Of a stretch of 64,000 nt of DNA, positions 1 through 64,000 are shown one piece after another. The notes under the pieces were generated by a model. That model saw only the letters and a list, made by a program, of their open reading frames with translations, had not been told where the DNA came from and did no database searches. Numbering within the stretch: the first letter of the stretch is position 1; every line of letters starts with the position of its first letter. Origin of the DNA: Candidatus Geocrenenecus dongiae (GTDB lineage: Archaea; Thermoproteota; Nitrososphaeria_A; Caldarchaeales; Wolframiiraptoraceae); the NCBI GenBank assembly GCA_023267855.1, contig JALNLN010000003.1, positions 19,452 through 83,451 on the forward strand, given 5' to 3'. The position numbers and the translations under genes are program-made.

Positions 1-176
1 GAATAATAATAGAGTACACGGTCGAAGAAAAGAAATAAGGGAATAATCTAGTGAACTAAAATATGTTAATTTAACATGAATGCTTAAAGATGAACCCTGG
101 GTTTCGAACTCTTATAGGAGTTGTTTATTAGGTAGTTTGATGAACAATCCTCAGAAGAAAGTAGGTTGGAGAATAA

Positions 177-1715
177 ATGTCTGAAAACTACGTAGTAGAC
201 CACTCGGCTCTACAGCTAAATGTAGTACCATATCTAGTAGAAGAAGGAATAGTTAGAGGTAGAGTAGTAATCCCCAAGATAATCTTATTGAAGATTGAAA
301 AAGACTCTTCAGAAGGAGATACACTCTCATTAAAAGGTTTAGAAGAATTGGAGAAGGTTTGTAGAACTCACAGTTTAGAAGTAGTATATGTTGATAGTGG
401 GGTAACATCTCTAGAAAACTTTAAGTTAGAAGTAATAGAAGAAGCGAAAAAGCTTAACGCTAAGTTGATTACTTGTGAGCCTCTTACAGCTAAACTTGCA
501 GAAGCTATAGGTTTAGAAGTTGTTTATAAACTACCTCCACCCCTATTCAATATAAATGAACTGTTTACACATGATGTGATGAGTGTACACTTGAAAGAAG
601 GGCTAACACCGAGAGTTAAGAAAGGGTTTCCGGGAAGATGGAAACTTGTAGAAGTTTCTAATAAACCTCTTAAACGTGAAGATCTAGAGTTGCTGATAGC
701 TCATCTGATGGAGGAGGCATACAACTCGTTCGGTGTAAACGCTTTCCTAGAAGTTGATAAACCTAATGTAAAGATCTTCCAGCTTAGAGATTATAGGATA
801 GTTGCTACTAGACCACCGTTCTCAGATGGTTTTGAGCTAACGATAGTTAAACCACTCATGAAGAAGGCTCTAAGAGATTATAGTCTCCCAGAAGAAGTTG
901 TAGAGAGATTGGAGAGTCATGCTGAAGGTATACTGATAGCTGGACCGCCAGGTATGGGTAAGTCTACGTTCGCTCAAGCACTAGCAGAACACTACAAACA
1001 GATGAATAAGATTGTTAAGACTATTGAGAGTCCACGAGATCTACACGTCTCATCTGAGATTACCCAGTACTCGAAATCTGCTTCCAAGCAAGATGAACTG
1101 CACGATGTTCTCCTCCTAAGTAGACCAGACTATACTATATTCGATGAAATTAGAGGACCAGAAGATTTCGATCTATTCATAGATTTAAGATTCGCAGGAA
1201 TAGGTATGGTGGGAGTTATACATGCTACTACACCCATAGATGCTATACAGAGGATAGCGAATAAGGTGGACGTAGGTCTAATTCCATCAATAATAGATAC
1301 AGTAATCTTCATGGATAAAGGAGAGGTTTCACAGATATATACATTAGAAATGACTGTAAAAGTTCCAGAAGGTTTAAGAAAAGCAGATCTAGCTAGACCT
1401 ACAGTTATTGTTAAAGACTTCTTAACAGGAGAACCAAAATATGAATTATATGTTTTCGGTGAGAGAACCTTTGTAGTCCCCGTTAAGAAAGTTAGGAGAA
1501 TGGAGGAGAGCTATCCAGTAAAACAGATCTCAAACATACTTAATAAATACATTCCAGAATATAAGATAGAGGAAGATGAAGACACCATCAGAATATATGT
1601 GCCAGATAAGTATTACAGAACATACCTTAGAAAGTGTCAGAACAAGCTCTTAAAAATTGCTAGAAGACTTGAAGTAAACATAGAAGCGGTACCGAGAGTA
1701 ATGGATAGATCCTAG
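177..1715 (+). CDS. PIN/PilT-N-like N-terminus, central P-loop ATPase (GPPGMGKST), C-terminal KH-like region; resembles archaeal PilT-family ATPase with PIN and KH domains (COG1855-like).
   Basis: 512 aa ORF with Walker A GPPGMGKST; domain order and length match the COG1855 family. Motif-level only. Confidence 0.5.
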   Translation: MSENYVVDHSALQLNVVPYLVEEGIVRGRVVIPKIILLKIEKDSSEGDTLSLKGLEELEKVCRTHSLEVVYVDSGVTSLENFKLEVIEEAKKLNAKLITCEPLTAKLAEAIGLEVVYKLPPPLFNINELFTHDVMSVHLKEGLTPRVKKGFPGRWKLVEVSNKPLKREDLELLIAHLMEEAYNSFGVNAFLEVDKPNVKIFQLRDYRIVATRPPFSDGFELTIVKPLMKKALRDYSLPEEVVERLESHAEGILIAGPPGMGKSTFAQALAEHYKQMNKIVKTIESPRDLHVSSEITQYSKSASKQDELHDVLLLSRPDYTIFDEIRGPEDFDLFIDLRFAGIGMVGVIHATTPIDAIQRIANKVDVGLIPSIIDTVIFMDKGEVSQIYTLEMTVKVPEGLRKADLARPTVIVKDFLTGEPKYELYVFGERTFVVPVKKVRRMEESYPVKQISNILNKYIPEYKIEEDEDTIRIYVPDKYYRTYLRKCQNKLLKIARRLEVNIEAVPRVMDRS

Positions 1716-1793
1716 TTACAGCGTATCGTTGCGTTAACTTAGAACTGGGAGAACGATGAATACCGTCATCTTAGAGTTGGCTAAATAATTCTT

Positions 1794-3167
1794 CTAACTA
1801 ATTCTAGATGATTCTAATTCTGATTTTATTTTCTCAAGTTTTCTAACTACTTCTACAGCGTCTTCACCAAAGATTATGATCATCGGTTCTTTTCCCCAAT
1901 CTCCTAGATGGTAGATCATGTCTACGGGTTTTCCTCCAGTTTTCTCTAAAGCGGTCTTCACACCCCAGGGTATACTGTATCCCTCGATCTTCTTTATTTC
2001 TGGAGGTTCTTCTCTCCTATCATAACTAGAGACAGACATTCCTAGCTTGATAGCTGTCTTAACAATCTCCTCGCTATACTTTATGTTCATGGCAGCTCTA
2101 ATATATGGAAAATAATTCATAACTGTCAGTACGGCTCTAGCTACATGTTTAGAAGCATTAAACCATGGATGAGATGAAGCTTTGACATTCTTATCTATCT
2201 TTACTATTCTCCCAGGTATTCCAGCTACATCATACAGGGTTTCCGCACCTTCAATAGCCATGACTAGGTTGCTTTGAGATTCAGGGATAAATTCTGAAGC
2301 CCATTCAGATTTCTCCAAGCTTTCTAAAGCTTTTCTAATATTTTCAAGTACATGGAATCTTTCAGAGTACTCAAATATTTTTCCAGTCGGGTTTACTGGA
2401 CCATGGCCTCCACCTATTGGTAAACCATATTTTATAGCGTCTGTAACAAATCTTTTCGCAGTCTTTACAGCATTAGGTATATCGTATCCTTTTGCTAGCT
2501 GGGCAGCTATAGCTGATGCGAAAGTGCATCCAGTTCCATGCGTATTCCTCGTCTCCACTCTTTCTCCACTATACACTCTGAACTCTCCATCATAGTATAA
2601 TACATCTGAAACTATGCTTGAATTTATGTGTCCACCTTTGACTACTACTGATCTTGGACCTAGATCGGCGATTAATCTAGCCGCTTTCTTCTGATCTTCC
2701 AAGTTCTCTATCTTTATACCGCTTAAAGCTTCTGCTTCTCTAGCGTTTGGTGTAACTATTGTTGCTATGGGTATCAATTTTTCTATGAGTGTTTTCATAG
2801 CTTCTTCCCTGAGTAGGCGTGCTCCACTCTTAGCTATCATGACGGGATCTACAACTATCGGTGTATCTATCTTCTCTAATTCTTCAACTACCGTAGATAT
2901 TATCTCAGCTGTATGGAGCATACCTGTCTTCACAGCATCTACACCGATATCTTCAACAACTACTCTAATCTGTTCTCTAACCATCTCAACTGGTACATCG
3001 TGGATCATCGTCACAGTCCTAGTATTTTGAGCTGTGATAGAAGTTATAGCAGACATTCCATGTACGCCGAGAGCTGCAAAAGTTTTGAGATCGGCTTGTA
3101 TACCTGCACCTCCACCAGAATCAGATCCAGCTATAGTTAAAGCACGTGGAATCTTCTTCATAACCAA
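1794..3167 (-). CDS. thiDN: Bifunctional hydroxymethylpyrimidine/phosphomethylpyrimidine kinase fused to a thiamine-phosphate synthase ThiN-like C-terminal domain (ThiDN).
   Basis: N-terminus [20 protein letters not shown] is the ThiD/PfkB-type signature; 457 aa matches archaeal ThiD-ThiN fusions. The C-terminal ThiN assignment is inferred from length only. Confidence 0.6.
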
Positions 3168-3227
3168 ATAAATCTAAAACTTAAGATATTAATAAATTGT
3201 TTACGGCCAGATAATTTAACATTATGT

Positions 3228-3773
3228 TTACTCATAGAAATGTATTACGAGGTCCATTTTCTCCTTAAGTTTATCAGTGACTGTTTTCTCTCTTTCAGAT
3301 ATTCCCGATCCTTTATCATCTCTAAGTTTTACTCCACTGTACGCTGTAGCCATGAATGTTTTAGACAACTCTATAGCTTTAAGCATCTTTTCTAAATCTC
3401 CAGTGTGAAGATATATTGTTAGGTCGTTTATCAAGAGGATGTTCGTTGGATTTAATATGTAGGTATCTAGTAAGGGTTCGATATTCTTCCTATTCTCTTC
3501 ACAGTACCTAGAAACCTCGAGAGCATCTCTACCCATTAGTCTAGGTGCGTAAACAATAGGAGGTCTCAGATACCTAATCCCGCCAAGATCCTTCAAGTAC
3601 TCTTTCACAGATCCACCTACACCTTGAAACCTGTTTGGAGCCATATCTATCAATGTTACCTCTTTCTCGTAACCAGATTCTAAAAGATACTCAATAAACC
3701 TGGCTAGGAACTTTGTCTTCCCAGTTCCTACTTCTCCAGTAAGTAGTGTCTTCCTGCCGATGAATTCTCTCAA
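3228..3773 (-). CDS. Small P-loop NTPase or kinase (Walker A GEVGTGKT), function unknown; may be co-transcribed with the upstream cDPGS-like gene.
   Basis: 181 aa; Walker A motif; 6-nt spacing to the upstream minus-strand gene. Confidence 0.4.
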   Translation of the reverse strand: MREFIGRKTLLTGEVGTGKTKFLARFIEYLLESGYEKEVTLIDMAPNRFQGVGGSVKEYLKDLGGIRYLRPPIVYAPRLMGRDALEVSRYCEENRKNIEPLLDTYILNPTNILLINDLTIYLHTGDLEKMLKAIELSKTFMATAYSGVKLRDDKGSGISEREKTVTDKLKEKMDLVIHFYE

Positions 3774-3779
3774 CTCTAT

Positions 3780-5108
3780 CTAACCTCTCAGTACTCCAGC
3801 TGTACGTAATACATCTTCTAGATCTGGCTTAGAAATTTCTTCAAGTTCGTATCTAACTTTAACGTAAGGTTTACTTAACTTAAGTATCCTGGAGAGATCT
3901 ATCGGTGTTCCCGAAACAATTACATCGTAATCTATTCTCTGTATTGTTTCATTGAGATCCTTTATCTGTTGAGGATTGTAGCCCATGGCCGGGAGGACTG
4001 GACCTATATGAGTATACTGTTCATAGACTTCCATCAGGGAGCCTACAGCGAATCTTCTCGGATCAACTATCTCTCTTGCACCATACTTCACAGCAGCCAC
4101 ATATCCTATAGAATAACTCATCCCACCGTGAGTAACCGTTGGACCATCTTCTATTACAAGCACTCTCTTATCTTTTATGAGATCTGGATCTGAAACATGT
4201 AGTCTAGAAGATGCTTTGATTATAGTAGCTCTACTGTTAAGTTTCCTTACGTTCTCTTCTATTATCTTGACGTCTTCAGGTTTCGCTGAATTAACTTTGT
4301 TTATCAAAACTACGTCCGCCATTCTAACGTTCGCTTCTCCAGGATATGTTGAAATTTCTTGGTATGGTCTTAAAGCATCTGCAACGGTTATCATTAAGGT
4401 TGGTTTGAAGAACGGGAAATCATTATTTCCACCATCCCAGATTATCACATCTACGTTCTTTGAAGCTTCTTCCAACACTTTCCCATAATCTACTCCAGCG
4501 TAAACAACGTTCCCCATTTCTATGTGTGGTTCATACTCTTCTCTCTCTTCTATAGTACATTCGTATCTATCTAGATCCTCGAATGAAGAAAATCTCTGAA
4601 CAGGATACTTCAAGACCTTACTATAAGGCATCGGGTGTCTAACAACGTTAAACCTAACATCATACTTCTTTAGTATTGATGCTATCCTCCTCGTTACCGT
4701 ACTCTTACCGGCACCTGTTCTAACCGCTGTAACAGCAATAACTGGAATTGGAGATTTAAGCATAGTGTGTTTTGGTCCAAGTAGAATAAAAGAAGCTCCA
4801 GCAGCTATTACTCTCGAAGCTTTATGCATTACATCTTCATGTGTTAGATCACTGTAAGCTAGAACGACGAAGTCTACGTCTTTTTCTTTAATCAATTCTT
4901 CTAGCATATCTTCCGGATACACAGGTATTCCTTCTGGATAGTTTCTACCAGCTAGCTCTGGAGGATATATTCTTCCACTTATGCCGGGTATCTGGGCGGC
5001 TGTAAAAGCAACAACTTGATAATAATCATTATCTCTGAAATATACGTTAAAGTTATGGAAATCTCTACCAGCTGCACCCATTATTATAACTCTCTTCTTA
5101 ACACCCAT
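3780..5108 (-). CDS. COG2403-family P-loop protein resembling cyclic 2,3-diphosphoglycerate synthetase (cDPGS).
   Basis: 442 aa; N-terminal IIMGAAGRDFHNFN; internal Walker A TGAGKST. Size and motifs fit the cDPGS family. Not verified by search. Confidence 0.45.
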   Translation of the reverse strand: MGVKKRVIIMGAAGRDFHNFNVYFRDNDYYQVVAFTAAQIPGISGRIYPPELAGRNYPEGIPVYPEDMLEELIKEKDVDFVVLAYSDLTHEDVMHKASRVIAAGASFILLGPKHTMLKSPIPVIAVTAVRTGAGKSTVTRRIASILKKYDVRFNVVRHPMPYSKVLKYPVQRFSSFEDLDRYECTIEEREEYEPHIEMGNVVYAGVDYGKVLEEASKNVDVIIWDGGNNDFPFFKPTLMITVADALRPYQEISTYPGEANVRMADVVLINKVNSAKPEDVKIIEENVRKLNSRATIIKASSRLHVSDPDLIKDKRVLVIEDGPTVTHGGMSYSIGYVAAVKYGAREIVDPRRFAVGSLMEVYEQYTHIGPVLPAMGYNPQQIKDLNETIQRIDYDVIVSGTPIDLSRILKLSKPYVKVRYELEEISKPDLEDVLRTAGVLRG

Positions 5109-5291
5109 CTCAAATAATTAGATGCGAAACTACAACAATAATCTTGCTCATCAAAGAGAGACTCTTCTAGAAGCAAAAACATTCTTCATAAGTTTTCTTC
5201 ATTAGTAGATCTTTCTTCAAAGATAGATATATAGTGTATCAGGCACTTATACTATGATTTATAAGATTCCTTAAAAGGTTAGGTTGATGGT

Positions 5292-5879
5292 ATGAAGAGT
5301 AGGATTATAGCTTTGGTAGCTGTTTACGTAGCTCTCGGAGTTACTCTAGCACCATTCTTATGGTTCCAGTTTATTACAACTAAAGCATATCCTACACAGC
5401 ACTTCATAAATACTCTTTCTGGAACTACTCTTGGACCATGGTGGGCAACGTTAGTAGCAGTATTCATAGGGGTTATTAGAAACATGCTGGGGATAGGAAC
5501 AATATACGCTTTCCCAGGCGGCATACCTGGAGCGATACTTGTAGGCTTAGGATTCAGATTAACTAGAAGATTTAAGAATAGATGGGCTAAGTATTCTGCA
5601 GCATTCCTAGAACCTGTGGGAACGGTTCTCATAGGTGGAACAACCTCTCTGCTATTAATCGCTCCACTCATCGGAGATATGAGATTTCTATCATTAATAG
5701 AAGAGAGAGGTTTATGGAATGTCTTAATTTTCTTCTGGGCTGGATGGTCTGCAAGTTCTGTACCAGGGTCTATAATAGGGTACGTTACATTAGTTACACT
5801 CGATAAACTAGGTGTTATATCTACACTTGTAACCCCATTAACTGTTAAAGAAAAGCTACCCGTTGCAAAGATGAAGTAG
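5292..5879 (+). CDS. Polytopic membrane protein, possibly an ECF-type substrate-specific (S) component (ThiW/BioY-like).
   Basis: 195 aa, 5-6 predicted TM helices, glycine-rich motifs (FPGGIPGAILVGLGF). Lies near thiDN. Weak call. Confidence 0.35.
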   Translation: MKSRIIALVAVYVALGVTLAPFLWFQFITTKAYPTQHFINTLSGTTLGPWWATLVAVFIGVIRNMLGIGTIYAFPGGIPGAILVGLGFRLTRRFKNRWAKYSAAFLEPVGTVLIGGTTSLLLIAPLIGDMRFLSLIEERGLWNVLIFFWAGWSASSVPGSIIGYVTLVTLDKLGVISTLVTPLTVKEKLPVAKMK

Positions 5880-5956
5880 AATGTTTTCTATATTCTGTTT
5901 TCTAGACTTCTTTAGAGTTTGCTCAAAATTTAGAAGAATCTTAATTTTCATCAAGG

Positions 5957-6382
5957 TTAACGTTTAATCCAGACATAGACATCACTTGTATAGAAGTTTA
6001 TTATTACTCCTATGCCTACAGCGATTACGTAGGAGAAAAATTCATTTAGCTTTAGTATATCTACCATTACGTAGAGTGTTCCAAGAGTTACGAGCAGTCC
6101 AAGGATTCTGGAAGCATGGAATAGAGAGAACCTAACCCATAACCTCGTCTTCTTCCTATCTCGGAAAGTCCATATATCATTGAGGATGAAATTGTTTATT
6201 ATAGCTAGTTCCGTAGCTAAGGCTCCTGAGATAATGTAATGTATGTGGAGATAATCGTTGAATAATATGTAGAAGAGAAGATTTACCACGACACCTACTC
6301 CACCAACAACATTAAATTTTAAGAATTCTGTAGATATGATCTTCTTCACTACTTTCTCAATAAGCTTCAGGATAAAACTCAT
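5957..6382 (-). CDS. GtrA-family membrane protein (polysaccharide or lipid-sugar flippase-associated).
   Basis: 141 aa, 4 TM; FNVVGGVGVVVNLLFYILF plus a basic C-terminus, typical of GtrA. Confidence 0.55.
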   Translation of the reverse strand: MSFILKLIEKVVKKIISTEFLKFNVVGGVGVVVNLLFYILFNDYLHIHYIISGALATELAIINNFILNDIWTFRDRKKTRLWVRFSLFHASRILGLLVTLGTLYVMVDILKLNEFFSYVIAVGIGVIINFYTSDVYVWIKR

Positions 6383-6402
6383 ATCTTATTTATCCTCGGC
6401 AA

Positions 6403-7242
6403 TTACAAGTAGAGTTCTCTACATTTCTCAAGATTTGTAGCGAAATCTCCTCTCGAATCTACTGGTGTTTCTAGTATTAATGGTAAATCTCTGATCCAAG
6501 GATGATGGAAGAGTTCTCTAAACCCGTTCTCTCCTATCTTCCCCATTCCAATATGTTCATGCCTATCCAAATGGCTTCCAAGATCTCCCTTAGAATCATT
6601 TATATGCACAACTTTCAGTAGCTTAATACCTATGATCTGATCAAAATCATTTAAAGTATTATCAATAGCTTCTCTTGTTCTAAGATCGTATCCAGCAGCG
6701 AACGCATGACATGTATCTAGACATACTCCAACTCTATCCGGATACTCTATCAGATTCAGAATCCTCTTTACATCTTCGAATCTCGATCCAACACTATTCT
6801 TCTGACCAGCCATATTCTCTAAAAGAATCATAACACTGCCCTCAACTTTAGAGAGAGCTGTATTAACAGCTTCAGCAGCCCTCTTAATTCCTACATCTAA
6901 TCCTTTCCCTAGATGGCTTCCAATATGTACTACAAGATAATTTAATCCAAGTAAGTTTGTTCTCTCGAATTCTTCTATTAGAGATTTTACAGATTTCTTG
7001 AATGTTTGTTGTTGTGGTGAAGAGATGTTTGGAAGATACGGCATATGAGAGACAGCTACTCTAAACCCATACTTCTTCATCTTCTCTCTAAAATCTTCTA
7101 CTTCTTCATCAGTTAGTTTCTTCGCTTTCCAACCTCTCGGATTCCTCGTAAATATTTGGAAGGTAGTACATTTGAGTTCTACAGCTCTATCAACTGCTTT
7201 ATCTATGGTTCCAGAAATTGATACATGGGCTCCCAGAAGCAT
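6403..7242 (-). CDS. nfo: Endonuclease IV (AP endonuclease family 2).
   Basis: 279 aa; metal-ligand motifs VVHIGSH, LLENMAG, CLDTCHAFAAGYD and HINDSK. Confidence 0.8.
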   Translation of the reverse strand: MLLGAHVSISGTIDKAVDRAVELKCTTFQIFTRNPRGWKAKKLTDEEVEDFREKMKKYGFRVAVSHMPYLPNISSPQQQTFKKSVKSLIEEFERTNLLGLNYLVVHIGSHLGKGLDVGIKRAAEAVNTALSKVEGSVMILLENMAGQKNSVGSRFEDVKRILNLIEYPDRVGVCLDTCHAFAAGYDLRTREAIDNTLNDFDQIIGIKLLKVVHINDSKGDLGSHLDRHEHIGMGKIGENGFRELFHHPWIRDLPLILETPVDSRGDFATNLEKCRELYL

Positions 7243-7322
7243 GTTCTCTCTAGAGAAATTAGTTATAAGGTGAACATTAAGATTTCTGATAAATCCCCAT
7301 AAGATAGTGATTAGGATATTCT

Positions 7323-7586
7323 CTAGTTACTTCCATCACTCTTCCATACTCTTGAGTTTCTATCTTGGATACTCTGTTTCTCTCTTTTTAATTTCTGTAT
7401 TTCTGTTTTCAGAGCTACAAGTTTCTCACGTGCTTTAGATGGGTTTGGTGTTTCGTAGAGAATTATGCTCTGGTCAAGCTTGATTAACTCTCCACATCTA
7501 AAACACTGGAAACATTTCTCGGCATACGTTATCTGTATATGTCCACATTTTTTACAGATAACTACTTTATATCTTCTAGAAACCAT
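7323..7586 (-). CDS. Small zinc-ribbon protein with a C-terminal coiled coil.
   Basis: CKKCGH...CFQCFRCGE forms a CxxC...CxxC ribbon; 87 aa. Confidence 0.35.
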   Translation of the reverse strand: MVSRRYKVVICKKCGHIQITYAEKCFQCFRCGELIKLDQSIILYETPNPSKAREKLVALKTEIQKLKREKQSIQDRNSRVWKSDGSN

Positions 7587-7635
7587 ACTCTCCTGAAAAT
7601 TTACTATACTTCTTCTCTCTATAAAAATTAGTTTC

Positions 7636-8700
7636 TCACGTTATCTTTGCAACGTTCTCCATTATCTCGGATACTGGTATATTGTATTCTATCCCGAAAG
7701 ATATTGCTGAAAGGTTTTTCACTTCAAATTCTTTAAGTTTTATGAATGAGAGGATTACAGCTTGCTTAAAGATGCTTTCGAGGAATGTCTTCCTAACAGT
7801 CTTCAATAATCGTTCTCTAAACCATTTCTCGACGGAATCCACTAATAATACTGGTTTAGATGTATCTATGTTTCTTAAAACATCTTCATAAACTGTTTTG
7901 CTTATTTCTCCTAAAACCTCTTCTATCTTCATTGCTTGTATAAGTTTTTCTACATCTTTTTTACTTAGATTGATTCCCTGAGGTAGCATGAACTTCCTCA
8001 TTTCTGCTGATGTTAAACCCCACATCTTAGCTCTAAGAGAAGCTGTAATCAAGTAGCAATCTAACTCATATGTAACTATCTCACTTAAACTTTTTCTCTC
8101 ATCTCTATTTATCTTCTTAAGCTCACTCAGAATATTTTCGTAGAAGTATCTGTCCAAGAAGACTTCGAATACTAATGGATCTTTTTCTTTATTGTACAAT
8201 TCAAGTGCTTGAGATATGTCTTTGTAGAAAGGTGTTTTCTTCAAAGTTTCCACAGCCTTCTCTAAATCTTTTTCAGCAACCATCTTCACCAAAACATCTC
8301 TAACACCAAGTAGTTCAGCCGATCTTAGATTAAGCCCATGATATATTTCTTCATACCCAATCCCTAGAGCTTTAGCTTTAAGCACAGTTTTCATGTTTTT
8401 ATAAATATGACGTTTAAAATATGTTTCAAAGAAAACTGGTCTCGGAAGATATCTAATTAAAGAAAACTCTATGTCTATCAAACTATTTTCAAAAATCTTC
8501 TCTAGATTTCTAGATGTGAGAGGTTTAGGAATCTCTGTAATATATTGACCGTAGATTGTCGGTCTGAGTTTTTCTAAGAATTCTTCGAGAGTTCTTGATT
8601 TAGCGAGCTCCTCGTAAGTAGAATACTCTAGTAGCATTCCTTTAAGAGCATAAGATTTAACTATTGGGTAGAGTTTACCTAGCTTTATTTTTTGAATCAT
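7636..8700 (-). CDS. All-helical protein resembling A/V-type ATP synthase subunit C (the V0 d-subunit family).
   Basis: 354 aa; the segment TLEEFLEKLRPTIYGQYI ... RNLEKIFENSLIDIEFSLIRY resembles the conserved N-terminal region of V-ATPase d/C subunits. No other ATPase subunit lies in the window. Confidence 0.4.
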   Translation of the reverse strand: MIQKIKLGKLYPIVKSYALKGMLLEYSTYEELAKSRTLEEFLEKLRPTIYGQYITEIPKPLTSRNLEKIFENSLIDIEFSLIRYLPRPVFFETYFKRHIYKNMKTVLKAKALGIGYEEIYHGLNLRSAELLGVRDVLVKMVAEKDLEKAVETLKKTPFYKDISQALELYNKEKDPLVFEVFLDRYFYENILSELKKINRDERKSLSEIVTYELDCYLITASLRAKMWGLTSAEMRKFMLPQGINLSKKDVEKLIQAMKIEEVLGEISKTVYEDVLRNIDTSKPVLLVDSVEKWFRERLLKTVRKTFLESIFKQAVILSFIKLKEFEVKNLSAISFGIEYNIPVSEIMENVAKIT

Positions 8701-8703
8701 AGT

Positions 8704-9033
8704 TTACCGACCTTCTAGAACTTTGTTTAAAACTTTCTCAACTATCTCGTCGAATCTTTCATTAAATCTTTGTTCTATGGTTTTTATTTCGGATTCAGCT
8801 TTCTTGAAAATCTCTTCTGCTTGCCTGCCAGCTTCTTCTTCAACTTCACGGAGAATCTTTTCGACTTCATTTCTAACTTCTCTTAAAACCTTCTCTCTTA
8901 CATTAGCTAATTCTATCTCTAGATCATCCATAAACCTTCTCTTAAAATCCTCACTCTTAGATAGTACTTCATCCAACTTCTTCTCAAACATCTCAATTAA
9001 CGATAAAACAGAAGATAAAACATCACCACTCAT
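8704..9033 (-). CDS. Coiled-coil protein, possibly an ATP synthase peripheral-stalk subunit (H/G-like).
   Basis: 109 aa, highly charged heptad-like sequence, 3 nt upstream of the subunit C-like gene. Confidence 0.3.
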   Translation of the reverse strand: MSGDVLSSVLSLIEMFEKKLDEVLSKSEDFKRRFMDDLEIELANVREKVLREVRNEVEKILREVEEEAGRQAEEIFKKAESEIKTIEQRFNERFDEIVEKVLNKVLEGR

Positions 9034-9236
9034 AATCTACGCAAGAATAATAGAAAAAGATCATATTTAAATTATAAACAAACATAACAAAACACAGAAA
9101 TGCAGAAAACAAACTACAGACACAGACAAATAAGAAGAACCATCTTAAATAACTACTTAAAATTTAATATTGAGTTTTATTCTAATCCCGAGAGATTTAT
9201 AAGTAACAGTATGCATATTCTCCATGAATAAGCATC

Positions 9237-9362
9237 AGCCCGGTCGTCTAGCGGCCAAACTATGCTGGTCAGATATTATGTAGGGTCAGGGATCCCGGGC
9301 TTTGGATCATTGGCCGCTTGAGAAGAAACCCGGGGACGCCGGTTCGAATCCGGCCCGGGCTA
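9237..9362 (+). tRNA. tRNA-Gln(TTG) with a canonical anticodon-loop intron and a second ~30-nt insertion in the D-arm/position-26 region.
   Basis: Acceptor AGCCCGG (9237-9243) pairs with CCGGGCT (9355-9361); discriminator A73 and the A1-U72 pair are typical of archaeal tRNA-Gln. T-arm is GCCGG-TTCGAAT-CCGGC. Anticodon stem CCGGG (9295-9299) pairs with CCCGG (9329-9333); loop CTTTGG gives anticodon TTG at 9302-9304. The 37/38 intron of about 22 nt lies at 9306-9327. The 5' half has about 50 nt where about 19 are expected. Confidence 0.65.
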
Positions 9363-9641
9363 AATCTTCACATCATTTAACATCGTTTATGCTAGCAGTA
9401 TGAAAACATTCTTCTAATCTTCGTAGTTTACCGTTTTCAACAATCTCTTACGTAGAGAGATTTAGATAGTTTAGTGGGGTTGATGTACCTATTATCTGTT
9501 ATAATGATATTGTCTTCTCTTCTTATACTATTCTTCATCGTAAAGTCCTTGATTTAGAAAAGATATAAAGAGATTATGGAACCGTACCTCGGCTATCCCG
9601 ATACTATAATGTTTTCAGACGTGTTTATGGGAAGGTGTAGA

Positions 9642-10862
9642 TTATCTATCTGTTTCTACAGGCCAATAGTTTAAGCTCCAGTAGATTGGAGGTATGTCTG
9701 CTATTCTACTTCCTATTGAGAGGTGTGGTAGTGCTGGGAGAAGTCTGAAACTTGGTGTAATCATTCTAACTCTATATGGTCGGTCTGCACCATCGCTTAC
9801 AACATAGAAGATTATCTCTCCTCTAGCAGCTTCAGCTCTTCCAATAGCTTCACCTTTCGGAACTTTTATGACTACTGGATGCTGCTTAACCTTCACTGGA
9901 CCTTCAGGCATCTGCTCTACGGTTTGTCTTATTATATTGAGGCTCTCTCTCATTTCCTGGAAGCCGACCATAGCTCTAGCATAACAATCTCCTTCTGTTC
10001 TAACAGCTATCTTGAATTTTACATATGGATATGCATCATAGGGATCAGCTACCCTGGTGTCGAAACTTACTCCTGAAGCTCTTAGAGTTGTTCCAGGAAT
10101 TCCGAGCTTTACAGCATCTTCTCTTTTCAATACGCCTACTCCACGTGTTCTCTCTATGAATATCTCGCTATCGAAGAACATTTCATAGTACTGGTCTAGT
10201 CTAAGATCCATAAAGTCTGCAACGTTCAACACATACTTCTTAAAATCTTCATTTAATTCTTCTTGACTTGGTTCACGGCCAATCATATGCATATAGTAAA
10301 TTTTGAATTCTTTAACTAGATCTTTGGGGACTGTTTTTGGAGCATCGTTTCTCACACCTCCAGGTATGACGTAGGCATGTGTAAATCTCTGACCAGTTAT
10401 TAGCTGGGAGAGGTCTAGTATGAACTCTCTATCATTTACACACCAGAGGAACATTGTTGAGTGTCCGAGGAATATTCCATACAGTGAGAACCAGTAGAGA
10501 TGGCTTGCAATACGGTCCAGCTCTGCCACAATTGTTCTTAGATATTTCGCTCTCTCAGGTGGATCCACCTCCATAAGTTTTTCTACTGCCAGACAATATG
10601 GTAAAACCATATGTGTTGCATCAAGTATAGATGGTCTCTCAAAGTGCGGTATATTCGTTATCCAAGTCTTGTATTCAGCCATCTTCTCTTCACCTCTATG
10701 AACAAAACCTGGATCAGGCTCTAGATCTACAACAGTATCACCGCTGACAGTTACAATCATTCTAAAGTGTCCTGTTCCTGGATGCTGTGGACCATAACTA
10801 AAAGATAGTCTAGGCCCGCCTTCATCATAAACATGTATAACCTTCTTTTCTTCCAACACCAT
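9642..10862 (-). CDS. nuoD: NADH-quinone oxidoreductase subunit D (49 kDa, NuoD).
   Basis: FVHRGEEKMAE and conserved NuoD core. The long ORF 9642..10964 was trimmed to the internal Met (MVLEEKK) to remove overlap with nuoC. Confidence 0.8.
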   Translation of the reverse strand: MVLEEKKVIHVYDEGGPRLSFSYGPQHPGTGHFRMIVTVSGDTVVDLEPDPGFVHRGEEKMAEYKTWITNIPHFERPSILDATHMVLPYCLAVEKLMEVDPPERAKYLRTIVAELDRIASHLYWFSLYGIFLGHSTMFLWCVNDREFILDLSQLITGQRFTHAYVIPGGVRNDAPKTVPKDLVKEFKIYYMHMIGREPSQEELNEDFKKYVLNVADFMDLRLDQYYEMFFDSEIFIERTRGVGVLKREDAVKLGIPGTTLRASGVSFDTRVADPYDAYPYVKFKIAVRTEGDCYARAMVGFQEMRESLNIIRQTVEQMPEGPVKVKQHPVVIKVPKGEAIGRAEAARGEIIFYVVSDGADRPYRVRMITPSFRLLPALPHLSIGSRIADIPPIYWSLNYWPVETDR

Positions 10863-10866
10863 CTTT

Positions 10867-11361
10867 CTAATCACGCCCCGGAACTTTATAGTCTTTCCTA
10901 AGTGGTGGAGTATCCATCCAGTATTCTGGTAGAAGTAGTTTCTTGAGATTTGGATGGTCTTCAAAAACTACTCCAAACATTTCATAGACTTCTCTTTCAT
11001 GATATTCTACACTAGGCCATATACTGTATAGAGATTTTGTCAAAGGTTTTTCACGATCAAGTCTTATAGATATATTTAGGATTACGTCTACGAGTTTCTC
11101 GTTCTTAATACTTCCAAGATGATATATTACCTCTATGTATGGTCCTCCACCTTCTTTTAAAGCAACTAAGTCTACCCCAGTAACACCTTTAACATGATCG
11201 AATCCATGGAGATCTCTTAGATATTTCGCGATCTCCATCAATCTCTCTTTCCTCACAACTATTTTCGTAATCTTCTTTTCGTGAAAAACTTCGCCTTCTA
11301 TATCTTCAGGAAACTTTTTCTTCAAATCTTCTACTACTTCTCTAAGTTCCATCCACCCCAT
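10867..11361 (-). CDS. nuoC: NADH-quinone oxidoreductase subunit C (30 kDa, NuoC).
   Basis: 164 aa immediately upstream of nuoD; the NuoC-like motif YEREVYEMFGVVFEDHP. Confidence 0.7.
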   Translation of the reverse strand: MGWMELREVVEDLKKKFPEDIEGEVFHEKKITKIVVRKERLMEIAKYLRDLHGFDHVKGVTGVDLVALKEGGGPYIEVIYHLGSIKNEKLVDVILNISIRLDREKPLTKSLYSIWPSVEYHEREVYEMFGVVFEDHPNLKKLLLPEYWMDTPPLRKDYKVPGRD

Positions 11362-11627
11362 ACTACTCCAATCCCCATTTTATCTAGAAATATTTATGGT
11401 TCACGATCTTTATCCTCTCTATACATAGATTCGATAAATCTTTAAACCAGACGTTTTTTCTAGCTAGTCTATTATTTCCCGTCTCTAGAAAGTTTTCCAT
11501 AATATTCAACCTCTAACAATAATTGTTAATTATCTCGATATTTAAACGAAAATGTTAAGGTATTTTCTGAAAACTTTTTGAAAAGGATTACTAAGGGGAA
11601 ATGGATTCCAGTAATTCTAAATCATTT

Positions 11628-12284
11628 CTATAATCTTGATTGTAGTATTCTATCTCTAAGGAGTAGGAAAGCCTGTAATATTGTTTCAGGTCTAGGCGGG
11701 CATCCAGGTATATAGACATCTACGGGAACTATGTCACTTAATCCTTGGAGTACATTATAGGAGTCTTTTGCGTACAGTCCTCCAGAGATTGCACATGCTC
11801 CCATTGCTATAACCCACTTCGGGTTAGGCATTTGCTCATATATTATTCTAACTCTTTGAGCCATCTTAGCATTAACTGTGCCTTCTACCAAGAGGACGTC
11901 AGACTGTCTTAGAGATCCTGTAGCTGGGATCCATCCAAATCTTTCTGGATCGTAGCGGGAGCTTGATACAGCTCCAAACTCTACACTACAACATGCTGTA
12001 GTGAGGTGGGCGGGCCATAGTGAAGCCATCCTACCCCAATTCACAATATACCTAACCAGAGAATTATCTTTAATTTTCTGGATAATATAGTAGATTCCCT
12101 TTTGAGATTCTATCTTAACAGGTTTTCCGAGACCATATTCTCTCAATGCTTGCTCTTTCTCATCTTTAGGAACAATCTTCTCTGTAATTGCCTCAATAAT
12201 AGTTTTTGAATCTGCTAACGTGTAACCGAAGAGCCCAGTCTTTCTAGGAACTTTGCCTATCAACTTGAATTGATCTAGCATCAT
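11628..12284 (-). CDS. nuoB: NADH-quinone oxidoreductase subunit B (20 kDa, Fe-S; NuoB).
   Basis: SLWPAHLTTACCSVEF ... MGACAISGG ... GCPPRP cysteine ligand pattern for the N2 cluster. Confidence 0.8.
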   Translation of the reverse strand: MMLDQFKLIGKVPRKTGLFGYTLADSKTIIEAITEKIVPKDEKEQALREYGLGKPVKIESQKGIYYIIQKIKDNSLVRYIVNWGRMASLWPAHLTTACCSVEFGAVSSSRYDPERFGWIPATGSLRQSDVLLVEGTVNAKMAQRVRIIYEQMPNPKWVIAMGACAISGGLYAKDSYNVLQGLSDIVPVDVYIPGCPPRPETILQAFLLLRDRILQSRL

Positions 12285-12371
12285 CCTTCTAAACCTCTAA
12301 ACTATATACATTGCAAAATATTTTCAAGCACTATTTAAGTTTCGAGAACAAATGAGTATAAACATGAATTT

Positions 12372-13037
12372 CTAAACTAGAAATGTTTCTGGTATTCTTC
12401 TCAATCCTGGTTTGTATATTAAGGTTATTAGAAGACCTGTAAGAAAACCTCCAATATGTGCAGCATAAGCTACTTGAGAGAATGGAGCAAATAATGCGTA
12501 CAATGTCTGTATAAGTGCTAGGACGATTATCACTATTATTGCTGGAGCGATTATCGGGAATCCTATGAAGACTACGAGTCTACGGTGAGGGAAAAGGATG
12601 CCGTAAGCTGCCATTACACCATATATTGCTCCAGAAGCACCTATAGCAGGACTGGTCAATAAAGTTCTAACAGGAAATAGAAAGTAAATGTAGTATGCGT
12701 GGAATATTGCTGCAGCTACACCACACGTAAAATACAAGGTTAGGAATCTTGGTTTTCCTAAAACCTTCTCTATCTCTGGAGTAAAGATGAGAAGAGCAAA
12801 CATATTGAAGAATAAGTGTATTGGATCGTAGTGGGTAAACATGGATGTTAAGAGTCTATATGGCTGGGTCATCGTTAACGTAAGCACGGGTATTGTTGCG
12901 AGATCGATTATAATCTCCGGGTTAATCCTAACTATCAAGAATACTAATATGTTTATCAACAAGATAATCCATGTTGCGTATGCATTACTACTCCTATAGA
13001 CGTACAACCCGATAAACCTAAGAAAATGAGAATGCAT
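12372..13037 (-). CDS. Rhomboid-family intramembrane serine protease.
   Basis: 6 TM; catalytic GASGAIYG (GxSG) and a downstream AHIGGF histidine. Confidence 0.7.
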   Translation of the reverse strand: MHSHFLRFIGLYVYRSSNAYATWIILLINILVFLIVRINPEIIIDLATIPVLTLTMTQPYRLLTSMFTHYDPIHLFFNMFALLIFTPEIEKVLGKPRFLTLYFTCGVAAAIFHAYYIYFLFPVRTLLTSPAIGASGAIYGVMAAYGILFPHRRLVVFIGFPIIAPAIIVIIVLALIQTLYALFAPFSQVAYAAHIGGFLTGLLITLIYKPGLRRIPETFLV

Positions 13038-13086
13038 TTAGTTAATATGTGTTTTCCTCAGAACCTCAATCTAAGAAAGAGAATTT

Positions 13087-14490
13087 TCACGAGTAGCCGT
13101 CCTCTTTTCCGTGATTATGTAGAGATTTTCTACCAATATATGAGAGAGGTGTAGTAGGCTTGATTAATTCTCTCAAGAATACAGTAGCATAAGATCCTGG
13201 AGGTAGAGAGAGTTTTACTGTTAAATGGTTTTCACCAAATTCTTCTATGCTAGATGTCCAATTAACTATGGTTAGAGATCTGTAGGAACCTTTTGTAGAT
13301 ATTTCTGGAAAAGATTTAATCTTAAAGTCTTGTAGATCTACACCTTCCTCCTCTAAGACCTTCACCATAATCTCTCCTTTACTACTACTTGGAATTTTTA
13401 CCATGTAACCAGGCACAGGAAGAACGATCTTCATCCTACCTTTACTGATCATTCTCTCAACCTGCTTAAAATTGTATCTAGTAACTTCTATCGGCGTGGT
13501 CTTCTCTAATCTACCATACATATCTACTGGTAGAACCAGATCTCCCAGCTCCAACGTACCTAACATCTTCTTCTCCACTATTCTAGATAGAGTTTCATTG
13601 AATATCTTAGCTGCAACAGCCTCTACCATTAGTCTTCTTAAACGTAATGGTATTTTTCTAAATGCTCCTATGTAATCGTCTGGATTCTGTATTAAATGTC
13701 TTACGATGATCTTCTCGTAAGACAGAGATTTCGGAAAACTTCTCAAAGCCCATTCTAGACACCATTCTTCTAAGAGTTTCATCCTTGCTTCACGATTCTC
13801 CAAGCTCTCCATGTTTGAGTAATCTACAAGAAATTCTAATACAGCTTCTCTAACCATGCCTTTCATTATGTATTTTCCTACCAAATGTGTTACAGGTCTG
13901 GTTATACCAAAACGTTGATGTCCAAAATAATTTGGAATACCTTCATTCTTTAACTGGTTTAACGTTTCTTCAATAATACAAGAGTCTAAGGTCTCCAAAT
14001 TTCTAATAGTTATCCTAAAAACATTACACTTCAATACATTGGAAGATAGATTGAAATCAATATACTTGTATGGCTTAACCTCTAGTATGTCTCCCACACG
14101 GTAAGTCTTATTCAACTCTATGTATCTAGATGGTATAGAGACGTACTGCCAAGATATGCTTACCTTATCTTTTATGCCGCAGATACCCATGCTGCTAGGT
14201 TTTAAGCCTAGTATCTTAGCTAGTATTGTCAATGCTCTCACAGAATCTACGCCAACTTTCTTCATAACACATAAGATGTTGAGGCCAGAACTATCTCTGA
14301 AAGACCCTTCTTCAAACACTTTTCTAGAATCTTCACCTGTTACGAGTACCTCCCATACCATGAAATCTTCAAACTTCTCTTTTATGATACCTCCAACTCC
14401 TCTAGTTGAAGATACGTAACCCCATATACCTATAAACTTCTCAACATCTTCTAATCTAAGAAATGGTAAAACTGGTTTGAAATCACTCAT
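13087..14490 (-). CDS. truD: tRNA pseudouridine(13) synthase TruD (Pus7 family).
   Basis: N-terminal TRGVGGIIKEKFEDFMVWEV matches the TruD GxGG.IK..PEDFxVxE signature; catalytic GIKDKVSISWQ (GxKD); 467 aa. Confidence 0.6.
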   Translation of the reverse strand: MSDFKPVLPFLRLEDVEKFIGIWGYVSSTRGVGGIIKEKFEDFMVWEVLVTGEDSRKVFEEGSFRDSSGLNILCVMKKVGVDSVRALTILAKILGLKPSSMGICGIKDKVSISWQYVSIPSRYIELNKTYRVGDILEVKPYKYIDFNLSSNVLKCNVFRITIRNLETLDSCIIEETLNQLKNEGIPNYFGHQRFGITRPVTHLVGKYIMKGMVREAVLEFLVDYSNMESLENREARMKLLEEWCLEWALRSFPKSLSYEKIIVRHLIQNPDDYIGAFRKIPLRLRRLMVEAVAAKIFNETLSRIVEKKMLGTLELGDLVLPVDMYGRLEKTTPIEVTRYNFKQVERMISKGRMKIVLPVPGYMVKIPSSSKGEIMVKVLEEEGVDLQDFKIKSFPEISTKGSYRSLTIVNWTSSIEEFGENHLTVKLSLPPGSYATVFLRELIKPTTPLSYIGRKSLHNHGKEDGYS

Positions 14491-14568
14491 TTCGGAGAAG
14501 AGAATATTTTCAATAGATATAAACTATAACGATCTTTAGATGTAGGTCAGTTAATCAACTTAGTGAAG

Positions 14569-14928
14569 TTAAAGTAGTGGTATGGATCCAGTTATCTTAT
14601 CTATTTCTTTAGCTGGAGCTGGTCCTATTCCTACTGCAGTAGATGTTCCAGGCTCAAGCTCAGTTAAGCCTGCATCCTCTATGATAGCTACCGGTAAATT
14701 CATGTTCTTTGCTTTAAGATATATTTGGTAGAGTTCTTGTTCATTTCTAACTTTTAAAACTACTTTCTTCTGTCCCTCTCTCATCCAAATATCAGCCCAC
14801 GTTGGATACATTCTCCTACATTCTTCTAAAGCTGAGACGGAAGCATGCGCAACCTGTACAGCAGTCTTTCCAACACTCATCTTCAAATCACTTCTAACAA
14901 CAATCACCTGCTTAAATTCTGAGAACAC
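14569..14928 (-). CDS. pth2: Archaeal-type peptidyl-tRNA hydrolase (Pth2).
   Basis: 119 aa; KQVIVVRSDLKMSVGKTAVQVAHASV is the Pth2 signature. Confidence 0.75.
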   Translation of the reverse strand: MFSEFKQVIVVRSDLKMSVGKTAVQVAHASVSALEECRRMYPTWADIWMREGQKKVVLKVRNEQELYQIYLKAKNMNLPVAIIEDAGLTELEPGTSTAVGIGPAPAKEIDKITGSIPLL

Positions 14929-14988
14929 TTACCCAAGACACCCAGCAGTACGAAAAAGAATTTCTAAATAAAAAAGATTAAAGAACAT

Positions 14989-15828
14989 TCATTCTTCTCT
15001 TTCTATTTCTCCACCCATTTCCAGAACTATTTTCTTTAAATCTGCAGCAACGCTATTTATTTTTGCTATAGCTGTCTCTATCTTATTCGCTATAGAAGAG
15101 ATTTGAAACTCTATCTTCGATACTCCATCTTCTATGGTCTTTGGATGAGATTTAAGGTATATTCCATCATACTTCTTCACGATCTCGGCTATCCTAGGAG
15201 CTATACTCGATTCTGCAACCCTCTTCACATAAATCGTTTTATCAACACGGTAAACTTTCTTTAAGCTCTTCTCTATGACTGGCTTCAATTCTTCTTCAAA
15301 TATACTATATAGTTCTGCTGGAACTCCTGGTAAACATGCGATCCAGGTCTTACCGTATCTTAATAAGACTCCTGGAGCTGAGCCAACTCTATTTCTTAGG
15401 GGTTTAGCTCCTCTGGGAAGCATAGCCATCTTTAATCTAGATGGTGTGATTTCAGGAGATTCTACGACACCTTTCTCTGCAAGCATTCTATATCTCTCCT
15501 TAATCATTTCATATGCAGTTTTATTGAGTACTAGTTTTCTCTTTAAAGCTTTTGCGACACCTTCAAGAGTTAAATCATCGTATGTTGGTCCTAACCCGCC
15601 AGTAGTTATAATCCAGTTAACTTTTCTCTTTAAAGCATCTTTAATAACTGAAGCAATCTCATCTACAACATCTCCAACAGTAACCATCCTAACTACCCTC
15701 CCACCCATACTAGTTATCTTCTCTGCAAGCCATTTGGCATTAGTATTCAATATCCTACCATCAAGAATTTCGTAACCGATTGTAATCAGCTCGAAAACAG
15801 TCTGCTGAACCTTATCAAACCTCACCAT
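14989..15828 (-). CDS. CinA-like protein with an N-terminal MoaB/MogA-type molybdopterin-binding domain.
   Basis: LITIGYEILDGRILNTNAKWLAE...WIITTGGLGPTYDDLT is the CinA N-domain pattern. Confidence 0.55.
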   Translation of the reverse strand: MVRFDKVQQTVFELITIGYEILDGRILNTNAKWLAEKITSMGGRVVRMVTVGDVVDEIASVIKDALKRKVNWIITTGGLGPTYDDLTLEGVAKALKRKLVLNKTAYEMIKERYRMLAEKGVVESPEITPSRLKMAMLPRGAKPLRNRVGSAPGVLLRYGKTWIACLPGVPAELYSIFEEELKPVIEKSLKKVYRVDKTIYVKRVAESSIAPRIAEIVKKYDGIYLKSHPKTIEDGVSKIEFQISSIANKIETAIAKINSVAADLKKIVLEMGGEIEREE

Positions 15829-15994
15829 AAATCTTCTAGAACAAAAGATTCAACCTTCATATTTAAATTATATTAAGTCTGGAGAAAATAGGATTTAGAA
15901 AGAAAATTCAGAAAACATTATACGAAAGAGTTAAAAACGATTTTTAGAGATTATCAATAATAGAGTTTAGATAATGGTATGAGGATGAGGTGGG

Positions 15995-16657
15995 TTGATA
16001 AGTAGCTACAAAAAGATTTTTTCACCTTCACTAGAAGAAGAAATTCTAAGATCGTTTGAAGATTTGGAAAAATGTGAAATGTTAGAAGCTAGCAGGAGAT
16101 GCGGCATAGTTTATCTTGGAGATCCTGAGAAGAAGGGTTGTAAAAGATTTGTTGTTAATGTTTTGAATAAGACTTTCTCCGTTGATATAGATAAACGTGA
16201 GGTTCTCGATCTCATACTTGGTAAGCCAGCCCCGAAAGAACTATCACTAATTATCGTCAGATACATTACTTACTCAACAAGCGGTAAAGTTACAGATACA
16301 TGGGTAACCTATGAAAAGATTCCAGGCGCAAAAGAATATCTAGAATTATTTAGGAAACTGGTTATAAGACCTCTTGTAAGAGTTTTTGGTGAAAACCCTG
16401 AGAAATATGAGATAGTTTGTAAGAGACTTGGAGGAAAGAAGGAGAGGCTTGGAGGAATAAGCTATTCATTTCTATTCTTACCGAAGATCCAACTATTAAC
16501 ACAGCTTTGGAAAGCTGGAAGAGAAGAATATTCCACACCTATGGCGAATCTTTCTTTTAATAGTTCCGTAAAGCATTATCTCTCTGCAAGAGATCTACTA
16601 ATAGTAGGAAAAATAATGGTTGAAATGATGGAAGCTGAATTGAAGAAGATAACCTAA
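15995..16657 (+). CDS. Hypothetical protein (220 aa), no recognisable motif.
   Basis: ORF only; TTG start in the track; sits upstream of ftsY. Confidence 0.3.
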   Translation: MISSYKKIFSPSLEEEILRSFEDLEKCEMLEASRRCGIVYLGDPEKKGCKRFVVNVLNKTFSVDIDKREVLDLILGKPAPKELSLIIVRYITYSTSGKVTDTWVTYEKIPGAKEYLELFRKLVIRPLVRVFGENPEKYEIVCKRLGGKKERLGGISYSFLFLPKIQLLTQLWKAGREEYSTPMANLSFNSSVKHYLSARDLLIVGKIMVEMMEAELKKIT

Positions 16658-16725
16658 ATCTAGGCGTGTTCTAATAGAAGAACGGTAAATAATAGGTAAT
16701 ATTATTTTTAAGAATTGAAGATAAG

Positions 16726-17634
16726 ATGCTGGAATCTCTTAAAAAAGCATTCACAGAAATTGTTGAAGCATTCAAGTTTACTCAACTCTCGGAAAAAGAA
16801 TTAGAAAAACTAGCTGAAGAATTTAAGCTTACACTGATAACTAATGATGTTGCTTTAGAAGTTGCAGAGAAGCTTGGAGACATACTTAAAGAGAAGCTGG
16901 CCGGCATGAAGTTTAAGAGATTTACAGATCCAACTCAACAGATTAGAGAAGTGATGAGTAATGTTATAGAAGAAATCCTACCTGAAGAGAATAATTTAGA
17001 AAAAATGTTTATGGAGATTGAAGAGAAGAAATCTAGGGAGCCCTACGTAGTTCTATTCGTTGGACCTAATGGTGGTGGAAAGACAACAACAGTCGTCAAA
17101 TTTGCTAAACTACTTAAAGATAGAGGTTATAGTTCAATTATAGCTGCATCAGATACCTTTAGAGCTGGAGCTATAGAACAGTTGAAGAAGCTTGCAGAAC
17201 AAGTTAATGTAAGAGTTGTTAGTCAGAAGTATGGCGCGGATCCAGCTGCTGTTGCGATGGATGCAGTTATGAGCGCTAAAGCTAACATGATACCAGTTGT
17301 CTTAATAGATACGGCGGGAAGAACAGAGGTAGATATAAATCTTCTTGAAGAAATGAAAAAGATTAAGAAGGTTGTGAAACCTGATAAGGTAATATTTGTA
17401 GGGGATGCATTAATGGGAAACGTTGTAGTTGAGCAGGCTAGAAGATTCAACGAATACGTAGGCTTAGACTACATCATACTATCTAAATTTGATGCAGATG
17501 CGAGAGGTGGAGCAGCCCTCTCCATAAGTTATGTAATAGGAAAACCTCTACTACTAGTAGGAGTTGGACAAAGATTGGAAGATATAAAACCCTTCAATAA
17601 AAAACTCTTCAGAGAGATACTCTTAAAACATTAA
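16726..17634 (+). CDS. ftsY: Signal recognition particle receptor FtsY.
   Basis: GPNGGGKTTT G1 motif, DTAGR and the NG-domain layout; 302 aa. Confidence 0.85.
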   Translation: MLESLKKAFTEIVEAFKFTQLSEKELEKLAEEFKLTLITNDVALEVAEKLGDILKEKLAGMKFKRFTDPTQQIREVMSNVIEEILPEENNLEKMFMEIEEKKSREPYVVLFVGPNGGGKTTTVVKFAKLLKDRGYSSIIAASDTFRAGAIEQLKKLAEQVNVRVVSQKYGADPAAVAMDAVMSAKANMIPVVLIDTAGRTEVDINLLEEMKKIKKVVKPDKVIFVGDALMGNVVVEQARRFNEYVGLDYIILSKFDADARGGAALSISYVIGKPLLLVGVGQRLEDIKPFNKKLFREILLKH

Positions 17635-17714
17635 GAAAACCAGGGTACTTGCTCTCCATAAACCTAGAAATATTTTTAAGCTGAGAGTACACTAATAAAG
17701 TCTTAGAGCCAGCT

Positions 17715-18329
17715 TTGTCCGATACTGTAAAGATTTTTGAAAGATTATGTAAAGGTTTTCCTGGACCTACCCCATCTTTTACATCTATCCAGCTTCTCGA
17801 AGTCTTCCTATACATTGGTAAATATGCTCCAGTAGGTAGAAAGAAACTTAGCAAGACATTAGAGATAGGAGAAGGTGTTATAAGGAACATACTTAATAGA
17901 TTGGAGAAAGCTAGACTAATAAAGATAGAAGATCAAGGATGCATTCTAACAGATAGAGGACTGAAAATACTTAAAGAATTAGAAAACTCGTTTTTAGAGA
18001 TAGGCTCCCTAAACATAGAGCTACCCTGGAGCTACAAACATAACTATACAGTGGTTGTTAGAGGGAAAGCACACATGGTTAAGAAGGGATTAGAGCAGAG
18101 GGATGCTGCGATTAGAGGTGGAGCAGAGGGAGCAATGATCTTAACATATGTAGATGGAAGAGTTGAGATGCCAGGTGTGTGCGTAATTTCAGAAGAAGCT
18201 CCAGATTTTGCATCAAAAATTATAGAGATCATTAAACCTCAGGATAAAGATGTAGTGATAATTGCGGGTGCAGATGATTTAAAGAAAGCAAAGTATGGGG
18301 CTCTCGCTGCACTCCAAACACTCTTTTAG
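17715..18329 (+). CDS. Hypothetical protein with an N-terminal winged-helix-like region.
   Basis: 204 aa; the wHTH-like segment LSKTLEIGEGVIRNILNRLEKARLIKIE. Confidence 0.3.
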   Translation: MSDTVKIFERLCKGFPGPTPSFTSIQLLEVFLYIGKYAPVGRKKLSKTLEIGEGVIRNILNRLEKARLIKIEDQGCILTDRGLKILKELENSFLEIGSLNIELPWSYKHNYTVVVRGKAHMVKKGLEQRDAAIRGGAEGAMILTYVDGRVEMPGVCVISEEAPDFASKIIEIIKPQDKDVVIIAGADDLKKAKYGALAALQTLF

Positions 18330-18335
18330 TAAGAT

Positions 18336-18692
18336 TTACTCTTTCTTTTCTTTAGAAAATCTTTCTTTTACATATTTTCTCCATTCTTCTGCATTAAATC
18401 TCTTCTCCATTAGTTCTATCTCATTTATGAAGGCTTTCTCTAAATCTATGTTCATTCTATTAGCTAACTGTAAGAATAGGGCAAATGCTTGTGCGAACTC
18501 TCTTGAAACATCTTCTTCAGCTATTTGATGTCCTAATTCTCGAACTTTGTATCCCTCTCTAGTTAGTATATGTCTACCTATCTCAGAGATCTCTTCAACT
18601 AAATGTGTAAATATCTGAGATTCTTTAAAAACATTCCACCCCCTAGAGAACTCAAAGTCTAGAATCTTCTTCTGAGCTTCACTTATCTTCAA
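18336..18692 (-). CDS. MazG-like nucleotide pyrophosphohydrolase domain protein.
   Basis: 118 aa; EEISEIGRH ... E-rich helices typical of small MazG/HisE-like NTP-PPases. Confidence 0.45.
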   Translation of the reverse strand: MKISEAQKKILDFEFSRGWNVFKESQIFTHLVEEISEIGRHILTREGYKVRELGHQIAEEDVSREFAQAFALFLQLANRMNIDLEKAFINEIELMEKRFNAEEWRKYVKERFSKEKKE

Positions 18693-18824
18693 GCCCTCAT
18701 CACATCTTATCTAGAAGAGAACCGGTATTAAATTGTATCTAGAAAACTACCTAATCTTGAAAACTTTTAAAAGACTACATTACACATCTCTAATCTTTTG
18801 TTGGATCTTATTATTTTTCATTAT

Positions 18825-19628
18825 TTAGAAATAGAGGATGTATATGCCGGTTAGTATCAATATTGTTCCTAGAATAGATTGTATTGTGAAGATTTCGATT
18901 TTTCTTAAGAAGATTGAAGAAAGGAGTAGTGTAAATAATGGGTGAGAACTTATTATGGATTCAACGAATGTTACCGCCTCATCTTTTAAAACTATGTATC
19001 TAAGAAGATGACCTAAACCTGCTGCCAAACCTCCGATAAAGTATAACCTCGTATTCTTCATACTCTTCTCAATCATTATAGGGGTTAATAGAATGGTTGA
19101 GAAAAGGAAACCGAGAAAAGTAGCGAATAGTGGATTATAGTCTATGGCATTACCAAGTCTTACTACGTAAGATGAGAGAGCTGCAAAGAACCCTGTAAGT
19201 ATCCCGAGCACAATACCGATTAAATTAATTTTTCCTTCTATGCGTGAGAGTAGAAAGACCCCTGTAAAGATGAGTATAGAAGCGAGAATAATTTTTAGTG
19301 TTATTTCTTCTCCGAAGATTATTGATAGTATTGTTGCAAAAAAGACTCTTGTAGTAGAGAGTGGGGCGGAGAGATTGACACCGATCTTACTGATCGCGTA
19401 ATAATAACATATTCTAGCAATGAGGAAGTGTAGAATTCCAGCGGCAATCATGACGATTATGAACTCCGAGTTTAGTGTTGGGTTGTAGAGAGATGGTGCG
19501 AAAAGTAGAGTTGAAGCTACCAGACTCACGTAGATACCGTTAAGAGTTTCCGTCTTCGTACTTCCCATCCTAACTAATATCTGATTGATGCTGAAAAGTA
19601 TTGGGATCAGTATTGTGAGATAATTCAT
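18825..19628 (-). CDS. EamA/DMT-superfamily membrane transporter.
   Basis: 267 aa, about 8-10 TM with an internal duplication pattern. Confidence 0.45.
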   Translation of the reverse strand: MNYLTILIPILFSINQILVRMGSTKTETLNGIYVSLVASTLLFAPSLYNPTLNSEFIIVMIAAGILHFLIARICYYYAISKIGVNLSAPLSTTRVFFATILSIIFGEEITLKIILASILIFTGVFLLSRIEGKINLIGIVLGILTGFFAALSSYVVRLGNAIDYNPLFATFLGFLFSTILLTPIMIEKSMKNTRLYFIGGLAAGLGHLLRYIVLKDEAVTFVESIISSHPLFTLLLSSIFLRKIEIFTIQSILGTILILTGIYILYF

Positions 19629-19754
19629 AATCGTGCTCTACTCTTCTAGATATTTATTTCCTTGAAATTATTAACTGTTAATTTAAGATATGTAGTTTTA
19701 TGGAGTCTAGGGGTAAACAAAAACATTAATATGGCTTCTCTTCTAGAATGAATT

Positions 19755-20192
19755 TTGAGGTATGTTAGATTGTCTTCAATAGAAGAGCAGTTGAGTAGAG
19801 CTGTTGCAGAGTTCCAGATACTAGACCAGCTGATAAATGAAGTTAGATCTAGGATATCTACGCTCCAAGCTTTAGCTATAGAACATGAAGGAGCCTTAAA
19901 CTTCATTGAAGAACTACTTAAGAATGGTTCCGGGATGAAGATCTTAGTACCTATAGGTGGAGGAAACTATATCCACGCAGAAGTTACCTCTACGGATAAG
20001 ATCGAGGTTAGTGTTGGCAGTGGTGTAGTAGTCTCTAAGCCAATCCATGAAGGTAAAGAAATCATAGAGAAGAGAAAGAATAGTATAATTCAGAGCATAC
20101 AGAACTTACAGCAGAGGCTTGAACAGTATTTGAGAAGAGCTAATGAGCTTAGAAATATGATTGAAGCTCTTTCAGCTAAAGCTAAGCAGTAG
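19755..20192 (+). CDS. pfdA: Prefoldin alpha subunit.
   Basis: 145 aa; N- and C-terminal coiled coils flank a beta-hairpin region (KILVPIGGGNYIHAEVTS...VSVGSGVVV). Confidence 0.55.
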   Translation: MRYVRLSSIEEQLSRAVAEFQILDQLINEVRSRISTLQALAIEHEGALNFIEELLKNGSGMKILVPIGGGNYIHAEVTSTDKIEVSVGSGVVVSKPIHEGKEIIEKRKNSIIQSIQNLQQRLEQYLRRANELRNMIEALSAKAKQ

Positions 20193-20211
20193 GTTGAGAA
20201 CGTGGATCCAG

Positions 20212-21528
20212 CTAAGTCCCCATTAACCACGATTCACTATATCTTTTCTGTTCTTCTGTCATTTCTTCTATTTCTAATCCCATAGATCTAAGCTTCATGA
20301 TGGCGACAATCTTATCTAGTTCTTCAGGTACAGGTATGACTGTCTTAGTCATTTTATCATAATTCTTTACAATATACTCAGCTGAAAGAGCTTGTAGACT
20401 GAAAGATAAATCCATGACCGCACTCGGATGACCTTCTCCACAAGCTAAATTCACTACACGTCCATCGGCTAGTAAATGTAATCTTCTACCATCTTTAAGA
20501 ATATATGTTGTTATGTGTTCAGAGGTCTTCTCTCTACGTATGCTTAACTCTTCTAAATCTTTCTTAGAAATTTCTACATCGAAGTGTCCAGCATTCGCAA
20601 GTATAACTCCATCCCTCATTAACTCGAAGTGCTCTCTCCTGATAACATTTATATTTCCAGTAGCTGTTATGAAAACTTCACCGTGTCCTGCAGCTTTCTT
20701 CATAGATTCTACGTTAAATCCATCCATGGCCGCTCTCAAAGCTTTTATAGGATCTACTTCTACGATAGTTACTCTCGCTCCCATCCCTCTAGCTCTATAC
20801 GCTATCCCTGAACCTACACGTCCAAATCCTACTACAACAACATCTCTCCCAGCTAGTAAGATATTTGTTGCCCTCATAATTCCATCAAGAGTAGATTGAC
20901 CTGTACCTACAGGATTATCGAAGAGACTCTTAGAAAGAGCTTCATTAACAGCTATTATCGGGTATAGTAGTTTTCCTTCTTTTTCAAGAGATTTAATTCT
21001 AATAACGCCTGTAGTGGTTTCTTCACATCCTCCAAGAATATTCTTCAACAAATCTTCTATAGAAATCTCTTTAACAGCTTCTCTAATTATACGGGTGTCC
21101 TCAGAATCTATCTTATAATAGAACTTATGTATAGTTGATATTACGTCTGCTCCATCATCTATCGTTATATTTGGTAGAAATGATATAACGTAGCCGATAG
21201 CCTGATAGTAGCTTCTCAGATCCATACCTCTCCAAGCATATACATGGACCCCATCTTCTACTAGAGCGGCGGCCACATCATCTTGTGTACTTAGAGGATT
21301 AGCAGCACACATGTATACGGTTGCTCCACCTTCTCTCAGAGTTCTAGCTAAGACAGCTGTCTCTTTCGTAACGTGGAGACATAGAGATATTCTCAGATTC
21401 TTGAATGGTTTCTCTTTAGAAAATCTTTCTCTAATCATTAAGAGTACAGGCATCTGTGCTTCAGCCCATTCTATCTTCTTCTTACCTATACTTGAAAGAG
21501 AGATATCTTTTATCAAGTAATCTTTCAA
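20212..21528 (-). CDS. ahcY: S-adenosyl-L-homocysteine hydrolase (adenosylhomocysteinase).
   Basis: CAANPLSTQDDVAAAL, NAD-binding VVVGFGRVGSGIA; 438 aa. Confidence 0.85.
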   Translation of the reverse strand: MKDYLIKDISLSSIGKKKIEWAEAQMPVLLMIRERFSKEKPFKNLRISLCLHVTKETAVLARTLREGGATVYMCAANPLSTQDDVAAALVEDGVHVYAWRGMDLRSYYQAIGYVISFLPNITIDDGADVISTIHKFYYKIDSEDTRIIREAVKEISIEDLLKNILGGCEETTTGVIRIKSLEKEGKLLYPIIAVNEALSKSLFDNPVGTGQSTLDGIMRATNILLAGRDVVVVGFGRVGSGIAYRARGMGARVTIVEVDPIKALRAAMDGFNVESMKKAAGHGEVFITATGNINVIRREHFELMRDGVILANAGHFDVEISKKDLEELSIRREKTSEHITTYILKDGRRLHLLADGRVVNLACGEGHPSAVMDLSFSLQALSAEYIVKNYDKMTKTVIPVPEELDKIVAIMKLRSMGLEIEEMTEEQKRYSESWLMGT

Positions 21529-21616
21529 TTCACACTACACCTCTCAAGATAGTAACTCTACTTACTCAATCTTATTCATTAGCATTCCTATCTATATTAA
21601 TGTTAAAGTTTATCTT

Positions 21617-22090
21617 ATGGCTAGTAAAGATGATGGAGAGGTGTATATTTTGGTTGATTGGGTTGATCTTGTAAAGACTAGAGAAGGATACGAGAAGCTT
21701 CTGGATAATGTAATGGGTAAACTTCCTCAAACTCTCGGAAAGATAGGGGATAGAGTACTCGTAGTCAACCCTATCATATATCATGAAGCTCATAGAACAA
21801 TTATAACAAACTTCACTCAAATAGCAGAAACAATAAATAGAGAAGCAAGCCACCTGGCTAGATTCATACTAAAGGAATCTGGTAAAGCAGGAATAGTTGA
21901 AGGAGAAAGATTAATAATTCAAGGAAAACTCTCAAATGAAGAATTTAGAAAACTGCTTGGATTATATGTAAAAGAATTTGTAAAATGTCCTGTATGTGGA
22001 GGTTTAGATACGAAGATAGTAGCTGAAAAAAGATTTAGATTCCTGCTTTGTGAAGTTTGTGGTGCTAAGAGTTCTATCAGGAAGATATAA
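21617..22090 (+). CDS. eif2b: Translation initiation factor 2 beta subunit (aIF2-beta).
   Basis: C-terminal zinc ribbon CPVCGGLDTKIV...CEVCGA and the conserved aIF2-beta core. Confidence 0.75.
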   Translation: MASKDDGEVYILVDWVDLVKTREGYEKLLDNVMGKLPQTLGKIGDRVLVVNPIIYHEAHRTIITNFTQIAETINREASHLARFILKESGKAGIVEGERLIIQGKLSNEEFRKLLGLYVKEFVKCPVCGGLDTKIVAEKRFRFLLCEVCGAKSSIRKI

Positions 22091-22326
22091 CGTATAGTCT
22101 TGAATCTAAACTATGGAAGATGTCGTAGAAACAGTATGTAGAAGATTGATATTCTGTTAGAGATGGTTGAAGGAGACTGAACTCTCTATATGCTGATTCA
22201 GTATGATTAGGTTTTAGGCCATGGTTTCTCTGAAATCACGTTTTCTTAAATAGAGAGTTTCTTAAATCTTCTTTGAAATAATCAATCTTTAATACTATCC
22301 TGTTTGTATTTTTATGTAGGGTAAGT

Positions 22327-23052
22327 TTGGAAAGACTTAAGAAACCTCCTGTAGCGATACAAGTTGCAGACTTAATAAATCTAGCAAGACTTGGGATGTC
22401 TAGAACAGATACGCAGCCATTATTCTGGACATTTATAAGGAGGGGAAGGAGAATCTTAGGCCATCTATCCTCTATACCTTACTGGAGAGGAAACCTACCT
22501 ATATTTGCATATACATATCTCGATGAAGAACCAGGAGGATATATAGCATATACTAGTCTAGGTAGAGAAGAAGCTTTCTTCACTAGTAGTTCTGATGATA
22601 CTAAATATTTTTATGGACCTGTAATAGAAACTGTTCATGAACCTGAACTACTTACAAAAGCTCTTAATAAGCGTGTCCAATTAGTAGAGAAACCTTTAGC
22701 TGTTAAAGTTAGAGATCTAAACTCTTTAATGAGGATTTGTGTAATGATGAGTGATGCTACAGTCTCCCCACCTCTCTGGCACTACGCTACCCAGAGTAAA
22801 CACATAATAGGAGTACTTGCACCATTCTTTGATTATTATGAAGCTAATGCACTACCAGTCTTCTTCTACGTAGAAGAAGATTCAGCTCCTCCAAACCCCT
22901 TCATACGATACCTTGCATCTAATGGAAAAGAAGAAATATCTTTCACACAATATATATCTGATATGAAGTATTTCTACGTAAGAATAGTAACGGTTAAGAA
23001 TCTGCCGTTTATGGATTTCGGAGAAAGAAAAAGTAAGGTAAGGAAGAAGTAG
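22327..23052 (+). CDS. Hypothetical protein (241 aa), no recognisable family.
   Basis: ORF only; non-ATG start in the track; an internal ATG near 22399 is an alternative. Confidence 0.3.
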   Translation: MERLKKPPVAIQVADLINLARLGMSRTDTQPLFWTFIRRGRRILGHLSSIPYWRGNLPIFAYTYLDEEPGGYIAYTSLGREEAFFTSSSDDTKYFYGPVIETVHEPELLTKALNKRVQLVEKPLAVKVRDLNSLMRICVMMSDATVSPPLWHYATQSKHIIGVLAPFFDYYEANALPVFFYVEEDSAPPNPFIRYLASNGKEEISFTQYISDMKYFYVRIVTVKNLPFMDFGERKSKVRKK

Positions 23053-23075
23053 TTTTGTTTTTAGATATTTCAAGT

Positions 23076-23219
23076 TTACTGTTTCCATAATTCTTTCTTT
23101 AGGAGATCTCTTACAGCTGTTCTCATTAAGGCACTTCTACTTGGATATATGCCTCTCCTAACTAGCTCATCCATTCCTTCTATCAATGCTTCAGGCATCT
23201 TAACAGAAATAAGCTTCAC
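23076..23219 (-). CDS. Small ribbon-helix-helix (CopG/Arc/MetJ-like) DNA-binding protein, 47 aa. It is not in the supplied ORF track because it falls below the length cutoff.
   Basis: Hand translation of the minus strand gives V/MKLISVKMPEALIEGMDELVRRGIYPSRSALMRTAVRDLLKKELWKQ*. This has the RHH pattern: a beta-strand with alternating hydrophobics, then two helices, with a GxxxSRS turn. GTG start at 23219 or ATG at 23198. Confidence 0.4.
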   Translation of the reverse strand: MKLISVKMPEALIEGMDELVRRGIYPSRSALMRTAVRDLLKKELWKQ

Positions 23220-23546
23220 GTATATTACACCTCCAGCAGTATTTTCTCAAGATGCTGGTTCATAAGATTTTCGATTGGATGAGCTTCAACAATACTCATA
23301 ATATGACATATACCAAAGAGAAAACTCATCCATTCTTCTCAATACATGAGATAAGCAAATATAATAACAACATGGATCATCCAAAAATATTAAAACAATA
23401 CCTTAAATGCAGTGATTTAGGTAAGAAATATGGTAAACGAAAGATGTTTTACATTTATCTCTTTATTTAACTTTCATCAGCAAATACTTATAACTTGCTA
23501 ATTGAGGTAATTTTATGGAGTATATAGTTGGAGGTGTGTTAGGTTT

Positions 23547-25196
23547 ATGGCAGCTCCTTCTGCAGCTGGAGGTATACCTGTCATAGTTTTAAAAGAAGGT
23601 ACTTCTAGAACCAGGGGTAGAGAAGCTCAGCTATCAAATATAATGGTAGCTAAAGTCATAGCTGAAACTATGAAGACTTCGCTTGGTCCAAGAGGTATGG
23701 ATAAAATGCTTGTAGATAGCTTTGGAGATGTGGTGATAACTAATGATGGTGCAACTATACTGAAAGAAATGGATGTTGAACATCCTGTAGCGAAGATGCT
23801 TGTAGAAGTTGCAAAAGCTCAGGATGCAGAAGTAGGTGACGGTACAACGACATCTGTTGTTCTCGCAGGAGAACTACTTGCAAAAGCAGAAGAACTTATA
23901 GAGAAAGAAGTACATCCAACAATAATTATAGAAGGTTACAAGAAAGCTGCAACCAAAGCCTTAGAACTTTATGATAAGATAGCTGTTCCAGTTGATCCAA
24001 CTAATAAGGAGATTCTTAAGAAGATTGCTAAAACAGCGATGATAAGTAAGCTTGTAGGAGAGGAAGCAGACCACCTGGCAGAAATAGCTGTAGACGCTGT
24101 ATTAAAAGTAGCAGAATATGTAGATGGAAAATGGAGAGTTGATTTAGACGATATAAAGATTGAGAAGAAAGAAGGTGGATCACTACGTGATACAGTGTTG
24201 ATAGAAGGAATAGTTCTAGATAAAGAAGTTGTACATCCAGGTATGCCGAAACTAGTAAGAGATGCTAAAATAGCCTTACTAGATGCTTCTCTAGAAATTG
24301 AGAAAACAGAATTTGATGCAAAGCTACACATAGAAGATCCAGAACAGATGAGAGCTTTCATGAAACAAGAAGAAGAAATGTTGAAAGAAATGGTTGAGAA
24401 GATAGCTTCTACAGGCGCTAACGTTGTTCTATGCCAGAAAGGTATTGACGACATGGCTCAACACTTCTTAGCTAGAAAAGGAATAATGGCTGTAAGGAGA
24501 ATAAAGAAATCAGATATGGATAAGCTCGCAAAAGCTACGGGAGGAAGAGTCTTAACACGTGTAGAAGAATTAACACCTGCAGATCTAGGAAAAGCTAAAC
24601 TTGTAGAAGAGAGAAGAGTTGGAGAAGATAAAATGGTCTTTATAGAAGGATGTGAAAACCCCAAGTCTATAACAATACTGATTAGAGGTGGAACGAAGAG
24701 GATAGTGGATGAAGCAGAGAGATCTATAAAAGATGCATTAAACGTTGTGAAAGATGTTGTCGTAGAGGGTAAAGTAGTAGCAGGTGGAGGAGCACCGGAA
24801 GTAGAAGTTGCATTAGGATTGAGAGATTATGCGAAAACACTGGCTGGTAAAGAACAGCTGGCAGTAGAGAAATTTGCTGAAGCTCTAGAGATAGTTCCCT
24901 CCCAGCTAGCTGAGAATGCTGGTATGGATCCAATTGAGACTACTGTATCTCTAAGAGCTAGACACAAGGAAGGTGAAAAATGGGCTGGAGTAAACGTCTT
25001 CGCAAGCAAGATCGATGATATGTGGAAACTTGAAGTCCTAGAACCAGTACTAGTCAAGAAGCAGGTAATCAAATCAGCAGTAGAAGCAGCAGCGATGATA
25101 CTGAAGATCGACGATATAATTGCTGCATCTAAACTTGAAGAAAAGAAGCCTGGAAAAGAGAAAGAGAAGGAAGAATCTGAGATTGGAGAAGATTGA
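23547..25196 (+). CDS. ths: Thermosome (group II chaperonin) subunit.
   Basis: 549 aa; [41 protein letters not shown] motifs; C-terminal charged tail. Confidence 0.9.
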
Positions 25197-25452
25197 AGAA
25201 GATCTTTATAGGAGACCATTAACTAAGTATGAGAAGGCTAGGATTATCGGTGGACGTGCATTACAATTATCTCTGGGCGCTTTCCCACTAGTTGAAGTAA
25301 AACCAGGAGATACACCAATAGACATAGCTAAGAGAGAACTAGAAGCAGGAGTACTACCAATAATTATCCGTAGAAGAAAACCAGATGGAACATATGTAGA
25401 TATCCCATTAAAACAACTACTAAAACCAATAGAAGAATTAATTGAAGAATGA
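25183..25452 (+). CDS. rpoK: DNA-directed RNA polymerase subunit K (Rpo6/RpoK).
   Basis: [21 protein letters not shown] matches the Rpo6/omega signature. A likely TTG start at 25183 overlaps the last codons of the thermosome gene; the track ORF begins at 25120. Confidence 0.65.
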
Positions 25453-25670
25453 TAAATGAAGATTTAAAGAGCTGGACGATAGCTCTAGTAATACTATTCT
25501 TTTTAACGTTCTCCCTAAAACTCTACCAAGAATATTATGGACAGATACTGCAACCATTATTCTTCTTTTTTATTTTCCAGATTCCATCTCTCCTCGGATT
25601 ATTTATTCTAATCTACTTTCTACTCAAAAAATATAAAGAAGCTAGAATTAGAGTTTTTCAAATTTCTTAG
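25449..25670 (+). CDS. Possible small two-TM membrane protein (73 aa); its ATG overlaps the rpoK stop.
   Basis: ATGA overlap with the rpoK stop; two hydrophobic segments; low complexity; weak. Confidence 0.2.
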   Translation: MINEDLKSWTIALVILFFLTFSLKLYQEYYGQILQPLFFFFIFQIPSLLGLFILIYFLLKKYKEARIRVFQIS

Positions 25671-25755
25671 AGTATCTTCCACATTCTCTCAGTGTATAAC
25701 TTGATAGTCTTCGAGAGAGTAAAATCTTAATCTCTCTATCTGTATAGTTATATGG

Positions 25756-26835
25756 ATGTATAGGAGTGGGCTAAGAGATCTAGAGATACATTATGTTTCC
25801 AATCCTAGATGGTATTTTTCTAGAGCTGAGAAGATACTCATACCTATCGTAGAATCATATATAGAGTTGTACGGTATTAAAAAGTTTCTTAGAGGTTTAG
25901 CATCCCCAATATTTTTCGACGCTCTTACAGTTGCCTCCTACTTAGATGAGATTGAAGGAGCATCTACAACTATTGTAACTATAGTATTGAAGAATGTTCT
26001 TAGACCTGAGACAGGATTAGCTGTAGTTGGAGGTAAGAGGACCGAAGGATATAGAGTTCCAGTTGAGTTAGAGAAAGTAGGAAAAATATTTGGATTTAGT
26101 GAGAAAAAGATGGAGTACTTAAAATATGTTAGTAGGATCGTCGCAAAAGTAGATAACGTAGCTATTCAAGATGGATTCGAATTGTATTTCCACCTCATGG
26201 TTTTATCGAGCGATGGAGAATGGACAATAATACAGCAGGGTATTAAGAGTCTAGAAAACTTGGTTAGAAGGTATCATTGGACATCTATAAACATCAAGAA
26301 TTTCATAGAAGAACCACATACTGGAATAGTTGCAATGAGGAAAGAAGAACATGTAATAGATATGACGAGTAGAAGAAGTAGAGAATCAAGAGAATCTATA
26401 GTCCAGCTCGTAACAAAAGATACCAGTAAGCTCAAAGGTTTCTACCGATATTCTCAAAGTAAAGGTCAATTAACATTACTAGACCAAGAGTTTGGAGATA
26501 ATGTTAGATTCGAGATACCTAAAATTAATTGGAGTAATATAGAATCCCTAATAAAACAACAACCTAAAGATTTTGAAGAATTACTTCTACACCGTGGAGT
26601 CGGGATAAAGACTATGAGGTTTCTAGTTTTTGCAAGTATAGAAGTATACCATGTAAAACCAAGCTTCGAGGATCCAGCAATAATCTTAAAAGAACTCTAT
26701 AAACCTCAAAATATGCATGAAGATAGATGGATATATGAAATGATGGATGCTGTACGTGAATCAAGTTTAGAAATGTTCATGAAGAAAACATGTCTCAACA
26801 GGTTATATAATTTCTTCTTCACTCAAGAATCATAA
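25756..26835 (+). CDS. Conserved-looking hypothetical protein (359 aa), function unknown.
   Basis: Long non-repetitive ORF in a gene-dense region; no motif recognised. Confidence 0.35.
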   Translation: MYRSGLRDLEIHYVSNPRWYFSRAEKILIPIVESYIELYGIKKFLRGLASPIFFDALTVASYLDEIEGASTTIVTIVLKNVLRPETGLAVVGGKRTEGYRVPVELEKVGKIFGFSEKKMEYLKYVSRIVAKVDNVAIQDGFELYFHLMVLSSDGEWTIIQQGIKSLENLVRRYHWTSINIKNFIEEPHTGIVAMRKEEHVIDMTSRRSRESRESIVQLVTKDTSKLKGFYRYSQSKGQLTLLDQEFGDNVRFEIPKINWSNIESLIKQQPKDFEELLLHRGVGIKTMRFLVFASIEVYHVKPSFEDPAIILKELYKPQNMHEDRWIYEMMDAVRESSLEMFMKKTCLNRLYNFFFTQES

Positions 26836-26867
26836 AAAGTTTGAAAATAGGGAAGGCTTTAAGTAGG

Positions 26868-27947
26868 TTATCTTTCTCTTTTACCTTCTATAAATTCTTC
26901 AACCATTCGTCTAGCAACTTCATCTGGATACTGTATTGGTGGTGATTTCATAAAGTATGCTGAAGCACTAATTAACGGTCCTCCTATACCTCTATCTAGA
27001 CCTATCTTTGCACATCTTATAGCATCAATAACTACTCCAGCCGAGTTAGGACTATCCCAAACCTCTAATTTTACTTCAATATTTAGAGGAGCACCGCCGA
27101 AAGCCGTTCCCTCTATTCTTATGTAAGCCCACTTACGGTCAGTAAGCCATGGAACATAATCACTTGGACCTATATGTATACATTCATCTGGAAGTGGGTA
27201 AGGTATGAGGCTTCTCACAGCATCTGTTTTAGAGATTTTCTTAGATGTTAGTCTTTCTCTTTCAAGCATGTTTAGGAAGTCTGTGTTTCCACCAAAATTG
27301 AGCTGATAAGTTCTCTCAATCTTTACACCTCTATCCACGAAGAGTTTCGTTAATACTCTGTGAAGTATCGTTGCACCAATCTGGCTTTTAACATCATCTC
27401 CAATAATAGGAACCCCTCTCTTCATAAATATCTCCTGCCATCTAGGTTCTCTAGCGATAAAGACAGGTATACCGTTTACGAAAGCTGCTTTAGCATCAAG
27501 TGCTTGCTCAACATACCACTTAGTTGCCGACTCGCTACCTACTGGGAGAAAATTTACTACTACATCTGTATTCGTACTCTTTAACACATCTGCTACGTCA
27601 ACAGTAGGTGAAGGATGTTTCTCTATGACTTGGCTTAGATATTTCCCTAAACTATCATGTGTCATCCCTCTCATAACTTCTACATTAAGTCTCGGTACAT
27701 CAGCAAATTTTAAAGTACAGTTAGGTGGAGCAAATATTGCTTCAGATAAATCTTTCCCAACTTTATTCTTATCTATATCAAATGCTGCAACAAATTCTAT
27801 ATCTCCTACATGGTATGGTCCTAGCTTAACATGCATTAATCCAGGTATAAACTGGTTTTCATCAGCATCTTTATAGTAGTAGACTCCTTGAACGAGAGCA
27901 GATGCACAATTTCCTACACCTATAATTGCGACTCTAATCTTTGGCAT
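26868..27947 (-). CDS. myo-Inositol-1-phosphate synthase (archaeal-type MIPS/IPS).
   Basis: N-terminal Rossmann [16 protein letters not shown] and [12 protein letters not shown] resemble archaeal IPS; 359 aa fits. Confidence 0.6.
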
Positions 27948-27997
27948 ACTATATTATTATTTTAGCAAGGATATAAGTATTTCATGCCTATAAAATA

Positions 27998-28324
27998 CTA
28001 AAGCCTATCAACGAGCTTAGATAAGAAATCTTTAGCTCTCTTAACTTCCATAAGCCCTTTCTGTGTTATCTTATAGTATTTTCTAGGAGCACCACCACTC
28101 TTCACATCACTCCTCTCTTCAGAAGATATCAACTTCTCTTTCTCCAATTTATATAATACAACATAACAAGTTATCATACCAGGCTTAAAACCAAATCTCT
28201 CAAAAATCTTACTTCTTAACTCATAACCATACAGTGGACTTTCTTTCAACAAAGTTAAAATATATATCCAAAGATTCTCTACTGTAAGTTTTCTAACTAA
28301 TCTATTGTATGCTGAACTCACCAT
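27998..28324 (-). CDS. PadR-family transcriptional regulator.
   Basis: 108 aa; LKESPLYGYEL wHTH signature. Confidence 0.6.
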   Translation of the reverse strand: MVSSAYNRLVRKLTVENLWIYILTLLKESPLYGYELRSKIFERFGFKPGMITCYVVLYKLEKEKLISSEERSDVKSGGAPRKYYKITQKGLMEVKRAKDFLSKLVDRL

Positions 28325-28401
28325 GTCATTATATCTATTGTATTGCTGGATTTAAACGTCTAGTAGATTAAGATTAATATTAGTTTTTATAGGTAGATTG
28401 C

Positions 28402-29211
28402 TTGATGAAGAAGTATTCTGGTCTAATACTAGATCTAGATGGATGTATTTACTGGGGTGATAGACTGATAAGTGGATCTAGAGAAGCGGTAGAAAAATTT
28501 AGAGAATCTGGTTTAAAACTCTTCTTCCTCACAAACAATTCCACCATGACTTCTGAACAATATAGTTTAAAACTTAAACGTATGGGGATAATAGTTGATC
28601 CAGAAGAGATCTTAACTTCAGGTGAAGCTACAGCCATCTACATACTTAAAGAATCTGGCTTAAGCAGAGTTATGGCCTTAACAGGTGAAGGGTTCAAAGA
28701 GTACTGTAGAAGAATTGGTCATGTGCTAGTTGATATAGAGCGATGGAGTAGAGTAGATTATGTTGTAGCGGGACTTGATCTGGAATTTAATTATATGAAG
28801 CTTAAAGCTGCTATGAGAGCAATATTGAGTGGAGCGAAATTTGTGGCTACAAATAGTGATTCAACGATACCAGTAAATGATGGTGTGGATCCAGGTGCAG
28901 GAGCTATTGTTGCAGCCATAAGAGAATCTACTAGTGTAGATCCTATAGTGATCGGTAAACCTTCTAGGATAATTATAGATATGTGTCTTGAGAAGATGAG
29001 GTTGGATAGAGATAAGGTTTTGATTGTAGGTGATAGAATAGAGACAGATGTAGAAGTTGGTAAGAGGTCTGGGATAGATACAGCACTAGTGCTTTCAGGA
29101 GTTACGACAAGAGAAAAGCTCGAATCTATAAGCAGAGAGAAAAAACCAGATTATGTCGCAGAGAATCTTCTACATCTATACGAAATTCTCTACATGAAGG
29201 GTTTAATATAG
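28402..29211 (+). CDS. HAD-superfamily hydrolase, subfamily IIA (NagD-like sugar phosphatase).
   Basis: LILDLDGCIY motif I; FLTNNS; C-terminal GDRIETDVEVG. Confidence 0.7.
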   Translation: MMKKYSGLILDLDGCIYWGDRLISGSREAVEKFRESGLKLFFLTNNSTMTSEQYSLKLKRMGIIVDPEEILTSGEATAIYILKESGLSRVMALTGEGFKEYCRRIGHVLVDIERWSRVDYVVAGLDLEFNYMKLKAAMRAILSGAKFVATNSDSTIPVNDGVDPGAGAIVAAIRESTSVDPIVIGKPSRIIIDMCLEKMRLDRDKVLIVGDRIETDVEVGKRSGIDTALVLSGVTTREKLESISREKKPDYVAENLLHLYEILYMKGLI

Positions 29212-29239
29212 TATGTCTAGATAACTGATCCCTAATATT

Positions 29240-29707
29240 CTAGGTGCTTAGAAGTTCTAGTGGAAGTGCATAGGATTCTTTTATCGTTCTTAGAACTATT
29301 CGTGTATCTGTAGATAAAACTCCTTCCATAGAACCGATCTTGTCAAGAAGTTTCGCTAAGCTTTCTCTAGAGGTAACTCTTATCTTGAGAAGACAGTAGT
29401 AGTCTCCTGTAACATCATGTATTTCTAGGATTTCAGACATCTTGGAGAGCTCATTTAACAATTGTTCATACTTACTTGGCTGTGCTTTTACTGCTATTAT
29501 TGCTGTCAGATTGAATCCAAGCTTCTCTGGATCTATAATAGCTTGTATCTTCTTTATCACACCCTGCTTTATCATTCTCTGTATTCTTGTGTAGACTGCA
29601 GCTTCACTTAAACCAAGTCTTTTAGCTATCTCTGAATATGATGCTCTACCATTTTCTTGGAGAGCTTTCAGTATTTCAAGATCCTTTTCATCTGTTATAG
29701 ATCTCAC
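29240..29707 (-). CDS. Lrp/AsnC-family transcriptional regulator.
   Basis: N-terminal HTH (LDEKDLEILKALQENGRASYSEIAKRLGLSEAAV) plus a C-terminal RAM domain; 155 aa. Confidence 0.8.
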   Translation of the reverse strand: MRSITDEKDLEILKALQENGRASYSEIAKRLGLSEAAVYTRIQRMIKQGVIKKIQAIIDPEKLGFNLTAIIAVKAQPSKYEQLLNELSKMSEILEIHDVTGDYYCLLKIRVTSRESLAKLLDKIGSMEGVLSTDTRIVLRTIKESYALPLELLST

Positions 29708-29740
29708 AAAAATTCCTTGTAATCAGTGGGTAATATGTCT

Positions 29741-31021
29741 TTACTCTATCTTAATACGTTCTTTCTTAACCCCCTCTTTTACTCTTTCTTCTCTAGATAA
29801 TTCATAGACTTTCCTCAGTAGAGAAACTTCAGCCTCACTTAACTCAATATTTCTTCTAGCCATCATCCTAGATATAGATTTTAAGACATCTCCAAATTCT
29901 AGTTCTATCATCTCGACACCTAAACTCTTAGCATAGAATGTAAAGCATGGGACATCTCTTACAACTATACCATGTATCTGGGAGGCTACTCCAATCTTCT
30001 TTCCAGTATAGAGAAGTGTACCTATGCTTGCCCTTACGTGGTCTCCTATAAAACATCCTACAAATGTTTCGCCTGTATCAATAAGCTTATCTCCAATCTT
30101 CATCTTTACAGTTCCATAAGTATTCTTAAGATTGCTGTTTGTGAAACCCGCTCCTAAGTTTACCCACTCCCCGATAAATGAATGACCGAGGAATCCAAAG
30201 TGTCTCTTATTTGAGTATCTTGAAATTACAGAGTTCACAACTTCTCCACCAATTCTACAAACCTCACCTATTATAGAAGATTCTATTCTAGCTCCATAGA
30301 TTACAGAATCTCTACCAATGTATGCTGGTCCAGCTATTCTTGATTGATATTCTACTTCAACGTTTCTACCGATGTATACTGGTCCTTTTCTAACGTCTAT
30401 TAAAACGCTAGGTTCAATATACGTATTCTCGTCTATCTTGACGTTGTCTCTACTACCTCTCACATATACGTTATCTCCTAGATTAGATGAATCTTGAGAA
30501 TAGGAGTTAAATTCTTCTACGAAAACTTCCAACGAATATTTTACTAGCTGCCATGGATACGATATTATTCTAACACTATCTGATCTGAAGGTTTCTAGAA
30601 GGTTCTGTATTTTCTTGATGTCATGTATTTTTTCTAGAACATTATTCTTTAAGATGTTCTCAGAGATATGGGCTGCAACAATCCTCCCATTTGAGATTAG
30701 TACAGAATCTTTAGTAGAGATAATTTTCATGATTTCTTTTAATTCTCTTTCCCCCAAGCATAGTAATCCATTTATAATTAGAATATCGTCTATAGTTGAT
30801 CCATCCCAAGGAATAGTGTATGGATACCTTTTACAGACTACTTCTCTAATATAATCTCTACATAGGATGTAAATCTTCTCTGGTTTAAGTTGCTCGTATA
30901 TTTTTTCAACCATGTTCTTTAAACCTATCCTGATTTCAAATGATGCTCTTGTGTATGTGATTGGGTAGAGGTTTTCTGTAAACTCATCTTCGAATAAGAG
31001 TATCTTCATAGATTTAACCAA
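29741..31021 (-). CDS. Nucleotidyltransferase-like N-terminal domain with C-terminal left-handed beta-helix (hexapeptide) repeats; GlmU-like architecture.
   Basis: 426 aa; C-terminal repeated [LIV]-G-x-x-x-x hexapeptides. The N-domain lacks a clean GxGxR motif. Confidence 0.4.
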   Translation of the reverse strand: MVKSMKILLFEDEFTENLYPITYTRASFEIRIGLKNMVEKIYEQLKPEKIYILCRDYIREVVCKRYPYTIPWDGSTIDDILIINGLLCLGERELKEIMKIISTKDSVLISNGRIVAAHISENILKNNVLEKIHDIKKIQNLLETFRSDSVRIISYPWQLVKYSLEVFVEEFNSYSQDSSNLGDNVYVRGSRDNVKIDENTYIEPSVLIDVRKGPVYIGRNVEVEYQSRIAGPAYIGRDSVIYGARIESSIIGEVCRIGGEVVNSVISRYSNKRHFGFLGHSFIGEWVNLGAGFTNSNLKNTYGTVKMKIGDKLIDTGETFVGCFIGDHVRASIGTLLYTGKKIGVASQIHGIVVRDVPCFTFYAKSLGVEMIELEFGDVLKSISRMMARRNIELSEAEVSLLRKVYELSREERVKEGVKKERIKIE

Positions 31022-31080
31022 CCGTATATCTACATACTTCAGAATTTATAAACTTCTACTAGTATAGGATTTTTGAGAAA

Positions 31081-32043
31081 ATGGTCTGTAGGGTAGGAGT
31101 AATTTATGGTGAGGAAGCCTTACTATATTCCTTCCCGCCACCTCATCCATTTAGATCTGATAGGGTTGAGAGATTTTATAGAGATGTTTTAGGAAAGTTT
31201 ATAGAAGAGTATAGAGAGAAGTTGGTTCTTGTTAAACCTGAGTTTCCGCTAGAAGATGAACTGCTATTATATCATGATAGAGATTATGTTGAGTATGTTA
31301 AGAAGAAGTCTGAGAGTGGTTATGGATACCTAGATTATGGGGACACACCTGCATTCAAAGGATGTTATGAAGCTTCACTATACGTTGTTGGATCAACACT
31401 AAAACTCATAAAAAAGATACTTTCTAAAGAGATTATACACGGTTTTAATCCCGTGGGAGGACTACATCATGCGAGGAGAGATGGAGCTGCAGGTTTCTGT
31501 ATTTTTAATGATATAGGTGTAGCTATAAGCTATCTGCTCGGAGTTGTGAAGTTTAAGCAGATTCTGTACGTTGATATAGATGCTCATCATGGCGATGGGG
31601 TCTTCTACGATTTCTACTATGATAAAAACGTGATAATAGTTGACATACATCAAGATGGTAGAACACTTTATCCTGGTACAGGTTTTAGACATGAAACAGG
31701 TGGAGGAGAAGCTGTAGGAACCAAGCTTAACATACCTTTACCACCAGGAGCGGGAGATGGAGAATTCATTGAAGCTTGGGATGAAGCTTTATCATTTATA
31801 GATAAGTTTAGCCCAGATTTCATTATATTACAAGCTGGTGCAGATGGTCTTAAAGAAGACCCGCTCACTGGTTTAAGATATTCTGAGAAAGTTCATGAAA
31901 TCGTTACATCCAGCCTCCACAAATTATCTGAAGAAGAGTGTGAAGGAAGACTTCTAGTTTTGGGTGGTGGAGGTTACAATAGAGATAATATTGTTAAAGC
32001 TTGGTTTAAAGTCCTCTACAACCTACTCAACCTATCTAGATGA
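31081..32043 (+). CDS. Histone deacetylase / acetoin utilisation AcuC-family deacetylase.
   Basis: DIDAHHGDGV zinc-site motif, GFCIFND; 320 aa. Confidence 0.75.
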   Translation: MVCRVGVIYGEEALLYSFPPPHPFRSDRVERFYRDVLGKFIEEYREKLVLVKPEFPLEDELLLYHDRDYVEYVKKKSESGYGYLDYGDTPAFKGCYEASLYVVGSTLKLIKKILSKEIIHGFNPVGGLHHARRDGAAGFCIFNDIGVAISYLLGVVKFKQILYVDIDAHHGDGVFYDFYYDKNVIIVDIHQDGRTLYPGTGFRHETGGGEAVGTKLNIPLPPGAGDGEFIEAWDEALSFIDKFSPDFIILQAGADGLKEDPLTGLRYSEKVHEIVTSSLHKLSEEECEGRLLVLGGGGYNRDNIVKAWFKVLYNLLNLSR

Positions 32044-32062
32044 TTCAGGGCTTATCCTTTTA

Positions 32063-32479
32063 TTATTCTACCTTAATTTTTACACCTTTCATCTTCTTTC
32101 TAGCAATAATTTCTAGTACACCTTCTTTATATCTAGCTTTAACATTTTCTTGATCTATCTCGACAGGCAATCTTATGTGTAGAATGTATTTTCCTTCTCC
32201 AATCTTCCTAACAGGTGAGCGGCATGGTGCTTCTATCTTTACGTAATCTTCACCAACTGTTATATCTATTTCTTCTTTACTAGTTCCAGGCATATCTGCA
32301 GTTATTATCAATTCATCTCCAGATTCATATACATTGTATAGTGGAGTTATGCACCCTCTCATGACCTCCACTCCTTTAAGTTTTATGTAGAATTCTTCTT
32401 CCATACTTCTTAATTCTTGTTCAATTCTTCTAAACTCATCTAGTATGTATTTCCAGAGGGATCTTCTGGAAGACATCAC
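32063..32479 (-). CDS. hsp20: Small heat shock protein (Hsp20/alpha-crystallin family).
   Basis: 138 aa; ACD with LIITADMPG and an IxI-like C-terminus. Confidence 0.75.
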   Translation of the reverse strand: MMSSRRSLWKYILDEFRRIEQELRSMEEEFYIKLKGVEVMRGCITPLYNVYESGDELIITADMPGTSKEEIDITVGEDYVKIEAPCRSPVRKIGEGKYILHIRLPVEIDQENVKARYKEGVLEIIARKKMKGVKIKVE

Positions 32480-32487
32480 ACCACCTC

Positions 32488-33252
32488 CTACAAGTAGACT
32501 GCTGGAAGCTCTAGTTCTCTAGATTTCTGAACATCTTGCATAGCTTGAGCCGTCCTTCTCATCAAATCTCTTAAACGTAGTTTTAATTCTTCTGCACTCT
32601 CGAGTAGAGGACTAACATCAAGAGTTATCGAGAAGAGTTTTGAAAGGTAGATGAGTACTTGAGCAGCTGATCCAGGGTCTGGGTAATTGAAGTGGGCTTG
32701 AGAAAGTACTAGTAGCGCATCGAAGTTTCTTCTAAAACTTTCTTTAACAATCATGCCTTTAATCCCAGCTATATAGCCATCTGTAAACTTTTCTACTCCT
32801 TCTACTTTCAAAGCTTCTTCAAGTACACGTTTAGTACTTCCAAGCACATATACTTTCGGTATATCTATGTTTAGTCTCGCAGGTTCAGGCATACCCGTTA
32901 AACTTACAATCATTCTAGCTTTCTTAGAGATAGCCCATTCTATAATCTTCTGACTTAGAGGTTTAATTAATGTTAGAGGTATAGGGATCTCTGAGATGAA
33001 TGCCATTAAGTTCCCCTTTCTATATATTCTGATTAGATCAAGTATCTTACCATTCCTTACAGATACTATAGGCGGTAGTTCATCTGATTCTACATACCCA
33101 ACCTCCACCATTTCCAATTTTTCCGCTAAATATGAAGTAGCTATAGTTCCAACAAGTCCAACGTCTGGAAAACCTTCTATCACTATAAAATCTTCACCTA
33201 CAATAGGTTCCAGCTCAACTATCTCAATAATCTCTCTAGACACCCCATCCAT
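32488..33252 (-). CDS. PAC2-family protein (proteasome assembly chaperone-like).
   Basis: 254 aa; N-terminal IVIEGFPDVGLVGTIA resembles the PAC2/COG1938 family. Confidence 0.45.
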   Translation of the reverse strand: MDGVSREIIEIVELEPIVGEDFIVIEGFPDVGLVGTIATSYLAEKLEMVEVGYVESDELPPIVSVRNGKILDLIRIYRKGNLMAFISEIPIPLTLIKPLSQKIIEWAISKKARMIVSLTGMPEPARLNIDIPKVYVLGSTKRVLEEALKVEGVEKFTDGYIAGIKGMIVKESFRRNFDALLVLSQAHFNYPDPGSAAQVLIYLSKLFSITLDVSPLLESAEELKLRLRDLMRRTAQAMQDVQKSRELELPAVYL

Positions 33253-33313
33253 ACCTAACTAATGGATAATTTAACTCGTAAATAAATGTATAAGTGTGGT
33301 TTTAGGTTTCACG

Positions 33314-34669
33314 TTATTCTGGTGGTGGAAGTATGAAACCTTCTTTCATGAGGAGTTTAACCATTTCTCTAGCAGCTCTTATTTTTTCATAAGCCATCTC
33401 TAATAATTCATCTCTACTATATTTTACTCTGGCTACACCTTGTTCCATAGCTTTCATACCAACAGCTGCAGCTTCACGTGGATATACTTCCCAATCTTCC
33501 ATAGTAGGGATAATGTAATCTTCACTTAACCCTTTTTCTTCAGCAACTTTTGCAAGTTCATTAGCTGCAGCAAGACACATCTCATCAGTAATAGTTCTAG
33601 CTCTAACATCTAGAGCTCCTCTAAATATTCCTGGGAATCCTAGAGAGTTATTAACCTGGTTTGGAAAATCAGATCTACCTGTCGCTACTATTCTTGCTCC
33701 AGCTTCTTTTGCCTCCCAAGGCCATATCTCAGGTATAGGGTTAGCGCATGCGAAGACTATAGCATTATCCGCCATCTGTTCAACCCATTCTTTCTTAATA
33801 ACTCCAGGACCAGGTTTAGACATAGCTATTACTACATCAGCGCCTTTAAGTGATTCAGGTATTCCTCCTGTAACTCTATCTTTATTAGTCTTTATGGCCA
33901 TCTCATATTTCCACGGATCACTAAACTGTAACTTATCTACGTCATCTCTCTCAGCATAAAGTATACCTCTAGAATCAACCATTCTAATCTTTCCAGGGTC
34001 TACACCTGCAGCTATCATCAATCTGGCTATAGCTATATTCGCAGCACCAGCACCAATCATAGCTATTACAACATCATTTATCTTTTTACCAACTACTTTT
34101 AATGCGTTTATGAGAGCAGCAGTAGTAACGGTGGCTGTTCCCTGTTGATCATCATGCCAGACAGGTATATTCATCTGTTTTCTGAGAGTTTCAAGTATAT
34201 AGAAACATTTAGGCTTCTCTATATCTTCGAGATTTATCCCACCGAAACTCGGTTCTAATGCTTTAACAACTTTAATTATTTCATCGGCTTCTCTAACATT
34301 TAAGACTAGTGGTATTGCATCTACTCCTCCAAGATACTTAAAAAGTAGTGCTTTTCCCTCCATAACTGGTAGACCTGCTTCTGGACCAATGTCTCCTAAC
34401 CCAAGTATTCTTGTACCATCGCTTATAACGGCTATAGTGTTTCCCCGGTTAGTGTGTTCAAAAACTTGCTCAGGGTCTTTATGTATAAGCTTACATGGTT
34501 CAGCTACACCTGGAGTATACCAAATAGCAAAATCATCATAACTTCTGACCGGAACCTTTAGAGTCATCTGAACCTTGCCTTTATAGAATGGATGATATTT
34601 TAGAGCTAATTGAGCTGGTAAAAACGCTTTCTTTAAAGCTTCTTCAGATTGCAATAAAAATACCCCCAT
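33314..34669 (-). CDS. NAD(P)-dependent malic enzyme.
   Basis: VISDGTRILGLGDIGPEAGLPVMEGKALLF and Rossmann GAGAANIAIARL; 451 aa. Confidence 0.8.
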   Translation of the reverse strand: MGVFLLQSEEALKKAFLPAQLALKYHPFYKGKVQMTLKVPVRSYDDFAIWYTPGVAEPCKLIHKDPEQVFEHTNRGNTIAVISDGTRILGLGDIGPEAGLPVMEGKALLFKYLGGVDAIPLVLNVREADEIIKVVKALEPSFGGINLEDIEKPKCFYILETLRKQMNIPVWHDDQQGTATVTTAALINALKVVGKKINDVVIAMIGAGAANIAIARLMIAAGVDPGKIRMVDSRGILYAERDDVDKLQFSDPWKYEMAIKTNKDRVTGGIPESLKGADVVIAMSKPGPGVIKKEWVEQMADNAIVFACANPIPEIWPWEAKEAGARIVATGRSDFPNQVNNSLGFPGIFRGALDVRARTITDEMCLAAANELAKVAEEKGLSEDYIIPTMEDWEVYPREAAAVGMKAMEQGVARVKYSRDELLEMAYEKIRAAREMVKLLMKEGFILPPPE

Positions 34670-34770
34670 AGACTAGCTTACACCTATATCTTTTTGTTTC
34701 TTCTTCTTAAATGTTTCTGAATATGCTGTGATAACAAAATTTTTCTATTACTTCATATAGTAAATCTTTC

Positions 34771-36069
34771 TTGGAGATACCGATGGCTGGAAAAACTTCT
34801 AGAATTCCAGGCTTCTATAAATTATCTCTAGATGAAAGAGTTAAGATTGTTGCTGATTTTGCTAATCTGTCTGAAGAAGAAGTAGCTTTACTGAAGACTC
34901 ATATGGCTTTAGATATAAAGATTGCTGATAAAATGATAGAGAACGTTATCACTACGTATCAGCTACCTCTCGGAATAGCTGTAAACTTCCTGATAAATAA
35001 TCGAGACTACCTTATACCAATGGTTATAGAAGAACCATCTGTTGTTGCAGCTTCATCTAATGCTGCTAGAATGACTAGAGAAGGTGGAGGAGTATACACA
35101 TCAAGCACGGAACCGATAATGATAGGACAGATACAACTTGTAAAAGTTCCCAACCCGAGCACAGCTAGATTTGAGATACTTAGGAGGAAAGACGAGATAC
35201 TGGAGATTGCAAATCAATGTGATCCGGTTCTCGTAAAACTTGGAGGAGGAGCGAAAGATCTGGAAGTAAGAATTATCGAAACATGTCTCGGAACCATGCT
35301 CGTAGTACATTTGCTCGTAGATGTTAGAGATGCGATGGGTGCGAATGCTGTAAATACTATGGCTGAAGCTGTAGCTCCTAGACTCGCATCTATTTCTGGA
35401 GGTAGATTTAGATTAAGAATAATCTCAAATCTGGCCGATAGGAGAATCGTAAGAGCTTGGACAAAGATTCCCGTAGAAGCGGTTGGAGGTAGAGAAATAG
35501 CTGAAGGGATAATGGAGGCCTGGGCTTTCGCAGATGCAGACCCATATAGAGCAGCCACACATAACAAAGGAATTATGAATGGTATAGATGCAGTCGTTAT
35601 AGCTACTGGAAATGATTGGAGAGCTGTAGAAGCAGGTGCACATGCATACGCTGCACGTGATGGAAGATATAGACCTCTAAGTAGATGGGAGACAGATGGA
35701 GACTATCTATACGGTTCTCTAGAAATGCCTATAGCCGTAGGGATAGTTGGAGGAGCCACTAAAACACATCCACTAGCAAGACTCTCATTAAAGATTCTAG
35801 GTGTAAAGACAGCTCAAGAACTTGCAGAGATAATTGGAGCAGTAGGTCTTGTTCAGAATCTTGCAGCCCTTCGTGCTCTAGCTGCTGAAGGTATACAGGC
35901 AGGACACATGTCACTACATGCAAAAAATATAGCTGTTATGGCTGGAGCAGTGGGAGATGAAATAGATATAGTTGCCGAACAGATGGTGCGTGAGAAAACA
36001 ATAAGAGTAGATAGAGCTCAAGAAATACTGAAAGAACTAAGATCTAAAAAAGAGCAATCAAAAACATAA
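34771..36069 (+). CDS. hmgA: 3-hydroxy-3-methylglutaryl-CoA reductase (class I).
   Basis: DAMGANAVNTMAE, GNDWRAVEAGAHAYA, GTVGG-like motifs; 432 aa. Confidence 0.85.
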   Translation: MEIPMAGKTSRIPGFYKLSLDERVKIVADFANLSEEEVALLKTHMALDIKIADKMIENVITTYQLPLGIAVNFLINNRDYLIPMVIEEPSVVAASSNAARMTREGGGVYTSSTEPIMIGQIQLVKVPNPSTARFEILRRKDEILEIANQCDPVLVKLGGGAKDLEVRIIETCLGTMLVVHLLVDVRDAMGANAVNTMAEAVAPRLASISGGRFRLRIISNLADRRIVRAWTKIPVEAVGGREIAEGIMEAWAFADADPYRAATHNKGIMNGIDAVVIATGNDWRAVEAGAHAYAARDGRYRPLSRWETDGDYLYGSLEMPIAVGIVGGATKTHPLARLSLKILGVKTAQELAEIIGAVGLVQNLAALRALAAEGIQAGHMSLHAKNIAVMAGAVGDEIDIVAEQMVREKTIRVDRAQEILKELRSKKEQSKT

Positions 36070-36160
36070 ATTAGACGAAATTGTAGTCTACTGGTAATAC
36101 ATTTAGAAGACTGCATTTTCACTTTGCTCTAAAATATTTTTATGATGAAAGCTAATTGTA

Positions 36161-38398
36161 ATGGTAGAAATTTTGAGAGACAAAGAAGAAGTTGATAGCT
36201 TTCGGGACAGAGTTGATGGAGGGGTTCGAGAAGATTCTGTAGAAGATTTTTTATCTTCTAATCCTCTCATTGATTGGAGTAGAGTTGAGTATAGAAAGTA
36301 TCAGATCGATATAGCTAGATCTTCAATAGATAAGAATACACTCGTGATTCTACCTACAGCTTTAGGGAAGACTATGATAGCTGTTTATGTTTCAGCCCAC
36401 TATCTCTACATGTATCCTGGTAAGAAAATACTTGTACTCGCTCCAACAAAACCACTTGTAAACCAGTTGAAAGAAAAGTTTAGTTCGATTCTGAGAATTG
36501 AGAAAAATTCTACTGTGGTCTTAACAGGAGAACTAAATCCAGAAGATAGAATGAATTTGTGGATAAGTAGAAATGTTAGGATATTCTTCGCTACACCTGA
36601 AGTTGTTAAGAACGATCTAGAGAGAGGGTTAAGCTTAGAAGATTTCAGCCTAGTAATATTTGATGAAGCTCATAGAGCTAGAGGAGAATACTCGTACACA
36701 AAGATCGCTCAAGCCTACTTCTCCCATACAAGTAAACCGAGGATACTAGCATTAACTGCTTCTCCAGGTGCAGACAAGGAGAAGGTTAGAGAGATAGTTG
36801 AAAAACTACGTATAGAGAATGTAGAGTATCGTTCTGAGTATGATGAAGATGTCGTAGAGTATGTACATGGTGTAGAGATGGAAGTTAAGTGGGTGGAGTT
36901 CTCAGAAAACTACAAGAAATATCTTAGAATCCTCAAAGAAAGTCTTCATGAATATCTCTCTAGGTTAAGTGAGTTCTATAGATTAGAGAAAGATATAGAG
37001 AAAATATCCAAGAAGGATCTCGTAAAGATTGGAGAAGAAATATCGAGTAAACTTAAATCAAGAGAAACTAAGCATAAAGGATATCTGTGGAATGCACTTA
37101 TACTTCAAAGTATTTCTCTCATAATCTACCATATGATAGAGCTACTCACGTCTCAAGGGACATACACTCTCAAAAGATTCTTAGAAGATATTGATAAAGA
37201 AAATAGACAAGCTTACAAGAAGCTGAATAACGATAAGAGATTCAGGATTTTACTGGAATCTCTCAAAGAAAACCTAGAAGATCATCCAAAGCTTAAGATA
37301 CTTCTAGACGAATTAGAGAGAGAACTCAAAAATAATTCTTCATCTAGGATTATAGTTTTTACCCAGTATAGGGATACTACTGAATACTTAATGAAAATTC
37401 TTAGAGAGAAAAATATGAGAGCACACATATTCATTGGTCATAGAAGTGGCAGCTCGCTCCACATGTCTCAAAAACAACAACTCGAAATATTGAAGATGTT
37501 TAGAGAAGGATTCATACAAGTATTGATAGCAACATCTATAGGAGAAGAAGGAATAGATATACCTCAATGTAATCTCGTAATATTCTATGAGCCAATACCA
37601 TCTGAGATACGTTTCATTCAAAGAAAAGGAAGAACGGGAAGAATAAAGCCAGGCAGGTGTTTAATCTTAGTTACGAGAGGAACGATTGAAGAAGCATATT
37701 TGAGAAAAGCTTTTAGAAAAATCAAGAATCTAAGAAGGACTGTAAAGGAACTGAGCAATGAATTGAAACATGATAGGATCATCAACTATATGGAGGATAA
37801 CATGGAAGAACTTAAAGAATTAGAGAAAAATAAGCAGAGAAGTTTTGTTAAAGGAAAAGTGGGATGTGAAGGAGATGCATCTATAGGGGGGAGAGGTCAA
37901 ACACTATCTCTAGATAGTTTTTTAAAAGAGAAATCTATTCAACATCAACATGTGAGTTTAGGTAAATTGGCTAAAAAATTATATGAGATTGTTCTAACAT
38001 ATGGTGAGAAAGGTGTTAACAGTGATTTCTTGATAGAAGAATTGAAGAATTGTGGGTATGAAGAGAAACATGTTAAGAAAGTGTTGAGAAGATTGCTTAA
38101 AGCTAAGAAGCTGCACAAGGAGCATGGGCTAATCTTTCCATTCGTTAAGCTCAAGTATGAGAAATCTAGGCTTGCTGGAGAAGATAGTTTAAGAAAGTAT
38201 AAGATATTTGTAGAGAAGATTCTCCAAGGAAGGGCTGTGGTTATAGTTAATGATAAGTGGAGGGCTGTAGTATCTAGCGAGATGAATGATGAGATGATAC
38301 CTTTAAAGAAAGGTTCGGAATACATAATTGTAGGAAGACTACTGCAGGTAAATGGAAAGTTACACCTACGTCTCTATGGGATTCTCAGAAAACTATAA
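36161..38398 (+). CDS. Hef/FANCM/Mph1-like SF2 DEAH helicase with a ~260-aa C-terminal region of unknown function; no ERCC4 nuclease domain.
   Basis: Motif I LVILPTALGKTMIA, motif II IFDEAHRARG, an inserted helical domain, motif VI QRKGRTGR. The C-terminal region has wHTH-like segments. Confidence 0.6.
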   Translation: MVEILRDKEEVDSFRDRVDGGVREDSVEDFLSSNPLIDWSRVEYRKYQIDIARSSIDKNTLVILPTALGKTMIAVYVSAHYLYMYPGKKILVLAPTKPLVNQLKEKFSSILRIEKNSTVVLTGELNPEDRMNLWISRNVRIFFATPEVVKNDLERGLSLEDFSLVIFDEAHRARGEYSYTKIAQAYFSHTSKPRILALTASPGADKEKVREIVEKLRIENVEYRSEYDEDVVEYVHGVEMEVKWVEFSENYKKYLRILKESLHEYLSRLSEFYRLEKDIEKISKKDLVKIGEEISSKLKSRETKHKGYLWNALILQSISLIIYHMIELLTSQGTYTLKRFLEDIDKENRQAYKKLNNDKRFRILLESLKENLEDHPKLKILLDELERELKNNSSSRIIVFTQYRDTTEYLMKILREKNMRAHIFIGHRSGSSLHMSQKQQLEILKMFREGFIQVLIATSIGEEGIDIPQCNLVIFYEPIPSEIRFIQRKGRTGRIKPGRCLILVTRGTIEEAYLRKAFRKIKNLRRTVKELSNELKHDRIINYMEDNMEELKELEKNKQRSFVKGKVGCEGDASIGGRGQTLSLDSFLKEKSIQHQHVSLGKLAKKLYEIVLTYGEKGVNSDFLIEELKNCGYEEKHVKKVLRRLLKAKKLHKEHGLIFPFVKLKYEKSRLAGEDSLRKYKIFVEKILQGRAVVIVNDKWRAVVSSEMNDEMIPLKKGSEYIIVGRLLQVNGKLHLRLYGILRKL

Positions 38399-38479
38399 TC
38401 AGAAAACGTAAATCTATACATAGCAAAAACTAATCTTATCCTATGGTAATCTGAATATAATTGGATTGGTGTAGGAGAT

Positions 38480-38776
38480 TTGAGTTATCGTAAGGGTAGA
38501 AGATTTGAGTGGCAGGTTAGAACGCTTTTCGAAGAAAATGGGTGGGTAGTTCTTAGAACTGCTAGAAGTAAACCTGTAGATCTGGTAGCATTAAAGAATG
38601 GCAACGTTCTTCTAATAGAATGTAAGTACGGCTCAAGATTAAGAATTAGAGAGAAGTCTAAGTTAATAGAACTTGCAGAAATTGCTGGTGGGCAACCAAT
38701 ACTAGCATTCAGAGAAAAATATAAGCATAGAGTAATCTTGGTAAATTTAAAAACAGGAACATCATTTAACCTATGA
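38480..38776 (+). CDS. Small Hjc-like PD-(D/E)xK nuclease (archaeal Holliday-junction-resolvase fold).
   Basis: 98 aa; GRRFEWQVRTLFEENGWVVLRTARSKPVDLVALKNGNVLLIECKYG matches the Hjc core pattern (E...D...E-x-K). Confidence 0.5.
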   Translation: MSYRKGRRFEWQVRTLFEENGWVVLRTARSKPVDLVALKNGNVLLIECKYGSRLRIREKSKLIELAEIAGGQPILAFREKYKHRVILVNLKTGTSFNL

Positions 38777-38830
38777 ACCCCACAACATAAAAGGTAAATA
38801 TCTTGAAGAAAAATTATTGTTGGTTAGAGG

Positions 38831-39409
38831 TTGAAGATTAGTTTAGAGAAGAAGGGTATTAGGGTGCTGGGTATAGCTGAGAGTTTCAAGAAGGAAGTAT
38901 GCAGGTATGCCGTGTTAGTGGGTGTTGTCATGAGGAGTGATTTGATAGTGGATGGTGTAGTTGTGGGGAGATGTACAGTTGGAGGAATGGATTCAACAGA
39001 AGCAATAATAAACATGTATAAGATGCTTAATAGAACAGACATCTCAACAATAATGTTGAACGGATGCATTATAAGCTGGTTCAATGTCGTAGACTTAAAT
39101 AAGCTACACGTAGAAACAGGTTTGCCCGTAATAGCTTTAACATACTATCCATCAACAGGTCTAAGAGAATATTTTATGAAGTATTTTCCGGATAGTTGGG
39201 AAGAAAGACTCAGAGTTTATGAAGAAAATGGCTTAAGAGTGGAGATTAGGAATAAGAATGGTTTCAAGATTTACGTAAGAGCTGTAGGAATTGATATCGA
39301 GACGGCTACAAACCTGATAGATAAGTATACCCTGTTTGGAAAGATCCCTGAACCTCTTAGACTCGCAAAATTGATCGCCCACTCAATACTACTTGAGAAA
39401 ACCAGCTAG
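38831..39409 (+). CDS. UPF0215/DUF99-family protein (RNase H-like, endonuclease V-related fold).
   Basis: 192 aa; N-terminal GIRVLGIAESF...VLVGVVM and overall length are typical of DUF99. Confidence 0.45.
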   Translation: MKISLEKKGIRVLGIAESFKKEVCRYAVLVGVVMRSDLIVDGVVVGRCTVGGMDSTEAIINMYKMLNRTDISTIMLNGCIISWFNVVDLNKLHVETGLPVIALTYYPSTGLREYFMKYFPDSWEERLRVYEENGLRVEIRNKNGFKIYVRAVGIDIETATNLIDKYTLFGKIPEPLRLAKLIAHSILLEKTS

Positions 39410-39413
39410 AAAT

Positions 39414-40460
39414 CTAGAATTTCTTTAAACTTTCAGTATCAATCATACTATTTGGAGCAACGACATGCACGCTACTACCACCATCTATGTGAATAGAACC
39501 AGAAATTTCAGAATCTTCTCCAACTATAACGTTCTTTAAGATTGAGTTGCCCCTAATCCTACATCTCTCTAATACTACTGCATTCTCAACCACTACATTG
39601 CCTTCAACTATGACGTCATCCATTAAAAATGCGTTTGGACCTAGTGCAACTTCTCCAGAAATCCTTACATTCTTAGAAATCATTACAGGTGCTTTCAACA
39701 CGCATCTACAATCTAAATCAGATTTAGATAGAATACTGAAACCATACTCTTCAATAAACTTCTTTATGTTTACTTTCAAGTAGTCTAAAGGGGTGCCTAT
39801 ATCCATCCACCAATCTTTCTCCGAAACGTGTACAAGTATCTTCATACCTCTCTTAACCATGATGTTTAGTAGATCTGTCAATTCATACTCTCCCCTCTGA
39901 GAAGGCTTAACTTCTTCTACAATATCTAGAGAGATTCCTGGAAGCACATATAGCCCAGAGTTTACTATGCCGGGCCCTCCAATAGATTTCTCTTCAATCT
40001 TCTTTAATAACATGTCTTTATACTCTATTCTTCCGAAACGTATGGTATCTTGAACATAAACTCCCTCAACTACGCCATCGCAAACATTCTCTCTAAAGAA
40101 CTCTACTAAATCTTTAATTATGCTTGGATTCACCAATACGTCTCCATAAACTACGAGGAAGTAATCTTCATTCTTCAAGTATTCTCGACATGCTTTAAGA
40201 GCGTCTCCAGTCCCTCTTTCTCCTCTTTGATCTATCCAAGTGATTTCTCCTCCAAGATCAATCTTCGAGATCTCCTCGATCACCTTCTCCTTCATATAAG
40301 ATACTAGGATGCCGATTTCTCTAAAACCATTCAAGATTAAAGATTCTAGAATCCATAAGAGTAGAGGCTTACCTATAACTGGTAGGAGGTGTTTGGGTCT
40401 AGTATTTGTTAAAGGTCTAAGCCTCTTACCTAAACCTGCAGCAAAAACCACTACCTTCAA
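39414..40460 (-). CDS. Sugar-phosphate nucleotidyltransferase with a C-terminal hexapeptide-repeat domain.
   Basis: VVVFAAGLGKRLRPLTNTRPKHLLPV (G-x-G-x-R-L), YGDVL, C-terminal LbH repeats; 348 aa. Confidence 0.7.
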   Translation of the reverse strand: MKVVVFAAGLGKRLRPLTNTRPKHLLPVIGKPLLLWILESLILNGFREIGILVSYMKEKVIEEISKIDLGGEITWIDQRGERGTGDALKACREYLKNEDYFLVVYGDVLVNPSIIKDLVEFFRENVCDGVVEGVYVQDTIRFGRIEYKDMLLKKIEEKSIGGPGIVNSGLYVLPGISLDIVEEVKPSQRGEYELTDLLNIMVKRGMKILVHVSEKDWWMDIGTPLDYLKVNIKKFIEEYGFSILSKSDLDCRCVLKAPVMISKNVRISGEVALGPNAFLMDDVIVEGNVVVENAVVLERCRIRGNSILKNVIVGEDSEISGSIHIDGGSSVHVVAPNSMIDTESLKKF

Positions 40461-40526
40461 ACCAATACTAGAGTCATGGAAACCTGGATTTAAGCTAAAA
40501 TCTCACTATAAAATTCTAACATAGGG

Positions 40527-41552
40527 ATGGCTCTCTATATACTTGGTCTCGGTCTCGGATCACTAGATTATGTTACATTGGGAGTATTAAACAGATTAAA
40601 GATGTGTAGTGAAGTATATCTAGATAGTTATACAAGTTTTATATCTAGAGAGCTCTTAGAATGGTTGGAGAAAGAATTAGGAGAAAAATTAAAGATTGCG
40701 GTTAGGAAGAATTTAGAAGACAATATAGACGAGATCTTAGAGAAAGCAGTTCATAGAAACGTGGCCATACTTGTTCCAGGAGACCCATTCATAGCTACAA
40801 CACATATCTCTATAATCGTTAAAGCAAGAGAGAAAAAAGTAGACTACGAAATACTACACGGTGTTTCAGCATACTCAGCCGCTCCAAGCATCACGGGATT
40901 ACATATTTATAAGTTTGGGAGAACGATAACACTTCCACGTGAAGGCGATCCAAAAGAAGTTTATAGAGTTATACAAGATAACATGGAGAAAGGATTACAC
41001 ACACTTATTCTTCTAGATACAGCTGACGGTGGATTAACTATACCAGAAGCATTAATCAAACTTTTATCTGTAGAAGAATCTCTTGGAAGAAAGATTTTAA
41101 ATGAAGATTCTCTGGCAATAGCTCTCGTCTCTCTAGGTATGTCTAACCAATTAATCAAGGTAGGGACTATTAGAGAACTGCTCTCAGTAGAATACCCACC
41201 TCCACCCCACATGTTAATCTTTCCAGGAGAACTTCACTTTACAGAAATAGAAATACTTATAAAAATACATGGAGCTAGAGAAGATATCGTTAGAAAATAT
41301 AGACCACCTAGATATGAGAAAGATCGAACTCTAAATTACATCACAAAGACTAGACGGGTACTTAAAGAATTAAAGATAAATGAGGATAGCAAGCATGTGA
41401 AAGATGTGTTAGAGATAGCTGAGAGCTATGTAGAAGATTCTTACAGCTACTGGTCTTCTGGAGAAATATACAACGCTCTAGCAACGATAGCTTATGCAGA
41501 AGGATTACTAGACGGCCTTAGAATTGTTGGGAAAATATCTTTTAAATGGTGA
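40527..41552 (+). CDS. dphB: Diphthine synthase (DphB) with an unusual ~80-aa C-terminal extension.
   Basis: Tetrapyrrole-methylase-like core (LYILGLGLGS, VAILVPGDPFIATTH, ILHGVSA, MLIFPGELHFTEIE), then an extra tail after about residue 260. Confidence 0.7.
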   Translation: MALYILGLGLGSLDYVTLGVLNRLKMCSEVYLDSYTSFISRELLEWLEKELGEKLKIAVRKNLEDNIDEILEKAVHRNVAILVPGDPFIATTHISIIVKAREKKVDYEILHGVSAYSAAPSITGLHIYKFGRTITLPREGDPKEVYRVIQDNMEKGLHTLILLDTADGGLTIPEALIKLLSVEESLGRKILNEDSLAIALVSLGMSNQLIKVGTIRELLSVEYPPPPHMLIFPGELHFTEIEILIKIHGAREDIVRKYRPPRYEKDRTLNYITKTRRVLKELKINEDSKHVKDVLEIAESYVEDSYSYWSSGEIYNALATIAYAEGLLDGLRIVGKISFKW

Positions 41553-41614
41553 TAGAGAACACTGTCCAGTATCTTACTATAAGTGTTTGCTTTACATGAT
41601 ATTTAAATTAAGAA

Positions 41615-42082
41615 GTGTTAATTGAAGATCTAGAGAGCGAGATGAGGAGAAGAGTAGTCTTAACTTCAGGTGCATTTGAGATAATTCACCCAGCTCACAT
41701 AAAAATGCTCTGGGAGGCCAAGAAACTTGGAGGAAAAAATTCTAAGCTAGTTGTAGTCTTAGCTAGAGATGATACTATAAGAGCTAGAAAAAAGAGAGAA
41801 CCATTACTAAATGAGAGAGCCCGGAAATACATAATATCAAATCTCAAACCTGTAGATGAAGCAGTACTCGGCTTCAAGAAATTTTCATTTAAGAAGATAA
41901 TAGATAAAGTGAAACCAGACATCGTAGTCTTCGGATACGATCAAGATGAAATAATGCATGAATTTATGAAATTTGTCGAGAGAGAGAAACTAAGAATAAA
42001 GGTTTACAAAGCTAAGAAATATAAAATTGGAGAGGTGAATAGTACAACAGACATAATTAGAAAACTTAAAACACTTCCCTAA
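41615..42082 (+). CDS. ribL: Archaeal FAD synthetase (RibL, CTP-dependent nucleotidyltransferase).
   Basis: 155 aa; VVLTSGAFEIIHPAHIKML (H-x-x-H nucleotidyltransferase motif), cytidylyltransferase-like fold. Confidence 0.6.
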   Translation: MLIEDLESEMRRRVVLTSGAFEIIHPAHIKMLWEAKKLGGKNSKLVVVLARDDTIRARKKREPLLNERARKYIISNLKPVDEAVLGFKKFSFKKIIDKVKPDIVVFGYDQDEIMHEFMKFVEREKLRIKVYKAKKYKIGEVNSTTDIIRKLKTLP

Positions 42083-42090
42083 TAACGGTT

Positions 42091-42807
42091 TCACTCAACT
42101 CTAGCTTCTATGATATTCTTATCCTGTTTAGAAGATTCTAAGATGACTTTAACAAAGACTTTATCACCGTCTCTTAAACCATACTTACCTCTAAGATATA
42201 CCGGAGCTATAATCTCTATCACATCTTTACCGTAATGCGTTCTCTCAGCAAATATTATTGCAGCTTCTTGTTCACCCATAAATAATGCTTTAATACATTT
42301 TGCTTTACCATATGTTCTCTGACCATCTACGAAACCATCTATCGGGATATCAGCCAGCTTTTCTAATAAGATTCTATTCTCAATAGAGTCTTTAGAGAGG
42401 AGCTGTATATTCAACGTTCCAGGATATGGTGTAAAACCAACTCTTTCTTTTATCTGTTCAAAATATTGAGGTAGACTTATGTAGTAGAAACCTTCACCAA
42501 GTCCTGAAAATACTCTACCTTCAAGAACTATCTCCATAGGTTTTTCAAATATTTCTCTAAGCTGGATATATAAATCTCTTAATGCTTCTAATCCTCTATT
42601 CGTTAATCTAACTAGAGTCGTCTTACCAATTATTATTTTTTCAACATAACCTTCTTTTTCTAAAAGGATTAGTAGTCTGGATGCTGATTGCTGAGATGTT
42701 CTTAACTGTTGAGCCAAAGCTGAAGTTGATATAGCTAAACTTTTCGTATAAGCTCCATTCTGAGCTAGAAAAAGAAGTAGTTTCTCTTTTGAATTTAGTA
42801 TTTGCAT
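42091..42807 (-). CDS. ribK: CTP-dependent riboflavin kinase (archaeal RibK, MJ0056 family) with an N-terminal winged-HTH domain.
   Basis: C-terminal kinase domain with PYPGTLN and YGKAKCIKA; N-terminal HTH (KSLAISTSALAQQLRTSQQSASRLL). Confidence 0.6.
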   Translation of the reverse strand: MQILNSKEKLLLFLAQNGAYTKSLAISTSALAQQLRTSQQSASRLLILLEKEGYVEKIIIGKTTLVRLTNRGLEALRDLYIQLREIFEKPMEIVLEGRVFSGLGEGFYYISLPQYFEQIKERVGFTPYPGTLNIQLLSKDSIENRILLEKLADIPIDGFVDGQRTYGKAKCIKALFMGEQEAAIIFAERTHYGKDVIEIIAPVYLRGKYGLRDGDKVFVKVILESSKQDKNIIEARVE

Positions 42808-42886
42808 TTCACTGTTATATTAGATTCATTCCTATATAAGCTTTTCTCAATTACTCGAGAATGTACAAAGATATTTGTAGAAATCT

Positions 42887-43489
42887 TTAAAGCTGAATAG
42901 TTTCTATAGATTTAACTCCATCATTAGTTATTAGGAGTAAGTCTATACCGTTACCACTTGCAGCATCTCTCGCTATAGATGCTTTTATAGCTTTTATTGC
43001 TAAATCTCTAAGTTCTTCTGCCATCATATCTTTTCTATAAGATAATTCTAGTATACCTATTGCTATTTCTGCTCCTGATCCAACTACTGCATAATCATCT
43101 TCTAGTATCGAGCCTAGAGGGTCTAAGACAAGTATGTGTCCTCCACTTTCATCGAATCCTCCGACAATAGTCTCTGTTAAATAGGGGAAAAATCTACTAC
43201 TAAATAAGTAGTTTGAAAGTACTTTTGCAACCATTCTAACTTCTGGCTCTCTCTGGAAAGTATATCTATAGAGATTTATTTCTGCTTGAGCATCTCTTAT
43301 CAAGTTCTGCATATCTCCAACCATACCTGCACATGCTGCACCAATCTTTGGAGTTATCTGGAAAACCTTCCTAACACTCTTACTAACAACGAAGTATCCA
43401 TAAGTTAATCTCTTTTCTGCTGCGAGTACTACTGCATCTTTTCCCTTTATGCCTAGAGTCGTAGCACCTGGAAACGGGTACTGTGACAT
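42887..43489 (-). CDS. psmB: Proteasome beta subunit.
   Basis: Propeptide then TTLGIKGKDAVVLAAEKR with the N-terminal Thr nucleophile; 200 aa. Confidence 0.85.
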   Translation of the reverse strand: MSQYPFPGATTLGIKGKDAVVLAAEKRLTYGYFVVSKSVRKVFQITPKIGAACAGMVGDMQNLIRDAQAEINLYRYTFQREPEVRMVAKVLSNYLFSSRFFPYLTETIVGGFDESGGHILVLDPLGSILEDDYAVVGSGAEIAIGILELSYRKDMMAEELRDLAIKAIKASIARDAASGNGIDLLLITNDGVKSIETIQL

Positions 43490-43695
43490 AATCTAATCAC
43501 CCCTTAACTCTATAACAATTTTCGTATATCCAGTTTTTAAGCATTTTTAATTTACGAATAGTATAGCGAGAAAACTTCTACATCTATTTAGATGTTTTGA
43601 AGAATCTCTATGAGTTAAGAAGAAGTGTAACTTGGTCTTTGGGATCTTTTAGTATTGTTTGTAAAGTCTAGTTTAAAAGATAGGAAGTAGAAATT

Positions 43696-44775
43696 TTGAT
43701 CAGGATGTTTGTTGAAATCGATGGTTCTATGGGTGAAGGTGGAGGTCAGATTCTTAGAAATGCTGTTGCTCTCTCCGCAGTCCTACTCAAACCTATAAAA
43801 ATCAAGAATATTAGAGTTAAGAGAAGTAATCCAGGACTTAGACCACAACATTTAACAGCTGTAAAAGCTGTTGCAACACTCTCTTCAGCAGAAGTCGCTG
43901 GACTTAAAGTTGGTTCACTAGAAATAGTGTTTAATCCAAAAAGTAGACCTAGAGGCGGTGTGATAGAGTTTGATGCAGGTACTGCTGGAAGCACTACCCT
44001 GATGCTTCAAAGTCTTATGCCTACTATGGCCTTCGCTTCAGAATCTGTAGAAGTAAAGCTCATAGGTGGAACAAACAATCCCATGGCTCCGCCTGTCGAG
44101 TATTTACAATGGGTTCTTATGCCGATCTTAGAGAAGATGGGATGTAGGTTTAGAGTGGAATTATTGAAAAGAGGATTTTATCCTAGAGGTGGTGGGGTGG
44201 TTAAGGCTTGCTCAGATCCGGTAGATATCTTGAAACCTGTCAAGATCGTTGAGTTTAAAGGTGTTAAGAAGATCCGTGGCTTAAGTTATAGTTGTAGACT
44301 TCCAGGTCATATTGCTGAAAGGATGGCTTCAACTTCCGAGAAGATACTTAGAGAGAATGGTTATGATGTTGAGATAAGGAGAGAAGTACTCCAACCAAAT
44401 GACTCAAAATGTTCTATGGATCCTGGATGTGGAATAATATTATTAGCAGAACTTGGTGATGGCTTCGTCATCGGCGTTGATAAACTTGGAGAGAAAGGCG
44501 TACCTGCTGAGAAAATTGCTGAAGAAGCTTCTAGAGAACTCTTAGAAGAATTATCTAGTGAAGCACCTGTAGATAAACATCTTGGAGATCAGTTAGTTAT
44601 ATGGGCTTGCCTAGCTGAAGGTACATCACAATACAGAGTAACAAAACTCACGAAACACACAACCACAAGTCTAGAACTATGCAGAATATTAACAAACGCC
44701 AAGATAGAGATAGATGGAATTGAGGGAAAACCTGCAACAATAACTATAGAAGGAATTGGATTAAAAAGAAGATAA
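43696..44775 (+). CDS. rtcA: RNA 3'-terminal phosphate cyclase.
   Basis: IDGSMGEGGGQILRNAVALSAV; 359 aa (the start may be the internal Met). Confidence 0.8.
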   Translation: MIRMFVEIDGSMGEGGGQILRNAVALSAVLLKPIKIKNIRVKRSNPGLRPQHLTAVKAVATLSSAEVAGLKVGSLEIVFNPKSRPRGGVIEFDAGTAGSTTLMLQSLMPTMAFASESVEVKLIGGTNNPMAPPVEYLQWVLMPILEKMGCRFRVELLKRGFYPRGGGVVKACSDPVDILKPVKIVEFKGVKKIRGLSYSCRLPGHIAERMASTSEKILRENGYDVEIRREVLQPNDSKCSMDPGCGIILLAELGDGFVIGVDKLGEKGVPAEKIAEEASRELLEELSSEAPVDKHLGDQLVIWACLAEGTSQYRVTKLTKHTTTSLELCRILTNAKIEIDGIEGKPATITIEGIGLKRR

Positions 44776-44920
44776 ACAAGCTATTTTCCTTATTGAAGTT
44801 CTTATACCTGAGCTATACATAATTCTTGAGAAAACACGAATTTAGAAAATGCTAATGGGTAACTAAAAGATGAGGTATATCGAAAGTTTTAAATTTAAAT
44901 TATTGTTTTCGTTTACATGA

Positions 44921-45466
44921 GTGGGCTTTTTGAAACGTGGGTTGTTTGTTGGTAGGTTTCAGCCACCACACATCGGTCATCTTCATGCTATAAAGAATAT
45001 TTTTAAAGAATGTGATGAGCTGGTTATTGTAATCGGTAGTGCTCAGTTTAGCCATACATTTGAGAACCCGTTTACTGTTGGAGAGAGGATAGAGATGATT
45101 AGAATAATGCTGAGAGAAGAAGGAATACCTTTAGATAGAGTAATAATTGTCCCGGTACCAGATATCGGTGAACATTCACTATGGGTTTCAAGGGTAAAAT
45201 CCTTCACACCTAGATTTGATGTAGTTTACTCGAATAACCCATTAGTCCAAAGATTGTTTAGAGAAGCTGGATACGAAGTTAAACCTATAGAATTGTATCA
45301 GAGAGAAGAAATCATAGGAACACTAATACGTAAGAAGATGGTTAAAGACCAGGACTGGAGGAAACATGTACCAAGTTCTGTAATTAAGTACATTGAAGAG
45401 ATAAAAGGTGTTGAGAGATTAAAAGAAATTTGCAAAACAGATTATCCAGAAAACATTAATCCTTGA
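44921..45466 (+). CDS. nadM: Nicotinamide-nucleotide adenylyltransferase (archaeal NMNAT).
   Basis: GLFVGRFQPPHIGHLHAI (HxGH); 181 aa. Confidence 0.8.
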   Translation: MGFLKRGLFVGRFQPPHIGHLHAIKNIFKECDELVIVIGSAQFSHTFENPFTVGERIEMIRIMLREEGIPLDRVIIVPVPDIGEHSLWVSRVKSFTPRFDVVYSNNPLVQRLFREAGYEVKPIELYQREEIIGTLIRKKMVKDQDWRKHVPSSVIKYIEEIKGVERLKEICKTDYPENINP

Positions 45467-45513
45467 GATGCTATACTCAAAAATTAAATATACTCTGTAA
45501 CCAGCAATAACGA

Positions 45514-45951
45514 TTATTGTTCTAGTTCTATCCTACTTGGTAAGTCGGGTGAAGCTCTGTAAATCCATTTCATCCTATTCTTTTTAGATCGATGCTTCTT
45601 AACAATCTTCCTTTCAATCAAACCCATAGAGGTAAGATGTTCTAGAGCGAGGTTAACTTTCTTGAAATCTTTTGGAGCCCAACCTCTTCTAATTAATTCT
45701 GATATTATTTCTCCTATAGTTCTCCAATCTTTTAAGAATCCTTCTACGGCCAATGAGAGTATTCTTCCATGAATCTCGTCTTCACTGATCTTCACATGTA
45801 CAGTTTTCTTTTTCAAGATAACTTTAGGCACTTCAATATTCATCCTAACTTCTGGAATCTTCTTCAATATCGTGTCGAGAGCGAGTTCAAGCATCTCAAC
45901 ACGACGCTGTAAATCTTCAACAACCCTCTCAAGTCTCTGAACTCTCATCAT
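45514..45951 (-). CDS. Hypothetical protein with an N-terminal coiled coil and a C-terminal wHTH-like region.
   Basis: 145 aa; ORF only. Confidence 0.3.
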   Translation of the reverse strand: MMRVQRLERVVEDLQRRVEMLELALDTILKKIPEVRMNIEVPKVILKKKTVHVKISEDEIHGRILSLAVEGFLKDWRTIGEIISELIRRGWAPKDFKKVNLALEHLTSMGLIERKIVKKHRSKKNRMKWIYRASPDLPSRIELEQ

Positions 45952-46116
45952 AAGAAAACTCTAGTAGAAGCCAAGTTTTATCTATTACAGATACTTGAAA
46001 ATAAAATTAAACTTAATAGAAAGATGGAAAACTAGTTAATATCTTTTAGTTTCGAGTACATAATGGTAAATCATGTTTACAGGAAAAGATATATTGAATA
46101 GTGTCTGCTTGTATAA

Positions 46117-47187
46117 ATGGTTATGTTTACTCTTGATGATTTAAATGTTTTTAGAGAAGTTCCATATGGAACAGCATTTAATATTATTGGAAATACTCCT
46201 AGAGTTTTTTCTGAATATCTAAAGATAGGTATGGAGCTTGGAAGTAATCTCAAAGAACGTTTCACAACAATAAGTAAGATAGTGTATATTGGAATAGGAG
46301 GATCAGCGATAGCTGGAGACATATTCTCAACTTTATTAAAATCTAGTATTTCGTTACTTATTCATAGAGATTATATCCCGATAAAACTTACTGAGAGAGA
46401 CCTAGCAATATTCGTAAGTTATTCGGGAGAAACAGCAGAAATATTTCCGACATTATTATCAAACTTTGAGAAGAAAAATAACTTCGTATTTATTACTTCT
46501 GGTGGAAGATTAAAGAAGATTGCAGAGAAATATGGGGTACCGTTGATAGAGCTTGAACACGGTATTCCACCTAGATATGCTTTACCAAGTATGCTGGCTG
46601 GGTTGATTGGAATAGCCGAAAGTTATGGATTGCTGAGAGAAGACGATCTCGAGAAAGCAATTAAAGATATGGAGAATGTTAAGAAGAATATTGATGTTAA
46701 TATGCCTCTTGATAAGAATATTTCAAAGAAGATTGCTGTCAAGCTTTTTGAAAAGATTCCTGTAATTTATGCTTATGGTAATGCTGTACCAATAGGTTAT
46801 AGATTTAAGTGTCAGCTTAATGAGAATGCTAAAGTCTTCTCCCACTTCTCTCCACTACCAGAAGCATTACATAATGATGTAGAAGCTATAACAGAAGAAT
46901 GCGTAATAGTCACACCTAGAGTCTCAAACGAAACACCTGAAATAACTAGAGTATACGAAGCATTATCTACAATCTTTCAAGATAGGTTTATTGATCTAAA
47001 AGTAGATTCAGTAAATCTTTTAGGAGAAATTCTCAGCCTCCTACTCATACTAGATTACTCTAGCCTCTACTTATCCATCCTTAGAAGAGTTGATCCTCTC
47101 AAACTCTACAGGATACCAGAGTTTAAGAGTGTTAATAAGATTTATGAAGAGATATTGAAAAGGGTAGATGAAAGACTTGGATTATAG
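46117..47187 (+). CDS. Bifunctional phosphoglucose/phosphomannose isomerase (SIS-domain PGI/PMI).
   Basis: VYIGIGGSAIAGDIF SIS motif, a second SIS-like half; size consistent with crenarchaeal PGI/PMI. Confidence 0.55.
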   Translation: MVMFTLDDLNVFREVPYGTAFNIIGNTPRVFSEYLKIGMELGSNLKERFTTISKIVYIGIGGSAIAGDIFSTLLKSSISLLIHRDYIPIKLTERDLAIFVSYSGETAEIFPTLLSNFEKKNNFVFITSGGRLKKIAEKYGVPLIELEHGIPPRYALPSMLAGLIGIAESYGLLREDDLEKAIKDMENVKKNIDVNMPLDKNISKKIAVKLFEKIPVIYAYGNAVPIGYRFKCQLNENAKVFSHFSPLPEALHNDVEAITEECVIVTPRVSNETPEITRVYEALSTIFQDRFIDLKVDSVNLLGEILSLLLILDYSSLYLSILRRVDPLKLYRIPEFKSVNKIYEEILKRVDERLGL

Positions 47188-47758
47188 TAGTGGATCATTT
47201 ATACGGAGGATTAGAGGTAGGATTATCTCAGCATCAATCATAACAATTATTCTCTTCATCCTCCTCTATTTTTCTTCTACTATACCTATCTCTGAGGAAG
47301 AAGCTAAAATACTGATGGAGGAAGCTAAGAAAATTCTTAGCGAAAAATACGGTGTACTAGATATCTTTATCCATAATTTCATGATAGCTCTATTAATGTT
47401 CTTACCGATAATCGGTATAATAATAGGCGGATATGCAATATACACTACAGGCAAGCTGATAGGGGTTCTCGCAAATACGTATGGAATACCATCATCGATA
47501 TTAATAATCTCCACCATAATCACATTATACGGATTAATAGAATTCTTGGCTTACGGCATAGCATTCTCAGAAAACATCTTTCTCACAAAATCCATCATAA
47601 GTAGAAGATTGAAAAGAGAAGGAAAACTAACAATCATATCGATAGCACTAACAGCACTACTACTCTTAATAGCGGCAACAATAGAATACGCTTTAATCAT
47701 TTTCATAGAAAAGATGCTTCCAGAAAGCATGAGAGAAATAATAAGCCAGTTAATTTAA
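47168..47758 (+). CDS. Membrane protein, possibly SpoIIM/DUF95-like.
   Basis: 196 aa, about 5 TM; its start overlaps the PGI/PMI stop. Confidence 0.3.
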   Translation: MKDLDYSSGSFIRRIRGRIISASIITIILFILLYFSSTIPISEEEAKILMEEAKKILSEKYGVLDIFIHNFMIALLMFLPIIGIIIGGYAIYTTGKLIGVLANTYGIPSSILIISTIITLYGLIEFLAYGIAFSENIFLTKSIISRRLKREGKLTIISIALTALLLLIAATIEYALIIFIEKMLPESMREIISQLI

Positions 47759-47803
47759 CAGAAATCATAAACATAAATAATCCGATGGGAAACATGTTTC
47801 TGG

Positions 47804-47943
47804 GCCGGGGTGCCTTAGCCAGGTAGAGGGTCGGCCTCGAGATCTCTCATATAATAATAGAGTGGTCAGAAGAAAGAGTGAGCCGATGCCCCAAAACAAG
47901 ATTGGGGAAACGGGGTTCGTGGGTTCAAATCCCACCCCCGGCG
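47804..47943 (+). tRNA. Intron-containing class II tRNA, most consistent with tRNA-Ser(CGA). It has a ~39-nt canonical intron and a second ~15-nt insertion in the variable arm.
   Basis: Acceptor GCCGGGG (47804-10) pairs with CCCCGGC (47936-42); discriminator G; T-arm GTGGG-TTCAAAT-CCCAC. D-stem CCTT/GAGG. Anticodon stem TCGGC (47831-35) pairs with GCCGA (47882-86). Loop C-T-CGA-G, then an intron at 47842-47880 whose ends, CTCT and AGAG, can form a BHB helix. The variable region is 32 nt and contains a CCCCAA/TTGGGG hairpin. Confidence 0.55.
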
Positions 47944-48046
47944 CAAAAATACATCTCTTCTCTCTTTCTATCTCTAATTTCATCTAATGCCGTGAATTTC
48001 ATAAGGTTCTCATAGAACTTTGTTTATAATTTTTACCAATGTTTCT

Positions 48047-48850
48047 TTATCGGAGTTCTTTAACAATTTTCATTAATGTTCTTACTCTTTCGATGTCTAC
48101 TGGATTCCAGATTACTCCATCTTTCTTTAAATATGTTCCTACGATGACTCCATCAGCGTACTTTAACAACGTGACTACGTTGGATAGGTTTACTCCACTA
48201 CCAACAATTATAGGAGCTTCTGGAACAGCTTCTCTAACACTCTTCAAATCATCGATGTTTACCTCTATGCCAGTTTCAGGTCCAGTAATTATCAAGGCAT
48301 CCGCTCTCCCTCTATAGTATGCTTCTCTTGCAAGTTGTGTAATCGGTACATCATACAACTGTTTACCATGCTTAACAGCTATATCTGCAAATATCTTCAC
48401 ATTACTCTTAAGAAACTCTCTATACCGTATTGTCCTATAAGCTTCACCTTCGATTATTCCTTGATCTGTCGCTACGCATCCGATATGTACATTAGCTCTA
48501 ACAAAATCTGCACTTGTTATAGATGCTATTGCTATCGCTGCCATAACATCATTTCTCAAAACATTCACACCTACTGGAACATTGAATTTCTTCTTAATCT
48601 CCCATATAATGATGCTCATGCCTGTTATGACGTGTGGTGGAACTCTGCGAGGATAGAAAGGTGAATCCATAAAGTTCTCTACAAGTAATCCATCTACACC
48701 TCCCTCCACCAGAGTTTCAGCATCTCTCAAAGCATAATCTAAAACATCATTAAACTTGGTAGAGTTGGGAGAACCGGGTAAAGGTTTAAGATGAACCATT
48801 CCAATTATCGGTTTTTCCACTTTAAACATTCTTAAAACATTTCCGATCAT
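48047..48850 (-). CDS. BtpA/SgcQ-family TIM-barrel protein (paralog 1).
   Basis: KPIIGMVHLKPLPGSP ... GGVDGLLVENF is the BtpA signature; 267 aa. Confidence 0.6.
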   Translation of the reverse strand: MIGNVLRMFKVEKPIIGMVHLKPLPGSPNSTKFNDVLDYALRDAETLVEGGVDGLLVENFMDSPFYPRRVPPHVITGMSIIIWEIKKKFNVPVGVNVLRNDVMAAIAIASITSADFVRANVHIGCVATDQGIIEGEAYRTIRYREFLKSNVKIFADIAVKHGKQLYDVPITQLAREAYYRGRADALIITGPETGIEVNIDDLKSVREAVPEAPIIVGSGVNLSNVVTLLKYADGVIVGTYLKKDGVIWNPVDIERVRTLMKIVKELR

Positions 48851-48919
48851 GTCTAATGAGAATAGGTATCAAATAGTTTTAACCATTTTGTTTATAGAAG
48901 CGTTGGTTCTTGGATATTT

Positions 48920-50563
48920 TTATCTAGCTTTCTTCTCAGGTTTTATGCCAGCCATCATCATGCCGATCTCAGTTATTGTCGCTTCGGAAGAGTCGAGTAT
49001 TCCCATAAATCTTCCATCAAACATTACCGCAATCCTATCACATAAAGTCATTATCTCTTCTAAGTCTTCTGATACAAGCAGTATTCCTGAACCCTTTTCT
49101 TTCAACTCTAAGAATATCTTATGGGTATGTGTCAATGCTTTAAGGTCTAGACCGTATGTTGGATGGTAAGCTATGACTAGTTTTGGGTTTACCCAAAGTT
49201 CTCTGGCGAGGATGAGTCTCTGTATGTTACCGCCTGACAATATTCTTACCTCTGTGCTCCATATATCTGGAGTGAGTATCTCAAACTTACTTATGAGTTC
49301 TTTAGCGTGTTTTGTTATAGAGCTATAGCTTATTACGCCTTTCCAGGAGAATGGAGGTGAAATGTAGTCTCTCATCATGATGTTCTCTCCAAAAGTCATA
49401 GATTCTGCAACTCCCATAGCTCTCCTATCTTCAGGAATATGTCTAACTCCAAGTTTGGTCAGCTCTCTCGGAGATTTATTTGTAACATCTTTTCCTAGAA
49501 ATATGATTCTACCGCTCTTGACTTTCCTCAAACCTGTTAGAGCTTCAACAAGCTCGCTCTGCCCGTTACCCGCGATTCCTGCAATGCCGAATATCTCTCC
49601 TTCTCTAATGGTAAAGCTTACACCCTTAACAGCTTCAACACCTTGCCTACCTTCTACGTGTAGATCTATAACCTCAAGTATCGCTGTTTCTGCTTTAGGT
49701 GGTTTTTTAACTTTTTTAACTGGTTCTACCGTACCTATCATCATTCTTAGCAATTCATCCTTATTCGTTTCGTTAATGTATTTTGTTCCAACGTGTTTTC
49801 CAAGTCTAAGTACGGTAACTCTATCTGCTATCTCCATGACTTCCTCGATTCTATGTGTTATGAAAACCACTCCCCTATTCTCATCAGCTAGAGATCTCAA
49901 TACTTTAAATAATTCCTTAACTTCGTGTGGTGTGAGCATTGACGTTGGTTCATCAAGTATGAGTATCTCAGGGTTCCAGTAAAGTACTTTTAATATCTCT
50001 GCTCTCTGTTTTTCTCCAGCTGATAAATCTTCTACCATTGCTCTAGAATCTACTTTCAGATTATACCTATTCATCAATTCTACAAGTTTTCTTTCGATCT
50101 CCCTTATCGGGTATTTAAATGGATTGTATTCTCTTAAACCTAGAGCTATGTTCTCTACCAATGATAATGTTGGTACTAATGTGAACTCTTGATGAACCAT
50201 TGCAATACCTTGTTCTAATGCATCTCTAGGTGAATTGAATGTTACGGGTCTTCCTCTAACATAGATTTTTCCTGAAGTAGCTAGGTAGAATCCTGAGAGA
50301 ATGTTTGCTAAAACAGTCTTACCAGCACCATTCTCACCAAGCAGTGCATGAATCTCTCCAGCTCTTACATCAAAATTTACATGGTCTAAGACTAGATGCT
50401 CCCATATGCCTGGGAAATCTTTAACTATGTTCTCAGCTTTTAGTAGTATCTCTCCTTTTCTTGGCTTCTGATCACTCGTACTGAAACTACGTGAGCTAAC
50501 GATTTTGGAGTTTTCACTCTTCTTATGAAGAGATGATCTAAATGAGCTAACCACCGTCTTCAT
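48920..50563 (-). CDS. ABC transporter ATP-binding protein with two fused ABC domains (sugar/nucleoside type).
   Basis: Two Walker A sites (GENGAGKT, GIAGNGQS), two LSGG signatures; 547 aa. Confidence 0.8.
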   Translation of the reverse strand: MKTVVSSFRSSLHKKSENSKIVSSRSFSTSDQKPRKGEILLKAENIVKDFPGIWEHLVLDHVNFDVRAGEIHALLGENGAGKTVLANILSGFYLATSGKIYVRGRPVTFNSPRDALEQGIAMVHQEFTLVPTLSLVENIALGLREYNPFKYPIREIERKLVELMNRYNLKVDSRAMVEDLSAGEKQRAEILKVLYWNPEILILDEPTSMLTPHEVKELFKVLRSLADENRGVVFITHRIEEVMEIADRVTVLRLGKHVGTKYINETNKDELLRMMIGTVEPVKKVKKPPKAETAILEVIDLHVEGRQGVEAVKGVSFTIREGEIFGIAGIAGNGQSELVEALTGLRKVKSGRIIFLGKDVTNKSPRELTKLGVRHIPEDRRAMGVAESMTFGENIMMRDYISPPFSWKGVISYSSITKHAKELISKFEILTPDIWSTEVRILSGGNIQRLILARELWVNPKLVIAYHPTYGLDLKALTHTHKIFLELKEKGSGILLVSEDLEEIMTLCDRIAVMFDGRFMGILDSSEATITEIGMMMAGIKPEKKAR

Positions 50564-50699
50564 CTAAACTCTATAGTTATTTTAATCAAGATCCTTAATT
50601 AAAGTGTTAAGTTTTATGTTAAGATCAAATTACAGACTTCTATAAGTGATACGGATACAAATATACATATATTTTCAGATTTCTAGAAGATGAAGTAGG
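50564..50699. promoter_or_regulatory. AT-rich divergent intergenic region. It probably carries promoters for the ABC-ATPase/BtpA1 operon (minus) and the BtpA2-PfkB-SBP-permease-isomerase operon (plus).
   Basis: 136-bp AT-rich spacer between divergently oriented first genes of the two halves of the locus; TATA-like AT tracts. Confidence 0.3.
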
Positions 50700-51596
50700 G
50701 TGGAATATATGCCTGTCAAGTTGGAAGATCTAATCCCCGAGTGGGCTAAAGAATTTTATGGTAGAAGACTTCGAAGACTTAAAGACTTATTTGAGGTTAG
50801 TAAACCGATAATCGGGATGGTTCACCTTATACCTCTTCCAGGTTCACCAGCATACGGTGGATGGTCCATGGACGAAATCATAGAGAATGCTGTAAAAGAA
50901 GCGAAAATCCTGGTAGAAAACGGAGTAGATGGTCTGATAGTTGAGAATATGTGGGATCTCCCATACTATGTGGGCAAGGAAATCCCGCCAGAAGAAATTG
51001 CAGCCCATGCTGTTGCTGCACGGGAAGTGGTGAAATCCGTGAATGTACCTGTAGGCATAACCTCTATACATAATGGTGGAAGGGTGGCTCTAAGTATTGC
51101 GAAAGCTGCTGGAGCTAAGTTTATTAGAGTCTGCCTTTACACGGGCTCTCTCTTATGGGATACAGGTCAACTAGATCATGGGAACGCAGCTGAGTTGATG
51201 AGACTTAGAAAATTACTTGATGCATGGGATATAAGATTCTTCGCAGACGTGTATAAGAAGCATGCAGTCATTTTTCCAGGAATAACTCCAGAAATACATG
51301 CGATCTGGACTGACTTCTATTTAGCGGATGCTGTAATTGTAACTGGTAGGATGACTGGAGACGCTCCAGATCTAGATCTTGTTAAGAGCGTTAAGCAAGT
51401 AGTCGGAGAAACACCTGTGATTATTGGAAGCGGCGTTAATATCGAGAATGTTGAGGAACTTCTCTCTATTGGTGATGGAGCGATTGTTGGAACCTACTTC
51501 AAAGTTAAAGGAGTTACTCAGAATCCGGTAGATCCTGAAAGAGTTAGAAAATTCATGGAAAAAGTTAGGGAAATACGGTTGAAGCAGAATGGATGA
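50700..51596 (+). CDS. BtpA/SgcQ-family TIM-barrel protein (paralog 2).
   Basis: KPIIGMVHLIPLPGSP ... GVDGLIVENM; 298 aa; divergent from the ABC ATPase gene. Confidence 0.6.
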   Translation: MEYMPVKLEDLIPEWAKEFYGRRLRRLKDLFEVSKPIIGMVHLIPLPGSPAYGGWSMDEIIENAVKEAKILVENGVDGLIVENMWDLPYYVGKEIPPEEIAAHAVAAREVVKSVNVPVGITSIHNGGRVALSIAKAAGAKFIRVCLYTGSLLWDTGQLDHGNAAELMRLRKLLDAWDIRFFADVYKKHAVIFPGITPEIHAIWTDFYLADAVIVTGRMTGDAPDLDLVKSVKQVVGETPVIIGSGVNIENVEELLSIGDGAIVGTYFKVKGVTQNPVDPERVRKFMEKVREIRLKQNG

Positions 51597-52539
51597 CGAA
51601 TATGATATCGCAGTCGTAGGTGATATCAACTTAGATCTAATACTTCCTGTTAGAAATTTTCCATCTAGAGGTTCTATGGAATATGCTAGAGAGATGATTA
51701 AAAATCACGGTGGAGTAGGGAGGAATATCGCGATAGCATTATCTAAACTTGGTCTAAGAACAGTATTGATAGGTGCAGTAGGGGATGATGAGTCTGGTAC
51801 TGAATTAATAAGAGAGCTAAAAGATAATAGAGTTAATGTAAGTAGAGTAAGAGTTATCAAACACATGTGTACAGGAACCATACTGGTAATAGTTGACGAA
51901 GAAGGAGAGAGAACTATGATAGGTCATAGAGGAGCCAATACTAAGCTAAAGATAGAAGAAGAAGATATAAGCATAATCGAGAAAACAAAACATCTACACT
52001 TATCTGGCTACACGCTACTCAACGACGATATTTGGGAAAGCATCAATATGTTAATGAGGCGTGTAAGAAGTCTGAAAACAAAAACTAGTATAGATATTGA
52101 AGGAGTAGCCGAACATAAACCAACGCTACTCGAAGAGATGAAAGGTTTCTTCAACTACGTAATGGCAGGCGAGAATGAAGCAAGAAGATTTACTGGAGAA
52201 GAAGATCCAGAAACGATAGGATTGACATTGCTAGAGAAGATGAAAGCTGAGATCATAGCTTTAAAGATGGGACATAGAGGATGCATTATAGCAACTCGAG
52301 AGAGAATATTCCATACACCATCTTTCAAAGTCACTGTCGTAGATACTACGGGTGCAGGAGATGCTTTTAATGCAGGCTTCATATATGGAATGGCAAGAAA
52401 TCTCGACTTAAAGAAAGTAGCTATCTTAGCAAACGCTATGGGTGCATATAAATGCATGTGGTTTGGTACGAAAAATTTTCCAAGTTTAAGAAACCTGATA
52501 GATGCTTTTCCAGAACTTGGAGAACTAGCAATTCTATAA
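51589..52539 (+). CDS. PfkB-family carbohydrate/nucleoside kinase (ribokinase-like).
   Basis: N-terminal GxxNxD, C-terminal DTTGAGDAF; the start overlaps the BtpA stop (ATGGATGA). Confidence 0.8.
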   Translation: MDDEYDIAVVGDINLDLILPVRNFPSRGSMEYAREMIKNHGGVGRNIAIALSKLGLRTVLIGAVGDDESGTELIRELKDNRVNVSRVRVIKHMCTGTILVIVDEEGERTMIGHRGANTKLKIEEEDISIIEKTKHLHLSGYTLLNDDIWESINMLMRRVRSLKTKTSIDIEGVAEHKPTLLEEMKGFFNYVMAGENEARRFTGEEDPETIGLTLLEKMKAEIIALKMGHRGCIIATRERIFHTPSFKVTVVDTTGAGDAFNAGFIYGMARNLDLKKVAILANAMGAYKCMWFGTKNFPSLRNLIDAFPELGELAIL

Positions 52540-52639
52540 ACTCTAAAGATTCGAGAACTAATATTCTAAAAAGACGTTACCACACTTATGAGAACATATA
52601 AAAAACGCTAATATACTTCTCAATTTACATATATTATAT

Positions 52640-54055
52640 GTGTATACTATGAGAGAAATAAATGCTATTACAAAGGTAGGAGTAATAGTTATAACGATTA
52701 TATTGATTATAGCTGTAGTTGGCGGGGTTCTTTATTGGTATACAAGCATAGGTCCTGCTGCTCCTCGTAAAGTGAAGATCGCCGTCGTATCAGATATTGG
52801 TGGAAGAGGTGATTTATCATTTAACGATATGGCTTTTAAAGGAGGAGATGAAGCTGAGAGAGACTTCGGAATAGAAATGGTTGAACTTGTGAGTAAAGTT
52901 GAAGCAGATTATGTACCAAATCTAGAGATTGGTGCAAAGGACCCTGATGTTAAGTTAATAGTTGGAGTCGGTTTCCTTCTAAGCGATGCTTTAGTGCAAG
53001 TAGCGTTAAAATATCCTGATAAGAACTTCGCAGGAATAGATACATATTCTCAGGAAATAGTTAAAGAAAAATATCCTGATAAGTATCCACTACCAAACCT
53101 AATGGATATAAAATTTGAAGAACATAAAGGTAGCGCTCTTGTTGGAGCTGTTGGATGTTTGCTTGCAGCTTACTATAATGAGAAAGGTGGATCGTATCCA
53201 TATATTGGAGGAGTATTCGGGATAGAGATACCAGTACTGTGGAAGTTTGAGATAGGGTACAAGTGGGGATGTGATTGGGCACTAAAATGGTATGAAAAGA
53301 AGTTTGGACGAAAAGCACCTATAATCGGAGAAGACTCTAGGTATGGTAGTGGCCCCAATTGGAAAGATGGAATGTACTGTCCACCTGAAACACCTGGACA
53401 ATGCTGGTATAAAGGAAGAGTTCTATGGACGTACACAGGAACATTTAGCGATATAACAAAAGGCTATGAAGCTGCAAAACCAATGTATGCTAAAGGCGCC
53501 ATAGCAGTTTATAATATTGCAGGACCGCTAGGACTTGGAATAAATCAAGCAGTTAGAGAGATCGCTGAGGCAAGAGGGTTAAAGATGGGTCCACCTTTCT
53601 GGATAGGCGTTGATGCTAACCAGGACTGGATCAACCCAGGTTTTGTAATAGTCAGTATGATGAAGAGAGTTGATAAGGGTGTATATTATGCAACTAAACT
53701 AGTCTTAGAAGGAAAGTTCAGAGATGTCGTAAAACAGTATAATGGAGTATTAACTCTTGGGATAGGTACGACGGTAATGGGAACACCTATGGAAGGGATA
53801 TCTGCAAGTACACTTAAAGATCTAGACGAATTCATACAGATGGGTATTGAGGCAGAGAAACTTGTTGGAAAGAAAGTTTTACCAATGAGTCCTGAGGAGA
53901 TAAAAAGTAAAGTAAAAGAGATGCGGGAATCCGTCGCTTCATGGATATGGGATGCTCTAGCAGAACTTGAAGATAAGATAAGGAAAGGAGAAGTAGAAGT
54001 CCCACTAGCTTTCACGAAAGATGCAATAGACTACTGGAGAAATATACTTGGCTAA
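52640..54055 (+). CDS. BMP-family (Bmp/PnrA-like) ABC substrate-binding protein with an N-terminal signal/anchor.
   Basis: N-terminal TM segment, then KIAVVSDIGGRGDLSFNDMAFKG, typical of BMP nucleoside/sugar SBPs; 471 aa. Confidence 0.6.
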   Translation: MYTMREINAITKVGVIVITIILIIAVVGGVLYWYTSIGPAAPRKVKIAVVSDIGGRGDLSFNDMAFKGGDEAERDFGIEMVELVSKVEADYVPNLEIGAKDPDVKLIVGVGFLLSDALVQVALKYPDKNFAGIDTYSQEIVKEKYPDKYPLPNLMDIKFEEHKGSALVGAVGCLLAAYYNEKGGSYPYIGGVFGIEIPVLWKFEIGYKWGCDWALKWYEKKFGRKAPIIGEDSRYGSGPNWKDGMYCPPETPGQCWYKGRVLWTYTGTFSDITKGYEAAKPMYAKGAIAVYNIAGPLGLGINQAVREIAEARGLKMGPPFWIGVDANQDWINPGFVIVSMMKRVDKGVYYATKLVLEGKFRDVVKQYNGVLTLGIGTTVMGTPMEGISASTLKDLDEFIQMGIEAEKLVGKKVLPMSPEEIKSKVKEMRESVASWIWDALAELEDKIRKGEVEVPLAFTKDAIDYWRNILG

Positions 54056-55187
54056 GTCCAGTAAAAACTTTCAAAAATTTTATCATATATATTTTTTATT
54101 TAATAAGACTTATGTATGGAGACGCCCATTTGGTGAGGATAGAATGTTAGGCACATTTAGCAAGTTGAAGAAACCTATTCTCGAGACTTTAATAGCCATA
54201 CTAATAGGTTTTATAGGTGGAGCTGTATTAATGATCATTTTTAGATACGATCCGATTACAGCCTATGTAGCATTATTCCAAGGAACACTATTGTCGGTAG
54301 ACGGTATATTCGAAAGTCTTGCAAATGCTGTTCCATTAATGTTAACTGGATTAACTTTTGCAATTGGAGTTAGATCTGGATACTTTAACGTAGGTGCTGA
54401 GGGGCAGGCATATATTGGCGCTATGGGGGCCGTGGTGTTGGCGGGTAGCATATCTTTGCCTCCCGGAATACATGTACTCGCTACAACACTTTTCGCAATG
54501 ATTGTAGGTGCTTTATGGTCTCTTCCAGTATCTGCATTAAAAGCTTGGAGAGGCGTACATGAAGTAGTCTCCACGATAATGTTAAACTGGATTGCTTTAT
54601 ATCTTGTAAGATACTTGATTGAGTACTACTACTATGAACCTGGTAGGGCTGAAAGAGCTCTGCCAGCTCTACCCACCGCGCGATATGATGTGATAGGAGC
54701 TTCTCTAACGACATTTATCTTCGTAGCCATAGGGTTTATAGTTCTCACGTATTTTATCTTATGGAGAACCACTTTAGGATACGAGCTTAGACTAACTGGA
54801 AGTAATCCGGAAGCTGCAAGATACGTCGGAGTAAACTATGTGAAGATAGTCTTTCTAAACTTCTTCATCGGAGGACTTGCAGCCGGTCTAGCTGGTGCAT
54901 CACAAGTTATCGGCAGACCTCCTGCATGGACTATCTATAAAACACTCGGTAACGTGATTAACCTAGGATTCAACGGTATTGGAGTTGCATTAATTGGTAG
55001 AAATCACCCTTTTGGAATAATCTTTTCATCAATATTTCTAGGCATACTCCTGTACGGCTCAAGGTTTATGCAGTATCTGGGAGTAGACCCGGATCTAACA
55101 GTAGCTATCAATGGAATCATAGTTTTATCTCTATCGCTACCTGAATTGTACTCGATAATAAGGAAGCACATTGTAGGAGGGAGGTAG
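54048..55187 (+). CDS. ABC transporter permease (BMP-system permease 1).
   Basis: 379 aa, about 9-10 TM; overlaps the SBP stop. Confidence 0.7.
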   Translation: MAKSSKNFQKFYHIYFLFNKTYVWRRPFGEDRMLGTFSKLKKPILETLIAILIGFIGGAVLMIIFRYDPITAYVALFQGTLLSVDGIFESLANAVPLMLTGLTFAIGVRSGYFNVGAEGQAYIGAMGAVVLAGSISLPPGIHVLATTLFAMIVGALWSLPVSALKAWRGVHEVVSTIMLNWIALYLVRYLIEYYYYEPGRAERALPALPTARYDVIGASLTTFIFVAIGFIVLTYFILWRTTLGYELRLTGSNPEAARYVGVNYVKIVFLNFFIGGLAAGLAGASQVIGRPPAWTIYKTLGNVINLGFNGIGVALIGRNHPFGIIFSSIFLGILLYGSRFMQYLGVDPDLTVAINGIIVLSLSLPELYSIIRKHIVGGR

Positions 55188-55188
55188 C

Positions 55189-56181
55189 TTGAAGATTTCG
55201 AGAAAACTAAGATTCTTGATAATTGGTTTCCCATCGTTCATTATGTTCTTATGTCTATTAAGCGTTCTCGGTGTCGAGCCAATACACATACTTGAAACTA
55301 CTTTCATGGCCATGACTCCACTAATGTTGGCAGCTGTAGGTGAGAGTATAAATGAGAGGTCTGGGGTCGTAAATATAGGCTTAGAAGGAATCTTCTTAAT
55401 AACCGCTGTAACTGGAGTTTACTACGCTGAAGTTACAGGCAGTGGACTAGGTGGGATATTAATAGGTGGAGCGTTAGTAGGAGCGTTGATAGGTTTCTTT
55501 TTCGGTTTCATAAGTAGTTATGGGAAGGCTGTGCAAGTAATTGCTGGTATGGGTTTAAACTTGGTAGGCTTAGGTTTAGTACCTTTTATGATGATGGCTT
55601 TCTGGGCGTTTCCAGGAATCCACATTTTTGATCCGGACCTAAAGATTGGAACCTTAAATATCCAGATAGGTAAAGAAATCTTTAGACTTAGTCCTATAAC
55701 AATCTTCGCAGTTGCCATCACAATCTTTCTACATATCTTGCTGTACCGTACATTAATTGGGTTGAGAATTCAGGCTGCTGGAGAGAGACCAGAAGCCCTA
55801 GACGTAGCAGGAATAAATGTTAACTTAACTAGAGTATTAGCTAGTACTTTATGTGGAAGTCTAACAGGTATCGGTGGAGCGTTTATGCCTTTAGGATGGT
55901 TTGGAGGATTAGTTAAAGAAATTACTGCTGGAAGAGGTTTCATAGCTCTAGCTGCAGCAGTTTTCTCAGGTTTAGATCCAATACTTGCAGCTGTATCTTC
56001 ATTTATTTTCGGATTCTCTGAAGGATTAGCATTCACAATAATGATAACACCAACAATAAAAGAAGTTATACCACACTACTTCATTAACATGATCCCCTAT
56101 ATCGTAACGATAATAGCTTTAGCAATAGTGGGATCTAAGAGATTCCCCAAAGCATTAGGTAAACCATATATCCGTGAATAA
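55189..56181 (+). CDS. ABC transporter permease (BMP-system permease 2).
   Basis: 330 aa, multi-TM; starts 2 nt after permease 1. Confidence 0.7.
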   Translation: MKISRKLRFLIIGFPSFIMFLCLLSVLGVEPIHILETTFMAMTPLMLAAVGESINERSGVVNIGLEGIFLITAVTGVYYAEVTGSGLGGILIGGALVGALIGFFFGFISSYGKAVQVIAGMGLNLVGLGLVPFMMMAFWAFPGIHIFDPDLKIGTLNIQIGKEIFRLSPITIFAVAITIFLHILLYRTLIGLRIQAAGERPEALDVAGINVNLTRVLASTLCGSLTGIGGAFMPLGWFGGLVKEITAGRGFIALAAAVFSGLDPILAAVSSFIFGFSEGLAFTIMITPTIKEVIPHYFINMIPYIVTIIALAIVGSKRFPKALGKPYIRE

Positions 56182-56195
56182 ATAAAATTGATTAT

Positions 56196-57452
56196 ATGAG
56201 CAAAGTTTTACTTATACCTGTAGCTTCACCCTTACATAACCCATTCTTAGTGGGAAAAGTATTAAATCTATACCAAAAGAAATTAGATAAGATTATTGAT
56301 AGCTCTCTTTCTCTAATTATTAAGGGAGAAGATTTAGAGAAACTTGAGATTGATAAGAATGTTCTTGGAATAATCGCTCCATTAACTGGAGGCACGGAAC
56401 ATATAATTCAACATATATCCGAGAAGTGTGGATTCACCTTACTAGTTCCCCATACTTCAATGAATAGTCTTCCAGCAGCCTTAGAAGCATTCTCGAAAAT
56501 TAAGAATGCTGGAAGATCTTGGATAATTCTTGAATGGCCTCCGGGAAAACGTGTCCAGAAATTTGCAAAAGCTTGGAGAACTATTAGTGAGATTAAGAAG
56601 ATGAAGATAGGGTTAATCGGAGAACCTTCTCCTTGGCTAGTTTACAGTTCAGGCGAAGACGTCGAAAAGAACATAAATGTGTTGTTCGAAGAATTGGAGA
56701 TACTGAGAATTGATGTTAGCGAGGTTTATCAGGAATTTAGTAAGATTTCTGAGATTGATGTAGATGTTCTGAAACGAGAATTAATAAAGAAGACTAAAGC
56801 CATACGTATTCCAGAAGATGAAGTAGCTAAATCATTAAAGATCCATCTATCCCTGAAGAAGATAATCGAGAAGTATGGTTTAGATGCTGTAACGGTTAGA
56901 TGCTTCAACATTATTACAGACCTCGATACGACTGCATGTCTCTCCGCATCCCTACTTAATAGTAAAGTTAGCATGTTTGGATGTGAAGGCGATATACCAG
57001 CCTTACTAACAATGATAATTTTCTCAAAACTCGCTGAAGCTCCATCATTTATGGGGAACATTAACTGGATCCAAGATACTACAATTACCATAGCACACTG
57101 CACAGCCCCATTAACCATTGCAGAGAAATTTGAATTAGACAACCATTTCGAATCTGGGAGAGGGGTTGGGGTAAGATGTTACGTTCCAGAAAACCGTGAA
57201 GCCACCTTAGGTAGACTAGATCCTGTATCGAGAGTGATCAGGTACGTTGTAGGTAGAACGATTAAAAAACCTGTCCAAGAGAAAGCTTGTAGAACACAGT
57301 TGAACATAAAAATAAGAAGTAAGGACAAAAGTAAACTTGCTCAGATAGTAGAAGAATCGATTGGCAACCATTATGTAGTTGTATTTAAAGACATTTCTGA
57401 AGAACTAGGATATTTAGCTAGAATCATGGGTATTAGATTGGAGAGGATCTGA
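56196..57452 (+). CDS. Putative sugar isomerase of the L-fucose/L-arabinose isomerase superfamily.
   Basis: 418 aa; FGCEGDIPALLTMIIFSKL and C-terminal NHYVVVFKDISEELGYLARIMGI resemble the metal-binding and C-terminal motifs of FucI/AraA-like isomerases. Uncertain. Confidence 0.4.
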   Translation: MSKVLLIPVASPLHNPFLVGKVLNLYQKKLDKIIDSSLSLIIKGEDLEKLEIDKNVLGIIAPLTGGTEHIIQHISEKCGFTLLVPHTSMNSLPAALEAFSKIKNAGRSWIILEWPPGKRVQKFAKAWRTISEIKKMKIGLIGEPSPWLVYSSGEDVEKNINVLFEELEILRIDVSEVYQEFSKISEIDVDVLKRELIKKTKAIRIPEDEVAKSLKIHLSLKKIIEKYGLDAVTVRCFNIITDLDTTACLSASLLNSKVSMFGCEGDIPALLTMIIFSKLAEAPSFMGNINWIQDTTITIAHCTAPLTIAEKFELDNHFESGRGVGVRCYVPENREATLGRLDPVSRVIRYVVGRTIKKPVQEKACRTQLNIKIRSKDKSKLAQIVEESIGNHYVVVFKDISEELGYLARIMGIRLERI

Positions 57453-57527
57453 ACGTCAATAAGATAATCCTAAAACTTAAAACTTGAACGAAAAACATGT
57501 CTGACAATAACTTATCTTAACGAGTTC

Positions 57528-58553
57528 TCAGTAGTTGCTTGCAAGCCAACAAGCAATATAGTGTTCTTTTTCTACGTCTATAAATGGTGGTTCTTCCCTA
57601 AAACATTTTTCTTTAGCGAAAGGGCATCTTGGATGAAATCTACATCCAGCAGGTATATTTATGGGGTTGGGGATCTCACCACTTATCTCTAGTTTTCTAG
57701 TTCTTTCATGTAGAGGTTTAGGTATGGGGATGGCTGAAAATAAGGCTTGAGTATAAGGATGTAAAGGATTTTCGAATAATGTTTTCGTAGGTGCTTTCTC
57801 CACAATTTTCCCAAGATACATTACTGCGATTGTGTCCGCAATATACTTCGCCACCGCGAGGTCATGTGTAATGAATATGTAAGTGAGGTTAAGCTCATTC
57901 TTCAACTCTATCATAAGGTTTAAAATTGAAGCTCTAAGAGAGACATCTATCATTGAGACAGGTTCATCTGCTACTATTAATTCTGGTTTTAATATTACGG
58001 CTCTAGCGATCGCCACTCTTTGCCTCTGGCCTCCACTAAGGTTTCTCGGATAAAGTTTGTAGAACTCATCTGGAGGAGTTAAACCCACCTTCTCCAATAT
58101 GTTTAAAACGATTTCTTTAGCTTTTTCTCTATTATCGACTATCATGTGTATCTTTAAAGGATCTTCCAAGATACTTCCGATAGTCATTCTAGGATTGAGT
58201 GAAGCGTAAGGATCTTGATATATTATTTGCATCTTCCGTCTCAATTTTCTAAGAGATTCACCTTTAAGATATGTTATATCTTGTCCATTGAAATATATTC
58301 TTCCTTCTGTTGGATCTATCAATCTTATTATCAATCTGCCTAACGTAGTTTTTCCGCTCCCACTTTCTCCCACCAATCCAAGTGTTTCACCTTTCTTAAC
58401 TGTTAAATCTACTCCATCTACAGCCTTCACGAATATTCTCTGTCTCGCAAGAAGTCTCTCTAGGAAGCTTTTCTGAACAGGGAACCATTTCTTTAATCTA
58501 ACTAGACGTACTATTTCAACCACTTCTTTATCCTCCGTAGAGATGACATGCAA
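57528..58553 (-). CDS. Oligopeptide/dipeptide ABC transporter ATP-binding protein (OppF/DppF-like).
   Basis: GESGSGKTT, LSGGQRQR, C-terminal oligopeptide-ABC extension with Cys residues. Confidence 0.8.
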   Translation of the reverse strand: MHVISTEDKEVVEIVRLVRLKKWFPVQKSFLERLLARQRIFVKAVDGVDLTVKKGETLGLVGESGSGKTTLGRLIIRLIDPTEGRIYFNGQDITYLKGESLRKLRRKMQIIYQDPYASLNPRMTIGSILEDPLKIHMIVDNREKAKEIVLNILEKVGLTPPDEFYKLYPRNLSGGQRQRVAIARAVILKPELIVADEPVSMIDVSLRASILNLMIELKNELNLTYIFITHDLAVAKYIADTIAVMYLGKIVEKAPTKTLFENPLHPYTQALFSAIPIPKPLHERTRKLEISGEIPNPINIPAGCRFHPRCPFAKEKCFREEPPFIDVEKEHYIACWLASNY

Positions 58554-59487
58554 CAGCCCCTTCTCCTAGACTTAATAATTGAGGTTCCTCAATTTTACAC
58601 TTCTCCATGGCGTGGGGGCATCGAGGCCAGAATCTACATCCCTGCGGTGGATTCCTCATGTCGGGCGGAGAACCAGGTATCGGTTTAAGTTCAATTTCTG
58701 TTTTCTCTATATCTGGGATCGATTGTATCAGCAATTTGGTGTAGGGGTGTAATGGTTCTACTGCTATACGTTCAGCTCCTCTAACTTCACAAATTTTTCC
58801 TGCATACATTACTACAACCCTATTGCTTCTCTCTATAACTAACGCGATGTCATGTGTTATCAGTAGAATGCTTATATTTCTCTCATTTCTCAAATCTTCT
58901 AATAGATCCATTATCCTTGACTGAACTATAACATCTAAAGCAGTTGTTGGCTCGTCTGCTATCAATAGATCTGGATTCAAGACTGTTGCCATTGCTATCA
59001 TAGCTCTCTGTCTCATACCCCCACTCAATTGGTGTGGATAATCGTCTATTCTATCTGGCGGTATTCCTACTCGTTCGAGAGACTTTATAGCCATCTCTCT
59101 TGCATGTTCTTTATCTATTTTAAGGTGTACTGTAATAGTTTCTATAATCTGGTCTCCGATCCTCCTTAATGGATCAAGGCATGTTAATGGATCTTGAAAT
59201 ATCATTCCAATTTTTCTACCACGTATTTTCCTAAGTTCTCTATCAGTTTTCTTAAGAATGTTCTCACCATCTAAGATTATTTCTCCTCCAACTATCTTAC
59301 CGGGAGGTGGTAAGAGCTTGACTATAGATAGACCTAAAGTTGATTTACCTGATCCTGATTCTCCGACGAGTCCCACGATCTCCCCTCTAAATATATCTAA
59401 ACTAACGTTATCGACAGCTTTTATCACATTTTTACGTGAGAAGTAATATGTTTTTAGATTAATTATTCGGAGAAGCTTCTCGAACAT
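58528..59487 (-). CDS. Oligopeptide/dipeptide ABC transporter ATP-binding protein (OppD/DppD-like).
   Basis: GESGSGKST, LSGGMRQR; overlaps the downstream ATPase gene by 26 nt. Confidence 0.8.
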   Translation of the reverse strand: MFEKLLRIINLKTYYFSRKNVIKAVDNVSLDIFRGEIVGLVGESGSGKSTLGLSIVKLLPPPGKIVGGEIILDGENILKKTDRELRKIRGRKIGMIFQDPLTCLDPLRRIGDQIIETITVHLKIDKEHAREMAIKSLERVGIPPDRIDDYPHQLSGGMRQRAMIAMATVLNPDLLIADEPTTALDVIVQSRIMDLLEDLRNERNISILLITHDIALVIERSNRVVVMYAGKICEVRGAERIAVEPLHPYTKLLIQSIPDIEKTEIELKPIPGSPPDMRNPPQGCRFWPRCPHAMEKCKIEEPQLLSLGEGAVACHLYGG

Positions 59488-60345
59488 TCAAATTCCTACC
59501 TCTCTTAAACCTAGATACTCACTTACACTCTCACCTAGAAATGTAAACCCAACTGCTAGCATTATTATCATTAGTCCTGGAAAAGTTACGAGCCACCAAT
59601 ACCCAGAGACTAGGTAAGGCTGACCAGCTCTAAGATCGAATCCCCAATCAGGTGTAGGTGCTGGGACACTTAAACCGAAGAAACTAAGAGCAGCTTCTGT
59701 TAAAACTATGTCTGCTACACTTAAAGTGAAGACGGCTGTTACAACGGATATTACATTGGGAAAAATATATCTAGAGAGTATTGATGAAGGCTTTGCACCT
59801 ATAGCTACAGCTGCTTCTACGTAAAGTTGATTCTTTACATTTAGTGTCTGGGCTCGAACCATTCTAAAATATGTTGGGATATAGACTACAGCAATAGAGA
59901 TCGCCGTATTTATAATTCCAGGTCCCAACGCTGCAGCTATCGCTATAGCCAGTATTAAGCTTGGAAAAGCGTAAATAGAATCCATTATTGTTGTAGATAT
60001 TCTATCAAGTAATCCTCCAACGTATCCTGATATTAAGCCTAGCGGAACACCAATGATCATTGATAAGATTGTAGAAAGAGCTACAACTATCAACATTGTT
60101 CTCGCACCGTACACAGTCCTGCTCCACATATCTTGTCCTATCTTATTTGTGCCGAATAGATGTTCTGGAGAAGGTGGCTGAAGACTCAATCCCACAGATT
60201 TAGTTGGATCGTATGGTGCTAAGAAGTCTGCAAAAACAGCCATGAAGACTACAAACAATATCATAGATAGGCCGACAATCCCTATTGTTGTTAGAGGCAT
60301 CTTGAGAACCATTCTCCTTAGAATAGGTCTAAAAGTATACATCAT
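59488..60345 (-). CDS. Oligopeptide ABC transporter permease (OppC/DppC-like).
   Basis: 285 aa, 6 TM, EAA-like loop. Confidence 0.75.
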   Translation of the reverse strand: MMYTFRPILRRMVLKMPLTTIGIVGLSMILFVVFMAVFADFLAPYDPTKSVGLSLQPPSPEHLFGTNKIGQDMWSRTVYGARTMLIVVALSTILSMIIGVPLGLISGYVGGLLDRISTTIMDSIYAFPSLILAIAIAAALGPGIINTAISIAVVYIPTYFRMVRAQTLNVKNQLYVEAAVAIGAKPSSILSRYIFPNVISVVTAVFTLSVADIVLTEAALSFFGLSVPAPTPDWGFDLRAGQPYLVSGYWWLVTFPGLMIIMLAVGFTFLGESVSEYLGLREVGI

Positions 60346-60351
60346 TTCACC

Positions 60352-61377
60352 TCAATATCTAATTCTCGGATCTATGTACGCATAGCACACGTCAACTATG
60401 AGATTCATGACTGATACAATTATTGCGAAGAAGATTACTGTTCCCTGAACTGTTGTATAATCTCTGTACTGTATTCTTTCAAGTAGAAAGGTACCCATAC
60501 CGGGCCAGCTGAATGTTGTCTCCGTTAGGACAGCTCCTGTCATTAAGAGTGCCAGCTGAAGCCCCATCATCGTGAGAATAGGGATGAAAGAATTTTTCAG
60601 TACATGAAGCATTATTCTGTATTCTGGTAGACCTCTAGCTCTAGCCGCAACCACAAAATCTTGCTTTAAGATTTCTTCTACGCTTACGCGTGTAACTCTA
60701 GAGAAAACACCTGAAATTACTAATCCAAGGGTTACTGCAGGTAGAGTTATATGTTTTAATGAGCTTATAAAACTATCAATCTTACCTGAGATTAAACTAT
60801 CTAAGATGTATAGCCCAGTATACGTTGGAGGTTCTAAACCTACTCCTATTCTTCCGCCTACCGGGAATATCTTCAACCCTACTGAAAATACTAGCTGTAG
60901 CATCATGCCTATCCATGGTATAAATAATGCATATGCTACAGCACTGTAGACTCTTACTGCTGAGTTTACTTTACCTCCTATCCCTGCACCTATTGTTCCT
61001 AGAGTCATACCTATCAATAAGCTTACTAGGAATCCAGCTATAGCTAACTCAATAGTTGCAGGAAGATGCTCCATTATCTCAACTACTACAGGTCTCTTAC
61101 CCCAGATAAGAGACCTCCCGAGATCTCCTTGAACAAGCTTCATCAAGTAGTTAACATACTGTACGATAAGCGGTATTTCATTACCATTCTCATCTATCAA
61201 TCCGAGCTCCTTCTTCAATTCTACAACTCTTTCCATAGGAGCCTTCATTCCAACTATAGCAATTACTGGATCTCCTGGAAGAACTCTCATTATAAAGAAG
61301 ACCAGCGTTACAAGTATGAGTATCGTTGGTATCAGGGCTATAGCTCTAGCTATTATAAATACTTTCAGTGAAGTCAT
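60352..61377 (-). CDS. Oligopeptide ABC transporter permease (OppB/DppB-like).
   Basis: 341 aa, 6 TM. Confidence 0.75.
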   Translation of the reverse strand: MTSLKVFIIARAIALIPTILILVTLVFFIMRVLPGDPVIAIVGMKAPMERVVELKKELGLIDENGNEIPLIVQYVNYLMKLVQGDLGRSLIWGKRPVVVEIMEHLPATIELAIAGFLVSLLIGMTLGTIGAGIGGKVNSAVRVYSAVAYALFIPWIGMMLQLVFSVGLKIFPVGGRIGVGLEPPTYTGLYILDSLISGKIDSFISSLKHITLPAVTLGLVISGVFSRVTRVSVEEILKQDFVVAARARGLPEYRIMLHVLKNSFIPILTMMGLQLALLMTGAVLTETTFSWPGMGTFLLERIQYRDYTTVQGTVIFFAIIVSVMNLIVDVCYAYIDPRIRY

Positions 61378-61451
61378 TCCACCATTACAGAAATCTAGTT
61401 AGATAAAAATATTAAAGGAGTGAAAAAATAATGATGGGAAAGATTAAAGTT

Positions 61452-63101
61452 TTAGGTTTTATAGATCAGCCAGTATCTGAACAACATTACAGGATCTAGA
61501 ATAACACCTTCAATTCCCTCTTTAGTAGCTATCGTTAACTTTCCTTGAAAGAGTGGAACTATCGCTGCATCTTCAGCCCATATATCTTGAGCTTGTTCAT
61601 AAAGTCTTGTTCTTTCTTCTATCGTAGGCTTGGTTCTTGCCTCTCTTAGGATATCCATCAGCCTTGGATTAGAGTATGCGTATCCTGTCCAGGAAGTATT
61701 TACCCAGGGGCTCGTATAATCATCAGGGTCTATATAGTCTGGGTACCATCCGTAGAGAGATGCTCCGAGAAGACCCTTTCTAGTGTAGTCGAGATAAGTA
61801 GTCCACTCTGCGCTCTTTAACTCTACTTCGATGATTCCAGTTCCTTCCCATGCTTCTTTAATAAGCATAGCTACATCTACTTCAGTATCACCGTAATGAG
61901 TTGGTGTATACCATAACTCTATCTTCAGCTTATTAGTTTCACTATATCCAGCTTGTCTCAACAATGTTTTTGCGAGTTCAACGTTATACTCACCATATTT
62001 CTCTAAGAATGATTCCTTATGGCTCCACATACCTTTAGGTATCATGCTATAGAGAGGTTCAACAGTTCCCAAGAATATTTTATCACATATCGCTTTTCTA
62101 TTTATAGCTGCTGCTAGTGCTTTTCTCACAAGTTCATTATCAAAAGGCGGTATTCTAGTATTGAAGATTATATATCTTATGAATGCGCCAGGAACTTCTA
62201 TAACTTTTATTCCAGCTTTACCTTTCAAGTCTTGTATATCTGTAGGTCTGAGAGTTCTCCAAGCAACGTCTATCTCACCTGCTTCTAGAGCAAGTCTCAG
62301 AGAAGTTGCATCTTTGTAGAACCTGACGACTATTTGTTTTGTCTTAGGGGCTCCCTCCCACCAATACGGATTAGCTTCTAAGACCAGTTCTACATCTCTA
62401 ACCCATTTAACTATCTTATATGGCCCTACCCCTCCAGCTGTTTGATCACTATCTATCTCTTCAGGCTTATATGCAGGATGAACTGGGAAGTAGGGTGGAG
62501 TTGCAACGAGTGCTGGGAAGTAAGATACTGGTTCTATCAAGATGAATTTAACTGTGTAATCATCTAGAGCAACTACATCTTCTACAAAATCTGTTACAAG
62601 CCATGCAGGGTCTCCATTAATCTTCATAACTCTTTTAATCGATCTGACAACGTCATGTGCGGTAACTTTTTTACCATCTGCGAAGTATAAATTAGGTCTT
62701 AGTTTGAAAGTATATTCTTTACCATCTGGTGAGACTGTATAACTGATGGCTAGACCGGGTTCTAACTCAGTTGTACCCGGAGTATACCTCATTAGTCCAC
62801 CCATTATATTCGTTAGGACCTCCCATGTATAGAAATCGTAAGCATTTGCAGGATCTATATCACTGACTTTATCTGTAACTCCAATCACTATCCTCTCAGG
62901 AGCTACTCCAACGGTAGATGTTACAGTAATTGTTTTAACAGATGTTGTAGTTACAGTTGCTTGAGCAACTGTAACTGTTGAAAGTGATGGTGGAGCTAGA
63001 GATAGGCTAACAAAATATCCTGCTATTAAGCCTATAATCAAAGCTATTATTATGCTTACAATAGCGACGATCTTACCAACGCCATGAAAACTCTTATACA
63101 T
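61452..63101 (-). CDS. Family-5 extracellular solute-binding protein (OppA/DppA-like) with an N-terminal membrane anchor and a Thr/Val-rich linker.
   Basis: 549 aa; N-terminal TM, then TVTTTSVKTITVTSTV linker, then an SBP_bac_5-like core. Confidence 0.7.
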   Translation of the reverse strand: MYKSFHGVGKIVAIVSIIIALIIGLIAGYFVSLSLAPPSLSTVTVAQATVTTTSVKTITVTSTVGVAPERIVIGVTDKVSDIDPANAYDFYTWEVLTNIMGGLMRYTPGTTELEPGLAISYTVSPDGKEYTFKLRPNLYFADGKKVTAHDVVRSIKRVMKINGDPAWLVTDFVEDVVALDDYTVKFILIEPVSYFPALVATPPYFPVHPAYKPEEIDSDQTAGGVGPYKIVKWVRDVELVLEANPYWWEGAPKTKQIVVRFYKDATSLRLALEAGEIDVAWRTLRPTDIQDLKGKAGIKVIEVPGAFIRYIIFNTRIPPFDNELVRKALAAAINRKAICDKIFLGTVEPLYSMIPKGMWSHKESFLEKYGEYNVELAKTLLRQAGYSETNKLKIELWYTPTHYGDTEVDVAMLIKEAWEGTGIIEVELKSAEWTTYLDYTRKGLLGASLYGWYPDYIDPDDYTSPWVNTSWTGYAYSNPRLMDILREARTKPTIEERTRLYEQAQDIWAEDAAIVPLFQGKLTIATKEGIEGVILDPVMLFRYWLIYKT

Positions 63102-63440
63102 TTTTTCACCTTAAGTTGTCTATAGTTATCCAAGTATAAAAGCGTTCTTAATAAGACGCCAACCAATATGAACTCTTTCATGAGCATGGAGTTTTTAGAG
63201 TCTTTGATAAATGAGATTAGAAAATTTTTCAACATTCGCTTGTTTTCCTCGTTATTGATGTATTTAGAGGATCTGATCTCAGATCTACCTATGAAGCATC
63301 TAGAAATTTACACTATCTTTAACAAGCTCTATTTTTATTTCTGATCTAGAAGAAGAATTCTTCCTAAAAGGGGACTGAATTCTTTATTCTGTTACTCCAG
63401 GTTTTCAATTTTAATAAGGTGGATATTCTAAAAGTAGTGT

Positions 63441-64000
63441 ATGGAGAGAGATAGGAAGATAGTCATATGTATTAGTGGTTTCGCTGCTACTGGTAAGAGT
63501 ACTCTTGGAAGAAAGCTTGCGAAGAAGTTTAAACTAAAGTATGTTTCTGGTGGGGATGCTTTAAAGATTCTTGCGAAGAAGAAAGGCTACAAGATTGGTG
63601 GGAGAGATTGGTGGGAGAGTAGTGAGGGAATAAAATTTCTAGAAGAAAGGAAGGCTAACCCAGAGTTCGATAAACTCGTAGATCAAGAATTATTAAAATA
63701 CGCTCAAGCTGGAAACGCTGTTATAGATAGCTGGATACTTCCATGGCTTTATGAAGGAGGTTTCAAGATATGGTTAAAGGCTTCTGAAGAAGTCAGAGCT
63801 AAACGTTTAATGAAGAGGAGCAGGATATCTCTAGAGGAAGCATACAAGATTCTCAAGAAGAGAGATGAGGAAAGTGCAGAAATATACAGAAAACTTTACG
63901 GCGTGGAGATAGGTAAAGATTACTCCCCATTCCATCTTATACTAGATACAGATAGATTAAATGCGGAATCTGTATACAGAATAGTCTCACAGGCTGTTAA
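63441..64000 (+). CDS. cmk: Archaeal-type cytidylate kinase; the 3' end is truncated by the window edge.
   Basis: Hand-translated ATG at 63441: MERDRKIVICISGFAATGKSTLGRKLA... with a P-loop and the archaeal Cmk layout. No stop before the end of the window. Confidence 0.55.
   Translation, partial: MERDRKIVICISGFAATGKSTLGRKLAKKFKLKYVSGGDALKILAKKKGYKIGGRDWWESSEGIKFLEERKANPEFDKLVDQELLKYAQAGNAVIDSWILPWLYEGGFKIWLKASEEVRAKRLMKRSRISLEEAYKILKKRDEESAEIYRKLYGVEIGKDYSPFHLILDTDRLNAESVYRIVSQAV

Follow-up and report, generated by a model that had tools for sequence, protein, structure and literature searches.

A tRNA-Gln(UUG) gene with two predicted BHB introns in a Geocrenenecus-like aigarchaeon, one of them at a D-loop site occupied in several archaeal lineages

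A tRNA-Gln(UUG) gene of 126 nt lies at positions 9237-9362 (plus strand) of the window, the 64,000-nucleotide stretch of DNA analysed here, which has a G+C content of about 37%. The first-pass annotation, made from the sequence alone, had proposed such a gene with two introns, and this is borne out by the sequence; the acceptor stem, T-arm and anticodon stem of the claimed intact exon halves can all be read exactly where they had been placed (Table 1). The discriminator is A9362, and CCA is not encoded. A TATA-like box precedes the gene, and A/T-rich boxes are found at a matching upstream distance in the tRNA-Gln genes of its relatives. The order nuoC-nuoD-tRNA-Gln-V-ATPase is common to the window and Candidatus Geocrenenecus huangii, the closest named relative (84% identity for NuoD and 85% for endonuclease IV), which is a member of the Wolframiiraptoraceae (Nitrososphaerota, the former 'Aigarchaeota') and not of the Thermoproteales or crenarchaea at which the annotation had hinted. 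The identical 126-nt gene was found in four assemblies (GCA_038864815.1, GCA_038895015.1, GCA_038888895.1 and one JGI hot-spring metagenome), located by an exact match of the neighbouring endonuclease IV protein, and is therefore no assembly artefact. In one of them NuoD is called as two pieces of 283 and 162 aa (locus L124, positions 1-601, against window positions 9642-10964, minus strand), which may stem from a frameshift or from the way in which GCA_038888895.1 was assembled.

Table 1. Features of the tRNA-Gln(UUG) gene, with the introns of the tRNA-Ser(CGA) gene of the same window. Arrows within bulges mark predicted cuts.
Feature	Position	Strand	Sequence and remarks	Basis
TATA-like box, putative archaeal promoter	9196-9202	+	TTTATAA; 35-41 nt upstream of the tRNA 5' end	inferred
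Exon 1, positions 1-21	9237-9258	+	acceptor 5' strand, U8 C9, D-stem GUCU, D-loop AGCGGCCAA	cloverleaf of spliced product
Acceptor stem	9237-9243 / 9355-9361	+	AGCCCGG / CCGGGCU	read from sequence
H2a, exon strand of central helix	9253-9256	+	GGCC = G18 G19 C20 C20a; then 5' splice bulge AA↓A, 9257-9259	
Non-canonical D-loop intron, positions 21/22	9259-9289	+	31 nt, relaxed BHB	BHB scan, orthologues, covariation
Intron hairpin	9260-9283	+	inner helix H3 CUAUG 9260-9264 / UGUAG 9279-9283 (5 bp), 14-nt loop	
Conserved apical-loop motif	9265-9273	+	CUGGUCAGA; overlaps TGGTCAGAT, resembles the 3' half of the D-loop	comparison of 84 introns
H2b, intron strand of central helix	9284-9287	+	GGUC; then 3' splice bulge AG↓G, 9288-9290	
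Exon 2, positions 22-37	9290-9305	+	D-stem 3' strand GGAU, C26, anticodon-stem 5' strand, C32 U33, UUG, G37	sequence and cloverleaf
Anticodon stem	9295-9299 / 9329-9333	+	CCGGG / CCCGG	read from sequence
Anticodon	9302-9304	+	UUG; loop C-U-UUG-G is 9300-9305, then 22 extra nt, then A9328	
Canonical intron, position 37/38	9306-9327	+	22 nt	BHB scan; gap against intron-less orthologue
Antisense element, canonical intron loop	9310-9318	+	UUGGCCGCU; perfect reverse complement of exon AGCGGCCAA, 9250-9258 (A14-A21)	
Exon 3, positions 38-73	9328-9362	+	A38, anticodon-stem 3' strand, 4-nt variable loop, T-arm, acceptor 3' strand, discriminator A	sequence and cloverleaf
T-arm	9338-9354	+	GCCGG-UUCGAAU-CCGGC	read from sequence
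tRNA-Ser(CGA) canonical intron	47842-47880	+	39 nt, relaxed BHB, 3/4 central pairs	
tRNA-Ser(CGA) variable-arm intron	47895-47909	+	15 nt, CCCC/GGGG, bulges AA↓A and AA↓A	

With both introns removed, 73 nt remain, which ARAGORN reads as a perfect tRNA-Gln(ttg) cloverleaf, and the product has the features that characterise archaeal tRNA-Gln: a UUG or CUG anticodon with U33, A1-U72, A73, and a standard D-arm and T-arm. Exon 1 matches intron-less tRNA-Gln genes perfectly over their 5' part, and the gene groups with about 100 tRNA-Gln genes having this 5' part in common. After splicing, the D-arm reads GUCU-AGCGGCCAA-GGAU, exactly as in the intron-less tRNA-Gln genes of Desulfurococcales, which places a non-canonical intron between positions 21 and 22; both insertions appear as clean gaps in the alignment with the intron-less orthologue. 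The gene is therefore taken, with a probability of about 0.9, to be functional and vertically inherited, a tRNA-Gln(UUG) gene that belongs to a Geocrenenecus-like aigarchaeon and has two predicted protein-spliced BHB introns; the exon/intron boundaries, both BHB motifs, the restored cloverleaf, the orthology and the covariation described below are observations, while splicing and the exact cut sites are predictions.

Using a scan of the 126 nt for the BHB motif (for each strand a helix, a 4-bp central helix, a 3-nt bulge cut after its second nucleotide, and a further helix), a full motif was found at the canonical intron, whose claimed extent of about 22 nt at 9306-9327 proved exact; it has a CUUU/GAAG central helix, bulges GG↓A and AA↓A, an outer helix of 7 bp and an inner one of 3 bp. 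The second, non-canonical intron had been put at about 30 nt and is 31 nt long, and the scan, on whose outcome that claim had been made to depend, does draw a BHB motif around it. This intron owes its existence to the pairing of the D-loop GGCC with the intron GGUC, which builds the splice helix. Its inner helix has 5 bp, and in strict register a single base pair is all that forms of its outer helix, so that a relaxed-specificity endonuclease would be required; the role of outer helix can be taken by the D-stem, with a small internal loop in between (3x2 or 4x3, adjoining the D-stem and containing the 3' splice site), and the motif is thus classed as a relaxed BHB. Some 60 weak BHB candidates are present in the 126 nt, such motifs being common by chance in GC-rich gene sequence, so the decisive evidence is the restored cloverleaf together with the comparative data; 9259-9289 is the sole candidate in the D region that restores a tRNA. 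An alternative motif in which the D-stem GUCU pairs with an internal AGAU (intron 9252-9276) was rejected, as its product is no tRNA. Unconstrained folding favours non-cloverleaf structures of the precursor (-48.1 versus -45.2 kcal/mol).

Species-representative genomes and metagenomes were each scanned once with the conserved 5' exon as the search pattern, which gave at least 239 loci. An insertion at precisely this point of the D-loop is present in at least about 100 distinct tRNA-Gln genes, which fall into at least 84 distinct D-arm/intron combinations. Among the matches listed, the named hosts include the Aigarchaeota Caldarchaeum, Calditenuaceae, Geocrenenecus and Benthortus, as well as Nitrososphaerales, Nitrosopumilales, Bathyarchaeia, Brockarchaeota and one Thermoproteaceae MAG; Desulfurococcales, Sulfolobales and Acidilobaceae have the identical exon and no D-loop intron. 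The inserts are 13-33 nt long and free in sequence except for the splice helices and a loop motif. Among the same matches, the insertion point and bulges obey the BHB rule in all 84 variants, and the central helix is paired at all four positions in 78 of them and at three of four in the remaining six. The Thermoproteaceae introns at 21/22 have no sequence in common with the others beyond the pairing strand.

For covariation, 71 distinct compressed D-arm rows were aligned without gaps and compared with 500 shuffles and with slid controls. In these rows 90.1% of the cells are paired, against 73.9% in the shuffles; 89 cells have changed on both sides, against 30.6; and the covariation score is 0.532, against 0.256. 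None of the 500 shuffles reached any of the three values, and the slid controls all scored lower. The exon change from C20 to U goes with an intron change from G to A (CG 41, UA 19, UG 9), and the first pair of the inner helix alternates between C-G (56) and G-C (12). This helix, H3, covaries across the orthologues and averages 2.83 bp, against 0.55 bp in shuffled introns.

Further insertions were seen in the tRNA-Gln genes collected. One in the T-arm or T-loop is present in Bathyarchaeia (L018, L100, L106) and in metagenomes (L126, L129, L158, L179, L180, L193, L205, L229, L239), together with the D-loop intron and sometimes with the canonical intron, to give two or three introns per gene. 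In many Desulfurococcales and Sulfolobales the tRNA-Gln 5' part gives way, at or close to 37/38, to a stretch of over 250 nt that is not tRNA (L002, L012, L014, L030, L036, L039, L073, L083, L088, L090, L097, L103). Very long canonical introns were found at L041 (146 nt) and L075 (175 nt); the cases above 250 nt could represent still longer introns, split genes or sites of integration.

The two D-arm-like segments from which the first-pass annotation had argued are indeed present (TGGTCAGAT at 9266-9274 and GGGTCAGGGAT at 9283-9293), but its suggestion that the intron arose by local duplication found no support, the 3' copy being the BHB partner strand and the internal copy an old conserved motif. 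The 3' copy, GGGUCAG↓GGAU, consists of the partner strand, including H2b, with the bulge and the D-stem strand; since the D-loop GGCC is self-complementary, any intron strand able to pair with it is bound to look like the exon, and the 3' copy is fully explained by this pairing. The internal copy lies within a motif, CUGGYCAGA, in or beside the apical loop of the intron hairpin. Its core, GGYCRGA, is found among the matches listed in 50 of the 84 distinct introns, from Aigarchaeota, Bathyarchaeia and Brockarchaeota, and the adjoining C and U show 86-88% conservation amid intron sequence that varies freely; its presence in orthologous introns of several phyla marks it as old and conserved, not as a fresh duplicate. 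A duplication of the D-arm 3' half, recent in the lineage or ancient and retained, would nevertheless account for some of what is seen. In the window's clade the internal motif and its flank (AGCUGGUCAGAU) can be set against the spliced D-arm (AGCGGCCAAGGAU); a tandem copy of GGCC plus 3 nt would by itself be expected to give the central helix, two equal bulges and splicing back to the original; and integration of mobile elements that duplicate tRNA segments has been proposed for intron gain in Caldiarchaeum (PMC3293823). The att-site integration model of that study does not fit here: the repeats are just 7-11 nt long, no recombinase or integrase gene lies beside the tRNA, and its neighbours are nuoB/C/D and the V-ATPase genes, arranged as they are in Geocrenenecus. 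Recent duplication is excluded by the occurrence of site and motif in Aigarchaeota, Bathyarchaeia and Brockarchaeota; an ancient origin by duplication is possible, and duplication in either form is considered unlikely overall.

The loop motif is complementary to exon UCU (positions 11-13) and GGYC (18-20a; GGCC in the window), and folding programs pair it with the 5' strand of the D-stem. A fixed three-dimensional role, in which the motif would replace G18/G19 at the elbow, is weakened by its variable setting, the distance from motif to splice site being 2-14 nt and the inner helix 0-10 bp. The motif shows no sign of being selected to form a fourth pair, with G10 (22 of 50 introns), and the anticorrelation of exon Y20 with the motif Y (42 versus 8) follows the clades and is for that reason not used as evidence. 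GGUCAGA was also considered as a general intron signal and rejected, since its frequency is at the chance level (12 in the window versus about 16 expected; 432 in 1.72 Mb). It was not found in any other tRNA-like context in the 1.72 Mb of related loci, where the motif is specific to the tRNA-Gln D-loop intron. The window's tRNA-Ser intron also contains GGUCAGA, which is compatible with chance.

Standard searches pass over the gene. ARAGORN in default mode reports no tRNA in the window, and at the Rfam gathering threshold the window's tRNA-Gln is unmatched, the sole match being a tRNA at 47804-47943; a permissive Rfam search recovers the 3' part alone (9284-9362, 19.4 bits against a threshold of 29). 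Being missed in this way might be expected of a decaying or disrupted pseudogene whose D-arm had been struck by an insertion, but the comparison with Geocrenenecus huangii makes such an origin very improbable. All 73 exon positions are identical in the two orthologues while the introns diverge (about 61% identity for the D-loop intron and about 78% for the canonical one), and the inner helix is rebuilt there from different bases by compensatory change, a combination in keeping with a gene that is functional and spliced and one that speaks against a pseudogene; the perfect cloverleaf of the spliced product and the identity of the gene in four assemblies weigh in the same direction. It is just as improbable that the D-region insert is retained in the mature tRNA as an enlarged D-arm. 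Folding programs do pair the D-stem GUCU with the internal AGAU to give a D-arm-like hairpin, but this would bury G18 and G19 of the D-loop, and neither the freedom of the insert in length and sequence outside its splice helices and loop motif nor the agreement of every listed variant with the BHB rule is in keeping with it. When introns are allowed, ARAGORN takes the gene for a tRNA-Pro(tgg) containing a single 43-nt intron, a reading that can be dismissed, as it needs a frame-shifted anticodon loop, has no BHB, ignores the clean two-gap alignment to intron-less tRNA-Gln, and is at odds with the orthologues, which among the matches listed all read CUUUGG or CUCUGG, that is, Gln anticodons. 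This label is an annotation trap for the lineage, and between it and the misses of default ARAGORN and Rfam, genomes of the lineage can seem to be without tRNA-Gln(UUG). tRNAscan-SE 2.0, which has a separate model with a clade-specific consensus for non-canonical introns of the Thaumarchaeota type (PMC8450103), would probably annotate the gene correctly.

For the functional two-intron gene, a course of maturation can be proposed in which the enzymes, cleavage chemistry and expression are drawn from established knowledge of archaeal tRNA splicing. BHB tRNA introns of archaea are cleaved by EndA, and the exons are ligated by RtcB. One precursor would be transcribed from the whole gene, presumably from the upstream promoter (TTTATAA); the splicing endonuclease, presumed to be of the broad-specificity alpha2-beta2 type, would cut the 3-nt bulges between 9258 and 9259 and between 9289 and 9290 for the D-loop intron, and between 9305 and 9306 and between 9327 and 9328 for the canonical one. 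The three exons would then be ligated to the 73-nt tRNA, CCA would be added post-transcriptionally, and charging would probably follow the indirect Glu-to-Gln route, which has been described for Candidatus Caldiarchaeum subterraneum, an organism without GlnRS (PMC3082918). The window also holds a tRNA-Ser(CGA) gene with two introns (47804-47943, plus strand). ARAGORN recognises a perfect 86-nt tRNA-Ser when both are removed and no tRNA when the canonical intron alone is taken out; this need for two removals suggests that the host routinely splices non-canonical introns.

The loop of the canonical intron contains the complement of the D-loop listed in Table 1. Among the matches listed, 21 distinct genes have in the canonical intron a stretch of 6 nt or more that is fully complementary to part of exon G10-A21 (loci L005, L019, L066, L115, L131, L139, L143, L147, L159, L162, L168, L170, L172, L182, L186, L208 and L224 among the antisense loci). 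In 20 of the 21 it covers the core GCGGCC, with a length of 6-12 nt and ends that vary between genes, and all of these belong to the window's Wolframiiraptoraceae-like clade. The complement is longest in L159, at 12 nt; L170 has 11 nt, L172 and L005 have 10 nt each, and the window gene has 9 nt. The observed length was reached in 0-3 of 300 shuffles, except for the 6-nt complement of L147 (26 of 300). L214, which has exon GGUC and a different canonical intron, shows an unrelated 6-nt match to TCGTCT (11 of 300 shuffles), and in the other clades, among the matches listed, the longest complement is 2-5 nt, which is the chance level. The antisense helix excludes the D-loop splice helix and also the D stem and anticodon stem. 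In unconstrained folding, the minimum-energy structures of L005, L019, L170 and L182 contain this long-range helix and are more stable than the splice-competent fold by about 6-13.5 kcal/mol; that of the window gene itself lacks the helix. The element appears dispensable for D-loop splicing, since L228 is without it yet has the D-loop intron of L186. It is not a general rule, being absent from L228 and, by eye, from the canonical intron of the tRNA-Ser.

In euryarchaea, the intron of pre-tRNA-Trp contains a box C/D guide, with an intron segment that is complementary to the exon of its own precursor. The window's intron likewise has a segment complementary to an exon of its own precursor, but it is 22 nt long, its target is the D-arm and not the anticodon loop, and it is without C/D boxes. 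An intron-borne box C/D guide was accordingly rejected, as neither a C box (RUGAUGA) nor a D box (CUGA) occurs in 9237-9362 and there is no Rfam match. The antisense element might enforce an order of splicing, act as a gate on folding, or be the relic of an inverted duplication; each of these is possible.

That tRNAs can have several introns, with non-canonical BHB introns among them, is well documented (PMC4090602, PMC4033280, PMC8450103). The tRNA-Gln(CUG) of Candidatus Caldiarchaeum subterraneum has multiple introns (Nunoura et al. 2011, PMC3082918), and the tRNA introns of this organism, an aigarchaeal host with a heterotetrameric endonuclease, include D-arm positions (PMC3082918), so the kind of gene found in the window was already known. 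The C. subterraneum MAG tRNA-Gln(CUG) found here (L069) likewise has a D-loop intron after GGCCAA and before GGAU, a canonical intron at 37/38, the loop motif (CGGUCAGA) and BHB junctions; it differs in its isoacceptor (CUG instead of UUG), in its intron sequences, and in a canonical intron without the element antisense to the D-loop, the longest complement being 3 nt against 9 nt in the window. The tRNA-Gln genes of Nitrososphaerales and Nitrosopumilales (L007, L011, L111) have a D-loop intron at the site of the window gene. Thermoproteales tRNAs, with their multiple non-canonical BHB introns (Sugahara et al. 2008; Fujishima et al. 2010; reviewed in PMC4033280 and PMC4090602), are similar in having short protein-spliced introns away from 37/38, relaxed BHB motifs, a broad-specificity endonuclease and up to three introns per gene. 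They belong to another phylum, however, and their introns are described as recent and transposing, whereas the site in the window gene spans several phyla and its motif spans Aigarchaeota, Bathyarchaeia and Brockarchaeota. In the archaeal tRNA-intron literature compared, no description was found of the breadth of the 21/22 site, of the CUGGYCAGA loop motif or of the antisense element.

A site and motif common to several lineages sit uneasily with the view, taken in the review literature, that non-canonical tRNA introns are mostly recent (PMC4033280), though repeated gain of the 21/22 intron at a palindromic hot spot is possible. It can be suggested, as a tentative and rather improbable combination, that elements of the introns gate precursor folding and splicing order and that the 21/22 intron predates the split between Aigarchaeota, Thaumarchaeota and Bathyarchaeia. 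On this proposal the D-loop mimic CUGGYCAGA, the 6-12-nt antisense element and the splice helix would make up a set of four mutually exclusive GGYC pairings, and the canonical intron would leave first, thus freeing the D-loop to form its BHB. Taken alone, the gene is ordinary for intron-rich archaea, and its importance is mainly for annotation. The comparative result is of more interest: one site is occupied across several archaeal phyla, with a conserved loop motif and, in one clade, an antisense element. If the combined proposal were true, an ancient 21/22 intron would oppose the usual view of non-canonical introns as recent; and if the elements do control folding or splicing order, this would be a rare function for archaeal tRNA introns, with a bearing on the origins of BHB introns.

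Follow-up and report, generated by a model that had tools for sequence, protein, structure and literature searches.

Eight open reading frames lie between positions 48047 and 57452 of the window (the whole 64-kb stretch of DNA that was analysed, from an uncultured hot-spring archaeon), and their coordinates and family profiles bore out the gene identities and positions proposed in an initial annotation (Table 1). BtpA1 is located downstream of the ABC ATPase gene. An assembly accident is excluded, since at least 24 contigs, assembled independently from hot springs, carry the same gene set.

Table 1. Coordinates of the genes and the divergent region at the locus.
Feature	Position	Strand	Basis
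BtpA1, BtpA/SgcQ-family TIM-barrel protein, 267 aa	48047..48850	-	PF03437, 303.7 bits
Fused double-domain ABC ATPase, CUT2/Bmp-type importer, 547 aa	48920..50563	-	two PF00005 (ABC_tran) stretches
Divergent intergenic region, AT-rich, between ATPase/BtpA1 unit and BtpA2 operon	50564..50699	.	sequence reading
BtpA2, 298 aa (295 aa from ATG 50709)	50700..51596	+	PF03437, 252.7 bits
Ribokinase-like PfkB-family kinase (sugar or nucleoside), 316 aa	51589..52539	+	PF00294, 192.3 bits
Bmp/PnrA-family substrate-binding protein, 471 aa, alternative start 52649	52640..54055	+	PF02608, 112.9 bits
ABC permease 1 (BPD_transp_2)	54048..55187	+	PF02653, 117.8 bits
ABC permease 2 (BPD_transp_2)	55189..56181	+	PF02653, 100.8 bits
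AraA/FucI-fold protein, putative aldose-ketose isomerase, 418 aa	56196..57452	+	AF2 model and Foldseek

Several gene boundaries depend on the choice of start codon. The divergent spacer has the originally described length of 136 bp if BtpA2 begins at GTG 50700, but is 145 bp (to 50708) with the ATG at 50709 used by most public gene calls. It contains a 10-nt near-palindrome at 50581-50603, and comparison of the spacer (50564-50699) with Rfam returned no family match; a sigma-70 promoter scan is not applicable to archaea, and a promoter role for this region is putative. The overlap described between BtpA2 and the kinase gene is present, the PfkB ATG overlapping the BtpA2 stop by 8 nt, but its sequence is ATGGATGA and not a literal ATGATGA; this arrangement predicts that the two genes are translationally coupled. 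Similarly, permease 1 abuts permease 2 as had been noted, whereas the reported overlap of the binding-protein and permease 1 genes requires permease 1 to begin at TTG 54048. Most public gene calls and the orthologs in two related loci (L097 and L098; L numbers denote related loci throughout) prefer ATG 54144 (347 aa), which leaves a gap of 88 nt, and permease 1 is called at 347-348 aa in L001, L097 and L098; judged from these calls, ATG 54144 is likely the true start. Permease 2 is separated from the 418-aa gene by 14 nt, and in L097 there is a 4-nt overlap between permease 1 and the 330-aa permease 2 ortholog.

The importer has the composition of NupDABC and of the bacterial PnrA, BmpD and BmpA-NupABC nucleoside importers, a Bmp binding protein with a double ATPase and a pair of BPD_transp_2 permeases. 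In Thermococcus kodakarensis, the Bmp-type ABC transporter NupDABC (TK0657-TK0660) takes up nucleosides and supplies the pentose bisphosphate pathway (PMC12628685). The binding protein at our locus has an N-terminal membrane anchor and matched no NCBIfam model; its best PDB match is 4PEV (3.8e-44), followed by the nucleoside-binding proteins BmpD and PnrA. Residues D52, F61, N62, D134, F269, D325 and K342 align with D27, F36, N37, D108, F186, D238 and K260 of PnrA, and the base-stacking Phe pair of PnrA is retained. By these alignments the protein appears nearest to the Bmp/PnrA nucleoside receptors, whose contact residues it keeps (PMC7093131), and its ligand may well be a nucleoside, although riboflavin is an example of another ligand bound by some Bmp proteins (PMC3573665). 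Nevertheless, it is larger than the NupDABC/PnrA binding proteins and carries both an insertion and an extended C-terminus, and the PDB chain nearest to it, 4PEV (422 aa), is uncharacterised; in addition, the enzymes linked to the importer here are BtpA proteins and not the RuBisCO-pathway enzymes associated with NupDABC. Among NCBIfam models the ATPase is best matched by double ATPases of the sugar type, with no score reaching its cutoff, and an ATPase ortholog adjoins BtpA genes in L097, L098, L065, L078 and L091.

The two BtpA proteins are 42% identical. BtpA1 is a member of the mainstream BtpA clade (TIGR00259, 303.6 bits; cutoff 153.4), and BtpA2 represents a tightly conserved sub-clade with an N-terminal extension, whose orthologs are 56-86% identical across phyla and cluster to approximately one representative at 50% identity. 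In 59 of 80 related loci BtpA2 has a PfkB gene no more than 200 bp away, an adjacency that spans Thermoproteota, 'Nitrososphaeria', Hadarchaeota, Bathyarchaeia, Asgard Hodarchaeaceae, Anaerolineae and Terriglobales. The island as a set is kept by close relatives and, sporadically, by a few other lineages, but across the 80 loci the conserved unit is BtpA2 with PfkB, and the system, described as archaeal and indeed found in several archaeal phyla, also extends to two bacterial groups, Anaerolineae and Terriglobales. The full gene set, in shuffled order, is present in L010, L097 and L098; the Hadarchaeota locus L065 has most of it and ends at the ATPase, so that the binding protein and permeases are out of view, and the Asgard locus L078 has all but the isomerase-like gene. 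The PfkB kinase scored below the cutoff of every NCBIfam equivalog; in this comparison the kinases are similar to ATP-dependent ribose-1-phosphate (R1P) kinase, with further resemblance to fructokinase, IolC and sulfofructose kinase, and the pseudouridine-kinase model gave only 42 bits.

Within 7 kb of BtpA2, nucleoside or ribose-phosphate enzymes are encoded in 20 of the 80 loci: DeoD-type nucleoside phosphorylase (13 loci), TudS-like proteins (8), MTA/5'-deoxyadenosine-type deaminase (6), the R15P/MTR1P-isomerase family (4), a PGM/PMM-type, phosphopentomutase-like mutase (3), PRPP synthase (2) and PsuG (1). A Bmp-type transporter is found in 11, and either class of neighbor in 29, with an arrangement that varies by lineage; the remaining 51 loci have no nucleoside-related neighbor over this distance. 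The initial suggestion of nucleoside or pentose salvage thus agrees with the kind of genes found near BtpA2, but no nucleoside phosphorylase, hydrolase, R15P isomerase, deaminase or RuBisCO motif was found in the 64-kb window, which leaves nucleoside cleavage unexplained at this locus.

Taken together, the cluster probably functions in the import and breakdown of nucleosides or related ribose compounds, which supports the earlier interpretation in part and narrows it further. More specifically, we give about an even chance to a route of ribosyl-compound uptake and phosphorylation followed by a BtpA-catalysed pentose-phosphate conversion. The locus would comprise two sub-modules that travel together as one substrate-utilisation unit: a Bmp/PnrA-type ABC importer (anchored binding protein, double ATPase and the two permeases), with BtpA1 transcribed together with transporter genes, and BtpA2 translationally coupled to the ribokinase-like PfkB kinase. 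Presumably, the binding protein would capture a ribofuranosyl compound, with a nucleoside as the likeliest ligand, and the kinase would then phosphorylate the ribose moiety, converting ribose, ribose-1-phosphate or a nucleoside to R5P, R15P or an NMP. In the BtpA barrels, which keep a standard beta7/beta8 phosphate-binding site and invariant polar residues, an aldol cleavage, epimerisation or isomerisation would then direct the phosphorylated pentose towards central metabolism, and free aldoses could join this route through the isomerase-like protein.

Among the closest known counterparts are the archaeal pentose bisphosphate pathways (carboxylating in Thermococcales and non-carboxylating in haloarchaea), whose ATP-dependent R1P kinase resembles the kinases here, and in Thermofilaceae-type loci BtpA2 has as neighbors an R15P isomerase, a nucleoside phosphorylase and a ribose-1-phosphate kinase of the PfkB type. 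In contrast to these pathways, the locus and the window lack the phosphorylase, R15P isomerase, RuBisCO, RuBP phosphatase and a FucA-type aldolase; furthermore, BtpA is part of neither published pathway and is not mentioned in PMC9700705. The psuK-psuG pseudouridine pair also places a PfkB kinase next to a nucleotide-processing step, and the Terriglobales locus L085 has the order PfkB-BtpA2-PsuG with gaps of 9-11 nt, but neither the window nor any of the other 79 loci has PsuG. The E. coli sgc operon (sgcX-sgcB-sgcC-sgcQ-sgcA-sgcE-sgcR) likewise has a BtpA-family protein, SgcQ, within a sugar uptake operon, downstream of phosphorylating uptake and alongside a sugar-phosphate enzyme, but it has a PTS in place of an ABC importer and PfkB kinase, a single BtpA copy, and an RPE-like protein (a ribulose-phosphate-epimerase paralog) instead of the AraA/FucI-fold protein.

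A conventional sugar route of the ara, fuc or sulfo-EMP-like type, in which a free sugar is imported, isomerised to a ketose by the AraA/FucI-fold enzyme, phosphorylated by PfkB and cleaved or epimerised by BtpA, is less probable; the fold of the 418-aa protein speaks for it. The AF2 model of this protein (pLDDT 95.8) clearly predicts the L-arabinose/L-fucose isomerase fold, in line with its initial assignment to the FucI/AraA superfamily: Foldseek against the PDB retrieved L-arabinose isomerases (TM 0.82-0.84, E ~1e-20) and FucI (TM 0.75). It shares with AraA, FucI and SftI a three-domain fold, an invariant Glu within a GxEGD motif, and invariant His residues, and the invariant E264 aligns with the catalytic E306 of AraA. 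Nevertheless, it is approximately 80-170 residues shorter, has three invariant cysteines (C248, C302 and C365) and matches all family models below cutoff (AraA_central, 20.8 bits; the sulfoquinovose isomerase SftI, its best family match, E=3.6e-20), and the position of the second catalytic Glu of AraA (E333) is not conserved. The kinase's likeness to fructokinase, IolC and sulfofructose kinase is consistent with a sugar route, as are the operons of L050 and L015, which group a third BtpA type with an EamA transporter and a FucI-like gene, and UxaE-like and xylose-isomerase-like TIM genes near BtpA2 in L026-L030. However, the isomerase-like gene accompanies BtpA2 in only 6 of 80 loci (L010, L097, L098 and L065 have it) and is unlinked to BtpA in L007-L009, three loci found via its own homologs; it is a loose, lineage-specific accessory of the locus. 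Nucleoside genes are also the commoner neighbors of BtpA2, and the PnrA contacts of the binding protein, including the Phe pair, argue further against this route.

Alternatively, the genes might share no pathway, with BtpA2 and PfkB forming a self-contained housekeeping pair beside an unrelated importer and isomerase-like gene. The pair may be general housekeeping given the 51 loci with no nucleoside neighbor and the absence of a transporter from most loci; flanking genes are often unrelated (tRNA synthetases, archease), and isomerase-like homologs occur unlinked elsewhere. We consider this improbable, since at least five different arrangements (window/L097/L098, L037/L044, L048, L075 and L078), from distinct archaeal lineages and one Anaerolineae locus, bring BtpA2 together with Bmp-transporter genes, BtpA1 shares its orientation with transporter genes in L097, L098 and L078, and membership is kept despite shuffled gene order.

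As the initial annotation held, BtpA/SgcQ proteins have no established biochemical function: the literature searched contained no catalytic assignment. The only BtpA studied, from cyanobacteria (Synechocystis), is described as a thylakoid-associated stabiliser of glutamyl-tRNA reductase with no assigned reaction (PMC11449065). It belongs to the same Pfam/TIGRFAM family, but both window proteins score below the equivalog cutoff of 400 bits on its model (BtpA1 281, BtpA2 216) and occur in a non-photosynthetic archaeon in a transporter/kinase context. By analogy, BtpA could be a non-enzymatic stabilising or regulatory partner of the kinase or transporter, and BtpA2 is tightly coupled to a single partner protein. 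This is very improbable, because the partner kinase has diverged to 28-45% identity while BtpA2 has not, the opposite of co-evolving binding partners, and both clades keep the G-S-G / G-T phosphate-binding motif and an invariant polar or charged set (H42, E82, N83, N125, R143, D154, D183, K187, H188, D210, K268 and R281 in BtpA2) that, judged by the secondary structure of the model, lies at or just after barrel strands. The AF2 model of BtpA2 is a confident TIM barrel (pLDDT 94.6) with no specific relative in the PDB, and the BtpA profile has only the phosphate-binding beta7-beta8 motif in common with other TIM barrels (TrpA, GGGPS, OMPDC). Aldolase- or epimerase-type chemistry is what we would speculate for it.

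Least probable of all is salvage of a vitamin or cofactor of the B6, thiamin or riboflavin type, with an imported vitamer, a ribokinase-superfamily kinase and BtpA acting like ThiE, PdxJ or PdxS: 'putative B6 ABC transporter' models are the best NCBIfam matches for the ATPase and permeases, several BtpA2 loci have ECF transporters nearby, and in L099 a BtpA1-like gene lies beside a CTP-dependent riboflavin kinase, but every B6-model score falls well short of its cutoff (465 vs 670, 130 vs 400 and 131 vs 465), NCBIfam has no model that the binding protein matches, and the kinase is ribokinase-like (PF00294) and not of the PdxK/ThiD family.

The locus type examined here, an importer with a kinase and downstream enzymes, is already familiar; what is new is a tightly conserved module of BtpA2 (the plus-strand BtpA paralog) and a PfkB kinase that is repeatedly embedded in nucleoside and ribose-phosphate neighbourhoods in two domains, together with a short substrate list for a large family that has no known reaction. 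A mechanical ORF listing reproduced the limits of the eight genes proposed in the initial annotation, and Pfam and NCBIfam upheld their assignments. The two BtpA paralogs, which are 42% identical, match PF03437 and TIGR00259 over their full length (303.7 and 303.6 bits for BtpA1, 252.7 and 252.4 bits for BtpA2, against cutoffs of 30 and 153.4), and the start of the PfkB kinase gene overlaps the BtpA2 stop (ATGGATGA). An overlap had also been claimed between the genes for the binding protein (SBP) and the first permease; it exists if the permease starts at a TTG, but orthologs do not support that start. The identical locus was found on at least 24 contigs of hot-spring assemblies labelled 'Nitrososphaerota archaeon', and the G+C content of the window is 35-40%.

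Coordinates of the genes of the BtpA locus and of features in the window and in compared loci (L handles) on other genomes or contigs
Feature	Location	Position	Strand	Remarks
BtpA1	window	48047-48850	-	
ATPase	window	48920-50563	-	
BtpA2	window	50700-51596	+	
PfkB kinase	window	51589-52539	+	
SBP	window	52640-54055	+	
Permease 1	window	54048-55187	+	
Permease 2	window	55189-56181	+	
418-aa FucI-like protein	window	56196-57452	+	
Rfam tRNA match	window	47804-47943	+	140 nt, just upstream of the locus
Inverted repeat	window	50581-50603		10-nt arms, 3-nt spacer, divergent intergenic region
Opp/Dpp-type importer operon	window	57528-61377 and beyond	-	directly downstream of the locus
Insertion	L003	17423-20534		between Opp-type binding-protein and cytidylate kinase genes
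FucI-like, EamA transporter, BtpA, HDAC-like deacetylase	L050	1547-5671		same-strand cluster; adjoins amidohydrolase, beta-lactamase-like and AnmK-like kinase genes
FucI-like, EamA transporter, BtpA	L015	15879-19266		same-strand cluster
Richest related locus, ~13 kb	L048 (Desulfurococcaceae MAG KM4337-20)	about 3800-17000		Bmp transporter, TudS-like, BtpA2-PfkB, nucleoside phosphorylase, ECF module (two ATPases and EcfT), adenosine-type deaminase
Moco riboswitch, moaA, PfkB, BtpA2, PsuG/Indigoidine_A	L085 (Terriglobales MAG)	5795-9928		PfkB to PsuG follow moaA on the same strand; PfkB gene split over two frames (frameshift or assembly error)
Two tandem nadA riboswitch matches	L085	10024-10134		ahead of gene 10061-11248

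To assess conservation we took one genome per species and retained the best 80 of 192 BtpA2 relatives (56-86% identity), counting neighbours by tblastn with the window proteins and by clustering every neighbour up to 7 kb away. The archaeal sources among these best 80 of 192 were Desulfurococcales, Thermofilaceae, 'Nitrososphaeria', Hadarchaeota, Bathyarchaeia and an Asgard Hodarchaeaceae MAG, and the bacterial ones Anaerolineae/Chloroflexota and a Terriglobales MAG. A PfkB kinase lies within 200 bp of BtpA2 in 59 of the 80 loci and within 7 kb in 64; Bmp-type transporter parts (11 loci), a BtpA1-like paralog (8 loci) and a FucI-like gene (6 loci) are less frequent. All eight families occur, re-ordered, in two other MAGs, L097 and L098. 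The former has a FucI-like gene (called at 310 aa), PfkB and BtpA2 on the opposite strand, and then ATPase-SBP-permease-permease-BtpA1; the latter has a 421-aa gene without a Pfam match, taken as FucI-like by size and position, then permease-permease-SBP-PfkB-BtpA2 on the opposite strand, followed by ATPase and BtpA1. Contig L010, which is cut just upstream of BtpA2, retains, in window order, the run of six genes that starts with BtpA2 and ends with the FucI-like gene, and contigs from Hadarchaeota (L065) and Asgard (L078) carry much of the same gene set. In these loci a kinase is coupled to BtpA2, and BtpA1 tends to share the orientation of the transporter genes. The BtpA2 clade is uniform, shrinking to roughly one representative in a library at 50% identity; a metagenome scan with BtpA1 gave five loci, one alone a close relative, and no insight came from the contexts of distant BtpA1-like genes in Poribacteria and other bacteria. 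Long BtpA 'fusions' in L039, L085 and L088 proved to be over-extended ORFs in high-GC DNA.

Recurrent neighbour clusters in the 80 loci, named by NCBIfam and Pfam, comprise a DeoD-type purine nucleoside phosphorylase (13 loci), a CD3072-type TudS-related desulfidase (8), an MTA/5'-deoxyadenosine-type amidohydrolase deaminase (6), an eIF-2B-related isomerase (4; closest to ribose-1,5-bisphosphate isomerase, at 246 bits vs a cutoff of 314), a PGM/PMM-family mutase (3), ribose-phosphate pyrophosphokinase (2) and, on the Terriglobales contig L085, PsuG (Indigoidine_A, 404 bits) in the order PfkB-BtpA2-PsuG. The phosphopentomutase of Thermococcus comes from the PGM/PMM family, according to PMC11641776. 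Such enzymes are found in 20 of the 80 loci, and an enzyme or a Bmp transporter in 29. The genes are arranged differently in Thermofilaceae, Desulfurococcaceae/Thermogladius, 'Nitrososphaeria', Hadarchaeales and the Asgard MAG, so a single inherited accident does not account for the association. None of these nucleoside and ribose-phosphate neighbour enzymes lies in the 64-kb window, where tblastn found neither the phosphorylase nor an e2b2 homolog and the RuBisCO signature motif is also absent; of the pentose bisphosphate pathway gene cluster, which comprises a nucleoside/NMP phosphorylase, an R1P kinase, an R15P isomerase, and either RuBisCO or RuBP phosphatase with Ru1P aldolase, the window holds a candidate kinase alone.

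The fused double ATPase, the two BPD_transp_2 permeases and the binding protein make up a CUT2-type ABC importer. The SBP matches PF02608 (112.9 bits vs a cutoff of 24.1), and its best PDB match is the uncharacterised 422-aa chain 4PEV (E=3.8e-44), followed by Lbp and then by the nucleoside-binding proteins BmpD, PnrA and BmpA; literature citing PDB 4PEV or 7X0R contained nothing useful. In HMMER alignments SBP residues D52, F61, N62 and D134 fall on PnrA D27, F36, N37 and D108, and F269, D325 and K342 on PnrA F186, D238 and K260, so that the nucleoside-contact residues of Bmp/PnrA receptors appear, from the aligned sequences, to be conserved. These receptors hold the nucleoside through a stacking Phe pair, an Asp/Asn loop and ribose-binding Asp/Lys; in PnrA, F36 belongs to the Phe pair, and D108, D238 and K260 contact the ribose. 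The roles of PnrA D27 and F186 and of BmpD N28, the equivalent of N37, have been described (PMC7093131), and a Bmp-type ABC system of T. kodakarensis is a nucleoside importer feeding the pentose bisphosphate pathway (PMC12628685). Compared with the window, the SBPs of L037, L048, L075 and L078 are 66-71% identical across phyla, vs 43-61% for the ATPases and 43-52% for the permeases. For ABC importers we would have expected the reverse, an SBP less conserved than the ATPase and permeases. This conservation and the 56-86% identity of BtpA2 may point to horizontal spread or an unusually strong constraint.

The kinase is a full-length match to PF00294 (192.3 bits vs 25.8) with both PfkB-family motifs, an N-terminal NxD (GDINLD at residue 11) and a C-terminal GAGD (GAGDAF at residue 255), and its PDB relatives are ribokinases. 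It scored below equivalog cutoffs (153.9 vs 299.65 and 144.3 vs 330 bits), as did seven other BtpA2-adjacent kinases; the kinases beside BtpA2 are just 28-45% identical to that of the window and form many sub-clusters. Many sugar kinases of archaea have no known acceptor and could be ribose-1-phosphate (R1P) kinases, and the host of the Pyrobaculum R1P/pyrimidine-nucleoside kinase has no ribose-1,5-bisphosphate (R15P) isomerase, hence the fate of R15P is open there (PMC9700705).

Both BtpA proteins are phosphate-binding TIM barrels of the ribulose-phosphate-binding type, in which a Gly-rich motif follows beta7 and beta8 of a (beta/alpha)8 barrel. Across 81 aligned members of both paralog clades, H42, E82, N83, N125, R143, D154, D183, K187, H188, D210, T219, K268 and R281 (BtpA2 numbering) are invariant, as is the phosphate motif G243-S244-G245 and G264. 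Judged by the secondary structure of a model, most of these residues are at the barrel strands or directly behind them, and they resemble a catalytic site that would accept a phosphorylated ligand and might depend on a metal or Lys. E. coli SgcQ lies within a PTS operon beside a ribulose-phosphate-epimerase paralog, and this operon parallels the window locus in that a BtpA protein comes after a step delivering a phosphorylated sugar.

The most economical reading, whose chances we put at about even, is that a ribofuranosyl compound, most likely a nucleoside, would be imported, that its ribose moiety would be phosphorylated by the PfkB enzyme, and that both BtpA barrels would convert the resulting pentose phosphate, the AraA/FucI-fold protein serving as an optional feeder for free aldose. 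We do not rate it higher because a nucleoside-cleaving enzyme is missing from the window and many BtpA2-PfkB pairs have no nucleoside neighbour.

The 418-aa protein had been proposed as a member of the FucI/AraA superfamily, and its sequence matches are weak: AraA_central at 20.8 bits, below cutoff, and the sulfoquinovose isomerase SftI (NF048012) at 72.1 bits (E=3.6e-20) vs an equivalog cutoff of 700 bits. Its 114 homologs are named 'L-fucose isomerase-like' or hypothetical at source. A very confident AlphaFold2 model (pLDDT 95.8, pTM 0.94), for which 50 of these homologs were used, predicts the three-domain fold of the AraA/FucI sugar isomerases; a Foldseek search of the PDB matched L-arabinose isomerases (E ~1e-20, TM 0.82-0.84) and L-fucose/D-arabinose isomerases (TM 0.72-0.78) and nothing significant beyond AraA, FucI and D-arabinose isomerases. 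The proposed relationship thus held at the level of fold, and isomerase activity is plausible. The metal and catalytic residues of AraA are E306, E333, H350 and H450. In a profile alignment to E. coli AraA, E264 of the invariant GCEGD falls on the GAEGD glutamate E306 and G287/N288 occupies the position of the second acidic residue, E333; the alignment stops before the histidines, and H301, H317 and H392 are invariant within the 418-aa family. Cysteines C248, C302 and C365 are also invariant in this family, and C263 nearly so; no use of cysteine is known to us from the active sites of classical AraA and FucI. The four cysteines could make up a metal or redox site.

A plain sugar isomerase-kinase-aldolase route would make the isomerase-like protein a main step, and it is favoured by the separate FucI-like-EamA-BtpA operon of L050 and L015; we nevertheless consider it rather unlikely. 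The BtpA protein of that operon is of a third type, 36-37% identical to BtpA1, and in this operon the isomerase-like family has been paired with a BtpA protein independently. Three more distant homologs of the 418-aa protein, from Aigarchaeota (50%), Infirmifilum (44%) and Hyperthermus (34%), lie in unrelated neighbourhoods. Clearly less probable again is that BtpA2 and the kinase are a housekeeping pair, adjacent by coincidence. That BtpA is non-catalytic seems very improbable. Literature searches for BtpA, SgcQ, PF03437 and COG0434 gave no enzymatic assignment, and the sole functional description in that literature is the role of cyanobacterial BtpA, now seen as a stabiliser of glutamyl-tRNA reductase (PMC11449065). 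On the equivalog model for the photosystem I biogenesis protein BtpA (NF045918), BtpA1 reached 281.1 and BtpA2 216 bits, both below the cutoff of 400. If a housekeeping or chaperone role were the right explanation, the locus would be an ordinary importer beside unrelated genes. Vitamin salvage is the least probable of all: the top NCBIfam matches of the ATPase and permeases are 'putative B6 ABC transporter' models (NF047928-NF047930), but their scores are far under the cutoffs (465.4 vs 670, 130.5 vs 400 and 131.6 vs 465), for which reason a B6 transporter was rejected, and the SBP had no NCBIfam match.

The BtpA/SgcQ family has been on record since the 1990s and comprises ~1,500 clusters at 50% identity (E<=1e-10), and we know of no assigned reaction or solved structure for it. 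The locus and its relatives narrow the candidate BtpA substrates to phosphorylated pentoses or nucleotides from a ribokinase-like partner, and provide a defined partner set of SBP, kinase and both BtpA paralogs. The locus also bears on a question left open by work on the pentose bisphosphate pathway, the disposal of the ribose moiety of nucleosides in archaea that have neither the classical non-oxidative pentose phosphate pathway nor a complete RuBisCO route (PMC9700705). It is conceivable, though we doubt it, that BtpA2 and the kinase are the so far missing outlet, independent of RuBisCO, for ribose phosphate from nucleosides in those archaea and some bacteria that have no non-oxidative pentose phosphate pathway, with BtpA2 acting, for example, as a pentose (bis)phosphate aldolase or isomerase on R5P, R15P or RuBP. 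Such an outlet, where classical pathways are lacking, would make the locus of much greater interest: it would be the first catalytic function for PF03437, covering E. coli SgcQ and cyanobacterial BtpA, and would account for the fate of R15P in organisms with an R1P kinase and no R15P isomerase.

Neither in the window nor in 13 bacterial BtpA2 loci did Rfam scans reveal a riboswitch with direct control of PfkB-BtpA2; the single riboswitch match nearby was of the Moco type (64 bits) and precedes moaA, upstream in L085. The divergent intergenic region of the window contains a near-perfect inverted repeat (TTTAATCAAG / CTTAATTAAA) as a candidate regulator site. The repeat is not kept in the L097 and L098 spacers, alignment with which revealed no conserved operator, and the locus has no regulator gene. 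Sigma-70 promoter counts were at chance level with zero terminator-like sites, in a scan that is not applicable to archaea. The Rfam tRNA match before the locus (43.4 bits, above gathering) would suggest an intron-containing archaeal tRNA; ARAGORN called no tRNA there. The separate downstream operon, with genes for two oligo_HPY ATPases, two BPD_transp_1 permeases and an SBP_bac_5 binding protein, precedes a ribosomal-protein/SecY cluster; in L097 and L098 it does not belong to the BtpA locus. The insertion in the same-species MAG GCA_038728025.1 (L003), missing from the other assemblies, contains an IS605-type OrfB/TnpB (Cas12f1-like TNB) gene and several small ORFs.
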